Below are positions 1 through 64,000 of a stretch of DNA of 64,000 nucleotides, piece by piece (positions within the stretch are counted from its first letter, which is position 1; each line of letters begins with the position of its first letter). A model generated the notes under the pieces. The model did no database searches and was not told the DNA's origin. It saw nothing but the letters and a program-made list of their open reading frames with translations. The DNA is from Sporopachydermia quercuum (taxonomy: Eukaryota): positions 1,364,001 through 1,428,000 of the forward strand of contig BCGN01000003.1 of assembly GCA_001599295.1 (NCBI GenBank), in the 5' to 3' direction. A program made the translations under genes and the position numbers.

Positions 1-506
1 TTTGGTCTCTGAGTTATTGAGTATGACGATCCATGAGAGAGAGAACTGCGATCAAATTCTAGCAATCATCAGCCATAGTATTCAATTGAACTTGCGATCA
101 TACTATGTTTCAAAAGAATATTTTCAGACTGCTCTTTCCTGCAAAGTATAAAAGATCAATGAATAAAGAATAATCAGTATTCAAATAACAGTAGAAGGGC
201 TATGAACTGAAGAACGTGCCGTGTTCAGTTCAATTCCTGTTCATGAAGCATCTTCAGCTGGTCATGGTAGCCACAACTCGTGCACTTGTTTTTTTATATC
301 TACATCAGTTGTATCGACAGCCTGTGCATTTTCAAATATAGTTACTATAATCAATTGCTTGAGTATCAGTTTCCATTTGATTCTTCAAAGTGTAAAGTCA
401 CTTAATTCTTCAATATTAAACTTTTTTGATTTCGTCAAACTCTTCATCATTAACCAGCGACTGTCGCTCTCTTATCCCCATGCTTCTTCTAGAACAAGTA
501 TTGCCT

Positions 507-1767
507 CTAATCCAACCGCCTCCATGCTTTGCTGTTCAATGAAAGATTTCCACTAGTCTTAGACCTGCGTACAGGAGATGAAGCAATAATTTCCAGCTTA
601 CCAGGAACAAATCGAGAACTAGTACCTCCCAACTTTTGACCAATATTACCAACTGACAAACTACCAGCAGTACTTGTAGACTTTCTAATTGGCGTGGTTT
701 GATTATTATTATTACTGTCATTGAGATTTCGAAGATTGCTGGATAATTTATTCATTGAAGTTGCACGAGACAAGGATCTCATACTAGTACTCTGGGGAAT
801 CCGACTTCCAGATACCTTCAAGGATGGAATCGAATGAGTTTTTGGTTTTATTGCCACATCAGGTGTTCTTTCTAGAATATTAACAGGTTTAGAATTAAAG
901 ATATTCCCATGAGGATTACTGGAAGCTGATTTGGTTTTATCTAGATTGATCGTTGGCAGCCGAGATCTTGATGGTGATTTATGCAATTTAGACAGTGATT
1001 TTCCCGTACTATTCGCAAAGAGATCCATACCTTGCTTCCGGGGACTTGTATGCAGAGTCTCTTTGGTGATAGTGTTTCCTTGGTTAGGATTATTAGGATT
1101 ATCATTATAAGGATCAATTTCTTGATACTGCGAATTATTAAAACCAGTACGACGTCTTTTGCTTGCACTTGATATGGTTGTACCTGTTAGTCGTTTACCT
1201 GTAGGAGTGTCTAGTATTTTATTTTGACTAATAGTATTGATATCCACATCCATATTACTATCAGGGCGATTGCTTCTATAAGGAGAACAGTCCTCATGAA
1301 TTTGAACCGTCCTGCTTGGTGGTAGATAGGTTGATGAGGATGCAATTGAAGCCATGTTGTTAAACCGTTTCTTGTGAATTATGTTATACCTTTTGCTGAT
1401 AGACGTCCTGCCAGCAGGACTTCTAGTAGGTGAGTTCATATCTGAGTTAAGTAATGAGGAGAAATTTGATTTTGCTAGCTCCTGTGATGCGATTCCTAGA
1501 TATAAAGTTAGTAAAATGACTCTAAAAGTGATGACAAATATTTCATTTTCCATGAAACTTACGTTGAGCTCTTGCATTCAGTTCATTAAACACATCATCT
1601 GTTAATCGTTTACTGTACCCCATTTCCGTCAACATCTCACTTTCAACTTCTCCTGAATCATGTGTGACTTTCCTAGGACTAGAAAACCCATTGAAATTGC
1701 GATTACTTTCCGGTGACAATGTAGTCCTTTTTCCTGCTAAGGAGACCTTTGATGCTGTCGATTTCAT
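507..1767 (-). CDS. SHE1: She1-like microtubule/dynein regulator, 2 exons: join(1563..1767, 507..1495), 397 aa
   Basis: ORFs 1543..1767 and 507..1577 join in frame (CAA C|GA ATC) across a 67-nt GTAAGT...TACTAAC...TAG intron. The spliced protein has EMGYSKRLTDDVFNELNARA, HKKRFNNMASI, LSRATSMNKLSS, RRSKTSGNLS and a terminal WR, matching recalled S. cerevisiae She1 blocks. It sits next to a HEK2-like gene, as SHE1 does in S. cerevisiae. Confidence 0.8.
1496..1562 (-). other. Spliceosomal intron (67 nt) in the SHE1-like gene
   Basis: Donor GTAAGT at 1562-1557, branch TACTAAC at 1513-1507, acceptor TAG ending at 1496. Splicing restores the reading frame. Confidence 0.92.
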
Positions 1768-3942
1768 GTTTGGTGATATCTGAGTATGAATTGAATTGAT
1801 GTTGAATAAATGATTGCCTTATAGATGACAAACCAAAAGATGAGGAGTAATTGCAGTTTGATATAAGAAGTTTCCCTTAAAAGATTAAATGCTGAGACAG
1901 TTGAAAATAGTAAGGTCTTCTATGGTATCTGATTATCAAACACCCTTCAGTCATCACCTCTCTCTTTTCACTGTATTCTTCAAGTGGAGTGACAGCGACA
2001 ATGATCTTGCTCTCCTGATCAACTATGAAATCAGAATCTCAACAGAATCTAAACCTGCAGAAAGAGTTTTTCCAAGAACTAAAATAGTCTCTGAATAGAT
2101 ACTCTTTTGCTCTTAAGGCCCTTATGATTGAGCCAACGTCCTCTTTGTCAATGCAGCCACTTAGCTCTATTATCTGTGACAAGCTATTCTTTGAAATCAA
2201 ACGTGCAATGAATGCTTTTCCCAGACGTTTTCACCAAAAGACAAGGACATCTACATTTCAGTTATCTAAGTACATCCTGAAAACCAATTTTAACAGGTTT
2301 TTCTCATATTATAATATCCACAATTTATCAATAATTTTTTTGAGTATCATGGAAGCTGTTTAGCAATTTCCTTGAAGAGGTACGGTCAATTTAGTCAAAA
2401 GGGTGAAAAGTAAATAGAAAAGCGTGTGAATCGCTATGGTAACACCATTTAGTTGTCTATCGACACAACTTTAAACTGACATGGGGTCTCACTATATGCC
2501 CATGATAGAGTCATGTGATGTGGTAGTTAAGGAGATGGTTAGGGTTTGACATCATATGCATGTTAATGCAGGATCATGTGTCTTGATGATTATGATTGAG
2601 GAAGTTGATGTTGATTAGTATAGAGTATAGGGGCTGCAGTTGAATTGGATTTGGAGTATTTCAATAGTTTTCTATATCTTCGAATGGTTTTGTTGCAGAG
2701 GAGGTAAACATAATTATGGGACAAATCCCTATACAATCTTGGATGCAATAGTCCAGTATTTTATTATGACATTTGTCACGAACTGAGAAATAGCTTAGAA
2801 GTACATTGTTCTGGTCAACAGTCATTTGGTTTATGGTATAAGACTGCATTTAGTTGTATATCGTCTACACTCTACCCCGTTTCAAACTATCTTTACTCCT
2901 AGATATGGTCCCCTCAAATACTCACACTTATCATACTAATTTGCATACCTGATAATGTCTTAGTAACCGGAATATATCTCAGACATTTCACCAACATTAA
3001 AACCTTCATTGATATCCATTCTACCCTTAAGATTTAAACAACTCATGATTGTAACTGCGATTCTACCCTCATTTACATCAATAAATACCTAGTTTCCAAA
3101 TTCTCATACGATACGTTTCATTTGCTGGAAACCCTCCATTCTCTCATCAATCCTCTCACCGCTCCCCTTACTCATATATGCCTTTCTCCACATTTCAACT
3201 TCACGTCTCCTTTCAGTTTTACTATTCAGCGCTTGTTCATTACAGAAACTCTATTCCAGAAACCTCCTAGAAACCTCCCAAAGATCTCCTTCCACACCGC
3301 AAACTCACTTAGCTCCCCTGCAATTTTTGCCATTTCCCATAGTAAATTTTTCTTCACTTTGACACTTTTTTACGGGAAAAATCAGTCAGTTCATACTTCT
3401 CCTTCTGAAGGACAGATAGGTAACTTGTATTAGAATATAACCAACGAATTAACCGCCCAAAGCTTCTATTACTTATAATTAATTATTTAATATTTGAAAT
3501 TTGAGTAATTGAACCATTAGTTTAACCTCAAAGCCTTCCTCAAGCCATCAATATTCATTCATCACCACTCAGCTGGTTGTTACTGTCATAAGAAACAAAC
3601 AAACAACCGTTCAATCATTCAACCAAATCAGCCATCTACACGGCTCAAAAATTGCAAGCTTACAACTAATCAACACAACAAATAACTTTTTGCTCTCGGT
3701 GAACGTTTTATTTGTCTAAAGATTTGTCACGAGTAGTAATCAAGGATTCAAACTAGAATCATCTGTGACAATTGTTGATCATCACAATCTACCTCTAATT
3801 TTCATAAAGCCAGAAGCACTATTTAACGCACAAACAAGTGTTGATCTGTCGCCAAAGATTTCAAGATTAACAAGGAATTTAATTGAATTACTTATTTTAA
3901 TATTAAATAGTGTATACAATCATTCGACAACTAATTTGCAAA

Positions 3943-5130
3943 ATGTCATCAGCAGAAATTACATCTTCTTCACTTTTTGAACGAAGCTTTGCACGTGATC
4001 CAGAGGGAGAAATTTCCACTGGGAATAGTCAACCAGCATCAAATACAACTTCGAGCGGTACAGGAGCCGTTGATGTTTCCAACTCGGGTGAAATTCCAGG
4101 AGCAGAAAGTAATGAGAACAACAACAAAGATGAGTTCGATTTACCCTCACAGATTGTTTTCAGAGCTTTAGTTTCTACCAAGGAGGCAGGTGTTATTATT
4201 GGTAAAGGAGGAAACAATGTTACTCGTATTCGCAACGAAACGGGAGCAAGAGCTGGTATAACCAAACAAATTGTTGGAGTACCAGACAGAGTTCTTTCCA
4301 TGACTGGATCCTTGGATAGCGCCGCAAGAGCATTAGCACTGTCATTAGAAACCCTTGTTGATAATCCACCTGTGTCTGTCCCCAAAGGTTTGTTACAACC
4401 AGCACCAAGAGGATCAGCTACTTTACGATTACTCATCTCACATTCACAAATGGGGACAATTATTGGTAAGCAAGGTTTTAAAATCAAATCTATCCAAGAA
4501 GAATGTAAAGTCAAGATGATGGCTACCAAGGACTTTTTACCAAATTCTACTGAAAGAATTGTTGAGATTCAAGGTACCCCTGAAAACGTTTACAAAGCAA
4601 TCTATGAAATTGGAAAGAGCTTGCTAGAAGATTACAATGGTTCAAACGCAAACACTATTTTCTATACTCCTCAAGCTCGCGATAGCAGATCATCTGGCTT
4701 AGGTGCATCATCAGCTCCTTTCTTTGGCAATGGAAATAGAAGTTATTTCAATAATAACTCTTCCAGTAACGGTAACGGATACAACCAAAATGGACCATCC
4801 AACAATATCCGACCGCGCGGGTTTGGCGGTCTACCCCCAGCACCTAATACAGCTGGAGAACCAGAAACCACTCAAGAGATCCCATTTCCTGGTGATATGG
4901 TTGGATGTCTTATTGGTAAAGGCGGTAGTAACATCCAAGAAATCAGACAGAGATCTGGTGCCAGAATCTCTATACCTAAGGAAGATATTTCTGAGACTGG
5001 TGAAAGAGTTTTCACCATAAGCGGATCGAACGCTGCTGTACAAAAGGCTTTAGAACTTTTATATGAACAAACTGAACGTGAAAAGCAAAGAAGAAGTCAG
5101 GCAGCACAAGAGCAACAATTAGTTGAGTAA
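3943..5130 (+). CDS. HEK2: Triple KH-domain RNA-binding protein (Hek2/Khd1-Pbp2-Rnc1 family)
   Basis: Three KH GxxG motifs (GVIIGKGG, GTIIGKQG, GCLIGKGG); first ATG at 3943. HEK2 is preferred over PBP2 because of the SHE1 adjacency. Confidence 0.8.
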   Translation: MSSAEITSSSLFERSFARDPEGEISTGNSQPASNTTSSGTGAVDVSNSGEIPGAESNENNNKDEFDLPSQIVFRALVSTKEAGVIIGKGGNNVTRIRNETGARAGITKQIVGVPDRVLSMTGSLDSAARALALSLETLVDNPPVSVPKGLLQPAPRGSATLRLLISHSQMGTIIGKQGFKIKSIQEECKVKMMATKDFLPNSTERIVEIQGTPENVYKAIYEIGKSLLEDYNGSNANTIFYTPQARDSRSSGLGASSAPFFGNGNRSYFNNNSSSNGNGYNQNGPSNNIRPRGFGGLPPAPNTAGEPETTQEIPFPGDMVGCLIGKGGSNIQEIRQRSGARISIPKEDISETGERVFTISGSNAAVQKALELLYEQTEREKQRRSQAAQEQQLVE

Positions 5131-6314
5131 AAGCATTTTAATTATAACAATGCACTATTGCATTAACAATTGAACGCTCACAGTTCTCTATTCTTTTTTT
5201 ACTTAACTTTGCTGCTTTTCTGTTACTTCTTCTTTTGCTTTAACCTTTCTTTCTACTTGTTGTATTTCAGCTGTTTTCACTGATTGTCTATGAGCTATCA
5301 CGAATGATATGTTGGAGTCTATCCTTAAGTTGTGGTTTTTTTCCCAACCACATTTTAAGTATTAGTCATTAACACTGATTTTTGCTTTACAGATATTCAG
5401 TTCAGCCAGCTATTCAACTACTTAATATTAAGGCATTCGAAAGAAAAATTCTGATTTTTGTATGATGGTATGATTGCTTGAATATCTACTTGTTTGCTTT
5501 GCTTGCTTTTCCTTTCCTAATTTTTTTATATTGACTTGTTTCTCTTTTATTTTATTTTATTATTGAATGACGTGATGTTGAAGTACTGTATTATTTTTTT
5601 GTTCATTGAAACATAATCTTTTTATCACTATGTATTGTATTTAATTGCTGTGATGATACGTGATTGATATTTGGACTAGAGATAATTAATGCGATCCATA
5701 AAGAAGTTGAGTATATGAACAATACAATAGATATGAATGGAGATTGAGGTAAAATTGGAAGAAGAGAATTTGGCTTTGGATATTAGTATATTTTGCAGCT
5801 CCTTTAAGGAGATTGAAAATAACTAATGGTTTCTATACTATCTGTTTAATACCGTGTCTTACTTTTCTAGTGTTCTTTTGAAAACATATCCACTATTTTA
5901 TACTTAGCTACTATCTATCAATGCTTTTTTTTCTTGTTTGACCTTATTTCTCTCTTTTATCTGTTATTCATCAAATCCTCAAAAAATCTAGTTACTTTAA
6001 TTCATTTCCTATGCTTGAACTCATTTCATTCAAGTATTATTTCTTTCCTTACAATATTGCCTTGCCTTGCCTATTCCTTTCGTTTCCTTTGAATTGAACC
6101 ATCTTAAATAAACTATTGCTTGTTAATAATATTATACTCTTTTACACAACTTATAATTCAATTTGTTTCAAATAAAACAAATCTGTAGTATTCTTGCCAG
6201 CGACTTTTACTCTCTTCATCACATTTTCATTAAACTTTCAACCAAATGCCTTGTAGAGCCTAACAACAACTGGCAACACCTGTTATTACCATTATTACTT
6301 ACTATCATCAAATA

Positions 6315-6860
6315 TTAAAGACTCCAGCCGTTGCTCTCTGCAATTTCTGCAGCCAACTTTTCTAGCCAGTACTTGTCAATATCATCAAATTTGTTATCAA
6401 CTATACTATCAATATCGATAACACCTATTGGTTCATTCTCAACTATAATAGGTACAACTATTTCACTTTTTGTCTCCCCATCACAAGCTATATGTCCAGA
6501 AAACTCATTGACGTTAGGTACTACCTGAGTGGCCTTCTGTTCAAATGCTACTCCACATACCCCTTTACCGGATTCTATCTTCTGACAGGCAACTCTACCT
6601 TGAAATGGTCCTAGCGTCAGTGTTGGTTTATTGCTAGCGCTAATGTTGGTGATAGTTGATCTATGGATGTAGAATCCAGCCCAGTTGATATCTTGATTCG
6701 TAGAGTTATAGGCATACCAAAGTAAAGAAGCAGCGTTAGCTAGATTGCTAACCCAGTCGTCAGTATCTTCTGAAATTGCTTTATACGACTCGACAACCTG
6801 ACTTAGTAGTTCCCGTTTGTTGTTCGCTTCAAACCGTGAATAATCTGCGTGATGTGACAT
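6315..6860 (-). CDS. Free methionine-R-sulfoxide reductase, GAF domain (YKL069W-like, fRMsr)
   Basis: NWAGFY, LGPFQGRVAC, GKGVCG, HIACDGETKSEIVVP, GVIDIDS motifs. Confidence 0.95.
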   Translation of the reverse strand: MSHHADYSRFEANNKRELLSQVVESYKAISEDTDDWVSNLANAASLLWYAYNSTNQDINWAGFYIHRSTITNISASNKPTLTLGPFQGRVACQKIESGKGVCGVAFEQKATQVVPNVNEFSGHIACDGETKSEIVVPIIVENEPIGVIDIDSIVDNKFDDIDKYWLEKLAAEIAESNGWSL

Positions 6861-8170
6861 TTTGGAATATAGGCTGATGAGATAGAGAAGTCGCTTGACT
6901 ATGAATAACGAGTAAGATAATCAATGTGTGTTTAGTAGACTTGATAGAGGAGCGATTGATAATTGCATGTGCTATGACCAGGCTTCTAGTTATTTGAGCG
7001 CCCAAAATTAAGAACAAGCTTCAGATTTGGTTCTTGATTGTTCTATTCAAGTACAAGCTTTCTGTGTTTCAATTGCAATAGCATTCAACAAGGCATACAA
7101 TTCTACTTCTGGTCGCTCTTTCTCAAATCTCATAATAAATCCCCACAATTGCATAATGAAATAATAAAGTATTATGTGATCATAAACTAGATGTATCCAC
7201 TATCAGATTACGTAATAATGTACTCTTCAATGATAGTAGACATATATTAATTGCAGCTGTGTTTTCAATTATCTGCGGATATAGTGGCTAACAATAAAAT
7301 CTAGGATAAAAGCATTTATAAGCACTTCTAAAGATCGAATTTCACTTTTCCTTATAGCGGTAGAAATGACAGAAATACAGTTGTATCACTTCTCTTGGAG
7401 TTGACGTTCTCGAAAAAAATGCCGTCATATCCAGAATTTATGGATACATAAAGAACTGAAGGGAGAGAAAGCTCTTACTTAAAGGGCTACGAAAACAGAA
7501 ATATCAAATATCAAAATATTAGTTCTAACAGCGCGCCTATTGTCACAATTAATTCCTTCTTTCTTTTAATTTATCCTCAATATGCACTAACAACCTATCT
7601 CTTATTTTCAAATCCATTCATATACACCGCCATACATATCCAATTCATCCATAATAATTCACTAATTTATCATAACATCATATCTCACTACATACTACCT
7701 GTGCCTGTTTCTGTCTACATTTATTACCATTCTCCGTTTCTCTTTCTTGAATCACAGTTCATTAGGTCCTTTCCTCTGAATTAATTAAATATAAGAACTC
7801 GGTAAAGCGAACTATAGTAAACTTGCTGAGTCTTAAAAGAGTTGTTTCTTTTCTGAACTATTCGTTAACGTGTTCTTACGCTGGTAGCTAATTCCTAGCT
7901 TCGCCATTGTCAGCTTTTGAATCAAAGATAACTGAACATTGTTTTCTTCCTAGAAACAGTCCAAAAAAAGGAAGTTCTATTGGCAGATCCAACTGTTTCA
8001 TGTTTTCATATGCATAAATAAGTGAATTCGGGCTTGACATCTAGCTCCACTGCTTTCACAGCTAATGCATCCATTTTCCAGTTACATTTGCATATACGCT
8101 TATCCTAACAAATACCTGACTAGACTAATATAGAGATATTAACCCGTCAAAAGGTAACCCTGTTATTTAT

Positions 8171-11100
8171 ATGACATCAAACAGTGAGAATCCCAACCGG
8201 GTGGTTCTTATCAGGAGCGATCAGAATTCATCTTCAAACAATAACTCCAATCTGAACCCTTCTTCTATTCTCAGTCCTCCTGATACTGATGCATTAGCTA
8301 CATTCTCTGAGAAGCAATCAGCAGCAGGAAATAACAACATTGAAACCAATAGACCTTTTTCCCCACCAGAATCACCTTCGAATTCAACTAATCTAGAACA
8401 ACTTGATACTGGAATCAGATCCCAGGACGCAGACCATTATAAAAGAGCTCAAAGCCTTATAGCATCTCTTGGTGTAAAACGAAGGAAGTTGTCCAACAGA
8501 ACTGCCATGCAATCACGTGATCCCGCACCGGATTCCCCACCCAGAGGTACCGATGACAACGAGAGCAGCACTAATACTGCTAGTGCTAACTACGATATAA
8601 ATCCTACAATACCTATCAGGCTTACCTCTGACAGTAGAAATGCTCTCACTCCGTCTAATTCGACTCTTTTGGCTACTAGTTTTCTTAATAATGAACAAAT
8701 AGTTGGAACTGCTGAAGGGGCCAGTTTCCTTGATGAATTAACATCTCGTACTGAACAACATTTGAATCATGGCAGAACTGGATCAGCTCTCCAGAACAGA
8801 GACGAGAATCGCAGCAGATCTTACTACAGCTTAGCCAGAAGCCTGAATCACGAACTACTAAATCGATATCTCAGGTCAGAGATGATGCATGTTTCTAATC
8901 AATCGCGATTACTGCAAGATTTAGGTCTCGTTGCTTCCAGTTCCACTAATTCTGCCTCCAACTCCGGCACAGCCATATCAGGCGCAGGTGGCTACGATCC
9001 TGATCATTTCTATCGTACAGATCAACTATTCCTACCTTACAAAGCATATTTCAATTATCAAAATCTTCATACTGATGCCCGTTCGGAACCTGATGTAGAT
9101 TTCGATTCGGACGCATCTCATATATCGGATACTTCTGATGAAGCAGATCAAACTGTACAAAGGATTTCTAATATGGATATTCATTGTTTGGAAAAGAATG
9201 CTGAAATACTAATGAAACTGACTCATAAAAACCGACAGTCTCCATTTTATCTAGCTAGAGATGTGGCTACGATAGCAACAGCTGTAGTTGCTAATCCACG
9301 CACTGGCTCTGGAGCTTTTGATCCCAATACACCAAACGAGGATTACCTTGATCGTGATTTGCTAAGAAATGTTAATAAATATAAATTATATTCAGATGTC
9401 TCTGATTATATATATAATTCCGATAGCGAAGATGAGTATATTTATGAGGAGGAAGAAGGAGAAGAAGAAAATGATGAAAAGGTTTCACAGCTAATCAGCG
9501 CAATGAACGCGGAAGCAGGTTCTAGCAGTATAAAAGATGTTGATGGTAAAGCAACCTCTAGGGATAAAACTACTATAGGAAATACTACTGATCCTACAAA
9601 AGCTACGGAAGCTCCTACAGACAAGTCACCATCTGCTATCAAACTCACTCCAAATTCTATTTCCTCTGAACCATTTTCTACTATTAAATCAAGTCAAGTA
9701 CCTATTTCTAATAATACTAATGATTTATTCAACCCGGGCAGTGAAAAATTGGATTCAAAATCAGCTAAAACAATACAATCAAAAGGTATCGATACCTCCT
9801 ATAACGAAGACTACAGATTGCAATCTGACAGGTTAGCATATGCTGTTAAAAAGCAACCTGGAGACAAATTCAACGATTCTGTTACATCGACATTCTTAGG
9901 TCATCAGAAACTACGTATTGAACGAGGAAGAAATTTCAAAAACAACCTGACAGTGTTTTCGTGTGAAATTAATTCTCATATTGTTGCTGTGAACTCCAAA
10001 TTGTATTTTTATCCTGTGAAAGAGCATCTACGTAAATTGGATCTCTCACGGTTTCATTCTCCAACTGGGTCACCAGAGCAAAGTCCTAGGAGAGAGGAAG
10101 ACATTCCTGAGAATGATCCAGAGACTGGTAATAGTGATATTGATAGTGATAGCAATACTGATACTGATACAATTAGGAATAATATTAATAATAACAATAC
10201 TGGTGATTCTCATGCTTTTCAACCGACAGCAAGAGATGATAATACAAATATCAACAGAAACCGAGTTTCAGAAGCTGAAAGAACAAGATTCACGCCTAAT
10301 ACTGTTTTCCATTATCAGCCTTTCGATCTACCAAACTTCTGCATTGAAACTAGACCAGAAAGCACTACCCCAAGAGATCGAACAGTTGCCTCTTGGTCTT
10401 ATTATCCCCACACCATCAATTTCCTTAAAATCGCCTATTTTCTCGACCGAGAAGCTCTCATTGCAGCCAAAGATGACGGCTACATCTTTATATGGTTCAC
10501 CCACAGATTGGACATCAATATCAAAACATCACCAGGTTTCGACCCCACAGGGCTTGCCAATGGTGTTGATTCAATTGATGTGCGATTAAAACCAGATTTC
10601 AAATTGAAAGTTGGTGCATCTGCCTGGGGTGTTGATGTTCACAACGATTATAATATGATTGTTGTATCGGACAATTCACCGGTGGTTACTTTATTCTACT
10701 ATTCAACAGAGCATGAGCCGAGACGTGAGCAATACTTTGATAGCGACTCCTTTGAAACATCTAGACCAAGACATTTATATGCTGATCCTTCTTTAACTAA
10801 AGGTACGTTCTACGTTTGCAAGAGCAACTGTCTTATGAATAATATCCCATCGGTGTCGTTTATACATAATGATCCTGAACAAGAGGAAGAAGAAGATAAT
10901 GAGAAGCGAATGGAAAATGACTATAAAATCAATCCTTATAATGGAAGAACTAGAACTTTTGACATAAGTGAAAAGCTGAAATGTATTGTTTATGTTGCTG
11001 CAGTTACTATTGGAGATGAACTGATTATTCTTGCTTTTGAAATGAATAAGGTGTTTGGTCCCTTACCATTGGCGAAAGGATTCTCTACTCTTGAAGAAAT

Positions 11101-12640
11101 GGTTTCAGGGCCTATGAAACATAAATCAATTAATCCTGCTTTCAAAAGAGTACTGTTCAAGCTACCAAAAGTCATTAGTAGATCAATGCTGGGTGAATAT
11201 GGTTGGAGTTGTACTTCTGCTACTGGTGATATGTTTAAAGAAGTGAATAGCGTTCAAGCAGCCACTGGTGATGTATGGTTGCATGAGAAGGTTGTGCTGG
11301 ATCGTATTAAACGTAGAAACAATATGATTGGGCTGGCGATCGATGAGGCGAAATATGATCATTTGGGCCTAGCAGCATCATTTGAACATTACGACGTACC
11401 AGTAGTTGATATGAATTATGTTTATAATAGACAACTGGCAAGTATTGATGATATTAGAGGCAATAGTATTCTTGGCAACGATGATGAAGGTGCTGGTGGA
11501 AATTCTGGGAATAGGGGTAGAAACAATAGGAATAGAAACAATAGGAGCCCCATGAACAGTACTAGAAATAGCAGTAACCATGCTAATGCCACTGCTATTA
11601 ATGATGATGATCTAATAACCTTAGGAGCACCTGGAGGCATTTCGGCAATTAATTCAACATCAGAAGGTCGTTTCACTGCTTCTGAAGATGAAGACGATGA
11701 CGAGGACCAGGATGATGATGAGTTTGAAGACGAAGATGAAGACGACGCTTTATGGAGAGCCAGAAGGAAAGGGAAACAAGGTTCAGAGTCATCATTTCTA
11801 GTTAAGTCCGATCAAATTCGAAGGATTAAAAAAGTATATGATTCTTACTACCTAAAACAGCAGCGAGGGAAATGGAAACAGTATTTGGGCTCTAAGAAAA
11901 CTTCTAATAACAACAACTTCAACAAAAAAATGATGAAAATGACTGGCAATAGTAGCAATAGTGCTAATAACATCAATGACACTAATAATACCAAAAATGC
12001 TGCTAGTGATGACGTTGGAGATCCACTGCAATCAGCTTGGGAACCAATTCCTTGTACACCTTTCAATAACCAGTTCTTATTAGTAACATCATCCAAGAAA
12101 CTGGGGCTATTCAGAACTAATAAGTTAGTATGCAACGCGTCGACAACTAGCATATTCAATGGATGTACTAGTATTATGCCATTTGTTGATAACTTCAATG
12201 ATATTCAACTATCTAATAGATTAAGCATTGTTAAGCTGATTCCTCAACTGTCAGCAATAGTAGTTGTATCCCAAATTGGACTAGTTTCGCTGTTCAGGTT
12301 AACAAAATATCGAAATTCGCTGTATTCAATGAGGCAAGAGCTAATATTTCCTAATTATAAGCTTTTCATGATGTGCGACAGAGGGTATAGAACTGTTATA
12401 GGAATAACAGTTGTTAGTTATAATGAGTTGACTGGCAAGTATTATGATGTTGAGCTTGATTGGAAGAATAGTGTTAGAAATGAAAGATATTTCGATGAAC
12501 AAATGACTCAAGGAGTTGCTAATGATTACAATAACAGGAGGTACTTTTTGCATTTGACTTATATCGATGGGTTAATAATTAGTTATGAGTTAAAGGTCAG
12601 AAGAGATGATGAGTTATTCATTGATTATGTTATTATATGA
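8171..12640 (+). CDS. CRT10: Crt10-like WD/beta-propeller protein with long low-complexity insertions, 1489 aa
   Basis: FKNNL, PHTINFLK...DDG, SAWGVDVH, NNIPSVSF, NRLSIVKLIPQLSAIVVVSQIG and LFRLT motifs typical of the CRT10 family. Confidence 0.85.
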   Translation: MTSNSENPNRVVLIRSDQNSSSNNNSNLNPSSILSPPDTDALATFSEKQSAAGNNNIETNRPFSPPESPSNSTNLEQLDTGIRSQDADHYKRAQSLIASLGVKRRKLSNRTAMQSRDPAPDSPPRGTDDNESSTNTASANYDINPTIPIRLTSDSRNALTPSNSTLLATSFLNNEQIVGTAEGASFLDELTSRTEQHLNHGRTGSALQNRDENRSRSYYSLARSLNHELLNRYLRSEMMHVSNQSRLLQDLGLVASSSTNSASNSGTAISGAGGYDPDHFYRTDQLFLPYKAYFNYQNLHTDARSEPDVDFDSDASHISDTSDEADQTVQRISNMDIHCLEKNAEILMKLTHKNRQSPFYLARDVATIATAVVANPRTGSGAFDPNTPNEDYLDRDLLRNVNKYKLYSDVSDYIYNSDSEDEYIYEEEEGEEENDEKVSQLISAMNAEAGSSSIKDVDGKATSRDKTTIGNTTDPTKATEAPTDKSPSAIKLTPNSISSEPFSTIKSSQVPISNNTNDLFNPGSEKLDSKSAKTIQSKGIDTSYNEDYRLQSDRLAYAVKKQPGDKFNDSVTSTFLGHQKLRIERGRNFKNNLTVFSCEINSHIVAVNSKLYFYPVKEHLRKLDLSRFHSPTGSPEQSPRREEDIPENDPETGNSDIDSDSNTDTDTIRNNINNNNTGDSHAFQPTARDDNTNINRNRVSEAERTRFTPNTVFHYQPFDLPNFCIETRPESTTPRDRTVASWSYYPHTINFLKIAYFLDREALIAAKDDGYIFIWFTHRLDINIKTSPGFDPTGLANGVDSIDVRLKPDFKLKVGASAWGVDVHNDYNMIVVSDNSPVVTLFYYSTEHEPRREQYFDSDSFETSRPRHLYADPSLTKGTFYVCKSNCLMNNIPSVSFIHNDPEQEEEEDNEKRMENDYKINPYNGRTRTFDISEKLKCIVYVAAVTIGDELIILAFEMNKVFGPLPLAKGFSTLEEMVSGPMKHKSINPAFKRVLFKLPKVISRSMLGEYGWSCTSATGDMFKEVNSVQAATGDVWLHEKVVLDRIKRRNNMIGLAIDEAKYDHLGLAASFEHYDVPVVDMNYVYNRQLASIDDIRGNSILGNDDEGAGGNSGNRGRNNRNRNNRSPMNSTRNSSNHANATAINDDDLITLGAPGGISAINSTSEGRFTASEDEDDDEDQDDDEFEDEDEDDALWRARRKGKQGSESSFLVKSDQIRRIKKVYDSYYLKQQRGKWKQYLGSKKTSNNNNFNKKMMKMTGNSSNSANNINDTNNTKNAASDDVGDPLQSAWEPIPCTPFNNQFLLVTSSKKLGLFRTNKLVCNASTTSIFNGCTSIMPFVDNFNDIQLSNRLSIVKLIPQLSAIVVVSQIGLVSLFRLTKYRNSLYSMRQELIFPNYKLFMMCDRGYRTVIGITVVSYNELTGKYYDVELDWKNSVRNERYFDEQMTQGVANDYNNRRYFLHLTYIDGLIISYELKVRRDDELFIDYVII

Positions 12641-13341
12641 GTTCGTTATTATTATTATTATTGGGATNGTACTTGATAGTAAGGACTTAGCAGTAGCTCA
12701 TGTTTCTACTGTTATCTGCTTGTACTTCAATTAATGAATAATATAAGTTTTTGATTGTTCTAAAAGCCTATAGTATCATATATCACTATGCTCATGATTT
12801 AACATATAAGACTATTCCTCTCTGAATATATAAATATAGTATATCAGACATTTCTATCAATTCTGATATCATGAATAATGTCAGCCCCAAAATCTGAACC
12901 TCATGAGCAAACTTATCTTCGGTACATGACTACTCAATATCTAAAGATGTCAACATCAAACTAGTCCCGCGTTCTGGCCATCAGCAGCAAAACGAATGCC
13001 ACCTTGTTTCCTGTCTTTTCTTACTCATTTATCTACCCTTTTTATACCAATTCAGTTACCGTTATTGTCATTATTTAGCTGAGTTCAGTTTAAACACTTT
13101 CCTTATATCTTCACGTTGATAGTTACTGCCTGTTTGCACAAGTTAATTGCTATTCCAATACTTGATGTCGTTGGCGTATAGAAAAAATTACCAAACATCA
13201 CAGAATAATCATTACTGTTATGTTATTACTACGCATAGTCCGTAACCTGGGTCNATAGTTGAGTACTTATCATATTATTATCGTAATAGGATGTCATCCC
13301 CAGAGAGTTCATTCATATTACCTGTAATATCATTCGTTTCA

Positions 13342-14868
13342 CTAAAATCCCAAATCAATACCTCTGCTAACAGAAGCATTTTCATCTAGCTCATTACCTT
13401 CAAAATCAGTGTTTTCTATTAATTGGAGATGTTGCCGTTGCTTATAAATTGGTGAGAAATTAAATGACAATTGAAACTGTTTCTCAAACTTTGGTATTCG
13501 ATAGAATTTCTGGTTGAATGAAATAAGATTAGTATTGAAATAGATAGGTGATTGGTCTATTGTGCTGTTGAAAGTGTTGATAGTAANATTATCAGCTTTC
13601 TTGGTATTATTGCTATTCGTCGCTATGTCATTGTTATCATTGATATCGTCAGTACCACTGTCATGCTCGTTATGTTCCNCATTGCTATCTTTGTTCTTGA
13701 ACATCACATTATCTCCAAAATACTCTAGTAATATCTTATCCAATTGAGTGTAAAAGTCTCGCTCTGGAGCAAATATATATTCATTGGTCTTAGTATTGGT
13801 CATGTTACCATTCTCCTTTTTAATGATATTATCATCACCATTTGCTTTATCATAACACCAGTAATAAAATCCATTATTAGAATTTTGAGGAATTACTGAT
13901 AGATCATATAACGTTATACCTGCTTTATTATAAGTCCCTGTTTCTTCAATAATTATTTCAATAGGCACCAAGTGGCTTGCACTGCTACTAGTACTGCTGC
14001 TTTTGTCATCTGGTACAGTGAAAGTGCCTAAATTGAGTATGATGTATTTATTTCTTGGAACAATGTTCACAATCATACTAGAAGGATAGAATGTTGCTAT
14101 TGTCTTCATATTATTCTCCTTAGATAATTCACCGTTGGAAAATAAACCAGAGCCTAAACTATTGCGACTAGTATTATTGCCATTGATAGATCTATGTCTA
14201 GTGTAGAAAGACTGTCCTGTAGATTGTCCTGAAATATTAAAAACTGAGGAAACATCACCATTAATTGTATTCACATCACCTTGGGGATTTCTCCTCATTC
14301 GTATTGAAAATCCAATATTACTGAAACCTCTGGTGTAATCATGTAAGGAAAAGGCTATTCGCAATGAATGCACGCCTGGTGATATCAATGTAGGGTACTT
14401 GAAGAATACATTATATGCTTCATTAATTACAACTTCGCTATTTGGCCCATTTTTTGAATTGAATAGAATCTTATCATACGCATGTAAGACAAAGTACTTT
14501 GGGTTGAAATATATCTTTTTGCATGAAAGGATTTCGTAAACTAATGGCCAACTGTAATAGAAAGAAGGACGTTGTGTTGTAGATGACGAATGACCAGGTG
14601 GTAACTCAATAGCTTCTTGAGCAGCCAATTCTTTCTTGATAATCTTATCAAGTAGTCTTCTTTTCTCTCCAAAAACCCCAACAAAGGCTGACAATTGGCC
14701 TTCAATTTGCTGTATAATACTATGATAATTATGTCCTAATAGGTTCTTGACTTCAAGCCTGTAGAGTTCATTGTATAAAGCATAGAAATGGGTATTGACA
14801 AGACGTAATTCTGGAGCATTTTTCAAGATCAAAAGCAGGATTTCTGTCGGCAGAATGTCCAATGACAT
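13342..14868 (-). CDS. UCC1: F-box protein, Ucc1 (YLR224W)-like
   Basis: N-terminal F-box-like LDILPTEILLLIL...ELRLVNTHFYALYN plus SWPLVY, resembling recalled Ucc1 (ELRAVNKYFYVLHN, SWYIVY). Confidence 0.7.
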   Translation of the reverse strand: MSLDILPTEILLLILKNAPELRLVNTHFYALYNELYRLEVKNLLGHNYHSIIQQIEGQLSAFVGVFGEKRRLLDKIIKKELAAQEAIELPPGHSSSTTQRPSFYYSWPLVYEILSCKKIYFNPKYFVLHAYDKILFNSKNGPNSEVVINEAYNVFFKYPTLISPGVHSLRIAFSLHDYTRGFSNIGFSIRMRRNPQGDVNTINGDVSSVFNISGQSTGQSFYTRHRSINGNNTSRNSLGSGLFSNGELSKENNMKTIATFYPSSMIVNIVPRNKYIILNLGTFTVPDDKSSSTSSSASHLVPIEIIIEETGTYNKAGITLYDLSVIPQNSNNGFYYWCYDKANGDDNIIKKENGNMTNTKTNEYIFAPERDFYTQLDKILLEYFGDNVMFKNKDSNXEHNEHDSGTDDINDNNDIATNSNNTKKADNXTINTFNSTIDQSPIYFNTNLISFNQKFYRIPKFEKQFQLSFNFSPIYKQRQHLQLIENTDFEGNELDENASVSRGIDLGF

Positions 14869-16368
14869 GNTTTTTCATTTCAATCAGTTTCAACCTTGAA
14901 AACAACTAGTCGTCGATAGAATGCTATATATATATAATATATGTATCATTTGCTTGTGCTTGTGCTTATCAATAGGTAAAGATACAAGGGACATAAATCA
15001 GATTAGGGTACCATACAATTAAGGCCATTGAAAGGTCCACATAGTACGAAAAGCAGATAAAGCGTCTTTGAATTCATGTTTTCTTGATGAGCATTATCAT
15101 AGTATTAATTTGGAATTGTACCGAATAGGGATTCTGATTTTTAAGAAGCTCATCGAGAACGATTATGAGAGCATTTCTGCAATAAGATGAGGTGAATGAT
15201 AAGATACAAAAGAGATTGCCTTGTGACAAAAGATGAGACGTCATAGTAAGTTGGCATGGCAAGTGATAAGAGCGAAGCTGTGATACGGGGTTAGGTTTGA
15301 GTTTGAAATTGATCAGTTCTTTTGCTGATACATTGAAGAGAGATATTTCTTATTAAACTTGTATAGACATTGGCCATTTTATTTGGTTAGGTAATCTTCA
15401 CATTACGGAACGTTACTGCAATTAATGAATATTTATTATGGATGACACATAATAGTCACAAATCTGACAAATGACAAAAGAAAGTAATTGGTAAATTACG
15501 TAATCCGATAGCTAATCTGATTATGTCAACGCTTAATACAGTGAATTTCATTTGAATTGAGCCATTGAAACTTTATGTATGAAGGAAGAAGGAACGTGGC
15601 AGTATGGAAAATTGATTCTTGATCATGTCTTCTCTAATAAAAGCAAAGGATCACTTAATATACTTTGTCCTACATAACATAAATACACTGTTGATATAAA
15701 CGATAAACATATTAAAAAGCCTAACTGCTCAAAAGGATGTACTAATTTCTTCTGTCTGCTCTCTTGCCGTGCTCCGCAATATATGGTCATAATATCATGC
15801 ACTATATCAAACTTTATTACCACCTCATTGCTTCATCAGATTGCATACCTTTGAATTACCACAGTAATCACTGGTCTCCCAGTGAAATAAAAGTCTGAAA
15901 TTAAAGGAAATGTTTCATTCTCTTTTAGATTGATATTTCTCACATATTTCTATTAATTTCAGCTGATTTCCCATTTCAGCGGCAATCACTAACATATCTA
16001 TCTCATCTTTCCACTCTCCCCTCTCCACCAAACTTTCTCGGCAACTTCAAGTCTCCTTTTATGTTTGCCATCGAATTCCATAGAAAGATGAACAGATTTC
16101 ACAAAAGAGGAATAATGCCACTATATTCTATTAACCCCATCTCATTGAGTTTCTTCTCCTCTTTGAATAATTGGGTATAAAGGCAATCCGTGAATATTTA
16201 ATTGATTGTTCATAGATATTTATTTTATTACATATTTATTCAGTTAGTTAATTAATTAATTGATTATCTGTTTGTAATATTTGACTCACGGATTTTAAGA
16301 AGTGTGAACTAGCAGTAAAAGCTTGATCTATCAAATAAAGAAACAGCTACAGTATAATTGCAACCAAA

Positions 16369-17546
16369 ATGAGTATTCATCCTGAAGGTAAGTAACAAGA
16401 CGGAAGGAATTTGTTGATATGTTTAACTCGAGTTGCAGGTATTTGGGGAGATGTGTGTTTATGAAGAATTTAAAAGAATGTAGTGGAGAAATGGATGTAA
16501 AGAAGGGTTCAATCGATTGGCATTAACAAGCTGATTTGGTTGTAGCTTAGGAACAAAGAGTGAACTTGTTATTCGAAAATGGATTTTTTAATGGGCTGTT
16601 GATGCAATTTTCAGCAACAAGTATAAATCTTTGTCCGCGATATGCACGTCAATATCATATATGAATATGAACTTTGTGAGATCCAGCTAGAAAGATTGAG
16701 AAAAATTCTGAAAAACGTATATGCCAATGAGAAAGCATGAGCAGTGCCCGAACACGAAGGATCTAAGCACCAAGGTGTTCACACAATTCATAACATACAT
16801 TTATACCAGTATCCTGCTCAAACTGCGTAAACCTCAGTTTCTTTTCGGGTATATTTTGCATTTACTAACAAAATTTTCCTCTAGTTAAATGGGCTCAAAG
16901 ATCATCAGATACTGATCATGAGAAGTGCGTACTTTACATAACGATATATGCCCCTAATGTTAAAAATCCAAAAGTGAACTTAACTTCAACACACCTGTCA
17001 TTCGAAGGTATTGGCTTAGATGACGTTGATTTCAAGCTACCCGATATCGAATTCTACAAAGAAATTGATGTTGAGAAATCAAAGTACCATATGACAGGAT
17101 ATGGATGTGTAATGATTTTAAGAAAGAAAGATCTAGGAATAGANTATTGGCCAAAGCTTCAAAAGGGACCTAAGGTGTTCTATATCAAGACTGATTTTGA
17201 TAAGTGGGTTGATGAAGATGAACAAGACGAAAAGGAAGAAGCTGGAGATGATCCTTTCGGTGGCATGGATTTCAGTAGTATGGCAGGTGCTGGTGCTGGT
17301 GGAATGCCAGGAATGCCAGGAATTCCCGGAATGGGAGGCATGGGAGGCATGGACTTCAGTGAACTTGCCAAACTTGGTGGCGCCGGTGGGTTGGATCTCA
17401 GTCAGTTAGGTGGAGATGCTGCTGATGGCGGTGAAGTTGATGATGCCGATGCTGATGATGGTGATGTTGATGATGGAGAAGTCAAGCTTGGTGAACCAGA
17501 AGAAGCCAAAGAAGATGCTGAAGCTAAAAGTGAAGGTACAGCTTAG
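16369..17546 (+). CDS. SBA1: Hsp90 co-chaperone p23, 2 exons: join(16369..16387, 16885..17546), 226 aa
   Basis: The spliced N-terminus MSIHPEVKWAQRSS matches the p23 consensus. Also YWPKL, IKTDFDKWVDEDEQDE, a Gly/Met-rich region and an acidic tail. Confidence 0.95.
16388..16884 (+). other. Spliceosomal intron (497 nt) in SBA1
   Basis: GTAAGT at 16388, TACTAAC at 16863-16869, TAG ending at 16884. The phase-1 join gives GTT (Val). Confidence 0.93.
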
Positions 17547-17778
17547 GCGATCAGTTACTCAACCCAATCTGTAGATAGATGTGATCTTTAATTCGAAATG
17601 ATTTTAATCATTTAGATACTGAACTACAAGCTATAGTTATATACTAAACTACGTGCTATAGTCATTTACTAATAAACAAGCGTACTATCGTATTTAAGTT
17701 TTGTTTATAGACACATCCTCAGTAGTTTCAATTTCCACTGTAAACTATGGAAACTAGAATAATAGCTAAACATATCGT

Positions 17779-18687
17779 TCATAACTTCAACGTACGAATT
17801 GTTTGACTGCCTGTCCATTTTTCACCAGGTTGCAAGACAACATAATCATCAACAGAGCCTGGCTCAACGCATACCATTGTTCTATAACCGTCCTTAGGTT
17901 CGAAATCACTCATTGATTCAGCCTTTTCAATCCATGGGTTCCATACAACAACGTCATTTAATGTTTCTGACGTAGTTAATTCATATAATTCGCCCTTTTC
18001 CTGATCCTTGATAGATAAACGCAACCCTTTCTCTGCTTCAACAGTTTTATCTTTCTTAACGTATACTCTATCAACCTCTCCGGCGAATGAGACATCAGAA
18101 ACTGTCACATCTTCACTGGCTTGGCCCACTTTATCATGACATTCAAATCCTAAAAGTGAGGTAACGTTGGTTTTGCCAATATCATTAATTTTATAGTATG
18201 TATGAAATAGAGCATTGAAGTTGAAAGGTCTGTCATTATTGACGTTTTCAACAGAAATCTCAGTGCTGATTGAATCATCATTCAATGTCACAGTATAAAT
18301 TACAGTGAAATCGTTATTTTTAGACCAATCTGACACTTCTTGAATATCCTCGTTAACATTTTCAGGTCCTAGACCAAATTGAATGGAGACAGGATTACTA
18401 GAAACTTGTCCTAAAAACTCCCATGTAGAATTTCTAGCGAATCCATGTTGTGGCAATGAGGCAAATTCTTCGTCTTTCTTTTTACCGAAAATAGGAAAGG
18501 CAATAGGAATTCCACCCCTGACAGGTTTTGATCCATCTAATTTAGCAGCTGTACTAAGCCATATTTGTTCTTTACCTTTGACAGTCCAACTGTAAACATG
18601 GGCACCATAATTGAGAATTTTGACTTGAGTGTCTGATTGTGCAGGATGAGTCAAGATCACTTCGTTATCCAGTTGATCTACTGTCAT
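17779..18687 (-). CDS. Glucose-6-phosphate 1-epimerase (YMR099C-like aldose epimerase), about 302 aa
   Basis: LDGSKPVRGGIPIAFPIFG, LPQHGFARNSTW, LFHTYY, VVWNPW, MVCVEPG. Start placed at MTVDQ (18687) based on typical family length. Confidence 0.92.
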   Translation of the reverse strand: MTVDQLDNEVILTHPAQSDTQVKILNYGAHVYSWTVKGKEQIWLSTAAKLDGSKPVRGGIPIAFPIFGKKKDEEFASLPQHGFARNSTWEFLGQVSSNPVSIQFGLGPENVNEDIQEVSDWSKNNDFTVIYTVTLNDDSISTEISVENVNNDRPFNFNALFHTYYKINDIGKTNVTSLLGFECHDKVGQASEDVTVSDVSFAGEVDRVYVKKDKTVEAEKGLRLSIKDQEKGELYELTTSETLNDVVVWNPWIEKAESMSDFEPKDGYRTMVCVEPGSVDDYVVLQPGEKWTGSQTIRTLKL

Positions 18688-19593
18688 TTTGACATGGGAA
18701 TTGTACTTTTCTGCTTGAATATTTTTATTTAATTTGTTATATGATTTTGCTGTTGAAGTTCTGACGCTTATTGTAAAAGAGCAATGTTCTCCTGAGTGCT
18801 TGAATAGTTTATAGGGGCTTGTTCTATGGTAATTGTAATAGGGTGTGTTAAGTTTACCTATCAGGAAGATTGAACGTAAATCTCTGAACTGGAAACCATT
18901 CATAAAGGCTATGCTTTTTTTCCTTATATTATGCTAATGTAAATGGTTCAACGGGCTCGATAGCTTTGCTTGTAAAACGAGAAATACAATGCAATGTTTC
19001 TGTTCAAGAATTAACAATTGAGTTAATAAGAAAGAAAATGATACTTTGGATTGAATGAACAACACGTGATGATGTCATCAGAATTGATGAAGAAAAGTTG
19101 CCTAAAATGATCTCGTCATCTAAAAATGAAGAATGAGCAGATGAAATGTAGTATCACGTGATCGGTTCTACCCAAGTTTCTGGTTTATAGTCTGAAGTAC
19201 TATCTACTTCGAACCTTTTGATTGATTCATTTATATAATGAAGGTTAGATTCAGTATATGTCTCATTTCTTATTAGATGGGTTCAAATATGTGAACAAAG
19301 CATTTGTCAGGTTGTTCTGACAATGCAGTGTTGCGCGGAATCAGCTGAGCGAATGCTGATAGAATACAGATCCAGAGAGCTCTATTATGCATGATGTGTT
19401 GAATGCAAATAAAAATATTATAAAAACATATAAAGACATGAAAATGTGACAATAGAAAAATCCTAATTATACTGATTCTTTTCAAATGTTGGTTTAGCAT
19501 TCTGCGTTTACTAATCAGTCTCACTATTTGTCATTCTACTTCTATGAGATGTAAATGCTCATATATATTCATATTCATATGCCTAACGACCTA

Positions 19594-21474
19594 TCATTGT
19601 CTAATACCCGGCCTTTTCCTCCATAATATTATAGCAGGATCCTGATCGGGATCAACCCAATGGAACATTCTTTTATCTTTTTCATCACGAAACTCTTGAT
19701 AAATTTGCTCCTCAGGTGTACTATCAAGTTTCATATGACGTTTATCAAACTCTTGAAGCAATTTCCAACTAATATCAATGACTGAAGGATTCTTTGGCTC
19801 TTTATTCCAGAACGAATTCAAAAATCCATAAAGCCCTAGAATATAAAACCGTTCACCGGATTTATCATTCAATTCCTCATCAGAATTCTCGATAATAGCT
19901 TGATAGTTTCCGTTATTTAAATCAATTAGATCGTCATAACAATTCACAATCAGTCTACAGCAGCTCAGTTCTTTCATGTGTTGTAGTTTATACCTTAGAC
20001 TTAATGATCTATCCGGATTCCATGAAAGCCTTGTTCTCTGTCCACCTAAATTACGAACGGCATATAATCCAAAGCTTGAACAGGTAGTAGCTAATGATGC
20101 AAAAAGAATAGTATGAAACGCATAAATTGTACTGAGATGTAACGGAAGTTTCCATAGTATTGATAACGATAAAATTATCAGTTGTGATAATGAATGCACT
20201 GTGATATAGCCATAAGTTATCATTGGAACTAATTTCTCATAAATGTATTGCTTGTTCAACGTATCTAAATATATCTTGCTGTTGTATGCTGTATCAATGA
20301 TTTGAAAAGGTACTGTGAAGTTGTTCTGGCGAAGACATTGTCTAATAGCTATGTTGATTATATCATTTGATAAATAGTCAGTGAACTGTCTACCATCCTG
20401 TTTTACGCTGATATTACAATTAATACTCTCAACATATTGTTCAATTGCAAATAGTATATTATCGGGGGATGGAATTGGCTCATTGATCAAATATGTCTTG
20501 ATTATATTATCAGTGATGTTAACATTNCTCATAACATAGTTATTCTTTTTGAATCTTGAGTCTATTTGACAATTAATCTTCCCACTAATATAGCCATTGA
20601 ACAGTTTCCCTAACACTAGTTCATTATCAATATTTTCTGGAGATTTTCTTTTAAATTTAAATATGTTCCTTAATGAAAACGACGGACTGTTTGATTGTTC
20701 TTGATCAGCATTAACATAAATTGATTCGAGTCTCTTTGCTGCCAAAATTGCGTCTATAACCAATCTCTCTTGATCATCCTCCAGTTCCTCCTTATTGTTG
20801 CTTCCGGCTATTCTCCCTTGTATAATATTGTTGTATAAATTCAATCCTTTGCGAATATCTTTCATTTTCTTCAGTATAGTAATAGGGTCTGTATGAGCTT
20901 TCGGTTGAGCTATTGTTCTCAGCCAAAGCTTTAGTCTAGTAACTATTTGGCTATCTGATGGTGAGTTAAGTGTCTGCAAATATTTAGGCAAGGAAAATGC
21001 TGATTCGATTTCAATTTCGTTTGAGTCATCATTGAACAAAATCCAGGAATCGAATCTTGATGACAATGCTTCATAGTTGAATGGCTCTTCCATAAATAGG
21101 TTACCTTTGCTTTCACTAGGATGCAGTTGAATATTGAATACTGGCGTTGTTGATAAAGAGTTCTTCGGCTTTTCCAGTATCACTGGAGTCAATTGTTCAT
21201 GTTGTGTTTGTTCTTTTGAGCTGTCCTGTATCGTTTCCTGAATTCGTGTTTCCCGGATCCTTCTCCGTCTCATGTTTCGAGACATGTTCCCAAACCCTTG
21301 ACCTTGAGAGTCATGATGCTGTGAGTAGTATCGTATTTGTTGATGTTTCTTGAATGATTCTTCATAGATTTTCGGTATAATCAATGAATTTCTAGACATT
21401 GTCTCAACAGGTTTCGATATTGACAATGGCCAGTGATGAGAACTCATCGTTATATCTCTCAGTGGTTTTCTCAT
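19594..21474 (-). CDS. Uncharacterised protein, probable mitochondrial membrane protein, about 626 aa
   Basis: Long ORF with first ATG at 21474 (ORF track starts at TTG). Basic presequence-like N-terminus with IRYYSQ, hydrophobic segments in the C-terminal third, and a C-terminal WVDPDQDPA motif. Confidence 0.75.
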   Translation of the reverse strand: MRKPLRDITMSSHHWPLSISKPVETMSRNSLIIPKIYEESFKKHQQIRYYSQHHDSQGQGFGNMSRNMRRRRIRETRIQETIQDSSKEQTQHEQLTPVILEKPKNSLSTTPVFNIQLHPSESKGNLFMEEPFNYEALSSRFDSWILFNDDSNEIEIESAFSLPKYLQTLNSPSDSQIVTRLKLWLRTIAQPKAHTDPITILKKMKDIRKGLNLYNNIIQGRIAGSNNKEELEDDQERLVIDAILAAKRLESIYVNADQEQSNSPSFSLRNIFKFKRKSPENIDNELVLGKLFNGYISGKINCQIDSRFKKNNYVMXNVNITDNIIKTYLINEPIPSPDNILFAIEQYVESINCNISVKQDGRQFTDYLSNDIINIAIRQCLRQNNFTVPFQIIDTAYNSKIYLDTLNKQYIYEKLVPMITYGYITVHSLSQLIILSLSILWKLPLHLSTIYAFHTILFASLATTCSSFGLYAVRNLGGQRTRLSWNPDRSLSLRYKLQHMKELSCCRLIVNCYDDLIDLNNGNYQAIIENSDEELNDKSGERFYILGLYGFLNSFWNKEPKNPSVIDISWKLLQEFDKRHMKLDSTPEEQIYQEFRDEKDKRMFHWVDPDQDPAIILWRKRPGIRQ

Positions 21475-22362
21475 GTTTGAGAAGATGTTAAGTGAGTTAA
21501 TGAGTCGTAATCGAGGCAACAAGCAAGGACTTGAGATTAACCCTTGGGGCAGGCAATTAGTTGACCAGCATCAGCACCTTTCACTCAATTATAATATTTA
21601 CATGATTGTCCGGCTTTGGCTGCAGAAGCAATTAAACATACATATTTAGTTTTTAGTTGAATGAATCAGCAAGTAAACGAATGATGATGATTAGGAAGTG
21701 AAATATAGGAAGATATCTTGCTACATGTGAAAAAGAATTAAAGTGTATGCAGTAATATGCATGCTAGTATCAGTTGTCTTATATCAGGGACCTCTACTCT
21801 CCCAGAGTAATGAATGGCAGATTATTGTATACTAGAAATTCAAGAAGAATACATGATATTACAGGACTTCTTTGTAAAATAACAAGTTCATTTTTCCCAT
21901 TTACTTTTGGATAATTTCTAGTTCAACATACTGGTTTTTAGTCCGTTTTCTACAAATGCATTTGTCATTCTTTCAAGCAACTCCAACATGTCAGCCAAAA
22001 CATTTAATAATGTCTTGCATTACAATGCATATAATTAGAAACTCTATTTACTTCTTACCATTATTTAGCAAGTCACACACTTCTTCTCATGATAATTATG
22101 ATGTCAGCGTTAAACTAATCAAAATTAGAATATTAGAGAAACCATTTGTATTTTGTTATCTTATAATATATTAATGTACAATAGTTATAACCTGTCTTCT
22201 TCTATACAATCAAATTCTTCTCTGTATCAGTCGATATGCAGTTCAGTTATAAAAACAGTATATACCATTACATTTCGATCTTTCCATATAATGAGTCACC
22301 AGGAAGTATAAACACCAATATTCAACTCACAATCTCTTTGACAAGATCTCTCATTATAATTT

Positions 22363-25347
22363 TCATACATTATCTTCATATGTTCCTTCTTCTAAACTAT
22401 TTACAATGGCATTGTAAACCCATGGATGACTCAAAACGTCTTTGGTTGTCCAACGCTTATCTCTTCTTCTTAGCAAATTCTCTACAATCTCTTTAGCACC
22501 TCCCCATACTTTTGAATCCCATACTTTCTCTTTCCCCTCTGTAGAAAAAGCATACCAGCTCCATTCAACTCTTGCTATTCTATGGGCTGTTCTACCAACT
22601 CCACGACCTCCAGCTCCTCTTCCATCTGNTGGTGGATCAAATGGTAATCTTCCTTCCATTATACTATACAATAAAACACCTAAAGCCCAAGCATCAGTTT
22701 GTCTGCCATCATATGATTGCCCCATCATCAACTCTGGAGGGACATAGTCTTCTGACCCACATCTTGTAGTAAGCAAAGGACTGCTGGGATCAATAGTTCT
22801 TGATAGGCCAAAATCCGTCAAAGTAGACAACGCATGAGGATGTGTCGTTGGGTTCAAATTCATTAGATCAGTAAACACATAATTGATCAAAACGTTCTCC
22901 AGCTTGATATCTCTATGAACAATATTATTAGCATGTAAATAAGAAACAGCATGTACAACTTCAGAGAAGATTCTTCTCACAAGATCTGGTCTTATTTTAT
23001 TGCGATATAAAGCAATAAGATCAAATAAATCACCACCAGGGCAATAAGGCATTGCTATAAGAGTTCTTGTAAGTGACGTTACCTTGTTGAAGTTGAACAA
23101 TATTTCGGTAGGAGTTTTAACAATGGCCTTTTTCAGCTCGGCGTCTGCCAATGAGAATGATAGCATTTTGATAACAAACGGGTTATTGAGTATTTTCAGC
23201 ATTTCTAATTCACGCTTGATAGATCTTTCAATTCGATCTTTGGTGGCGCCCCCTGCAGCTCTTAGTTGAATGAATTTCACGGCCACCTGTTCAGGAGAAG
23301 AACGTGCCGTGGATTTCGCCGATTCCTTGGAGATTTTAGTGGCTGACTCTTTTGAGGATTGAGTTATGTTCTCATCTTGTGATTTTTCATTTCTTGTGTT
23401 ATTCTTGAGAGCTGTTACATCTTCAGCTAGATAAACTGTACTGAAAGTTCCATGGCCTAATTTCNTTATAATTCGTAGTTTATGGGTTTGCAGTTTAATA
23501 TCAATCGTCGTATAAAGCTTTTCTTTCCCTTGTAGATTGTTGATATCTATATCCTCATCTGCCGCAGTCTTAGCGGGCACCTGTATTGCGGCAATGCTGG
23601 GGACAAAATTAGCTTGCTTCTGTTTGCCATCATGTGACCTTGCATGGGATTTTGGTGCCTGATCATTATTATTATGTGTCTCAGTTCCAAAAGCTAGTTG
23701 AACATTCCCTAATGGTTTTCTATCTTCCATTTCCCCATGAAACTCATTTGTCGTATAGTTAGAACTGTCGCTAGAGTATTCGTCTTTTTGTTTAATTGAA
23801 TTTCGAGTACTAATATTACTTCTAGGCTTAATAGGTAAAGTCACATCACCAGTCATTGAACCAGGATTTATAGGATCCATTAAAACTCTTTCCCGTTCAA
23901 GATGCGAGGAGCCATTGTTTGTTGGGTCTTTTGCATTTGTTTGATTCAACAATGGAGATTTGAAACGTACAGGGGAAGATACAGTACGAGCTCTCGCGAT
24001 AGAATTAATATTACGGCTGATTTCTGCATCATGGTAGTTGTTTGGTGATGATGAAATCGTATTAGCTCGCAGAATGGCAGCAATTGCTTCCTTTGATCTT
24101 AGTGGTGAATGATCAAACATTTGAGGCACTGGATCAATTAGCACCTTCTTACTGATACTAGAGGCACCTGCAGTATTAGAGCGATTTGATGCTGCAATAG
24201 CTAAACTGCTACTAGCATCATGGTAAATAGATTCAGCTATTGATGATACATCATCATCATCAACTATAGATGGCAATGTGTCCTTATTTCTGCTTTTATT
24301 ATTATTATTATCATTAGTATCATCGTCATCATCACCATCATCACCATCATCATCACCATCATCATCACCAATATTAAGATCACGACCATGTTCTGCTGGT
24401 TCAGTTCTATTAGGAATGAATTCAGATGTAACTCTTACCGCTGAATCCAATCCAGACAGTCTATATGGTGCAGTATCAACATCCTTGTTATTCCGTCTCT
24501 TAGGTAATACTATTTGGCCTGATGTGTTTTTCCCATTGTTGTATCCACCGGTCGAACTGTTGGGTATAGCAACTGTATTTGAGTATGCTTCTGTAGGAAT
24601 CTGCATTGGTTGCGGGGAGCTTCTGGTAGATGACGTTGTTGAAGAAAAACTATTCCGTTTACCAATTGAACCAGACCGCGAAAAAGAGCCGAAGGAAGAT
24701 GTTGATGCNGATGCTGATGCTGAATAAACCAATGGTGATGGCAATGGTACTATATGATCACTGTAGAACCCTGATTCATTTCCCTGGTTAGTGTTTGGTG
24801 ATACGAAATTCAACCGTTCGTTCTTGAATGACGGTGAAGGCGATGGAGCACTGTTCTTTGAATCTGTGGTTCCAGAAATATTAACTGTGCTGTTCACTCT
24901 AATAGATAATTTAGGACCGTTCTGTTGATTTGATTGTCTGACCCCAAAACCTGGTGAGCTATTGCGTAAAAATTCCCCTGGTTCTTGGTGTAGTTGTGAG
25001 AACTGTTGCTGTATTTTCAGTGGAGGTGTTTGATAGATGTGATTGATGAATGAAGCAGCATTTGCAGAGGTAGTACAAATTAGTGGTGAATCTTCATTTT
25101 GGCTTGCAGGTTGCTGATTAGTAGTTGATTCAATTAAAGGAGGTGATGGCGATGAGGAGGCTGTCGCCTGCTGTATAGATGCATTGGCCAATTGTCTACT
25201 TAACGAGTTGTCGTCATCATTGTCAGAGTTTCTACTGGTGGTGATAGTATCAGGACTAGATGTAATGCTAGTAGTGTTGTTTGTTGAATTTACTTGTAGT
25301 TGCTTCGTTTGATTTTCATTCTGATCGCCAATGCTGTCTTCGGTCAT
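22363..25347 (-). CDS. PRR1: Ser/Thr protein kinase, Prr1-like, about 994 aa
   Basis: LGHGTFSTV, VAVK, HRDIKLEN, DFG, TRCGSEDYVPPE, DAWALGVLLY...RLPFDP. First ATG at 25347. Near SBA1, as in S. cerevisiae. Confidence 0.85.
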   Translation of the reverse strand: MTEDSIGDQNENQTKQLQVNSTNNTTSITSSPDTITTSRNSDNDDDNSLSRQLANASIQQATASSSPSPPLIESTTNQQPASQNEDSPLICTTSANAASFINHIYQTPPLKIQQQFSQLHQEPGEFLRNSSPGFGVRQSNQQNGPKLSIRVNSTVNISGTTDSKNSAPSPSPSFKNERLNFVSPNTNQGNESGFYSDHIVPLPSPLVYSASAXASTSSFGSFSRSGSIGKRNSFSSTTSSTRSSPQPMQIPTEAYSNTVAIPNSSTGGYNNGKNTSGQIVLPKRRNNKDVDTAPYRLSGLDSAVRVTSEFIPNRTEPAEHGRDLNIGDDDGDDDGDDGDDDDDTNDNNNNKSRNKDTLPSIVDDDDVSSIAESIYHDASSSLAIAASNRSNTAGASSISKKVLIDPVPQMFDHSPLRSKEAIAAILRANTISSSPNNYHDAEISRNINSIARARTVSSPVRFKSPLLNQTNAKDPTNNGSSHLERERVLMDPINPGSMTGDVTLPIKPRSNISTRNSIKQKDEYSSDSSNYTTNEFHGEMEDRKPLGNVQLAFGTETHNNNDQAPKSHARSHDGKQKQANFVPSIAAIQVPAKTAADEDIDINNLQGKEKLYTTIDIKLQTHKLRIIXKLGHGTFSTVYLAEDVTALKNNTRNEKSQDENITQSSKESATKISKESAKSTARSSPEQVAVKFIQLRAAGGATKDRIERSIKRELEMLKILNNPFVIKMLSFSLADAELKKAIVKTPTEILFNFNKVTSLTRTLIAMPYCPGGDLFDLIALYRNKIRPDLVRRIFSEVVHAVSYLHANNIVHRDIKLENVLINYVFTDLMNLNPTTHPHALSTLTDFGLSRTIDPSSPLLTTRCGSEDYVPPELMMGQSYDGRQTDAWALGVLLYSIMEGRLPFDPPXDGRGAGGRGVGRTAHRIARVEWSWYAFSTEGKEKVWDSKVWGGAKEIVENLLRRRDKRWTTKDVLSHPWVYNAIVNSLEEGTYEDNV

Positions 25348-26875
25348 TATTGCCAAGAAACATAAATGGCGAACAGAATTGGAAACTCCAGGGTTTGGCT
25401 TTGTTGATTGTAGCAAAATGAACGTGTAAATTATAATTTATGATAGCTGATCTCGTTTAAATAGTACTAAATAGTAGGTGAATAGAAGCACAGCATCAGG
25501 ATAGGGAAAAGTGTATAGTCAGAAGCTAAAGTATGTTTCTTCAATTGGTGTGATGTGATTTGATGTGATGATGTATACTAATTATCTATAAACAGGAGGA
25601 AACTTAAGTGGTACAGCAAATGTTGATGGCAGTAAAAAGCTACTCAGTTGCCCAATAAGATGCCAGTTTTTCTATCAGGTAAGATTGAATTGGCTAACAA
25701 TACTGATGAATCTGACTGCTTAGACACGTTGATAGTGTAGTCAATTAATCGCAGTTACTCTAGACAATGGCAAGGGTAGTAGAACAACTGTTATGACGCA
25801 AATCACTTGAATGTCGCAGTGTATAATGCAAACGTGACTTGCCTAATGATTGTTACTCTGATTTCATAGAACTATAAACTATGTTGATCAATACAATAAA
25901 TAGAAGAATGATTGTTTGTTTACTAACTAAAGGTAATTAGAAGAATTAAAGAATTTGTTTATGAAGAAGAAGAATGTTTGGTTAGTGAGCGGTATAGTAC
26001 GGAAGAAAAAAACTGTTGCCCTGACAAAGCCATGTGACAAAAATGTTGAGTGCTCAAAGAGGGAAGAATAGGTATATTTTGAGAAAGATAAGTCAGAGAG
26101 AAGGAGTGGAGAAATGGGACAGAAAGGGTATTGAGAACATATTGGGAGCGAGACGTGGAGATATTTGACTGTACGGAAGGTATTCAGAGTTGGGGTAAAA
26201 GATGAGGGTACTGAGAATGAATGGAAACCATGGAAGTAGCTCTGCTTGATGCTCATATCACGCAGTAAAACATATAGAAATCAATATAGGAAATTGAGGA
26301 AGAAAATAATCTGAAATTCAAGGGTTCATTTCTGTAGATGAAGATATAGAATCAAGAAAAGAAACGGAATGAGTAAATGCAATGGCTCACAGATTGTTAA
26401 ATGTACGAGAGGATGCAAGACATTCTGAATGTCATCGTGTTGACTCAGAACTTCCATTACAACTGATGTGACATTTTCTGATTTAGAGAAATAAATACTT
26501 CGGGCACCCTGAGAAGAAAGTTGGTCAATTGGTTCAACTAGCGAAAATGATGTATCAATGGTTTCCCCTCTTATATTGTCCTCTTTTTCGACATGCCGGT
26601 TGGTTGTGTCTAAAATATCCCTTTGGCCATCGTTTTCCTCCCATGTTTTACCATGTCACAGCTAACATCTTATTCTTCTAGAATGTCAAAAGAAGCCATG
26701 AAGCAAAAGCTACTCCTGTCAAATTCTGTACTTCTGCAAAATAATACTTTCCATTTTATCTCTCTCAACCTGTCCAGTAGCTTCTCCTTCAAGGACTAAT
26801 CAATCTATATATGTATTTATATGCCTCTGTAGCATATCATATCAATATTTCTCATCTCTTCATCATTCTTTATCA

Positions 26876-26911
26876 TCACGTGATTTCCATTACAAATATT
26901 TTGTCACGTGA
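26876..26911. promoter_or_regulatory. Pair of TCACGTGA E-boxes (Cbf1-type bHLH sites)
   Basis: Perfect palindromes at 26876-26883 and 26904-26911, about 300 bp upstream of the PET127-like ATG. Confidence 0.5.
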
Positions 26912-27190
26912 TGTCTTGGTTCATCACTTGGAGGGAGACGTGATGTAATTCCAGTATGTGGAAAATACTTTCGTTTCTAATCGAAGTAGATAATAGAAGT
27001 TTCTTATGGGACACTTTTGCATTGTAAAAACTATCTTGTCATTGTAAACAAAAGTCCTTACTCCACAAAAATACTTTTTTTCCTGGAGGAAGCTTGTTGA
27101 GGGTTCTGACATAATTTCTTGCCCGAAATATAGCAAAACGGCAGTAGTCTCATTCGNTGTGGTTGTTATTCTGCTGTAATCAGTTGCAAA

Positions 27191-29488
27191 ATGGCGCTTA
27201 CCTCTTCTGTCATTACGATAGGATATGTTGGACAAAAAGGAGCTCCTACGATTGTATATCGAAGTGGTTATATATTTAAGTCATTATTTCATAGCAGTAG
27301 CATCAACAACAAGGGAGAAAATAGGGATGTCAAAAGAAACTACAAGAAAAGAGGTAATGGTAGAAAGTTTTCAGATGAGAATGATTTCAATAGAGGAATT
27401 CAAAGGAGCATTCAGTTCAGAAAGAGGAAACCGAAATCCAAAGAAATAAATGCATTGTTTCAATCAAAAATTGTAGAAACCCCGTTTCGCTTTCCTGGGT
27501 TGAAAACAAAAGGACCAGTTCCATTCGATGACCTCAATTCCGAAGTTTTGAGTGAGACTTCTGGCATGCAAGTCCTTGAAAAAGAAGCTGTTGACCTACC
27601 TCATATAGATGATGTGTTGTTTTGCCCCGGCCCTCATATGTCATTNCCGCGTTATGAACAAGGTGTACCAGTTCCAAACTTCAAAGCCAAGGATGTTGAA
27701 AAATATATCTATCAGGTTAGAAATCGTTCAGCCAAGGATTATGACGATTATTTGTCAATGGCAATGAACAGCAAAGACTTTTCCAAATATGAGAAGGACT
27801 TCAATGAAGCAAGTGAAGAAGTTCGGTTAAACGTTCGATCCAGTGTTTTGGCGGAGTTGTTAGTACCAGTTCACCATGTTATCAGTAAATTCAAACCAAT
27901 TCCCTGCAAAGACCTTGCTAAAATAGCAACAAGAGAAGTTGGAAAGGTAGCTTTGAATGATATCTATACCCATAATGAATATCGATGGCGATCTGTATAT
28001 ATTCAATATAATACAGGTCTAGATAGTTATACATTGCTACCAGATTTATCAATAGTTTCTGATTTTAATGGTACTCTCAATGATGAATACGTCAAGACAG
28101 AATTACATGATCGTGAAGCTAGAAAAAATAAACGATATGAAAGAAAAGGGGTAATATTTGCATTGAATACTGCTAGAGAGCTAAATCGAGGGCTCACTGT
28201 ATTTTCTTCAAGCAAGTTTAAGAACAATAATTTGGTTCACTCTCCTTTTTATGATTTTTTTACTACTCCAATCATCAGAAAATATCAAAATAGAAATACA
28301 AACACAGATCTAAAAGTATTCAATGAAGTCCTAACTAGTATCCTGAGAGGTAGGCTGCTTACTTCTTACTTTTCTGCAATAAATGATGGAAAAGACGGTA
28401 TTTTGGTTGCATACAGAAAAGCGGCAGAACCCCCTGAAAGGCTTAGAGATTCCTCAAAGAGAAAACCTGGGTTGAGGCACAACCTGGGAAATGACGATAC
28501 TTTGGAAGGTGTGGATAAATTTGGGAATCCTACGTATCATAATTATGGCTATGAGTATCTGCCAATTGATCAGTTGGACAAGTTTTTCCATACAGGTGGC
28601 AAAGACCTTGATGCTGTGCAACTTTCGAGAAATGGTTTAATGGTTAAAGCAACTGAGACACCTGCATCCGAAAAGCAGAGAGCGTTTGAAAGTATACAGA
28701 ATGCAAAGGAAGCATCAGGAAGTGAAGCCAACGAAATCAGTGAGACTGAAACTTCTGCTGATCGTTCCGACAGCGAGAAGAATGAACCTTCTGTTGGTTA
28801 CGCTTATGGATATTCTCCCAAAATAGTGAGATCTGCGCATGATGTAGAAAGTACGATCAAAGAAATAGAAGCTTCAGAGGATGTTTATGATGAGAAAATG
28901 TCCAGGAGAATTGCTGGAAAAGAGTATGAATTTTCAGTACAATTTCTACAACAATTAGTCACTAGAATAATAAATTCATACAAAGAAAACTGTGCTTTTT
29001 CTGACGAAACAGTTATAAACCTGGCGTTCAGGCCCAGCTTTGATGAGGATACTGATCAGTTTGTTTTACAAGTCTTCACATTTCCCACTGAAACTGGTTT
29101 TGCTTATAATGTTAATAAGAAGTCAATTTCGCGTGCTTTAGCAAGACAACAATTGTCGAATTTGGTCGCTAGCGATGATGTTGACTCAAGAACTCTACGT
29201 ATGGCTAAAGAAAGGGTTAAGATGGAGTCCGATAGTCTTTACAAAGCCATGAGAGCTTTTAGGTCAAGACATATTCCGAAAACTACTTTGATAAATTTTA
29301 CTTTTGAGCACAAGTTTGACGGTAAGCCTCTTCATCCTAGCAGATTTCCTTTAATTGACGCCAATACAGAAGACTGGGATGTCGAAGTAAAGTCGTGGTT
29401 AGAAACTGATGAAAATGCCATTGCGAAAGCAGTCTATAGTATGGTATGGGAGAGTCAACTTACTATTCGAGAAGTAAAGATTGAATAA
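27191..29488 (+). CDS. PET127: Pet127-like mitochondrial RNA-processing protein with degenerate nuclease motifs, 765 aa
   Basis: Collinear Pet127-like blocks: HIDDVLFCPG, SSVLAELLVPVHHVISKFKP, GVIFALNTAR, GKDGILVAY, GYEYLPIDQLD, EYEFSVQFL. Basic presequence-like N-terminus. Confidence 0.7.
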   Translation: MALTSSVITIGYVGQKGAPTIVYRSGYIFKSLFHSSSINNKGENRDVKRNYKKRGNGRKFSDENDFNRGIQRSIQFRKRKPKSKEINALFQSKIVETPFRFPGLKTKGPVPFDDLNSEVLSETSGMQVLEKEAVDLPHIDDVLFCPGPHMSXPRYEQGVPVPNFKAKDVEKYIYQVRNRSAKDYDDYLSMAMNSKDFSKYEKDFNEASEEVRLNVRSSVLAELLVPVHHVISKFKPIPCKDLAKIATREVGKVALNDIYTHNEYRWRSVYIQYNTGLDSYTLLPDLSIVSDFNGTLNDEYVKTELHDREARKNKRYERKGVIFALNTARELNRGLTVFSSSKFKNNNLVHSPFYDFFTTPIIRKYQNRNTNTDLKVFNEVLTSILRGRLLTSYFSAINDGKDGILVAYRKAAEPPERLRDSSKRKPGLRHNLGNDDTLEGVDKFGNPTYHNYGYEYLPIDQLDKFFHTGGKDLDAVQLSRNGLMVKATETPASEKQRAFESIQNAKEASGSEANEISETETSADRSDSEKNEPSVGYAYGYSPKIVRSAHDVESTIKEIEASEDVYDEKMSRRIAGKEYEFSVQFLQQLVTRIINSYKENCAFSDETVINLAFRPSFDEDTDQFVLQVFTFPTETGFAYNVNKKSISRALARQQLSNLVASDDVDSRTLRMAKERVKMESDSLYKAMRAFRSRHIPKTTLINFTFEHKFDGKPLHPSRFPLIDANTEDWDVEVKSWLETDENAIAKAVYSMVWESQLTIREVKIE

Positions 29489-31052
29489 AACAAAGGAGAA
29501 AAAAAGAAGATGGAAAGGAAGAGTGAAACTCAAAAACATTTTGAAGTCTATGTTTTTTCTTGTATATAATTCGTTAGATAAAAGAGATATCAAACAAATA
29601 TTCATTAGAAAAGATAAGGATAAGTAGGGGTTAGTACTGGTACTTCCTAACATCAGTCATCAGTCAGGAGAGTTCGAGTTGCTGTCAATGACAACCTTAT
29701 GGCACAAAATTTGTTCGTATACGTAAACAGGGTTTTCTTCAAAGCTGATGGTTACATATTTCTAGCATGTGGTATCAAATGATGAAGAACTAAATGATAG
29801 TAAAAAGTTTATCGATCGATATAAAATCCTGATAGATGGCCCCAGATGAACTGCAGCCTATGCATTCCAATGCAGAGGAAACCTTAATTTGCTTCACGTG
29901 ACATATGTTATATATTTAAAAACATCTACTTCTTCCTGAGAGAAATAAGTTTCCATAGGGGCTATTTGACTCTAATCATTGTATACTGAAAAAAATCTAA
30001 CGAAAATCCCAAGCTTTCACTCAACAATTTATGTTGTATCTCTATATCTCCACATTTCCATCAAGAATCCGTTTCCTTTGGTATTTCAATCTAGCCGCTT
30101 ATAGTGATTACCCAATCTAATTCTATCTCTCAGCCTGCCCCCTCTTTCTATAGGGATTCCGCGAGATATTTCCCATTCATCAGTAAAAGTGGAAAAGAGA
30201 GTTGACAGCGAAATTGAATTATTCCATCCTAGATACCGGCCATATATTAACCGAATGTATTGATTGATCAATAAATGCTTAGTTCTTATAGATAGAAATC
30301 AGCTATTAAATCCTTCAAACCACTGATTAGGTCTTACTGAAAGGTGATTAGTTGCAGCTGTAAGAGATTCAAACGCTGGTCTCAATTGCTTGTATTTCGT
30401 TTCATTACTAAACAGATAACATATCTCATCCTTTGTATATTATCTACAATCGCAATTATAATTGATCATAAAGCTATAGGCAATTGCGGAATATAGATGG
30501 AGTAGTTACCAGACATTTGTTTGATACAGCTATTGAGATTGGCTGCTTGTCTTGAGCTAATTATCCAGAAGAGAACTCTAGATAGAAACAAATCTGTTGT
30601 AAAGAAGTCTCAGGTCACAATTCTCTACCTGAAAGGGGATCATAATACTTCAAGAGTTCTTGACTGCGGAACCTATCTAATTATTGGGCACATCCATAGA
30701 ATTATTAACAGGTTATTTCATTCCACTGAATAACGGTAAGGGACATATTGGTTAAACCGGAGACTGTAAATGATTGACGTTCAGGTCGAGGTAACCAAAT
30801 AACAACGACGAAGCAGTTGATGGAATGAAGGAAAGGGAGAAAAGAGGATAGGAAGATTCATCAAACGAAGTACGTAGGAATCAATCAGCGAAAATAAAAC
30901 ACTGATAGGTTCCTTGCCTTGCTTACTTTGAACATTTGATACTTGTGTCCCTTGGGTTTGCATACTTTTATACTATCTGTTGCTTTTATAGCTGGCTGCT
31001 GATACTCGCAAGTATCACATTTATATCCGATTGATTATATCCAATTTTCATA

Positions 31053-34000
31053 ATGGCAACAGGAGATTTTGACGATTCAAGTAAAGAGATTTCTCTTATA
31101 AATGGGGTTGGATCTCCAAATGGGCTTCTTGACGCAGCCAATGGAAAGTCTATCGACAATTCAACAAGTTCTCCTCCAGGGGACAAACCTGCATCATTGA
31201 ATCCCTCAATAACTTCGACAAATATTAAAGGAAAATCAAGTCCTCCTCCGATTCCTCATATTGAAATGAACATAATACGATACACGCAAATCATTCAATC
31301 ATACTTCAGGCATGCTTATCATGAATTCTCCCATCTAATTGAAACGTTCTCATCATTATCACAGTCAGATATGCAGAAGAAGAAAAGATTTCTTGAGTAT
31401 ATCATACAAACGCGGAAAGATTTAATCAAATTGTATGTTTTATGCAAATGGGCTGTTCATGCTAAAGATGTCAGTGTTAACATCGATTTACTTGGTTGGT
31501 TAAGAGGTCAGCAAAACTGTTATGACAATCTGATATGGAACTTGAAACAAGTGAATGGTCAGCTAGTGAGTGCCAAATTACCTAATCCTGATATTCTCAC
31601 CGCTCTTGAAGTTCTCAAACTGAAACGGCCTCAATTACCTTCTTATANTTATTTACCTAAGAATCCAATAAGTGCGAGATCAATCCAGCAAATACTAAGA
31701 GATATGAACATGNTACTTGCTATAAAACTGTCATTAATTAATACTACTAAGTATGGAAATTCCAGCACAGATAACAATACAACAGGCACATCAGTATTAC
31801 CAAAGCAATTTTCCTGCTATAAAATAGCTAATGGTAGAGTAACCTTCACTGTGGCTAATGAATTTGAGGTCGATCTCAGTATTGCTGGAGATGATCCTCA
31901 GTCACCTTTCTTCCTAGTAGACTTCAGGTTTATTTACAACAATGCACATGTACTATCACCATTTGAAAAATTCAAGATAGAGCGAACAGCAAATGAAATC
32001 TTAAGTAAAAGGGATCTGTCTCAATTATACAAACCTCTGCATATGCTAACAATGCTATATAAGCTGTTCAGACTTCATAGACAGTTCAAAGAGCTAGGTT
32101 TAGGTTTATGGGAAGGCAGCATTGGTCATCTATTCAATCCTGACAAATGTTTATTGATCATTGAGTACTGGAAGCATCGTAAAGGTAATAAGAATTACTT
32201 GGAAATCGGTTTATCAAAGCATGATGAATGTGAATTTGTTATCAGATGGTTCCGCAATGGTGAGTATGTTCCTGATAGGGAGCACGATTTAAAAATCAGT
32301 CAGCAAACATTAGATGGACAGGAGCTACTGGAAACGGTGTCATCACTGCATCTCAAGTGGGAAATGACAAATCTATATAACACTCTTTTAGCTATTCTTC
32401 ATCCGCATTTAACCTCAAGTGGTATTACCACTAGCATTGCCACTAGGAATAGCCATGGTACTAGTAGCAATATTGGTAATTCTACTGGATCAATGGCTTC
32501 ATCAATACCTAAATCGCCACGACAATCAATCANTATTATTCAAGGAAATAATTCAAGATCAACTACTCTGACGGTGCCTTCAAATATTCCCTCAGCACCG
32601 AGCATGAATGGCAAATTATCATCAACATTTTCGAGGATAGATGACGCCCCAATCACAGGAATTAAAGCCAGGATCGTCAGAACCAACTCTATAGTTGATG
32701 AATACTCACGAATAGTTGACTTATTANCTGATTATGAGCTTTTCATGAGAATTGGCCAAGCTCGAACCTTGAACCTCAAAATCGACCAATATACAGGTCA
32801 TTTCTCTATTCACAATCCTACAACACGAATGCTGATCCTGTTAAGACAAATGAATGAAATGCCAGACACAGCTGCTACATGCTTGCTTCAATTACGTCTC
32901 ATGAGTNTCCAAGATGAACTAAGTACTATGTTATCAGTGTTAGAATTGCAAAAGAATGCAACGATCAGCTTGAGCAATGAAGAAATCAAAAGGAATTTTG
33001 CTCCTACTGAAATGAGCATTACTTCAACCGATGCTATTGGAAGGTCTAATCATCTACATAAAGTAACGGTATTATCGCAGCTAAGAGGGTTCCTTTACTT
33101 CAGAAAACCATGCTGGCCTCATTCTTGGTTCCTTATTGTTTCCATTACCTCATATTTAGAATACTCGTTAGACTGGTTCATGGGTAGTTTATATTGTAGT
33201 AATGGAATTTGGAGAGTGCGATATCTAGATGAAATCAAGTTGGAGAAGGATTCCCTTATTGATTTGGATAGAATCACTTATAGCAACCTTGAAAGGTTTA
33301 TTCTTTTCGCGGAAAGAAGATTAGCAATTGAGCTTGTTTTCAGAGATTTCTCTAAAATGGGACTTAAATTCAAAGTGGTTATGGCTGATACCTTGAAAGA
33401 ACTAGTTGTTTTTGACGATAAAGCCCAATCTGCAGCTGGCTCTACTGATTATAAGCTAGACGACTCCAATAAGCCAGGCATTACAAACGAGCATCCTGTT
33501 ACAGTTATTGAGAATGAAAAGTTTGAACAACAGGTTCAACATCTAGATGATTTCACACCGATGTTACTGCTTGATCTAAGAGCAATCAGCTCTGAAAGTA
33601 CCACCTGGGCTTATAAGTCGGTATTTGTACTGCTAAGGTTTCCTAGTGCTAATGGTGCCAGTAGAACAACAAGTGTATTTGAAGGCTTAGAGGCAATAAT
33701 AAAAGGAAAGATAAAAGAGAACGTGTCAAGAACGTTCTCAGACATTCTATCTAATTTGAATGGCACCTCAGGTCCATTGTTAGTGAAGAATATTGATAAC
33801 GATGTTGTTTTGAACCTGAGAACTGGTGAATTTACCATCAAGACTGCAATTGATTTCGTTAATGATAGAAACATTGATAGTGCTAGCGACAGTTCAATAT
33901 CATTGAACTATAGGCCTCTGAGAACAAAACCAGACGAAGATGATCAAGACGAGAGTGATGGTGAAGGTGAAAATGAGAGTATATCACAAGTAAACTCAAT

Positions 34001-35114
34001 TGGCTCTGAGAGAAATGACATTATACCGGCTAATGATAGAACTGCATTGATAGAATTGCTCCGGAAACGCATGTTCCAACTGCAGAAAGTATTAGGTTTT
34101 GTTAAGCTGATCAAGCGGAAAGGACTGGTTCTAAGTGAGATCTATCTGGATAAAATCTCTTTCCATTATGGTGCTTTCAATCAAGACACAGACGGTAAAG
34201 AATCAGTGACTGTTCTTTTCAACTCTAGAGCAATGAAGGAGCCAACAGAACATAAAGGATCTAACAAACAGAAAAACACTACAAGCAACACTGAGAAGAA
34301 GCTCAGCAAGAATTATGATTCGTCGTTAGGTATCAAATCTGAGCGAAACGCTCTCGGGAATGGTTCAAGATCAAATAATAGCAGTGTAGTAATTAATGAT
34401 GATGATCCATTAATGGCTCATGTAGTCAACAATCAGTCACGTGATGAAATATCCTCTCCTTATCATGACGAAATAAGTAAAGCAAACACCAAGGAGAATG
34501 AAATTATCATTCTTCTAGAAGATTCAAATCCTCAAAAATCAATGACATCGATATTCCAATCAATTGCCTCCTCCTTTGGATTTGGTTCAGCTATTAGTAT
34601 CATGAGAATAACATATGAACTAGTCGGCGTCCTACAGCAAATCGCCCACGGTAATAAGAATAGTGGACCAAAAAATGATGAGGATGCCCATCATCATTAT
34701 ATTAAATCTTCTGATTCTCAAATGATTGTCAGCAGTTGGACGTGTAGAAACTCGTCACAGTTTATGCTTTATTATCATGTGATTGACAATACAGTTAATG
34801 GCTTGGTTATTAACAAAATTGGATTCCCCATCACAGTTCAGATTCAAAACTCGTACAGATTGATGTTCTTGATTCAAGAGGAGAAAAGTTATGAACCGGC
34901 AGAGGCGCAAGCCCAGTCACAGGCTTTTAGGTCTAAATTGGGTCTTGACGCTATTATGACAGGACAAGGGTTAGAAGATGTATGTGATGAATGTCTTACA
35001 CACAATAAGGGATTTATAGTACCATTAAAAGATGGCATTGCATGTGATTTAGGATGTATTTCTCCACTTCTTACAAAATTTAATCAATTGATTATTGAGA
35101 AGCTTAAAGGTTAA
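31053..35114 (+). CDS. RGR1: Mediator subunit Med14/Rgr1, 1353 aa
   Basis: PPPIPHI, RKDLIKLYVLCKW, AKLPNPDILTALEVL, YKIANGRVTFTVANEFEVDLS, FFLVDFRF. Confidence 0.95.
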   Translation: MATGDFDDSSKEISLINGVGSPNGLLDAANGKSIDNSTSSPPGDKPASLNPSITSTNIKGKSSPPPIPHIEMNIIRYTQIIQSYFRHAYHEFSHLIETFSSLSQSDMQKKKRFLEYIIQTRKDLIKLYVLCKWAVHAKDVSVNIDLLGWLRGQQNCYDNLIWNLKQVNGQLVSAKLPNPDILTALEVLKLKRPQLPSYXYLPKNPISARSIQQILRDMNMXLAIKLSLINTTKYGNSSTDNNTTGTSVLPKQFSCYKIANGRVTFTVANEFEVDLSIAGDDPQSPFFLVDFRFIYNNAHVLSPFEKFKIERTANEILSKRDLSQLYKPLHMLTMLYKLFRLHRQFKELGLGLWEGSIGHLFNPDKCLLIIEYWKHRKGNKNYLEIGLSKHDECEFVIRWFRNGEYVPDREHDLKISQQTLDGQELLETVSSLHLKWEMTNLYNTLLAILHPHLTSSGITTSIATRNSHGTSSNIGNSTGSMASSIPKSPRQSIXIIQGNNSRSTTLTVPSNIPSAPSMNGKLSSTFSRIDDAPITGIKARIVRTNSIVDEYSRIVDLLXDYELFMRIGQARTLNLKIDQYTGHFSIHNPTTRMLILLRQMNEMPDTAATCLLQLRLMSXQDELSTMLSVLELQKNATISLSNEEIKRNFAPTEMSITSTDAIGRSNHLHKVTVLSQLRGFLYFRKPCWPHSWFLIVSITSYLEYSLDWFMGSLYCSNGIWRVRYLDEIKLEKDSLIDLDRITYSNLERFILFAERRLAIELVFRDFSKMGLKFKVVMADTLKELVVFDDKAQSAAGSTDYKLDDSNKPGITNEHPVTVIENEKFEQQVQHLDDFTPMLLLDLRAISSESTTWAYKSVFVLLRFPSANGASRTTSVFEGLEAIIKGKIKENVSRTFSDILSNLNGTSGPLLVKNIDNDVVLNLRTGEFTIKTAIDFVNDRNIDSASDSSISLNYRPLRTKPDEDDQDESDGEGENESISQVNSIGSERNDIIPANDRTALIELLRKRMFQLQKVLGFVKLIKRKGLVLSEIYLDKISFHYGAFNQDTDGKESVTVLFNSRAMKEPTEHKGSNKQKNTTSNTEKKLSKNYDSSLGIKSERNALGNGSRSNNSSVVINDDDPLMAHVVNNQSRDEISSPYHDEISKANTKENEIIILLEDSNPQKSMTSIFQSIASSFGFGSAISIMRITYELVGVLQQIAHGNKNSGPKNDEDAHHHYIKSSDSQMIVSSWTCRNSSQFMLYYHVIDNTVNGLVINKIGFPITVQIQNSYRLMFLIQEEKSYEPAEAQAQSQAFRSKLGLDAIMTGQGLEDVCDECLTHNKGFIVPLKDGIACDLGCISPLLTKFNQLIIEKLKG

Positions 35115-35423
35115 GAATTGGTATCATGCATGCCTCAGGATACATAATAGGAATTGACAGGAACAAGAAAAAGAAAAAGAGCGCTATGTTTTAATGGTAT
35201 AAATCACATTTTTGATGATGAAAACCATATATCCTTGTATGGATGGATATTCCCACGATATATTCAGGTTGTGTAGTATTATTTAATGCTGATGATTGTA
35301 TAAAATTATAAAATGAACTAATAGAAATTAATTTACATTAAGAAGCGTTAAGCTGATACTAACAATAATTATTTAAATACCTGATTTATTTACCACCACT
35401 ATACCGTCTTATATAATACTAGC

Positions 35424-36458
35424 TTAATTAGCAATTCTGCCATATACACGTAATCTCTTGACACCTCCATCAGGTATAATAGTCATCAGAACATGTGTAA
35501 TAGGCTCAGCGTCATTAATAATTAATATACCATTATCCTTTGTATATTCATGTTCAGTATGTGCCTTGGTCTTCACAGGAGAAACAACTTCCTTCCAGTT
35601 AGGATCAATATGACTGGGAGCGGCTATTGCTCCNGGAGCTGAAAGAGTTTGAACTTTCACTTTCTGGGGGAAATTACCCAAGAAGTTGGCAGTATCGACA
35701 ACAATCTTTTCAACAAAAGCTGGGGCACCTAATTTAACAATAACCCAATCAACATGACCTGGGGTTCTTGATCTTGCAGTTTCCCAACCGTCACTCATAT
35801 CTTTACCTCGGCCAGGTAACAATAAGTTATCGGCAGAACCGAAATGTTGATCTGAAAAAGCAACGGCAATACCACCCATTTGAGCACTTGCTAAATCAAC
35901 AACTGATGAGCTATCAGGAAATACTGGTACAGCTCTGCCGTATAATCTGAATCTTGCAATACCACCATCAGGGTACATCTTTAATCTGACATGAGTGTAT
36001 GCATTTTCAGTGATGGCATTTCTAACAAAGAAATGACGTTGACTAGGACCACATTCAAATTTAGGAATAACTTCTTCCCATTGGGCATCTTTAACTTTAT
36101 CATCAGAATCCAAGTTCACTGCATCTACAGAGATTGCTGGTGCGTGATTACCATTGAAGAAAGCAGTGTCAATTTCAGCACCGATAATAGTAGCAGAAGC
36201 AACACCAATTTTTATGATAACCCAATCGAACTCTTCTTCGTTGTGTCTTCTGGTCTCCCAACCATCATACCAAGCACCAGCTGGTGTGAATTTTCCGACT
36301 TCTCTGATAGGAGCATGAGGCTTGATGAGATTTTCAGCAGCAGCAAACCATTCGTCAGAAAATGAAAGAACCTTTCCACCGAGCTTTTCACCGATAACGT
36401 CAGTATAAGCGCTGGTGATTTCCTTTGTAAAAATGTCTTGAGATACTTTGGCTGCCAT
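35424..36458 (-). CDS. DAL2: Allantoicase
   Basis: Two allantoicase repeats: SDEWFAAAENL/SDQHFGSADNL, DGWETRRH/DGWETARSR, PDGGIARFR/PDGGVKRLR. Confidence 0.97.
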   Translation of the reverse strand: MAAKVSQDIFTKEITSAYTDVIGEKLGGKVLSFSDEWFAAAENLIKPHAPIREVGKFTPAGAWYDGWETRRHNEEEFDWVIIKIGVASATIIGAEIDTAFFNGNHAPAISVDAVNLDSDDKVKDAQWEEVIPKFECGPSQRHFFVRNAITENAYTHVRLKMYPDGGIARFRLYGRAVPVFPDSSSVVDLASAQMGGIAVAFSDQHFGSADNLLLPGRGKDMSDGWETARSRTPGHVDWVIVKLGAPAFVEKIVVDTANFLGNFPQKVKVQTLSAXGAIAAPSHIDPNWKEVVSPVKTKAHTEHEYTKDNGILIINDAEPITHVLMTIIPDGGVKRLRVYGRIAN

Positions 36459-37225
36459 TATGAATGATGATATTAGTAGAATTGGTGATTTGAAATGTTG
36501 ATCCGAAAGATGAGATAGAGCAAACTGATAACTAAGAGTTAAGGCTTGACAGCAATGAACAGAGGACTATGACCTAATCTCGAGGTTGTGTCACTAACAG
36601 TCAAAAGAAGCTGAACTTTGCCGTTTGGTGAGAATTCAAAAGAAGAAAGGATCGAAGATGAATCAAAAAGAAAGAAAAGTCAATTTTTCAAAGTCTTGGG
36701 ACCTTTGGAATAAGTTTCACGAACTATAAAACTTAGTGCATATTGTGCGTCAAATGGCCAACTTTAAACCAGGAAGAAATGGTCTACATTTTGATAAAGG
36801 ACACCAGCAGCTGACATAAAAGAGGAATCGGCTTTCCGCAATTGGGAATATTTCAAGAAAATTATGTTAATCTAAAGGATGATTCATTACAGATTTTCAA
36901 TTTCATGGTTCCAATTGTTAATCTCTTCGTACTACACGCAATCCCTCAGAAATTGAGTATTCTTCATCGCTCGCATTGGGAATAAGGTTTGAACTCTATG
37001 ATAAGGTAGAAAACCGAAATCCCAGCCTGGCAGTTGCCGATTGAATGTCAACTATGCAAATGACAGACCAATAGTATTTTTCTCAGCAAAGCTCAAACAG
37101 ATAACATTTTTGTAGTCATTCCTTCAATAATTCTCCTCAAAATTGTTTCTTGTTTTCTTCAAAATAGCGTTCTATCTTCATTATTACCAATCCCTTTACT
37201 TTATCTTCTGTTTCACTAGGCGAAC

Positions 37226-37239
37226 TCGGCGATGTCCGC
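37226..37239. promoter_or_regulatory. CGG-N6-CCG Zn2Cys6 site (Ppr1/UaY-type) in the DAL2-ATP18 divergent promoter
   Basis: TCGG cgatgt CCGC at 37226-37239, plus a near-match TGG cagttg CCGA at 37028-37040. Confidence 0.45.
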
Positions 37240-37638
37240 TCGGAGACCAATTAGGAAATTTCCCAAATGCGGAGATAATCCGTAAATAAATTGACTGCAA
37301 TTAATCGATTATGTAATAATTTAAAACATGACGAAAATCTAAGGGCCCCTCTTTGCAAGTGATACTACACCTTTCCACCTGCTACTTGTAAAATGAGACC
37401 CCATGTAACTAGGTGTATAGGTGCACCCCTTTCTCTATGAATCTGCTGGTTGGCGGTTGATTTCCATTACAGAGAGACAATTTAGTTGTATCACTATAAC
37501 TCGACACACAGTGAATATATACTTTACCATTAAATGTATTATAAGGATTACTTTAACACAATTCATCAACTCATCATATAGGAATAACTAGGTATTCTCA
37601 TAGAAATCTAATTATACATATATAACTGATATTCAACA

Positions 37639-38735
37639 ATGTTTGGTTTAGCTAAGTATCCTACTCCTATTCGTATGTATTCTATCTATGTTAATGGTTT
37701 AATTGACGAGATAAATGGATTAAAATGGAGAACCGGGTCGTATGATTTTGGTAGATAGAACTAGAATGCGGCGGTAGAAATGAATAGGATTGCTATTTAT
37801 ACAGGACACTTTGCAATTGATGAGAATTAATGATCCAGGGAAGTGTTGATGTATGAATTGAGAGGAAAGCAAGTTGATTCTGAACTCACAGAATGAGTGG
37901 TAAATATTAGATGGTCAACCGTTGTTTTTCTTAGGATGAGATACGTATGAGCTGGAATTGGACTTAACATTATGAATGATACGTGATAGCATCAAGGATC
38001 ACAATTCCGTTAGCATGCTTATTTGATAGAAACAGTCCTGATCTGCTACTCAGCATTCTTTCTGCATTCAATTGTTTATCAGTTATACCATAAAGANATT
38101 AGCAATCGAGGACGGACGATCATTAATGATCGTTTGCGTACAATAAATAATAGTGTCTCGTTTTTCACAGGGATCCATAATTGTCTCAAGAAGTTTTGGT
38201 TTTAGTTGTGGCTTCTAGGTATAATAAGCTTACTAACAATTGTTTATAGTCAAGCCTCTTTGGCCATTCTTCGTTGGTGGTAAGTGATCAATTATTATAT
38301 GAATATTGTCATTTCTTACAATCTCTACGCATTTACCCCGGTAATTTGTTTATTTATCTCAAAAGGAACACTATAATTCTTATTGCTGATACCACTATTA
38401 TGATAATCATCATAAGTTCTGCAGCTAATTGACTACAATCAATGAACCACAACTCACCATACATTAACTTTGGTCCAACTTTTATCCAATAAAAAAGAAC
38501 TGTGTGAGAGTAACTTGTTATACGAGTAATTGATCCTAACTATTCCTATTTAGCTGCTATCACTTACTACCTTGTTGGAAAGGGTGCTGAAGCTTCTATG
38601 AACTGTATGTATCTGTTATATCATGCACAGTTGAGATTTATCTCACAATTTACTAACCATAATCTTGCAGCCGGTGAATTCTACAATGATCCTCGTCACC
38701 CAAGATTCAGAGCTAATGCTGCTGCCGAACACTAA
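37639..38735 (+). CDS. ATP18: Mitochondrial ATP synthase subunit i/j, 4 exons: join(37639..37672, 38250..38279, 38554..38604, 38671..38735), 59 aa
   Basis: Spliced product MFGLAKYPTPILKPLWPFFVGAAITYYLVGKGAEASMNSGEFYNDPRHPRFRANAAAEH carries the family motifs PTPILK-WPFF and EF-NDPR-PRF. Three canonical introns (GTATGT/GTAAGT; TACTAAC/TCCTAAC; TAG/CAG). Confidence 0.96.
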
Positions 38736-39210
38736 ATTTCGGGGTGATTTAATCGATAAAGATCGTTTGAATTGTTAAGCGTGAATATTATCAATGTGAT
38801 GTATTAAATGCTCTTGTGGGCCATCATATCAGGTATAGTTTACAACTACCTTAATTGAGAGAATTCAAAAACGTTGCACATAGATTAAATTGTTCTTTAA
38901 ACCTGTGATTTAGATTGTTTTTGTTATGTTGAAAGAATGAATATACTATTTCGTTACCTTGTAAATTATTTATTGTAACAGGGTATAGGGTGGTATCAAA
39001 ATGTTTTAAAGTAGGGGGGTCCAAAGGACAGAATTAATTGTTATTCAACTCTGGTATTAATTTAACTATCTTTCTTGCTCTTCCTGCAGAGTTCTACAAC
39101 TTCTACTTTATTTGTTGCCGTAAACTACAGTAGTTAAAAGCTTTGTATCTTATCTTAGTTATTACTACAAAACTCCAATTATATATTATTCTGTCTTACA
39201 CTTAATCTAC

Positions 39211-40944
39211 CTATGCAAACTTTGATGCTTCTTCCAGTCCCTTTCTGAAGGTCTCGATCAATTCTTTCTTATCCTCTAAACCAATACTAACTCGTACCAA
39301 ATCAGTGGCAACGCCATATTGTTTAATCTCTTCTAATTCATTGAAATGAGCCAAAACAGCATATGGACAAGCAAGTGTAAAATTAGTACCCAAACTTGGA
39401 CCTTTCGCAAGATTAATAGAGTTAAAGAAAACTTTCGCAACCTTTTCATTAACAAATATAACAGAGAATAATCCACCGTATCCACCTTGAGGCGTCTTGC
39501 AAGTATCATAAAACTGTTTATACTTAGTTAGAAATTTTGGATAGAACACTTGTTTCACTAACGGTGACTCTCTTAATAATTCACAGATAGTTTCCGAATT
39601 TGAGTTGATCTTTTCATTTCTTTTACGGAAATCTCTTGAGTTTCTTTCGAGATAGATTGCATCTTCTGCCCAGAACATATCTTCATATGTGACAGTATCT
39701 AGGACTTCTTTCAACTCTTTGTAGTATGGTCTAGCAGGATTGAGCACCATAGAACCACCCATTACATTAGAATCACCAGAGAATACTTTGGTTAAGGAGG
39801 AAGCTACCATATCAGCAAAAGGAAGAACATGAATATTGGCGAAGTTACCAACAGTTTCATCGATCACAACAATGAATCCATATTTGTCAGCTAATTCTCT
39901 GATTTTGACAAGATTGGGAGATTTCAAAAGAGGATTTGAAGGAAATTCACAGAAAAGACTTGAGATCTTTAACCCTGATGAAAGCTTAGCTTCTAGATCT
40001 TCTAGATCTTCAGGTTCACCATTACCATAGAAAATAACACCAGGACCGAACTTCTTTAGAATATTTAGAGTATCGACATAAGGGAAACCAAAACAAACTG
40101 ATTCTGGTTCATCAGCAGGAGCGATCTTCTTTTTTAAAGATGAATGAGCACGAACGACTAAATGGGCATGGAAAATAGCTGCCATACCTGATGGGAACAA
40201 ATAAACATCATCTTCAGCAGCAGATGTTGAAGACGATGACGATACTGGTGATATTTCACGAGAATCTATATTCAAACTTTCTTTGGATTCATCATCGTCA
40301 TCGTCTATTTGACCCGCTATTCTTCGTTTCAAAGCTGTTTTCGCATGAGGAGCAAACTGGAAATCTAAATTTCTACCAAATCGTTCTTCAACAAAAGTAC
40401 TATGCTCCTTAGCACCATATAAACTTTCCTTCTCTTTCTTTTCCTGCAGAACTAATTCATTCAATGTATATTCCGCCAATCTACTAGAAATTCCTTCACC
40501 AGAATGTTGCCAGTAAGCTTTAATGTAGGGAAATTGAATAGGATTATAAAAAACAACTGCAACGGTTACTTGAGCTCTATAATGTTTTTCATCTTCGGTT
40601 TGGGGCTCAGGGGTTGTTAACTGTAAGATTCTAACATTTGAATCGGTTCCAGGTTCGGAATGACATTTAACAAATTCACGACATCTTCTGGCGGATTTGT
40701 AAGTACTGAAAACTAAGGCTTCTTCATTTTCCCTTCCATATTTCGCTTCACACCATCTACACAGTTTTTGAATAGCTTGATGAATGAAAAATCTTGGATA
40801 TCCTGATTTCATCTTCAGCACAACCCAATCTTCACCTTTTTCATAACCAACAGTAGCTTCCCATGATGGCAGCGATACTGATACAGCATGTGGTTCATTA
40901 ATTGGGATTGTTTGACCAATCTCTGACGGGATATCAAACACCAT
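39211..40944 (-). CDS. STR2: Cystathionine gamma-synthase (Str2/YML082W family), about 577 aa
   Basis: HAVSVSLPSW, GYPRFFIH, YWQHSGEGISSR, CEFPSNPLL, PLP-lysine SSLTKVFSG, KGPSLGTNFTL. First ATG at 40944. Confidence 0.93.
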   Translation of the reverse strand: MVFDIPSEIGQTIPINEPHAVSVSLPSWEATVGYEKGEDWVVLKMKSGYPRFFIHQAIQKLCRWCEAKYGRENEEALVFSTYKSARRCREFVKCHSEPGTDSNVRILQLTTPEPQTEDEKHYRAQVTVAVVFYNPIQFPYIKAYWQHSGEGISSRLAEYTLNELVLQEKKEKESLYGAKEHSTFVEERFGRNLDFQFAPHAKTALKRRIAGQIDDDDDESKESLNIDSREISPVSSSSSTSAAEDDVYLFPSGMAAIFHAHLVVRAHSSLKKKIAPADEPESVCFGFPYVDTLNILKKFGPGVIFYGNGEPEDLEDLEAKLSSGLKISSLFCEFPSNPLLKSPNLVKIRELADKYGFIVVIDETVGNFANIHVLPFADMVASSLTKVFSGDSNVMGGSMVLNPARPYYKELKEVLDTVTYEDMFWAEDAIYLERNSRDFRKRNEKINSNSETICELLRESPLVKQVFYPKFLTKYKQFYDTCKTPQGGYGGLFSVIFVNEKVAKVFFNSINLAKGPSLGTNFTLACPYAVLAHFNELEEIKQYGVATDLVRVSIGLEDKKELIETFRKGLEEASKFA

Positions 40945-41009
40945 AGCTGATTGAATAATCAAATGGGTCTTTCTATCCTCTGCAACAGGTTATTAGGGAC
41001 GTATTCTTC

Positions 41010-41204
41010 CTGATTATATAGTTAGTATCTTTTCCTCGGTAATTTAATATTTCTCTCTTGCACAGGNTTTTGAGATAATCTGACAATTTATTTTGATAAC
41101 AAAACTTCTTTAACTTAAAACCTCTCTAATGCTTTTTGATTGTTCAAGTAAGATATGAATCATTTGTTAACTAACTATAATTTTTCGGGGAATTTTTCAC
41201 TTAC
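41010..41204 (-). other. Candidate 5'-UTR intron of STR2 (195 nt)
   Basis: Perfect TACTAAC (41027-41021), then 8 nt, then CAG ending at 41010, 65 nt before the ATG. Best donor is GTAAGT at 41204. Confidence 0.6.
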
Positions 41205-42429
41205 CGCCGTTGTGCCGAAAAAGGGCTTTAGATTAATGCGGTGGATATGCGAGTCGAGATTAGAGTTCGTGAGACCTCAATACTCACAAAGTGATGATAG
41301 ACATGATTAAAGGATTTTGGGCATTATACATTGCCTGATTCAATGTTTGGTTTGTTATATATTTGGTAGTTAATTGTAATGAGTTTTATAAAAGTTTCAT
41401 TGAAGTTGGTGCTGTCGTTAAGGTTCTTAAGATAGGAGATAGAATGTAGATCATATGGAGTTATGTAAAGTTGTGCGCAATGTATGAAATCTGCAGTTGC
41501 CGGGTTGTTGAGATACATGAAGGGAATAACGATAGGAAGGAGAGACACACAAACAATGGTGAGTTTGAGGGAAACAATGAGGTAAAAGCATTAAATATAG
41601 CAAGATTAGATAAATGTTAGTTCCATTACTATTACCACATTATTGAACCTTTCAGAGAATTTTCCTATGATTGAGAAAATTGAGGAAATTATGGTTGAGN
41701 TTTAGTGAAGCTACACTGCAGTGCATATGAGTACATTCCCACATTGTGGTTTTCTATAGAACTGATGGNCAAACAGTTGAAATGAGAACTAACAATCATC
41801 TCAGAATTCATATATAGCAGTTGCAAACCCTCTATTAATAAAGCTTCAATACGCATCATCAATGGGTAGCCGGTAATTAATTCATCTATCGATTTCACAT
41901 TCAACGTCGTACTCATCTCATAAATCGGAAATTATCTTTACCTTTCCACATCATCATTTCCGTTGTGTCTCGCCATTGTTTTCCTACAATACTGTTTGTA
42001 TCTNCTTCAATGATCTACATGATCTACATATCCGTCTTCTTTTCCTATAATATAACTGATAACTATATTAATCAACAACTCTACGACTGCATCCAATTGT
42101 AGTTAAACAGATTAGGTATCTCATCAAACTGTAGAGCTTGGCTACAGTAGAGTAAACTGGAAATAAAGAGAGTAATCGTTTCGTGAAGGGTCAAGGTAAG
42201 TCAATAGTATTACCATCTATTTGATGACATCCGGCACTAAGTGAAAGAATAGTAATTAAACCACCAGATTAAACAGCATTTGGTCTCCAGGTAAATTGAA
42301 TAACGAATTGAGTATTTTTACAGTGACGACAGAATATTCAAATCAGCAATCCACTTTCTACTCAGCTAATCGAATAACAGAGGGAACACATGCCTCCAAG
42401 ACAATATAAAATGATATGAATTTAACAAA

Positions 42430-44463
42430 ATGGTAGTTTCTGGCAAGCAGCGGATTACCCAACAGAGAGTACCATCTGGGTCTAATTTTGCAGTTCCTAC
42501 TATTCAAGACTCATTATCAAACCCACAACACTCAACATCAACACTAGCAATATCTCCAGTAGATAATAGAATAGCAGATTCGCCAATATCTCTAACACCC
42601 AGAGGCCCTGGTCCTCAATTCAATAAACATAGACTGAAATACTTGAAATCTCAAGCAATCGATACCCCTGATTCTTCTACAGATGATATTGACCTAGAAA
42701 CAAATAATTCTGCATCTACAACTACTGCTACTGCTACAATATCAGCACCATTGTCACAAGCAGAAAAACTAAGGTTATGGCGTCATGACGCTTACATGCA
42801 GCATCACTACCGAACAGCAGAGTTTGTTGGTGATAAAGTATTAACTCTTACCAATGATCCAAATGATGCTTTCTGGTTAGCACAGATTTATTATTCCCAA
42901 GGCAATTTCGTTCGCGCAAAGCAGTTGCTGGAAAAACAAGAATTGGATAGAAGTGTATCTTGTAGATACCTGATAGCCNTATGTTTAACCAAGATCAACG
43001 AATGGGATGAAGCACTGGAAATTCTAGGTAGGACTAATCCTTTCAAAACTGATGAAATCAGTTCTGCAAGAAGTTTTGATAGTGGGATTAAATTAGAAGC
43101 TTCCATGTGCTATCTAAGAGGGAAGATTTATGCTAACCAGAATAATTTTGAANTAGCAAAAGAATGTTATAAAGAAGCCCTATTAGTGGATGTTAAATGT
43201 TACGAAGCATTTAATGAACTGATTAGCAATCATTTATTAACTCCTGATGAGGAAAAAGCATTGATTGATGTATTGGATTTTGAGAGCGGAGTTGATGAAA
43301 ATGCTGAATTGGTGAAAGCGCTATACATCACGAAGCTTAGTAAATACTCTGAACATGATTCAAAAGTAGAAGATGCAGAGATAATATTGAAAGAAGACTA
43401 TAATATGGGGAAAAACTCTGATTTACTACAAAGTAAAGCTGAAATGCTATTTATTCAATGCAAATTTCAGCAATGCCTAGACGTTTGCCAACAGATTGTT
43501 GATGCTGATCAGTACAACTTTGCAATCTTGCCTACATATCTGTCATGTTTACACGAACTTGGAGGAAAGAATAGATTGTTTTTGTTGGCCCATAAGCTTG
43601 CGGATGATCATCCTTATGAACCTACAACATGGCTAGCTGTGGCTATATATTATATATCTATTGGCAAAATACCAGAGGCCAGAAGGTTCTTCTCTAAAGC
43701 TTCATTAATGAATCCACATTTTGGTCAAGCTTGGATAGGTTTTGCTCATACATTTGCTGTTGAAGGAGAACATGAGCAGGCTATTTCTGCTTATTCAACT
43801 GCCGCAAGATTATTTCAAGGTACTCATTTGCCGTCTTTATTTCTCGGCATGCAATATTTACAGATGAACAACTTTACCCTGGCTGAAGAATACTTGAACA
43901 CATCTTACAATCTATGTCATACTGATCCGTTGTTGTTGAATGAAATTGGTGTAGTTCATTATCATAAAAATGATCTATCACGAGCAGAACAGTTCTTCTT
44001 TAAAGCTTATAATGCTTCTAGAACCTTGTCTTCTGACCCAAGAGCTTGGATGTCCATTCAAGCAAATTTAGGTCATGTTTATAGAAGAATGGATATGTTT
44101 GATAAGGCAACTGCTTGCTTTGAGCATGTATTACAAGTGAATCCAAAAGATGGGAATGTCCATTCGGCACTAGGGTTAATTGATTTGAAACAAGGAAAGA
44201 TAATTGAAGCAGTTGAAAGGTTTCATACAGCATTGGCTCTACAACCAAATGATCCCATAGCATCAGATTTATTAAAACGGTCATTGGAAGAGAATTCATA
44301 TGGTTCTTTAGACGATGAAAGCGGGAAGAAGCTTAATTCAGCATTATCCAGATCATTATCGGAAAGAAAAAGTCATGTGCTGAAAAGTGAAAAAGATGTG
44401 GAAAAATTATTGGAGAATGATGGAATTAGTTCTGATGATTCTATGGAGATAGAATCTGATTAA
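42430..44463 (+). CDS. CDC16: Anaphase-promoting complex subunit Cdc16/APC6 (TPR)
   Basis: LRLWRHDAYMQHHYRTAEFVGDKV, DAFWLAQ, AWIGFAHTFAVEGEHEQAISAYSTAARLF, DPLLLNEIGV. Confidence 0.97.
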   Translation: MVVSGKQRITQQRVPSGSNFAVPTIQDSLSNPQHSTSTLAISPVDNRIADSPISLTPRGPGPQFNKHRLKYLKSQAIDTPDSSTDDIDLETNNSASTTTATATISAPLSQAEKLRLWRHDAYMQHHYRTAEFVGDKVLTLTNDPNDAFWLAQIYYSQGNFVRAKQLLEKQELDRSVSCRYLIAXCLTKINEWDEALEILGRTNPFKTDEISSARSFDSGIKLEASMCYLRGKIYANQNNFEXAKECYKEALLVDVKCYEAFNELISNHLLTPDEEKALIDVLDFESGVDENAELVKALYITKLSKYSEHDSKVEDAEIILKEDYNMGKNSDLLQSKAEMLFIQCKFQQCLDVCQQIVDADQYNFAILPTYLSCLHELGGKNRLFLLAHKLADDHPYEPTTWLAVAIYYISIGKIPEARRFFSKASLMNPHFGQAWIGFAHTFAVEGEHEQAISAYSTAARLFQGTHLPSLFLGMQYLQMNNFTLAEEYLNTSYNLCHTDPLLLNEIGVVHYHKNDLSRAEQFFFKAYNASRTLSSDPRAWMSIQANLGHVYRRMDMFDKATACFEHVLQVNPKDGNVHSALGLIDLKQGKIIEAVERFHTALALQPNDPIASDLLKRSLEENSYGSLDDESGKKLNSALSRSLSERKSHVLKSEKDVEKLLENDGISSDDSMEIESD

Positions 44464-45012
44464 TTTGTACTAATTTATTTTTAAGAACCAACGGAGGATT
44501 ATCAGCAACTACTACTAATCAACAAAACTGACTCAACTAACTGTATATTAAGCTACTACATAAAAATTACAAGTTTCTATTAACTATGCACGTCAAATAG
44601 CACGAAAAGTACCTTGTGGTTAGAAATCACACATTAATAAACTATTCTCTCTCTTCACTACTTATCTTAGTTTATACTTCATTTCCAATAATTGCTATCC
44701 TTATTCTTATTCCTGATCATCTAATCATAAATCTCATAAATTTCGACATATCTCTCAATTTGGAAACCTACTTCTTAAACAATTGCTTTTTCCCTATTAT
44801 AGTAAGCTCTACCTTATTTGTCATTACAATCTGCTACTCAACTCTGTTAGNAGTAATATACACAAGCTAATCATGATTTATCCACTCAATGGCTATTCAC
44901 GCGCTGCTGTAATCATTGGCTACCAGCAATAGCTAGCGCGAACTACTAATCACCACTTCAATTGTAATTAATCCATCCTTCTGTTAGCAAGTCTGAATCT
45001 ATCCTACTAGCC

Positions 45013-46284
45013 ATGAGCAAAAAAGATAAACCCCCTGTGCTTCTATGCGCGTCATTCAACCAAGATCAAGAATCATTCGCAGTAGGCCATGAGCATGGAT
45101 ATCGCATTTACAATTCAGATCCAATGAATCTGAGAATCAGAAGAAACTTCTCAGAAGGCGGAATTGGAATTATTCAAATGCTTTATATGACCAATTATCT
45201 TGTCTTAGTTGGTGGGGGTAGAAATCCTAAATTCCCGGAGAATAAAGTAATTGTTTGGGACGATCATAAGATGAAACAAGCACTATCATTAGAATTCCTT
45301 ACTCCTGTATTAAATGTATTACTATCAAGAACACGACTTATTGTTGTGCTGAAATCAAAAATTCATGTTTATACATTTTCTTCTCCTATTGTCAGGCTGG
45401 CTACATATGATACTTGTGATAACATCCATGGTTTAGCTGTGCTATCAACATTCAATGCACCTCACAAGACCAATGATTCAGACCAAGTAAGCAAATCACA
45501 GATTTTAGCATTTCCCGCTCGTACTGAGGGTCAGATTCAACTAGTTGATATTTCTCCTTCAGGACAGGAAAGAAATTTGATTTCTATTCTAAAAGCTCAT
45601 AAGTCACCCATAAGATGTCTGGCATTGAACAAAACGGGTACTTTACTAGCAACAGCAAGTGAAACAGGAACAATCATCAGGATTCATTCAACTAAAACAA
45701 CAGCTTTATTGTATGAATTCCGGAGAGGTTTGGATAAAGCAGTTATTTTCTCAATGGCTTTCAGTCCTTCTGGGAACCGTTTGGCTGTTGTATCAGATAA
45801 AGGTACCCTTCATGTGTTTAATGTTAATTTGGGGAAACCAAATGAGGAAGACGCTGGATTGAATAGAACTCATATGCTAGGAAAACTACCTTTTCTACCT
45901 AGGTATTTTGCTAGTACTTGGAGTTTTTGTTCAATTCACGTTGATGATACCAGTGGTGAAATGGAAACAAGTCCAGTTGAAGGTAGAATTCCTACTCAGG
46001 GAGTATTGGCATGGAGCTCAGAAGACTCTGTTCTATTAATATGGGTGGCAGAAGGTAAATGGGAAAAGTACGTTATTGTAGAAAAACAGCAAAAGAGTAT
46101 TAGCTCTACTACCAATACAACAACGGCTCTAGGATCAAGTGGATCACGTGAAGCCTTAGGAATGACACCAGTACATACTAGAACCTCATCATTAGGATCT
46201 AATGAGTCAATAGAGCATGAGACCAAATGGGAACTTGTCCGAGAAGGTTGGAGAAGCTTCAATGATTTAATGTATGATAAATAG
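45013..46284 (+). CDS. HSV2: PROPPIN phosphoinositide-binding WD40 protein, Hsv2 type
   Basis: FNQDQ, LVGGGRNPKFPENKVIVWDD, ATASETGTIIRI, FRRG motif, PRYFASTWSFCS. Convergent with PET54-like, as in S. cerevisiae. Confidence 0.88.
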   Translation: MSKKDKPPVLLCASFNQDQESFAVGHEHGYRIYNSDPMNLRIRRNFSEGGIGIIQMLYMTNYLVLVGGGRNPKFPENKVIVWDDHKMKQALSLEFLTPVLNVLLSRTRLIVVLKSKIHVYTFSSPIVRLATYDTCDNIHGLAVLSTFNAPHKTNDSDQVSKSQILAFPARTEGQIQLVDISPSGQERNLISILKAHKSPIRCLALNKTGTLLATASETGTIIRIHSTKTTALLYEFRRGLDKAVIFSMAFSPSGNRLAVVSDKGTLHVFNVNLGKPNEEDAGLNRTHMLGKLPFLPRYFASTWSFCSIHVDDTSGEMETSPVEGRIPTQGVLAWSSEDSVLLIWVAEGKWEKYVIVEKQQKSISSTTNTTTALGSSGSREALGMTPVHTRTSSLGSNESIEHETKWELVREGWRSFNDLMYDK

Positions 46285-46941
46285 TTAATGAAGTAGGTAG
46301 TAGAAGGACTGGTACAAGAATAGAGATTATAGTAAGAGTAGCAATAAGGATTATGGTGGTATTTTCTTTTTCTTATTTGGTTTATTTTGTTTCTTATAGT
46401 AGCATGGCAATATTGGGATGGTAATAAAGAATATTATACGATAGTCTTAGTATCAGTAAGGAAATGAGAACTGTAGTTGATTTATGAGATTAAAGGTAGC
46501 GCAGATGTTTGATACTAATTTTTTTGCTATATTATTGCTATATACAAGAGATAGGAGATATAAGGTGTCTCTATATTGCTTTTCATTTTTTATCTCCAAT
46601 TTTATATTAAGAAATACAAGATTCGTCAGGAATCCATTTGTAGCGTATAGAGCACAGTAAAGATAGAGATAAAGTAGCATGTTGATATACTAAGCTAGGT
46701 CAGAAACCAGGTACTGCATAATGCAAGCACAAATAGAATGCTTGAATGCCCGAATAATAGGCCGATGGTTGAACGCCAGAAATACCACAGTTTAGTTAGA
46801 ATTACTGTTCTCAAAGATACTGTGCATCCATTCTACCTGCAATACATGATGGGGTCAGCGTCTATGCTTTCCTTCGTTCTTTAACCTACCACCTAAGAAC
46901 CATCCATCAAATAATAGTAACCGAATGCCATTACATGTTTA

Positions 46942-47973
46942 CTAATCTAACACTTCACACACCAGGACTCTACCCGATTCACCAAAAGTACTGCCGTTAT
47001 ATTGTCGAACAAATCTCCAAGCGTGTCTTCTATCAGTAAACTGGAAAACTGAAACTGAAATGAAATTCTTTCTATCAGCATACACTTCTAAAATTGCTTG
47101 TGATTCATCATCAATAAAATCATACGTCCATAGGTCATTTATTAGGTCGTTTACTCTCAATCCCAATGGTAAACCTTTAACTAGAACACATTGGTTTCTG
47201 GGAACCGTTAAATTCACTTTCAATTCATTTGCTTCTACTTCCGCGTCTGATGCAAATTTAAAGGATATCAGCTCTCCATTAATAGCAGTTCCTTGTGTTT
47301 CCAACATAAATACCGCAGCTTCTTCTTCTGATGGAAAAGTAAGAAAGTATTTATTCAATGGCATAAGTGTTGATGGATCTCTTGCTCGCCGGAGTTCAAA
47401 TTTCACACCTTTTGTAATATTGGTTATGTACTTTCTCAGGCCAGGCAATGGGTATATTTTCAGAAAATCCGATGCCACACAACGAGTATGAATGTAAACT
47501 TTTAGAGTAGAAGTAACTATTTCAGTAGTAGATAGGAGCTTTATTGCTTCTGTCCCTGGTAGAAGTCCTGAAACATCTGTTAATGTGTCAGGCTCTGCTG
47601 CTTCATCTGATGTATAGTTTTCTTCTGAGAAAACTGATTCTAGTAAATGTTTATTATTATTTGTCCCAATATCATTGAAGTAATCTCTATCGTTTATGCC
47701 GTCCTCTGGAGCCGAATTCCTCGTTATCTTCTGTATAGTTGACTCAGGGTCAAGAGATCTATATTGAGATGGTTCTTGACGGTCTGAGACTCTCCTTTTC
47801 ATCAACAATTCTTCTGGTGATTCTGGGAACAAAGTTCTCATGAAATGGTTCAAATTTGAGATTTTGGTAAGCTTTTTCCCGGGTGCGACCGTTGTATTAT
47901 GTCTTATAAATCGTGTTGATTGGCTCAAGCATTTGAGTCCGTTCAACGGTTTATACTTTAGGCGTGACAGCAT
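46942..47973 (-). CDS. PET54: Pet54-like mitochondrial RRM-like RNA-binding protein
   Basis: Presequence-like N-terminus. DFLKIYP...FELRRARDPSTLMPLNKYFLTF...ING and LWTYDF...FVRQYNG resemble recalled Pet54 blocks. Synteny with HSV2 supports the call. Confidence 0.65.
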   Translation of the reverse strand: MLSRLKYKPLNGLKCLSQSTRFIRHNTTVAPGKKLTKISNLNHFMRTLFPESPEELLMKRRVSDRQEPSQYRSLDPESTIQKITRNSAPEDGINDRDYFNDIGTNNNKHLLESVFSEENYTSDEAAEPDTLTDVSGLLPGTEAIKLLSTTEIVTSTLKVYIHTRCVASDFLKIYPLPGLRKYITNITKGVKFELRRARDPSTLMPLNKYFLTFPSEEEAAVFMLETQGTAINGELISFKFASDAEVEANELKVNLTVPRNQCVLVKGLPLGLRVNDLINDLWTYDFIDDESQAILEVYADRKNFISVSVFQFTDRRHAWRFVRQYNGSTFGESGRVLVCEVLD

Positions 47974-48206
47974 TGTGGGAAAGACTTGGGCAAATTACTG
48001 AATGATCTAGTCAGTAGGTATCGCACGAACATCAATTAAACACCGATGAATAATAATAGTACTACTTGATAAAGCCCAGAAGCAAAGGAATCCATTTCTC
48101 TGGTCATTACCAAACAATCATAGATTAGTTCATAGATTAGTTGAATTTCAAAAGTGGTTAGCAGTTGTTTATAAGGAAAAAAATATACCAACTGAAAAGG
48201 GATCTT

Positions 48207-48236
48207 TCACGTGATTAAAAGCTGAAGTGCGATGAG
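48207..48236. promoter_or_regulatory. E-box TCACGTGA plus PAC-like GCGATGAG upstream of the PET54-like gene
   Basis: TCACGTGA at 48207-48214 and GCGATGAG at 48229-48236. Confidence 0.4.
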
Positions 48237-50386
48237 ATGTGATCTTAACGTAAGGAGATGGTAATTATGGTATTTAGGGAACAAGTATGGAGAGAAAGGG
48301 AAAAGATAATGATTAATGGGAGTGAATGACTGGCTTACTTAGCAAATTTGTTCAGAAACAAAGAAGAGTAGTAGAATTCTAGTAATAGTTTGAGAAATAT
48401 AAATGTACAGCTTAAAGAGAAACATCAATAATTGAAGAAATATGCATCATCATGCGTAGTCATGCGTGAATCTCTAGAGAAAAGATCAATGTATTGTATT
48501 GATTACTTCTGTTATATCTTTTAAGACAAATTTAATATATATAGGGAATAGTACTATCTATAGAATCTGAAATGGTGACTACATCGCTGTTTTAAATAAG
48601 TTCTGGTCGTCGTGAGTAAACCAATATTGTTGTTTCGTAGATCTCCGTTCAGTTCAGTCCTCACTGAAACGAATGCACTTTAAATGGAACTGTTTCACTT
48701 GTACTGCTGAAATTTCCCTTATAAGACAGGTATTAACGTATTCACCAAATGCTTGAATTTCAGAACAACTAGTAACATTTGTCTCAGGCGCTCGCCATTG
48801 CTTTCGATACAGAAAGCCAACCCCAACTTGGCCAATGGCACGGTCACTATATTCTCTGTTCTACTGTCAGTACTACGACTATGGCTATGACTTGATATCG
48901 GACAGCAGTTTATTGATTTCTTTCCAATAATTAAATTTTATATGCTAAAAATNCACGTTTCCATAATTCACTATTGTATTAGGTTCTTTGTGCTGAGACA
49001 TGCATTGAATTCATTTTCATCAATCTTCAAATAAGAACGGAACCAGCCTGAAAATGTCACTTGCAAAGAAGAATATATAAACCTTATCTCACGTGTCCCT
49101 GCATTCAATAAATCCGAGAGATGAGATGGATCGGTACCAGCAATGAGGAAGAAGNTCAAAGGAAGTCAATTTGGCCTGAACAAATAAAAATGAAATTCCC
49201 AAACATTACACCCTAATATGTCAATTTGTTTTGTTTAATTCATCTATAGTTAAATATAATTATTTGTTCTACGAACTGTTCAGTCATACAAAAGGTATTT
49301 TCCATGGGCTTGTATATAATTGGAGTCTTTACTGATTATATAAGCAAGAAAGAGAGGGGTGACATTTCGTCATGAACATCTGTTATTTTCAGGAACAAAG
49401 TTGTAGGTTACTGTTCTTATTTTTACAGAATGTTTTTTGATGGAAACACAACAATTTATACTTAATAATACTAATATAATCCATTTCAACCATCATACTG
49501 AATTTTCTAACTACTTTACAAGTTTTCTCGTCTAAGACCTCCATGAAAACTCCAAGATCTCCTGCTTTGATTNTAAGTGTAGCCTCACCATACAATCAAA
49601 GAACATGACATACCATGACTCTCTCTTTCTCGCTACTTATCTTCAAAACCAGTCCAGGAGCCCAAGCAAAAATGCACCTTACTACTCCCAAACTAACTTA
49701 ATTGTTTTTGCTCAGCGACAACTAAATATCTTAGGGCTNTGTAACCAATATTCAAGCTTTCTTTCTCCAGTATTCTATACGTTCCCCAATTCCTCTTTGG
49801 CTACTTCTGGTCTTCTGATGGCTCTTCCTTCATTTTATCTGCATGACATGCATAATTCCTGTTATCCCCATTATTCCAACTAAGACAAAACCCTGACAAG
49901 TAACCCCAACTCGTTTCTGTGTGTACTGGAACCAAGCATACACATTATTGTACTACCAATTATTATATGGAATCCTCATAACAGATATATCTATTCCTAT
50001 CAATTATAGATAAATAGTATTGTCAACATCTACAGATTATATACTGATAATTAGTTAATTGTTATTTTCTATCGGTATTTCTTGATATTTTCTTATTCAC
50101 GGTGAAGTCGTCTTCAATGTTATATGACATATAATTGCTAGTCTTGCTTAATTTTACATTGACAGAGCGACAGGTAGACCTTGTAACCTTGTAATGGGAA
50201 TAATATGAAGTAGAAAGAAAAAAAAGAGAAAAGATAGACTGTTTGAGAGCAATCAAATGTCAAACAAATAAGGAATATAATAGAGAGACAAGTGAACAAA
50301 GCTAGCTATCCAGAATTGGTAAAGATAATCCGGCGAACAGAAAGAAGAGGTATTTAATTATCTTGATAATCTTCACCCTGTATACG

Positions 50387-50705
50387 GTAAGTAACCCTGA
50401 CAGGAGCAGAGGTAATTGCACAGTAGCTGATAATCGTTATTGGTGATTCTGTTGTTGAGATCTACGTCTTCTGCGAGCTCAAGATTTATCGCCAGCAGAT
50501 TTTCATTTTTGTTATTTATATTTTTGGTATTCAGTTATTGAATCCTCAAGTGCATCTCCTGCCTCTTATCTAATTGCTGTTGTGTTGATTACTCATATTT
50601 GCACTGGAGCCTTGATAGCTGTTTTGGACATATTTATTAGCAGTTGCAATATTTTGGTAATAGCAGGAAGCTCTTTGGTGTCCTATTTCTAGCTAATAAT
50701 TCTAG
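50387..50705 (+). other. Candidate 5'-UTR intron of CDC25 (319 nt)
   Basis: GTAAGT at 50387, U-rich body, GCTAAT at 50692-50697, TAG ending at 50705. ATG lies 122 nt downstream with an in-frame stop between. Confidence 0.5.
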
Positions 50706-50827
50706 GCTGGTTCCCTTTAGCACCTTTTCAACCATTTAAGTGAACTTCCTTACGAACCAGAAGCTTAATTAACTAAGAGGCCGAGCGGTATACACAACGC
50801 TCCCAATTTTTATAACTATCGATCACC

Positions 50828-53800
50828 ATGGACCCTTTGGACCCATTGGATCCTGGAGATCCTCTAGCTAGGCCCATTTCAGCAGAAATAAACAAAATAT
50901 CAACAAATACTAGTAACGCCAATAGTGCTGCATTGGCATCACATTCACCGCCAGCTTCGCCTTTATCCCCCCGATCAACAGGTGCCGGCACGGGATTCAA
51001 TATTGGTTTATCACAGCTTCACAATGACATCTCATCACCATTATCAGGCTCCCCTGACGCTCTAAGGCCTAGGAACTTTTCAAAACTATATCCTTTATCA
51101 TCATCTCTCACTTCTGATACATATCTGCGTTCGCCTACTATACCTGCCCATCGGGAACCAAGCGTATCTACATCATTTCCACCAGGTGGAGCAGGATCAA
51201 CAGGATTGCCGCCACCTGCACATTTATACCATGATTTNGTGAGAGCGATAGCAGACTACGAAACATATGAACCTGGATTCTTATCGTTCAAAGCGAATGA
51301 TGTAATTGGAGTAATGAATAAAACAGCTTCCGGCTGGTGGGATGGGATACTCTATATGCCAAGCGATGATCCTCATCCTCATAGTTCACCTATAGCGTTA
51401 TCAAGGGGCTGGTTCCCTTCTAACTTCACCAAGACAGAATCTGCGTATCAATACTCTCTAAACAGCAATAATTATATGCCTTCAAGATCCTTATCGCCAG
51501 CTCCAGGTCATATGTCATCATTCAGGCATCAACTGCAGCATAAAGCAAGCTCCCTAATGTCCTTTCAGTCAGATGAAGGTGACAGTCTGGGTTCATCGTT
51601 ACCGGTGTCTAGAAAAGGCTCAGCTGTGTCATATGTTTCCTCTGATAGCTCCTGCGCTCATAAACCACTTGAAGGGGTTTCTCCAACAATACATCCAAGC
51701 AATCAAAGCTTAGCTGATTCTACTATGAGCCCCTTAGAGAGGACAGAGTCTCCTGATATTAAGCATGTTGCTGCTGATCCTTCTGATCCAATAGTAGCTT
51801 CTGAATCCGCTTATCCGGTGAACTCCACTCTATCAACCGTCCCGGATAACATTAGATTCACTATCCCAGACGAACCATGTCCTGCAAGACTGTGGTTTCC
51901 TCAAACAACATCGGACGGCCGCCTAGTATTCTGCGAACCAATAAGCAATAAGTATTCCGTTCAATTGCCCTTTGAAAAACCTATCGAAGGCGAAGAAGGC
52001 TTTGACGACAGCCAAGAACTAACCATCCCGAAATCCAACGAAGTCCCTACTGAAGTCGCATCCTATGCTGAAGAAAACACCAAAGAACTGTTCCCTTTTG
52101 ATAGCAAGTTCACGAATCTGCTATTGAAGCCAAAGCGATCGGGATTTTTGAAAGAGAAGATATTTGCTCCTCAAAGCTCATTTCGTCTTTCAGCCGCAAA
52201 ACCACAAGTGTATGAATATTTCCTAACCCGCGCAACTGACTTGCGTACATGGGATCAACTATTAAATGCCACAGAAGCAGTGATCCATGATCTATTAGGA
52301 GCTATGAAGGATAACAAGGTACGGAAGTTTCAATATAAACTACGATCGTTATGCCGAATATCTACAGTATTGCATTTGGACTCCAGATTGACATTGTCAC
52401 AGTTTGAACAAGAACGTTTCAATGAAAATGCGACTTCAGCTGAGAAAGTCGAATTCCAAGCTAAACGCAACGAAATAAGGCTGCTTTTAAGAAATCTGAT
52501 NGACGTGTTATCGCAGTTAAGTATAAATGGTGATTTATATTTCAGTTTAGTGGGAAAGCAGAAAGCTGGTGGTTTGGTGCAGGCAGTTAAGGAGGCAAGC
52601 TATGATGGTGGTGATACGACAAGAACGTCTCCTACTGATATTGGAGATACTAGTACTAATATTAGTATAGTTAGTACTGCCGGTACTGCAGATAGCACTA
52701 TTACTGCCAAAACTACTGTTGATGACAATAAAAACAATCAAGCAATATTGGATGATGAAGATCCTTTGAATCCTTTACCTTCACGTATACCATCTAATAG
52801 TTCGAGCCCTCGGAAGCCTGCAAGCAATATCCCTGGTGACAAATCGTCTGTTGGCTTGAACCAAGTGGAAGATCCCCTGACAGCCCATGAATATTTCCTG
52901 CACTGCCAAGCAGAGTCAAATGTCTTTATTGATGCTGTGAAAGCTTTCCACACTTATTTCTCTGGCAAATCAGAATCAGTGTCCTCTGCTGCTTCAACAC
53001 AAGGATACCTTCCCGTCAGCTATCCACGTTTTATTAAAAACAAACTATCAGCAGCCAATTGGCGGAATATCTTATTGAAAGACCAAGTAGACGCCGACTC
53101 GGTTGAACCATCAGAACTAGTACTGGACGGTCAATTAGTGTCAGTTGTTGATCGCCAGAAAAGCCTTATCCAAGGAATCCTGCAGCAGGTTATTCATGTT
53201 TTGGAGTTTTCAGGAAACAATCGATCAGATGCTGAAAGTGTTTTAAGCAGTTTGAACGTGAAGCAGCAGTCTCAGGAAGAAAAACATGTGAATATTATCA
53301 ATTCTGTTCATGGAATGTTAAATGCAATGTCTGGTCTACTTAATATCATTGAAAACATTGATTTCTCGGACTTCAGATCGTCTCATTCGGCAACTGGGTT
53401 ATTTAATAATGATAATATGAACGTGGGTGCGAATAGTGATGGAAATGATGCTATGAACTCTCCTAATAGTCCTGACAGTCATTTAAATGAATTCGAGAAC
53501 GAAATGCATCATTCTTTGCTGTACTTTTCATATCCTATAGTACTTGATTTCTTTGATTGCAAGCAGGCTTTATACGATTGCGTGGCTGAATTAATCATTT
53601 GTGCTCAAGCTATCACTCTTGACGATCCGCGAGTATTCAGGAATATTGTTGAGTTTGAATCGGATCCTTACGATGATGAGGAAACCGGGCTTCGTATTCT
53701 TGATGATTCTAGTGGTGGTGAAGGATCCGCTCCTCCTGATGCTGGCCCTGGGGGCGGTGCTTCTTCTGTCTCTTCTGCCACAGACTCAGTATCTGGGTCG

Positions 53801-55696
53801 ATAAGAGAATTTGACCAGAAGTCCTCATCGAAAGAAACTGAAGAAAAATTGACTTTAGGCCTGCAATCAATGATTATCACAGAGCGGGAAAACGCTTATT
53901 TGGATTTAGACCATGTACTGCTTGAGACAGTTTACAGATTGGAGAACCAAGTGCATTTCTTGCTGAATCTACTGCAACAATTGGTTGATGAAAGAGAAAC
54001 GCTGGTGAATTTTGCCTCTAGAATAATGAACGGTGATTATAGTAAAAATATGGAAAATATGAAACAACAGCAAAGGGAATATGGAGATGATGATGACTAT
54101 GACGATGATGATGATGATGATGATAATGTTCTTGTTAGTGGTGTTGATAATGACAGTACCAATGTTCAAGGAATTAATGTTACGGTTGATTATAATGCAG
54201 ATACTGATACTTCCAGCATTCTAGACAGTCGTGGTAAAGCCCGAAAGATTAAACAAGGAGTTGTTCCAAATACAGGAATCATAACTGACAACCAANCAGA
54301 AATTGATAGTAATCGGGCCAGCGGATCAATAGGAAGTCCTAAACAACTATCGAACGTTCCATGGTTCCTTACTGCTGACTATGAAGATGAACTGGTATTC
54401 TCATCTAGAGGAAGTATTAGAGGAGGCACGAAGCTAGCATTAATAGAACGACTGACCCATCATGAGTTTCTGGACTCGGGATTCAACTCTACGTTCTTAT
54501 TAACGTTCCGGTCAATGTTTCAGCCGTTAGAATTCTCAGAAATCCTTGCTAAACGATTCACGATCCAACCTCCAGAGGGTTTATCATATAGTGAATATAC
54601 CGTATGGGTTGAAAAGAAACAGAAGTACATTCGTTTGAGAGTAGTGAACATTCTGAAAACATGGTTAGAGTCGTTCTGGTCGCCTACGTACGAAGAAGAA
54701 GATCCAGACACTAGCTTATTAAACTCCATTCATGAATTTGCTAGTCAATTGATGAACCAGAAGCATCTGGCAGCAGATAAGCTATTACATATAACAGAAC
54801 AAAGAATTCAAGGCAAGGAACCATCTAGAAAATGGACATACCCAACGTTAAATCTGGATCAAGCATTACCACCTATTTTACCCAGGAATCTAAAGAAATT
54901 CAAAGTGATGGATATCGATTCGTTGGAATTAGTACGACAGCTGACAGTGAGGGAATCGAAGCTATTTTGTCGTATCACCTTCTTCGAGTGCCTGAAACGA
55001 GTCGGCGGCAGCAAATATGGTGCTACTAAACCAAGTGTTAATCATATTGCCGAGTTTATCTCGAATTCTAATAAATTGACTAATTGGGTGTCATATATGG
55101 TGCTTAAAAGAGCAGATATCAAGAAACGAGTGCTTGTTTTCAAGTATTTCGTATCAGTTGCAGAGAAATGCCGCCATTATAATAATTTCTCCTCTATGAC
55201 TGCTATTATTTCAGCATTATATTCAAGTACTATTCATCGGTTAAAGAAAACATGGGCACTATTACCAGAAAGAACTCTTGTTGCATTAGAGAATATGAAT
55301 AAGCTAATGAACTCCAACAGGAACTTCAATGAATACAGAGATATGATGAGACTGGTAACAGCCCCATGTGTACCATTTTTTGGAGTTTATCTTACTGATT
55401 TGACGTTTGTTGAGAACGGGAATCCTGATTATGTGCAAGGAGACTCTAATATGATCAATTTCAGTAAAAGGGTAAAGATAGCAGACATTATAAGAGAAAT
55501 CCAGCAGTATCAGGCTTTACCATATGTATTTCATGAGGTGAATGAATTGCAGGGTTTTCTTGATGAAGGATTTAATTCGGCTCCATCTATAGATGATCAG
55601 TATCAATTATCTTTAGCAATGGAGCCTAGAGAGATGGCTACTGGGTCAGGTTTACAGCATGATTTGACTGGGAAGTCTGTTAGGCAAATTCGATGA
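50828..55696 (+). CDS. CDC25: Ras guanine-nucleotide exchange factor (SH3, REM, RasGEF), 1622 aa
   Basis: SH3 (VRAIADY...SGWWDG...RGWFPSNF), REM (RGGTKLALIERLT, FLLTFRSM) and GEF domain (NNFSSMTAIISAL, PCVPFFGVYLTDLTFVENGN, INFSKR). Confidence 0.95.
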   Translation: MDPLDPLDPGDPLARPISAEINKISTNTSNANSAALASHSPPASPLSPRSTGAGTGFNIGLSQLHNDISSPLSGSPDALRPRNFSKLYPLSSSLTSDTYLRSPTIPAHREPSVSTSFPPGGAGSTGLPPPAHLYHDXVRAIADYETYEPGFLSFKANDVIGVMNKTASGWWDGILYMPSDDPHPHSSPIALSRGWFPSNFTKTESAYQYSLNSNNYMPSRSLSPAPGHMSSFRHQLQHKASSLMSFQSDEGDSLGSSLPVSRKGSAVSYVSSDSSCAHKPLEGVSPTIHPSNQSLADSTMSPLERTESPDIKHVAADPSDPIVASESAYPVNSTLSTVPDNIRFTIPDEPCPARLWFPQTTSDGRLVFCEPISNKYSVQLPFEKPIEGEEGFDDSQELTIPKSNEVPTEVASYAEENTKELFPFDSKFTNLLLKPKRSGFLKEKIFAPQSSFRLSAAKPQVYEYFLTRATDLRTWDQLLNATEAVIHDLLGAMKDNKVRKFQYKLRSLCRISTVLHLDSRLTLSQFEQERFNENATSAEKVEFQAKRNEIRLLLRNLXDVLSQLSINGDLYFSLVGKQKAGGLVQAVKEASYDGGDTTRTSPTDIGDTSTNISIVSTAGTADSTITAKTTVDDNKNNQAILDDEDPLNPLPSRIPSNSSSPRKPASNIPGDKSSVGLNQVEDPLTAHEYFLHCQAESNVFIDAVKAFHTYFSGKSESVSSAASTQGYLPVSYPRFIKNKLSAANWRNILLKDQVDADSVEPSELVLDGQLVSVVDRQKSLIQGILQQVIHVLEFSGNNRSDAESVLSSLNVKQQSQEEKHVNIINSVHGMLNAMSGLLNIIENIDFSDFRSSHSATGLFNNDNMNVGANSDGNDAMNSPNSPDSHLNEFENEMHHSLLYFSYPIVLDFFDCKQALYDCVAELIICAQAITLDDPRVFRNIVEFESDPYDDEETGLRILDDSSGGEGSAPPDAGPGGGASSVSSATDSVSGSIREFDQKSSSKETEEKLTLGLQSMIITERENAYLDLDHVLLETVYRLENQVHFLLNLLQQLVDERETLVNFASRIMNGDYSKNMENMKQQQREYGDDDDYDDDDDDDDNVLVSGVDNDSTNVQGINVTVDYNADTDTSSILDSRGKARKIKQGVVPNTGIITDNQXEIDSNRASGSIGSPKQLSNVPWFLTADYEDELVFSSRGSIRGGTKLALIERLTHHEFLDSGFNSTFLLTFRSMFQPLEFSEILAKRFTIQPPEGLSYSEYTVWVEKKQKYIRLRVVNILKTWLESFWSPTYEEEDPDTSLLNSIHEFASQLMNQKHLAADKLLHITEQRIQGKEPSRKWTYPTLNLDQALPPILPRNLKKFKVMDIDSLELVRQLTVRESKLFCRITFFECLKRVGGSKYGATKPSVNHIAEFISNSNKLTNWVSYMVLKRADIKKRVLVFKYFVSVAEKCRHYNNFSSMTAIISALYSSTIHRLKKTWALLPERTLVALENMNKLMNSNRNFNEYRDMMRLVTAPCVPFFGVYLTDLTFVENGNPDYVQGDSNMINFSKRVKIADIIREIQQYQALPYVFHEVNELQGFLDEGFNSAPSIDDQYQLSLAMEPREMATGSGLQHDLTGKSVRQIR

Positions 55697-55710
55697 TAGG
55701 TTAGGACTAA

Positions 55711-55782
55711 GAATAGGACCAGGAATGAGAATGAGAATGGGAATAGGAATAGGAAAGGGAATATGAATGGGAATGTGATGGG
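55711..55782 (+). repeat. Degenerate hexamer microsatellite (GAATRR)n just after the CDC25 stop
   Basis: gaatga gaatga gaatgg gaatag gaatag gaaagg gaatat gaatgg gaatgt. Confidence 0.7.
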
Positions 55783-56529
55783 ATATTTCTACTATTAGGA
55801 ATATTAATAGAAATTTAGTGTTAGCCGTACTGAGCAACTGAATAAGCAACAATAGGCATGACTGTTCATGGTAAGACTATATATAACTATCTATAATTAT
55901 TCATGGTTATTAATACTGTAAATAGCTTACTTCGTTGTATGTCTTATTATTATACCAGTGTTTCTCATCTTACTGTTCATCTTACTGTACAATGCAATAA
56001 GTTTAACTTACTTATACTTCTTTATATGTATTATTTGTTATTTCGATATCAATAGTTCCCGTAGTCTTGTAGTATAATAATCATATAATTATATATTTAT
56101 AGTATGATGATTACATAANTAATTAGTTCTGGATGCCATAAAGATGCGCTGAATCCACTGATTAGTCAGTTAAGTTCTAGTCATACCTCATGTCAATTGA
56201 ACGAATGATGCCAATGTTAATGCTGATAATTGAGTATCTAGATTTCAGTCAGTAAAAATATCCAAACAGTTATACTGTTAGTTCCAATAAGCTAATTGNC
56301 TAAGCACCAGTATTAAAGTAAAATGGTCCAAACAGAGGGTTAGACGGTCTATAATAGAATCAGCATTTATGTAGCACCACTGACATTACATTATCTACTG
56401 ATACTAGCACTACAATCANCATCATAACCGAAAGCATGAAGCATAGTTATTATATTCAATAAGAAGCTTTTGGATGATAATCTTCATCATTACTGTACGT
56501 TATCTCTTCTGTTACAGCTCATATTCTCA

Positions 56530-57870
56530 TTACTGTTTCCTCCTCTTGACGCTACATATTAACCATGTAGTAGCGCATCCTCCATAAACATCAACAGCTT
56601 CCTCTAAATCTATCCCCAGTGATAAATCTCTCGATAACTTATCTAAAACACACACTGGATTAGGATATATGAAAACCGAAGGATCACTGAGATCATCCTT
56701 CCTATATATACCACCGAAAAGCACTTCCTGATCTGCTACCTTTTGAGGACTATGCTTATATTTGGGCCCACAGTTACCATGTTCGCCCCAGCCCCATGCA
56801 TATAAAGTACGGTCCGATTTGTTATAAACGGCTGTATGTTCACTTCCAACAGCAAAACAAGACAATTGCACTGTTGGATTGAGCTCAGTGAATGAAGAAC
56901 CAATTACTCTTGATAGGTTAGTATGGCCGCGATCATCAGATAGGCCTAACTGGCCGTGGCTGTTATTACCATAGGCATAAATGGTGGAATCATCGGACTT
57001 AACGATAAGAAAGGACCAGCCAGAACGAATGCTATGTAAAGGAGATTTCTCTCTGTTTGAAGGTATGGCTAGTTTTTCGGCACCGATGCCAAAGAGAAAT
57101 AGATCACCAGTGGATGGAACACCAATGGCAGTATAATCTCTGCCCATTGTAAGGAAATAATTAGATCTCAATGCTGATAACGAAAATCCAGGTAGCTTAA
57201 AGGACAACTCTGTAGGATAATGGAAGATTCCGTTAGAATTTGATGGAAATTCACCTAATTGACCTTTCCTACCATTACCCCATCCCCAGAGGGTTCCAGA
57301 AGACAATTGACATATGGTAGCGGCCATTGAAGATGTAATATTGACTATTTCATCGCCAGGTTGAAGGAAATGCGCTAATTTCACCAGGCTATGCCTGTTT
57401 TCGCCAGAAGGTTCTTTGGTTGAATCTATTTCTGGTCCTATCCCCAATTCACCCTTAGAACCACTGCCAGCTACATAAACTGTGTTTTCAGTGTCAACCA
57501 ATACGGTGAACTCCCAGCCAGCAGATACTAATTTCCATTTAATATTGGAATTCGGTTTAACCCCATTTAACGGATGAAGTAAAGGCTCAAAGGTTGGTAA
57601 TGCTGTTACCGAGATTGGTTTACCGCATTGTCCCTGCAGGTTGGAGCCAGCAACATAAACTGTGCCATCTTCAATTAGCACTACGGTATGATTACCACCG
57701 CACACAAGATTTATCGGTTTGCTGATTAGAATGGTTTTTGATGCATAGGAGTTTTCTTGCTCAAAAGATGAAACGGTCAAAACATCGGTATCGTTCGAAC
57801 TCCCGTTACCCAATTGATAGTTGCCGTTGGATCCGCAGCCTAGTATGACGAATCCTTCATCCGGGGTCAT
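56530..57870 (-). CDS. ATS1: RCC1-repeat protein Ats1/Kti13
   Basis: GSNGNYQLG, CGGNHT, AGWEFT, WGNGRKGQLG, GSEH, WGWGEHGNCG and terminal GGCATTW. Confidence 0.88.
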   Translation of the reverse strand: MTPDEGFVILGCGSNGNYQLGNGSSNDTDVLTVSSFEQENSYASKTILISKPINLVCGGNHTVVLIEDGTVYVAGSNLQGQCGKPISVTALPTFEPLLHPLNGVKPNSNIKWKLVSAGWEFTVLVDTENTVYVAGSGSKGELGIGPEIDSTKEPSGENRHSLVKLAHFLQPGDEIVNITSSMAATICQLSSGTLWGWGNGRKGQLGEFPSNSNGIFHYPTELSFKLPGFSLSALRSNYFLTMGRDYTAIGVPSTGDLFLFGIGAEKLAIPSNREKSPLHSIRSGWSFLIVKSDDSTIYAYGNNSHGQLGLSDDRGHTNLSRVIGSSFTELNPTVQLSCFAVGSEHTAVYNKSDRTLYAWGWGEHGNCGPKYKHSPQKVADQEVLFGGIYRKDDLSDPSVFIYPNPVCVLDKLSRDLSLGIDLEEAVDVYGGCATTWLICSVKRRKQ

Positions 57871-58642
57871 AATGAGCGAATAAAATGTTTAGAGCTGGTT
57901 TTTAACTGTGAGAGTTTTATTCAGTTCGAAGAGCTTGCTTTAGAAATAATATGGTAGCTTTCCTAGGCAAAATAGCAGCAATTGATGATATAAATNAAGG
58001 AATGGATAGGTCAGAAGGACGATTGGCTTGTTAACTTAGGTGATGAGGTATTGAAATATGCAATTCTATTCGATCGTATGCAGTATTATGCGATATTTTG
58101 TAACTTTGCAGAACAATGGGTATCTGAGATGCACTATCGATTTTGCACAGCAAAGGAAAACTATTTGAAGTAAAGATTGTTATTTGATTGTTGGAGTATA
58201 ATTGCTTTGAATACTTCAGCTTTCATTATAATGATATCAAATCTCGTTAGAAGCCGAAAATACGATAATGGTGGAACAATTAAGTTGGATTTTCATATGC
58301 AAGATCATACATGTATATAAGGTGACATTTGTGGTTCGTAACTTGAACTTCTATCGGCTAGGCCAATGTATGAATTTTCGGAGATCTTTGTTTATCACNT
58401 TATTGCCGCCATATTGGTTTTTTAGTCANTATTTCCGTAATTGGATCCCTACATCTTTTCCTATTTCTGTAATGTCTTGCTCTTATTCCTTACTGTTTGC
58501 ATTTGCTATCGTTTTGCTCAACCGACAGATTTTATAGAATAAATAACATCAATAAGTAACATTTATTACTATCAAGGAATAGAAAGATTCGAGCACGTCC
58601 TTGCTACGCACTCATTTTGCAGGATCTCAACGTGAGTACATT

Positions 58643-59314
58643 ATGTCAAAGTTTCATCCATATAAACGTGATAATGGCAAGAAAGCTCCATTCAAATCAA
58701 AGAATACAAAGGGAGCTTCAGAATTGCCACCAGAATTGATGAATCTAACTGATATAGACTATGAAGCAGCCATATCCCAACAGCAAAGTATCTATGCCGC
58801 AGGGAAAGAAAGCTCGTCTAGTGGAAAGGTACTTGGAACTATTGCTAGTGGCTCACCAACAGGAGGAGCTGTTGCTCCAACGGTCACGGGTATATCTCAG
58901 GTTGATGATGATACCACAGTCAAAAGGAAGGCAGGAGGGAAAAAATGGGAGGATAAAACACTGCTTGAATGGGATCCGGCACACTTCAGGTTGTTTGTAG
59001 GCAATTTAGGTGGTGATGTACATGATGGAGTATTGACGAAAGCTTTCCAAGGATTCAAATCGTTTACTAAAGCAAAGGTTGTAATGGATAAGAGTACGGG
59101 AAAGAATAAAGGCTATGGATTTGTAGCATTTTCTGACCCTGATGATTATTTCAAAGCATTTAAGGAGATGAACAATAAGTACATTGGTGCCCGACCAGTA
59201 CAGCTGAGGAAGGCTACGACAGAGATTAATGTAATTAAGAAGAACGGTGGTAACAATAGTAGAATCAATGGTTATGGAAATAAACATAGGAACAGCAGGA
59301 ATAAATATAGGTGA
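58643..59314 (+). CDS. RBM42-like single-RRM protein, about 223 aa
   Basis: RKAGGKKWEDKTLLEWDPAHFRLFVGNL, KGYGFVAF, KEMNNKYIGARPVQLRK are the RBM42 family signature. First ATG at 58643. Confidence 0.88.
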   Translation: MSKFHPYKRDNGKKAPFKSKNTKGASELPPELMNLTDIDYEAAISQQQSIYAAGKESSSSGKVLGTIASGSPTGGAVAPTVTGISQVDDDTTVKRKAGGKKWEDKTLLEWDPAHFRLFVGNLGGDVHDGVLTKAFQGFKSFTKAKVVMDKSTGKNKGYGFVAFSDPDDYFKAFKEMNNKYIGARPVQLRKATTEINVIKKNGGNNSRINGYGNKHRNSRNKYR

Positions 59315-60336
59315 AAAAGAGGCCTGCAATGTGTAATAACAGCCGGAAACATAAGGTTATGTTTGTCTCTATTAGCCTACACAGGACTGAAGTTAGTACA
59401 TGTGTTTTTCATGTTTATATTGCATAATTACACATAAATACGCAGCGAAGTCTGAAGGCAGTTGAATGAGAGCAACTAAATGGATGTTCATATAAACACG
59501 GACAAGCTCTGAGTGAGTATGAAACAAGGACTGATTCAATAAGGAATGGCTACTAAGCCTGTTTTGAGAGATTGCAGTACTATGAACGTTCTTTGGCTTG
59601 ATTATGCTACAGTTAGTGTTTCGACTGATAATGATAGTTCAACTCAATCATGTCAAAGTTTTAATTAATTTTAGCTACACTGTTTATTATATGATAAAAA
59701 CATAACTTTATATTTAATTAATGAAGGAGGGAAACGTCTCTATTTATATAGATCTGAAAGATTCTATTAGTAGAATGAGGTTTAAACAATATGCACGTAT
59801 ATGAATATTAGTAAATTTCATGCATGTCGTGCATATATCTTACTATGCTTGAAACCACGATATGATCAATCATATTCACACACCCCTTGTACCGTCAATT
59901 AAACCAATAATATTCAACTTTAACCCAGTAAAATGGTTGAATGCTCAATTTCAACGATTACCATCTGTATAATCAAGGAAAATTGTTGCTATTCGTTCTA
60001 TTAATCATTACTCGTCAACCACCATATTTACTGATCACATAATTATAAAATCTTACTAAGTCATGTGACATTATTATCTCCAGTTCATCTTCCCTTTGAG
60101 CATTGTCAACAGGTCCAATTGCTTTTTTTTATTATCTATCCAGAGTGCCCATTTATATTAGAAGGTAATCTTTTTGAATACTCCTGCAACATAAATTCAG
60201 TCGCAATTAAACCCTGCTTTACCACCAGATAAGAAAATCAGCATTTGAAGTTCCGTCACAACTTATCGTCTAGTTCTACTTCGTCTCCTCCTGCAATCGA
60301 TATCATAATCACAATCATAATCTCTGTCACATCATC

Positions 60337-61785
60337 ATGGCTTCAACTGTCGCATCAGTAACTGCTAACAGTGTGCTTAAAAAGTACCCGGCTAAAGCAC
60401 ATGCTAGAAAAGTATTCCATCATTTGAGCTCTTTTCTTTCCCCTTCAAAAGCCGCTGCAGGTTGTCTTTATCTAAGAGGAGAGTCTTTGAAGAGATGGCC
60501 TTATTCTGATCAAGATCAACCTCTAAGACAAAACCGTTATTTCTTCTATCTTACAGGTATCAATATTCCTGGGTCTCACGTGTTGTATGATAATGTCAAA
60601 GATAAATTGAAGNTTTTTATACCTCCAATTGATGAAGAAGACGTTCTTTGGAGCGGACTTCCAATGAGCAAGCAAGAGATTCTTCATGCATATGATGTAG
60701 ATGAAGTAGAATACACCAATGAGCTAGAATCAAGCTTAGAAGCTATTAAAGCAGATTTGATATATCAGGACGTTTTTTCTTTAGAATCTTACTCTGATAT
60801 CGAAAAATATCTATCATTTAGCCAAACAAACGTTGATGCTGTACTGAAATCTCTTGATGAGGCTAGAATGATCAAAGATGACTATGAATTAGAACTTATG
60901 CGTGAAGCATCAAGAATCACTGATAATTCTCATTATGCAGTAATGAGTGCTCTACCAATCGAAAAAACAGAGGGACATATTCATGCCGAATTTATTTATC
61001 ATTCAATGCGTCAAGGATCAAAACACCAAGCTTATGATCCTATTTGCTGTTCAGGAACTGATTGTTCAACGCTTCATTATGTAAGAAATGATCAACCTTT
61101 AGATGAGAAGTTACTAGTGCTTATCGATGCTGGTGCTGAATGGAACAACTATGCTTCTGATGTTACACGTGTTTTTCCTATTAATGGGGAATGGACTAAA
61201 GAGAGTAGAGAAATATACGAAATGGTGTTGGAGATGCAATCCAAAGCAATGGAATCAATCAAGCCTGGTGTTTCATGGGATGATCTACATTTATTAACTC
61301 ATAAAATACTCATTGATCATTTCCTAACTTTAGGACTATTCAAATCGCAATATTCCAAGCAAGAAATACTGGAATCGCGAGTGTCTGTCGCTTTCTATCC
61401 TCATGGTTTAGGTCATTTATTGGGATTAGATACTCATGATGTCGGAGGATATCCAAATTATGATGACCCTGATGAAATGTATAGATATTTGAGATTACGT
61501 AGAGATTTGCAGGAAAATATGGTCGTTACTGTTGAACCTGGTTGTTATTTTTCCCCATTTATTCTAGACAAGTATTTATCTCAGGAGAAGTATAAGAAGT
61601 ATGTTGATTTTGAAGTACTAGAAAGATATAAATCTGTTGGAGGAGTTCGAATAGAAGACGATGTTCTTGTTACAAGTGATGGATGGGAGAATTTGACGAG
61701 GATTGTTAAAGATGCCGATGAGGTTGCGAAGATTGTAAAGAAAGGAATTGAGAGAGGAAGAGGATATTTTCATTGTGTAGTATGA
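60337..61785 (+). CDS. Xaa-Pro dipeptidase/aminopeptidase (M24B prolidase, YFR006W-like)
   Basis: KYPAKAHA, LIDAGAEWNNYASDVTR, HGLGHLLGLDTHDVGG, TVEPGCYF, GGVRIEDDVLV. Confidence 0.95.
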   Translation: MASTVASVTANSVLKKYPAKAHARKVFHHLSSFLSPSKAAAGCLYLRGESLKRWPYSDQDQPLRQNRYFFYLTGINIPGSHVLYDNVKDKLKXFIPPIDEEDVLWSGLPMSKQEILHAYDVDEVEYTNELESSLEAIKADLIYQDVFSLESYSDIEKYLSFSQTNVDAVLKSLDEARMIKDDYELELMREASRITDNSHYAVMSALPIEKTEGHIHAEFIYHSMRQGSKHQAYDPICCSGTDCSTLHYVRNDQPLDEKLLVLIDAGAEWNNYASDVTRVFPINGEWTKESREIYEMVLEMQSKAMESIKPGVSWDDLHLLTHKILIDHFLTLGLFKSQYSKQEILESRVSVAFYPHGLGHLLGLDTHDVGGYPNYDDPDEMYRYLRLRRDLQENMVVTVEPGCYFSPFILDKYLSQEKYKKYVDFEVLERYKSVGGVRIEDDVLVTSDGWENLTRIVKDADEVAKIVKKGIERGRGYFHCVV

Positions 61786-62228
61786 GAATGAGAGAGCACT
61801 GCTTGTTTGACTGGATTGGGGTAGTATTTTGGATGAAAGGGCAAATATTCCATACTCTCCAGAGAATAGATAATGAAATGTGAATGTGAATGTGAGGGAA
61901 TATGGATATTCATAGTAGTATGTAGGTTATACTTAGTAGGCAATATATCTTCTTATATAAGATATAAAATACAAGACATAAATTGTACCTGTAGATGCTA
62001 CTTTGATTTATGTTAACAATTATATATAAATACTGATAGATTACAAATACTTACAAGTCATCGGCTATCAAATACCAATAGAATCCAGTCCATTTACTTC
62101 CTATCATTATTATTCATCTTCATTAATAAAGTTATCATAGTTTTTACAACTACACTGCTTTATCAACCGATCATCATAAACTCCCACAATCCAAATCTCT
62201 TCCTGGTTCCTAGTTCCCTTTCCAAATC

Positions 62229-64000
62229 CTACACACTGTCTGTTGAGCTAATACTATCACCACATTGATCCATACTATCTACTGCTAACAATGCCTCATC
62301 AATTGAATCAAAATACAACCTACTCCTAATGCGTCCATCTGGTAATACAATTGGAACAATAGGATTCACTCCTGCTGTTTCTCCTAACACCTCGTCTGCC
62401 CTTGAGATCATTGAATTGATACCTGACCTTTCTAATCCTTTCCTAATTTCAACATTATAAGGAACACGTGTTAATAACACTTTGATTCCCCTTCTTCTAT
62501 ATGAAGAAACAATCTCGTTGAGAATCTGTAATGCTGAAGAGTCAATTTCTGATACTCCATTCAAATCAATGATCAAGAACCGGGTCATGATCTCCTGCCG
62601 AGTCCTGGGTTGACCCGGATGTACTTTCAACGACCCGTATAACTCTAATCGTTTGAGCCTAGACCTCAAGTCACCAGCATTAGCAAACGTTAACGGTTCA
62701 GGCACTTTAACAATCAAACAACCTTCAATTTCTTCTAATACCTCAAGGATTCTTTCATTCCCTTCATCCCCATTGTTTCCATGACCAATAGCACCATTAT
62801 GTTTTCTCATGTAGTCATCATAATCTTCAAATTCATCAGCATTGAGAAATGTGGAAGTATGAGGGATTCTACCAAGAATCTGAATGCGGGATTTTGTTGC
62901 GTGTCGGATAACTCTTAGCAGTGAAAAAGCAACTCCTAATAGAACACCGATTTCCACTGAATAGAAGATTGTTATCAGCAATGTTATGAAAAACGTGAAC
63001 AGTTCTTCATATCCTTTGGTTTTCCAATGGAACTTCAAATCTCTGGGTGATTCTTCTAATAAAGAAAGACCCACAACAGTTACAACAGCAGATAAAACAC
63101 ATTTCGGTAGGTAATAGAAATAATGCATGAAATAGTTCAAACTGATGAGAGTAATAACAGCCATGACACAGCCTGACATCAACGTTTTCCCCCCAGAAAG
63201 AACGTTGATTTTGCTTCTACCATAGCCACCAAAAGCCGGCAGAGCCCCAAACAGAGATCCTGCAAAATTGCATACTCCCAGGGCAACTAGTTCACGATTT
63301 GACGAGATGTTATAGTCAAAGGCACTGCCCAAGGCTTTGGCAGCAGTTGTAGACTCAAAGAAGCCTAAGACAGCTATTAAGAATGAAGCTGTGAAGCTAT
63401 CATTGAGGAATCTCCAAGTGCGACTTGTAAAAGGGAAAGATAATTCCAGTTTACCTGGGCTTATAGGGCCTACGATCTCGACGCCAAAATTGTGATGCCA
63501 ATCAAAGACATTTGAGCAAATGGTGGAAGCAATAACAGCAATGAGGATCTCAGGAACAAACATAAGCCATTTTGTTGATGGTTTAGAAGCCCAGTAGGCT
63601 TTGCAAGATCTAATAGCAAGCATGAAGCTAATAGCTATTATTGCTATGACAAGAGTGAATAATTGTATGTCGTTTCTCTGATTCCAGATAAATATGCATT
63701 TTTCAAAAGGTGAATGATAGAGCTTTGGTGATTCTTCAAACAGCTTTGATAATCCCAGTTCTGCGATAGCAGAAGTAATCACCATGACAATACCTACAGC
63801 GGAGATAAATCCTTGTAGTAAAGCTCTAGATAGGACATTGTCAAGATATCCTAATCTCATTAGACCAGCAGCTAGTAAAACACCACCAGATGCACCGGCC
63901 ATAACCGTAGCAACATCACCGGTAGATATGTCTGGATAACCGTCACCATCATAATCAATACGGGTACTTAGTTCAACGGCTTGTCCTACAACAAGAGAAA
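62229..64000 (-). CDS. SLC26/SulP anion transporter with STAS domain (YPR003C-like); 5' part lies outside the window
   Basis: SSNRELVALG, LPAFGGYGRS, PEPLTFAN, IDSSALQIL. The frame stays open from 63902 to the window edge (SLVVGQAVE...). Confidence 0.93.
   Translation of the reverse strand, partial: SLVVGQAVELSTRIDYDGDGYPDISTGDVATVMAGASGGVLLAAGLMRLGYLDNVLSRALLQGFISAVGIVMVITSAIAELGLSKLFEESPKLYHSPFEKCIFIWNQRNDIQLFTLVIAIIAISFMLAIRSCKAYWASKPSTKWLMFVPEILIAVIASTICSNVFDWHHNFGVEIVGPISPGKLELSFPFTSRTWRFLNDSFTASFLIAVLGFFESTTAAKALGSAFDYNISSNRELVALGVCNFAGSLFGALPAFGGYGRSKINVLSGGKTLMSGCVMAVITLISLNYFMHYFYYLPKCVLSAVVTVVGLSLLEESPRDLKFHWKTKGYEELFTFFITLLITIFYSVEIGVLLGVAFSLLRVIRHATKSRIQILGRIPHTSTFLNADEFEDYDDYMRKHNGAIGHGNNGDEGNERILEVLEEIEGCLIVKVPEPLTFANAGDLRSRLKRLELYGSLKVHPGQPRTRQEIMTRFLIIDLNGVSEIDSSALQILNEIVSSYRRRGIKVLLTRVPYNVEIRKGLERSGINSMISRADEVLGETAGVNPIVPIVLPDGRIRSRLYFDSIDEALLAVDSMDQCGDSISSTDSV

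Follow-up and report, generated by a model that had tools for sequence, protein, structure and literature searches.

We found that P0001, a 765-residue protein encoded in a 64,000-nucleotide stretch of a Sporopachydermia quercuum contig (the window, which is the whole stretch of DNA that was analysed), is best explained as a nuclease-dead PET127 paralog that serves in mitochondria as a non-catalytic factor associated with RNA or with the polymerase; we put the probability of this reading at about 0.58. P0001 very probably lacks nuclease activity, judging from the residues that it has replaced, its location in mitochondria is probable, and an RNA- or polymerase-binding role, as a scaffold or regulator, is plausible. 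The gene and its recognisable parts outside the former active site are as follows.

27191..29488, + strand: intact open reading frame of 765 aa (P0001), a full-length, highly diverged Pet127 paralog by open frame, profile and block scan
27191..27316, + strand: residues 1-42, an N-terminus rich in S/T and free of acidic residues, which by heuristic only could be a mitochondrial presequence, though an atypical one
27317..27490, + strand: residues 43-100, a very basic segment (net +11), possibly an RNA-binding tail or NLS-like stretch
27605..27655, + strand: residues 139-155, VLFCPGPH, the N-terminal block conserved in Pet127 (z 4.8, rank 1 of 748)
27821..27901, + strand: residues 211-237, corresponding to the helix block STSSMT...H..S (z 6.0, rank 1 of 738)
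27986..28048, + strand: residues 266-286, the strand hairpin that precedes motif I and anchors the nuclease core on its upstream side (z 3.7, rank 1 of 744)
28535..28591, + strand: residues 449-467, YHNYGYEYLP..D...H, which is the Pet127 block that is kept best (z 7.6 and rank 1 of 748 for 451-467)
28616..28882, + strand: residues 476-564, an acidic low-complexity insert, located where the canonical copy has its long insert
28883..29449, + strand: residues 565-753, C-terminal part of Pet127 type, with an A..EY.FS helix, a strand sheet and P...W.V

By its sequence, P0001 is a full-length, very distant homolog of Pet127, with an identity of only 15-21% to 65 family members. On a profile built from 121 canonical Pet127 proteins it scored 49.6 bits, where the best of 301 shuffled or reversed controls reached 5.7 bits and the next best of 43 stop-free stretches in the window 1.1 bits. 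The Pfam comparison called for in the original prediction gave a divided answer: the 121-protein profile recognised the protein, whereas PF08634 returned 15.8 bits (E 0.0095; 13.3 bits for the core alone), which is under the curated cut-off of 25 bits. Pet127 was the sole Pfam family at E <= 0.1, and neither PF08652 (Rai1/DXO) nor PF05091 (eIF3d) matched. The claim of an intact frame carrying Pet127-like blocks in the expected order was borne out, since the frame is open and six of nine blocks in a conserved-block scan were best matched at their colinear place among about 740 positions. The C-terminal part was aligned to Pet127 by hhalign with a probability of 97.4 (E 9e-12, 166 columns). The VLFCPGPH block appears to overlap the conserved part of the Rpo41-binding region of S. 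cerevisiae Pet127, when residues 139-155 are mapped to S. cerevisiae 178-208 by the offset E346 = E286.

The frame of P0001 stays open over all 765 codons, with one ambiguous base translated as X; two contigs from public runs, which are possibly this DNA's own source, have no other letters and no gaps across the stretch. No coding match came from public runs of two other organisms, and no RNA run containing the stretch was listed among public runs. The gene sits in the kinase-MED14 interval of the contig. The longest stop-free stretch across 2000 base shuffles was 155 codons. It could be argued that P0001 is a duplicate with little or no function that drifts as selection on it is relaxed: its branch is extremely long and saturated (LG+C20 gives 10 changes per column and LG+G4 3.85), its codon bias is low (a synonymous codon score of 0.007, the second lowest among the 19 ORFs of the window), and no ortholog was found in the databases searched. 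However, a frame of this length has remained free of stops after saturating divergence, GC1 > GC2 > GC3 holds as in neighbouring genes, and decay is concentrated at the site: of the near-invariant columns, P0001 retains 22 of 40 outside it, compared with 6 of 30 in the E286-R402 span (Fisher p 0.0036, for a span picked after the data were seen). We judge drift to be quite unlikely.

The former active site, together with the strings that bear on its placement, comprises the following.

28052..28102, + strand: residues 288-304, probable motif-I helix (GHSLE equivalent) by the core alignments and by model helix 286-309
28157..28177, + strand: residues 323-329, FALNTAR, first proposed as motif III, a disfavoured placement
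28193..28273, + strand: residues 335-361, best-supported remains of motifs II-III (rank 1 of 738; low confidence and another register in hhalign)
28307..28315, + strand: D373-L-K375, an exact DLK trimer where the ESFERE-equivalent helix begins, the basis of a rearranged-site alternative
28322..28414, + strand: residues 378-408, helix and DGILVAY block (rank 1 of 734, z 4.7; 6/6 modes)

The Glu, Gln, Asp, Asp and Lys of the canonical site, as well as the K, Y, Q and R of the following helix, are invariant in 121/121 canonical proteins. Of these, P0001 lacked the Gln, motif-II Asp and Lys in every alignment produced. In the register at residues 335-361, Gln is replaced by S340, Asp by K342, Lys by F357 and Arg by T359, and D355 is kept; all six MAFFT modes gave D355 and F357, and five gave S340 and K342, with a gap in the other. 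Where the motif-III D-L-K (T. marneffei D401 and K403) is expected, D355-F-F357 stands in 6/6 modes, and the DLK at 373-375 lies out of register. The motif-II Q-x-D (T. marneffei Q386 and D388), which activity needs, is absent; residues 331-354 contain no Asp or Glu, and Q366, the only Gln within residues 287-376, is not followed by x-D. The invariant K, Y, Q and R of KYSxQAR fall on T391, S392, S395 and I397 (6/6 modes), and the invariant motif-I Glu (T. marneffei E340) falls on D298 in four of six modes and on K302 and N297 in one each. We take the replaced Gln to be the equivalent of DXO Gln280, equating the two by motif position and not by alignment. Gln and Asp were reported to be strictly conserved in all Pet127 orthologs found in one study, in which the T. 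marneffei mutant D388A (the Asp matching K342) had no activity and Q386A retained 6-7% (PMC9014873).

The register is uncertain at residues 287-371, where hhalign gave a confidence of 0-3 of 9 and a different register, with Q-x-D at I361/R363 and motif III deleted, and the pLDDT of the P0001 model falls below 50 at residues 288-328 and 343-370. A full-length L-INS-i alignment misaligned the core and was replaced by core-only runs in six MAFFT modes. The catalytic site is lost in all three alignment-derived registers. The original prediction had equated KTELHD with RSQLD and FALNTAR with FDLKTRA and had read D-x-K as changed to A-x-N. The strings that it quoted, FALNTAR and GKDGILVAYRK, are present, but its placement ranks 91 of 738 versus rank 1 for residues 335-361, scores below the D355 register in 6/6 gap settings and was chosen by 0/6 MAFFT modes; the mapping is probably out of register, and the motifs are best placed at 28193-28273. 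The LGHSLE-type helix, which had been called unrecognisable, most likely includes KTELH. Loss of the catalytic residues as such holds in the better-supported register too (S340, K342 and F357). A strongly basic former site was also considered, but the case for it proved weak: at +6, the core exceeds the family mean of -1.9 only mildly and stays below the family maximum of +7.

P0001 could instead still be an enzyme with a rearranged site, in which about 30 residues would have been deleted, D355 would take the place of the motif-II Asp and D373-L-K375 would supply motif III; in a variant, K375 would be the lysine migrated to the next core helix, giving a nuclease of altered specificity or a decapping-like hydrolase. 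The trimer is literally that of canonical motif III, a stretch of 130 residues would contain about 0.05 such trimers by chance, D355 precedes it by 18 residues, and D298 may retain motif I, as in the four modes above. In the superfamily, Lys or Glu is known to have migrated to the second core helix (PMC3424549), and forcing D346 = D373 alone won in 1/6 gap settings. Against this, the trimer ranks only 42 of 755 as motif III, and the hand-forced register combining D355 with D373-L-K375, the sole one with a usable site, scored 8.0-34.3 points below the main register in 6/6 settings. There is also no counterpart for the motif-II Gln or for Gln400, an invariant residue further on, and L374/F377/L381/I384 repeats the Y379/F382/L386/L389 pattern of the ESFERE helix, so that DLK is read as the start of that helix. 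We consider a surviving enzyme decidedly improbable.

An intact canonical PET127 of 1006 aa was found on another contig (C1), with E286, Q331, D333, D346 and K348 all in place, a score of 324.7 bits against PF08634 and a model of high confidence throughout the site (pLDDT 84-97 by block). P0001 is thus a paralog, and the enzyme has not been lost from the lineage. The search for a second PET127 with an intact site had been recommended beforehand, and its outcome, together with the loss of residues in every alignment, supports the proposed nuclease-dead paralog. The other proposal, that P0001 is the only Pet127 of a lineage that has lost mitochondrial 5' trimming, is hardly tenable beside an intact copy with all five catalytic residues. 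RAI1 of this genome is a gene separate from P0001. Tree support for grouping P0001 with the canonical copy of its host was only 48, and hence the duplication cannot be dated from the trees. Because the Pfam search of the genome overlooked P0001 and protein searches returned only the query, a third, equally diverged Pet127 copy may be present.

Orthologs of P0001 were sought widely: none was obtained from 7,996 candidates at E <= 0.001 (a 5.8-billion set, proteins of 420-1339 aa only), from 1,835,955,588 representatives, or from 115 pattern matches in metagenome contigs, and 177,635 PDB sequences gave no match at E <= 10. An Atlas search with P0001 gave no usable match, and one that used the canonical core and excluded Pet127 clusters returned only eIF3d, RAI1 and NARG2 clusters (0.76-0.79). 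These results do not establish the absence of orthologs, because the single-sequence searches also overlook canonical Pet127; paralogs like P0001, under the Pfam cut-off and invisible to such searches, may be overlooked in other yeasts.

P0001 is predicted to keep a DXO/Rai1-like fold (model pTM 0.71). In a search of 48,161 chains, the top 10 matches of the model were all DXO, Rai1 or eIF3d (Z 9.3-10.5, rmsd 4.2-5.5, 212-240 residues aligned), the best being eIF3d 5k4b_A (Z 10.5, rmsd 4.5, 231 aligned); the top 10 in Foldseek were all Rai1 at E 0.05-0.18, and none reached E <= 0.001. Because the model was built on a Pet127 alignment, its agreement with this fold is in part circular. The top structural match of the active canonical copy is also eIF3d (Z 17.6, rmsd 4.2, 285 aligned), and the match therefore reflects fold and not loss of activity.

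The first acidic residue of P0001 is at position 43, and an acid-free N-terminus of at least 40 residues is found in only 3/19 ORFs of the window; one of these three is an aminopeptidase-P gene, presumably that of mitochondrial Icp55. The presequence is weak, however, with a net charge of +3 and one Arg in residues 1-40 compared with +9 and five Arg in the canonical copy, and it is followed by K/R clusters in residues 43-100 that resemble nuclear localisation signals. A dead paralog relocated to the nucleus or cytosol as an RNA- or protein-binding factor, in the manner of Cutoff, would account for these features. Given the acid-free first 42 residues and a parent family that is mitochondrial (PMC9014873), we regard such relocation as unlikely.

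Several known proteins resemble the nuclease-dead mitochondrial paralog proposed here. Pet127 itself (S. cerevisiae, C. albicans and T. marneffei) is a mitochondrial 5'-3' exoribonuclease with which P0001 is colinear, including the C-terminal part and the predicted DXO/Rai1-like fold; unlike it, P0001 has the Gln, motif-II Asp, Lys and KYSxQAR residues replaced and is a second copy. Drosophila Cutoff, a Rai1/DXO paralog and non-catalytic DXO homolog (PMC7293010), has the same fold, evolves fast and does not conserve the catalytic-pocket residues, and is proposed to bind RNA 5' ends and suppress termination (PMC7061269). It differs in being a nuclear animal protein of the piRNA pathway, derived from Rai1/DXO and not from Pet127, and reportedly retains side chains for the RNA backbone, whereas P0001 has the corresponding Gln replaced. 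The cap-binding domain of eIF3d, the top structural match, is another non-catalytic DXO-fold domain (PMC7293010). In yeast mitochondria, Mrs1 has passed from DNA junction resolvase to cofactor of group I intron RNA (PMC2813881). It shows that a mitochondrial RNA factor of yeast can derive from a nuclease, though the fold of P0001 is different and nothing in P0001 points to splicing. Mrs1 has a RuvC/Cce1-like fold. Pseudo-nucleases of the DXO-type fold are thus already known, and P0001, with an intact gene, a fold that is kept in prediction, lost catalytic residues and a canonical paralog alongside, appears to fit the pseudo-nuclease pattern.

In the mechanism that we propose, PET127 would have been duplicated within budding yeasts, perhaps in this lineage; the duplicate would have kept the whole DXO/Rai1-like fold and an open frame as its metal-binding and 5'-phosphate pocket decayed, with 5'-3' exonuclease activity carried by the canonical copy. 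P0001 may then bind transcripts and/or the mitochondrial RNA polymerase through its retained Pet127 surface and basic segments, and could thereby shield RNAs from active Pet127 or tune transcription. Direct binding of Pet127 to the mitochondrial RNA polymerase has been shown for S. cerevisiae, where nuclease-dead Pet127 still binds Rpo41 (PMC8555793). In C. albicans, however, mutating the catalytic site has the same effect as deleting the gene, and a non-enzymatic role is rated as secondary by the authors (PMC9014873).

The genome carries two T7-type RNA polymerases, one of them divergent and a possible partner of P0001. It is conceivable, if doubtful, that P0001 is the dedicated partner of this second polymerase, so that two mitochondrial transcription modules would exist: Rpo41 with active Pet127, and the divergent polymerase with dead Pet127, which would regulate the polymerase or cap transcripts against 5'-3' decay as a mitochondrial counterpart of Cutoff. 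Complex prediction of P0001 100-475 with residues 85-700 of the second polymerase gave 0.00 in two runs, which were made without alignments or controls and with a partner of uncertain fold and speak neither for nor against the pairing. A general duplication of the mitochondrial RNA machinery was not seen, with one Mtf1-like gene and three RNB genes by their putative identities. COX1 was not found in the assembly.

Whether the main role of Pet127 is enzymatic or lies in regulation of the mitochondrial RNA polymerase is disputed, and retention of PET127 has been called perplexing in that debate (PMC8555793 versus PMC9014873). A genome with one active and one apparently dead Pet127 and two polymerases, although a single genome, is a natural separation-of-function experiment. 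If the two transcription modules were real, the nuclease and polymerase-regulating roles of Pet127 would be naturally split between two genes.

P0001, the 765-aa diverged Pet127 homolog, is the product of an intact gene, with Pet127 architecture and what appears to be an eroded catalytic pocket, and its sister gene is predicted, from its five core residues, to be active. The P0001 gene lies in gene-dense budding-yeast DNA, flanked by genes for a protein kinase and MED14.

27191-29488, forward strand: P0001 ORF, a single open frame of 765 codons

The longest stop-free stretch in 2000 base shuffles was 155 codons, and GC1/GC2/GC3 of P0001 (0.46/0.36/0.31) were neighbour-like. Its synonymous codon score was above zero in frame and below zero out of frame, yet second lowest among 19 ORFs. 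The stretch was covered, with 0 differing letters and 0 gaps, by contigs of two public runs, which may themselves be the source of this DNA.

Several other features of the window were observed. A CRT10-family gene (8171-12640, forward strand, 1489 aa) is covered by Pfam only over residues 940-1474, its long N-terminal part being unannotated. G+C, ~36% elsewhere, rises to ~41% within 50000-56000, across the start of a 1622-aa SH3-RasGEF gene. A 343-aa ORF (46942-47973, reverse strand) matched no Pfam family above cut-off (BRAP2, E 0.009); its N-terminus strongly resembles a presequence, with the first acidic residue at position 51 and a net charge of +9, and it is possibly an unrecognised mitochondrial protein. 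Three reverse-strand ORFs (507-1577, 13342-14868 and 19594-21474; 356, 508 and 626 aa) gave nothing in Pfam at E <= 0.1.

The original prediction of a Pet127 homolog was not matched above cut-off by Pfam PF08634 (15.8 bits, E 0.0095, cut-off 25; no other family listed), but was borne out by a Pet127 profile built from the host canonical protein and the best 120 of 2,220 homologs. P0001 scored 49.6 bits with this profile, compared with 5.7 for the best control (300 shuffles and one reversed copy, 299 of which were reported) and 1.1 for the runner-up among the window's 43 stop-free stretches. Residues 565-753 corresponded to the Pet127 C-terminal part (hhalign probability 97.4), and in an ungapped scan six of nine conserved Pet127 blocks peaked at colinear sites starting at 139, 211, 266, 335, 378 and 451; the three blocks lacking a colinear best position are those built of single catalytic motifs. 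Identity to 65 family members, drawn from 72 of at most 900 aa, was 15-21%. Judged from these comparisons, the homology is real and remote.

A search of the genome for another PET127 with an intact site found one.

L002:4551-7571 (contig C1), reverse strand: canonical PET127, 1006 aa, 324.7 bits

It carries E286, Q331, D333, D346 and K348, all five nuclease-core residues, which are E340, Q386, D388, D401 and K403 in T. marneffei Pet127 (PMC9014873). The alternative that the lineage had lost mitochondrial 5' trimming is therefore removed, and P0001 is, by sequence, a paralog of the canonical gene. The canonical protein is long, with a large acidic Thr/Glu-rich insert positioned as in P0001. In trees, in which its branch is saturated, P0001 fell among Saccharomycotina and outside Lipomycetales, nearest to the host canonical copy with a pairing support of only 48. 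Placement of P0001 beside three filamentous ascomycetes was rejected (p-AU 0.0008, subject to long-branch effects). These results fit a duplication inside budding yeasts. Table S1 of PMC9014873 holds a single entry for each of 10 ascomycetes and several for some other species, possibly copies and possibly separate assemblies, and neither "paralog" nor "duplicat" occurs in its main text. The literature searched, where most subscription papers were missing, yielded no account of a Pet127 paralog that is catalytically dead.

All 121 canonical Pet127 sequences keep E, R, Q, D, D, K and R, the later K, Y, Q, R and H, and a Q-to-D spacing of 15, which P0001 shares between S340 and D355. In all six MAFFT modes, D346 was aligned with P0001 D355, K348 with F357, and the KYSxQAR residues with T391, S392, S395 and I397; Q331 and D333 were aligned with S340 and K342 in five modes and with a gap in the sixth, and the motif-I Glu with D298 (four modes), K302 (one) or N297 (one). 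The hhalign register instead placed P0001 YDFF on family GDFL with motif III wholly deleted, at confidence 0-3 over residues 287-371, so that the motif register is not certain there. The original prediction had read FALNTAR as motif III and KTELH as motif II; this placement ranked 91 of 738 for the motif II-III block and scored 1.8-23 points below the D355 register in six of six gap settings, and KTELH most likely sits in the motif-I helix (the GHSLE equivalent). The claimed loss of catalytic residues stood, in that Gln, the motif-II Asp and Lys are absent in all three registers. In T. marneffei Pet127, D388A leaves no detectable activity and Q386A 6-7% (PMC9014873). Residue loss is concentrated in E286-R402: 6/30 near-invariant columns are kept within this span and 22/40 outside (Fisher p 0.0036, for a span picked after the data were seen and outside columns that double as alignment anchors).

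P0001 could still be an enzyme through a rearranged site of D355 and D373-L-K375, which we consider improbable. The literal D-L-K lies 18 residues past D355 (chance expectation ~0.05 in 130 residues), members of the superfamily are known in which residues have moved to the following core helix (PMC3424549), and forcing D346 onto D373 alone scored best in one of six gap settings. However, forcing the full site cost 8.0-34.3 points in all six, and the hydrophobic pattern makes D-L-K the first residues of the ESFERE-equivalent helix. The AlphaFold2 model for P0001, which covers residues 154-765 and was made from the Pet127 alignment, had pTM 0.71 and mean pLDDT 67, with pLDDT < 50 at residues 288-328 and 343-370, a region modelled at 84-97 in the canonical copy; side chains in the site are beyond what such a model can place. 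Among 48,161 chains, the ten best matches to the P0001 model were DXO, Rai1 or eIF3d without exception, led by 5k4b_A (Z 10.5, rmsd 4.5, 231 aligned) and followed by helical bundles (Z <= 8.0), and the canonical model retrieved the identical ten at Z 14.1-17.6. This predicted fold match is partly circular, and the ten best Foldseek matches were Rai1 chains at E 0.05-0.18, none significant.

Two T7-type RNA polymerase genes, both intact, are also present in the genome; they score 617 and 539 bits and share 33% identity across 874 columns.

L007:4029-8234 (contig C1), reverse strand: canonical T7-type RNA polymerase
L008:2767-6723 (contig C2), forward strand: divergent, long-branched T7-type RNA polymerase

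The divergent gene keeps recognisable catalytic motifs. Among the matches listed, the canonical polymerase outscored it with 120/120 homologs, and in a quick 40-row tree it grouped, at support 100 but with a long-branch warning, with seven further long-branched sequences, among them one of Blastobotrys adeninivorans. No relevant paper on a second yeast mitochondrial polymerase was found in the literature searched. Copy numbers suggest a paired module of two Pet127 proteins and two polymerases, which is doubtful: only one Mtf1-like gene was found, and single-sequence searches, which miss canonical Pet127 too, turned up no relative of P0001 in species with divergent-polymerase relatives. The mitochondrial genome appears absent from the assembly, since no COX1 match was found in it.

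A mitochondrial location of P0001 is rated likely rather than established, because residues 1-42 are acid-free (as in 3/19 window ORFs) yet hold a single Arg, while residues 43-100 are strongly basic (net +11). Pet127 takes part in 15S rRNA 5' processing (PMC9892005). S. cerevisiae Pet127 co-purifies with Rpo41 (PMC2896726). It is an inhibitor of Rpo41 and contacts it directly via residues 48-215, a nuclease-dead allele binding equally (PMC8555793). The conserved part of this region, 178-208 (PMC9014873), would by residue offset lie close to the VLFCPGPH block; this block is retained in P0001 (z 4.8). Cutoff and eIF3d are precedents for this fold without catalysis (PMC7293010, PMC7061269), and Mrs1 is a nuclease-derived RNA cofactor of yeast mitochondria (PMC2813881). 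Against a non-catalytic role, a C. albicans Pet127 catalytic mutant equals the deletion, and its authors put the enzymatic role first (PMC9014873). P0001 is probably a nuclease-dead Pet127 paralog next to a predicted-active copy in one genome, and its most likely role is that of a non-catalytic mitochondrial factor.
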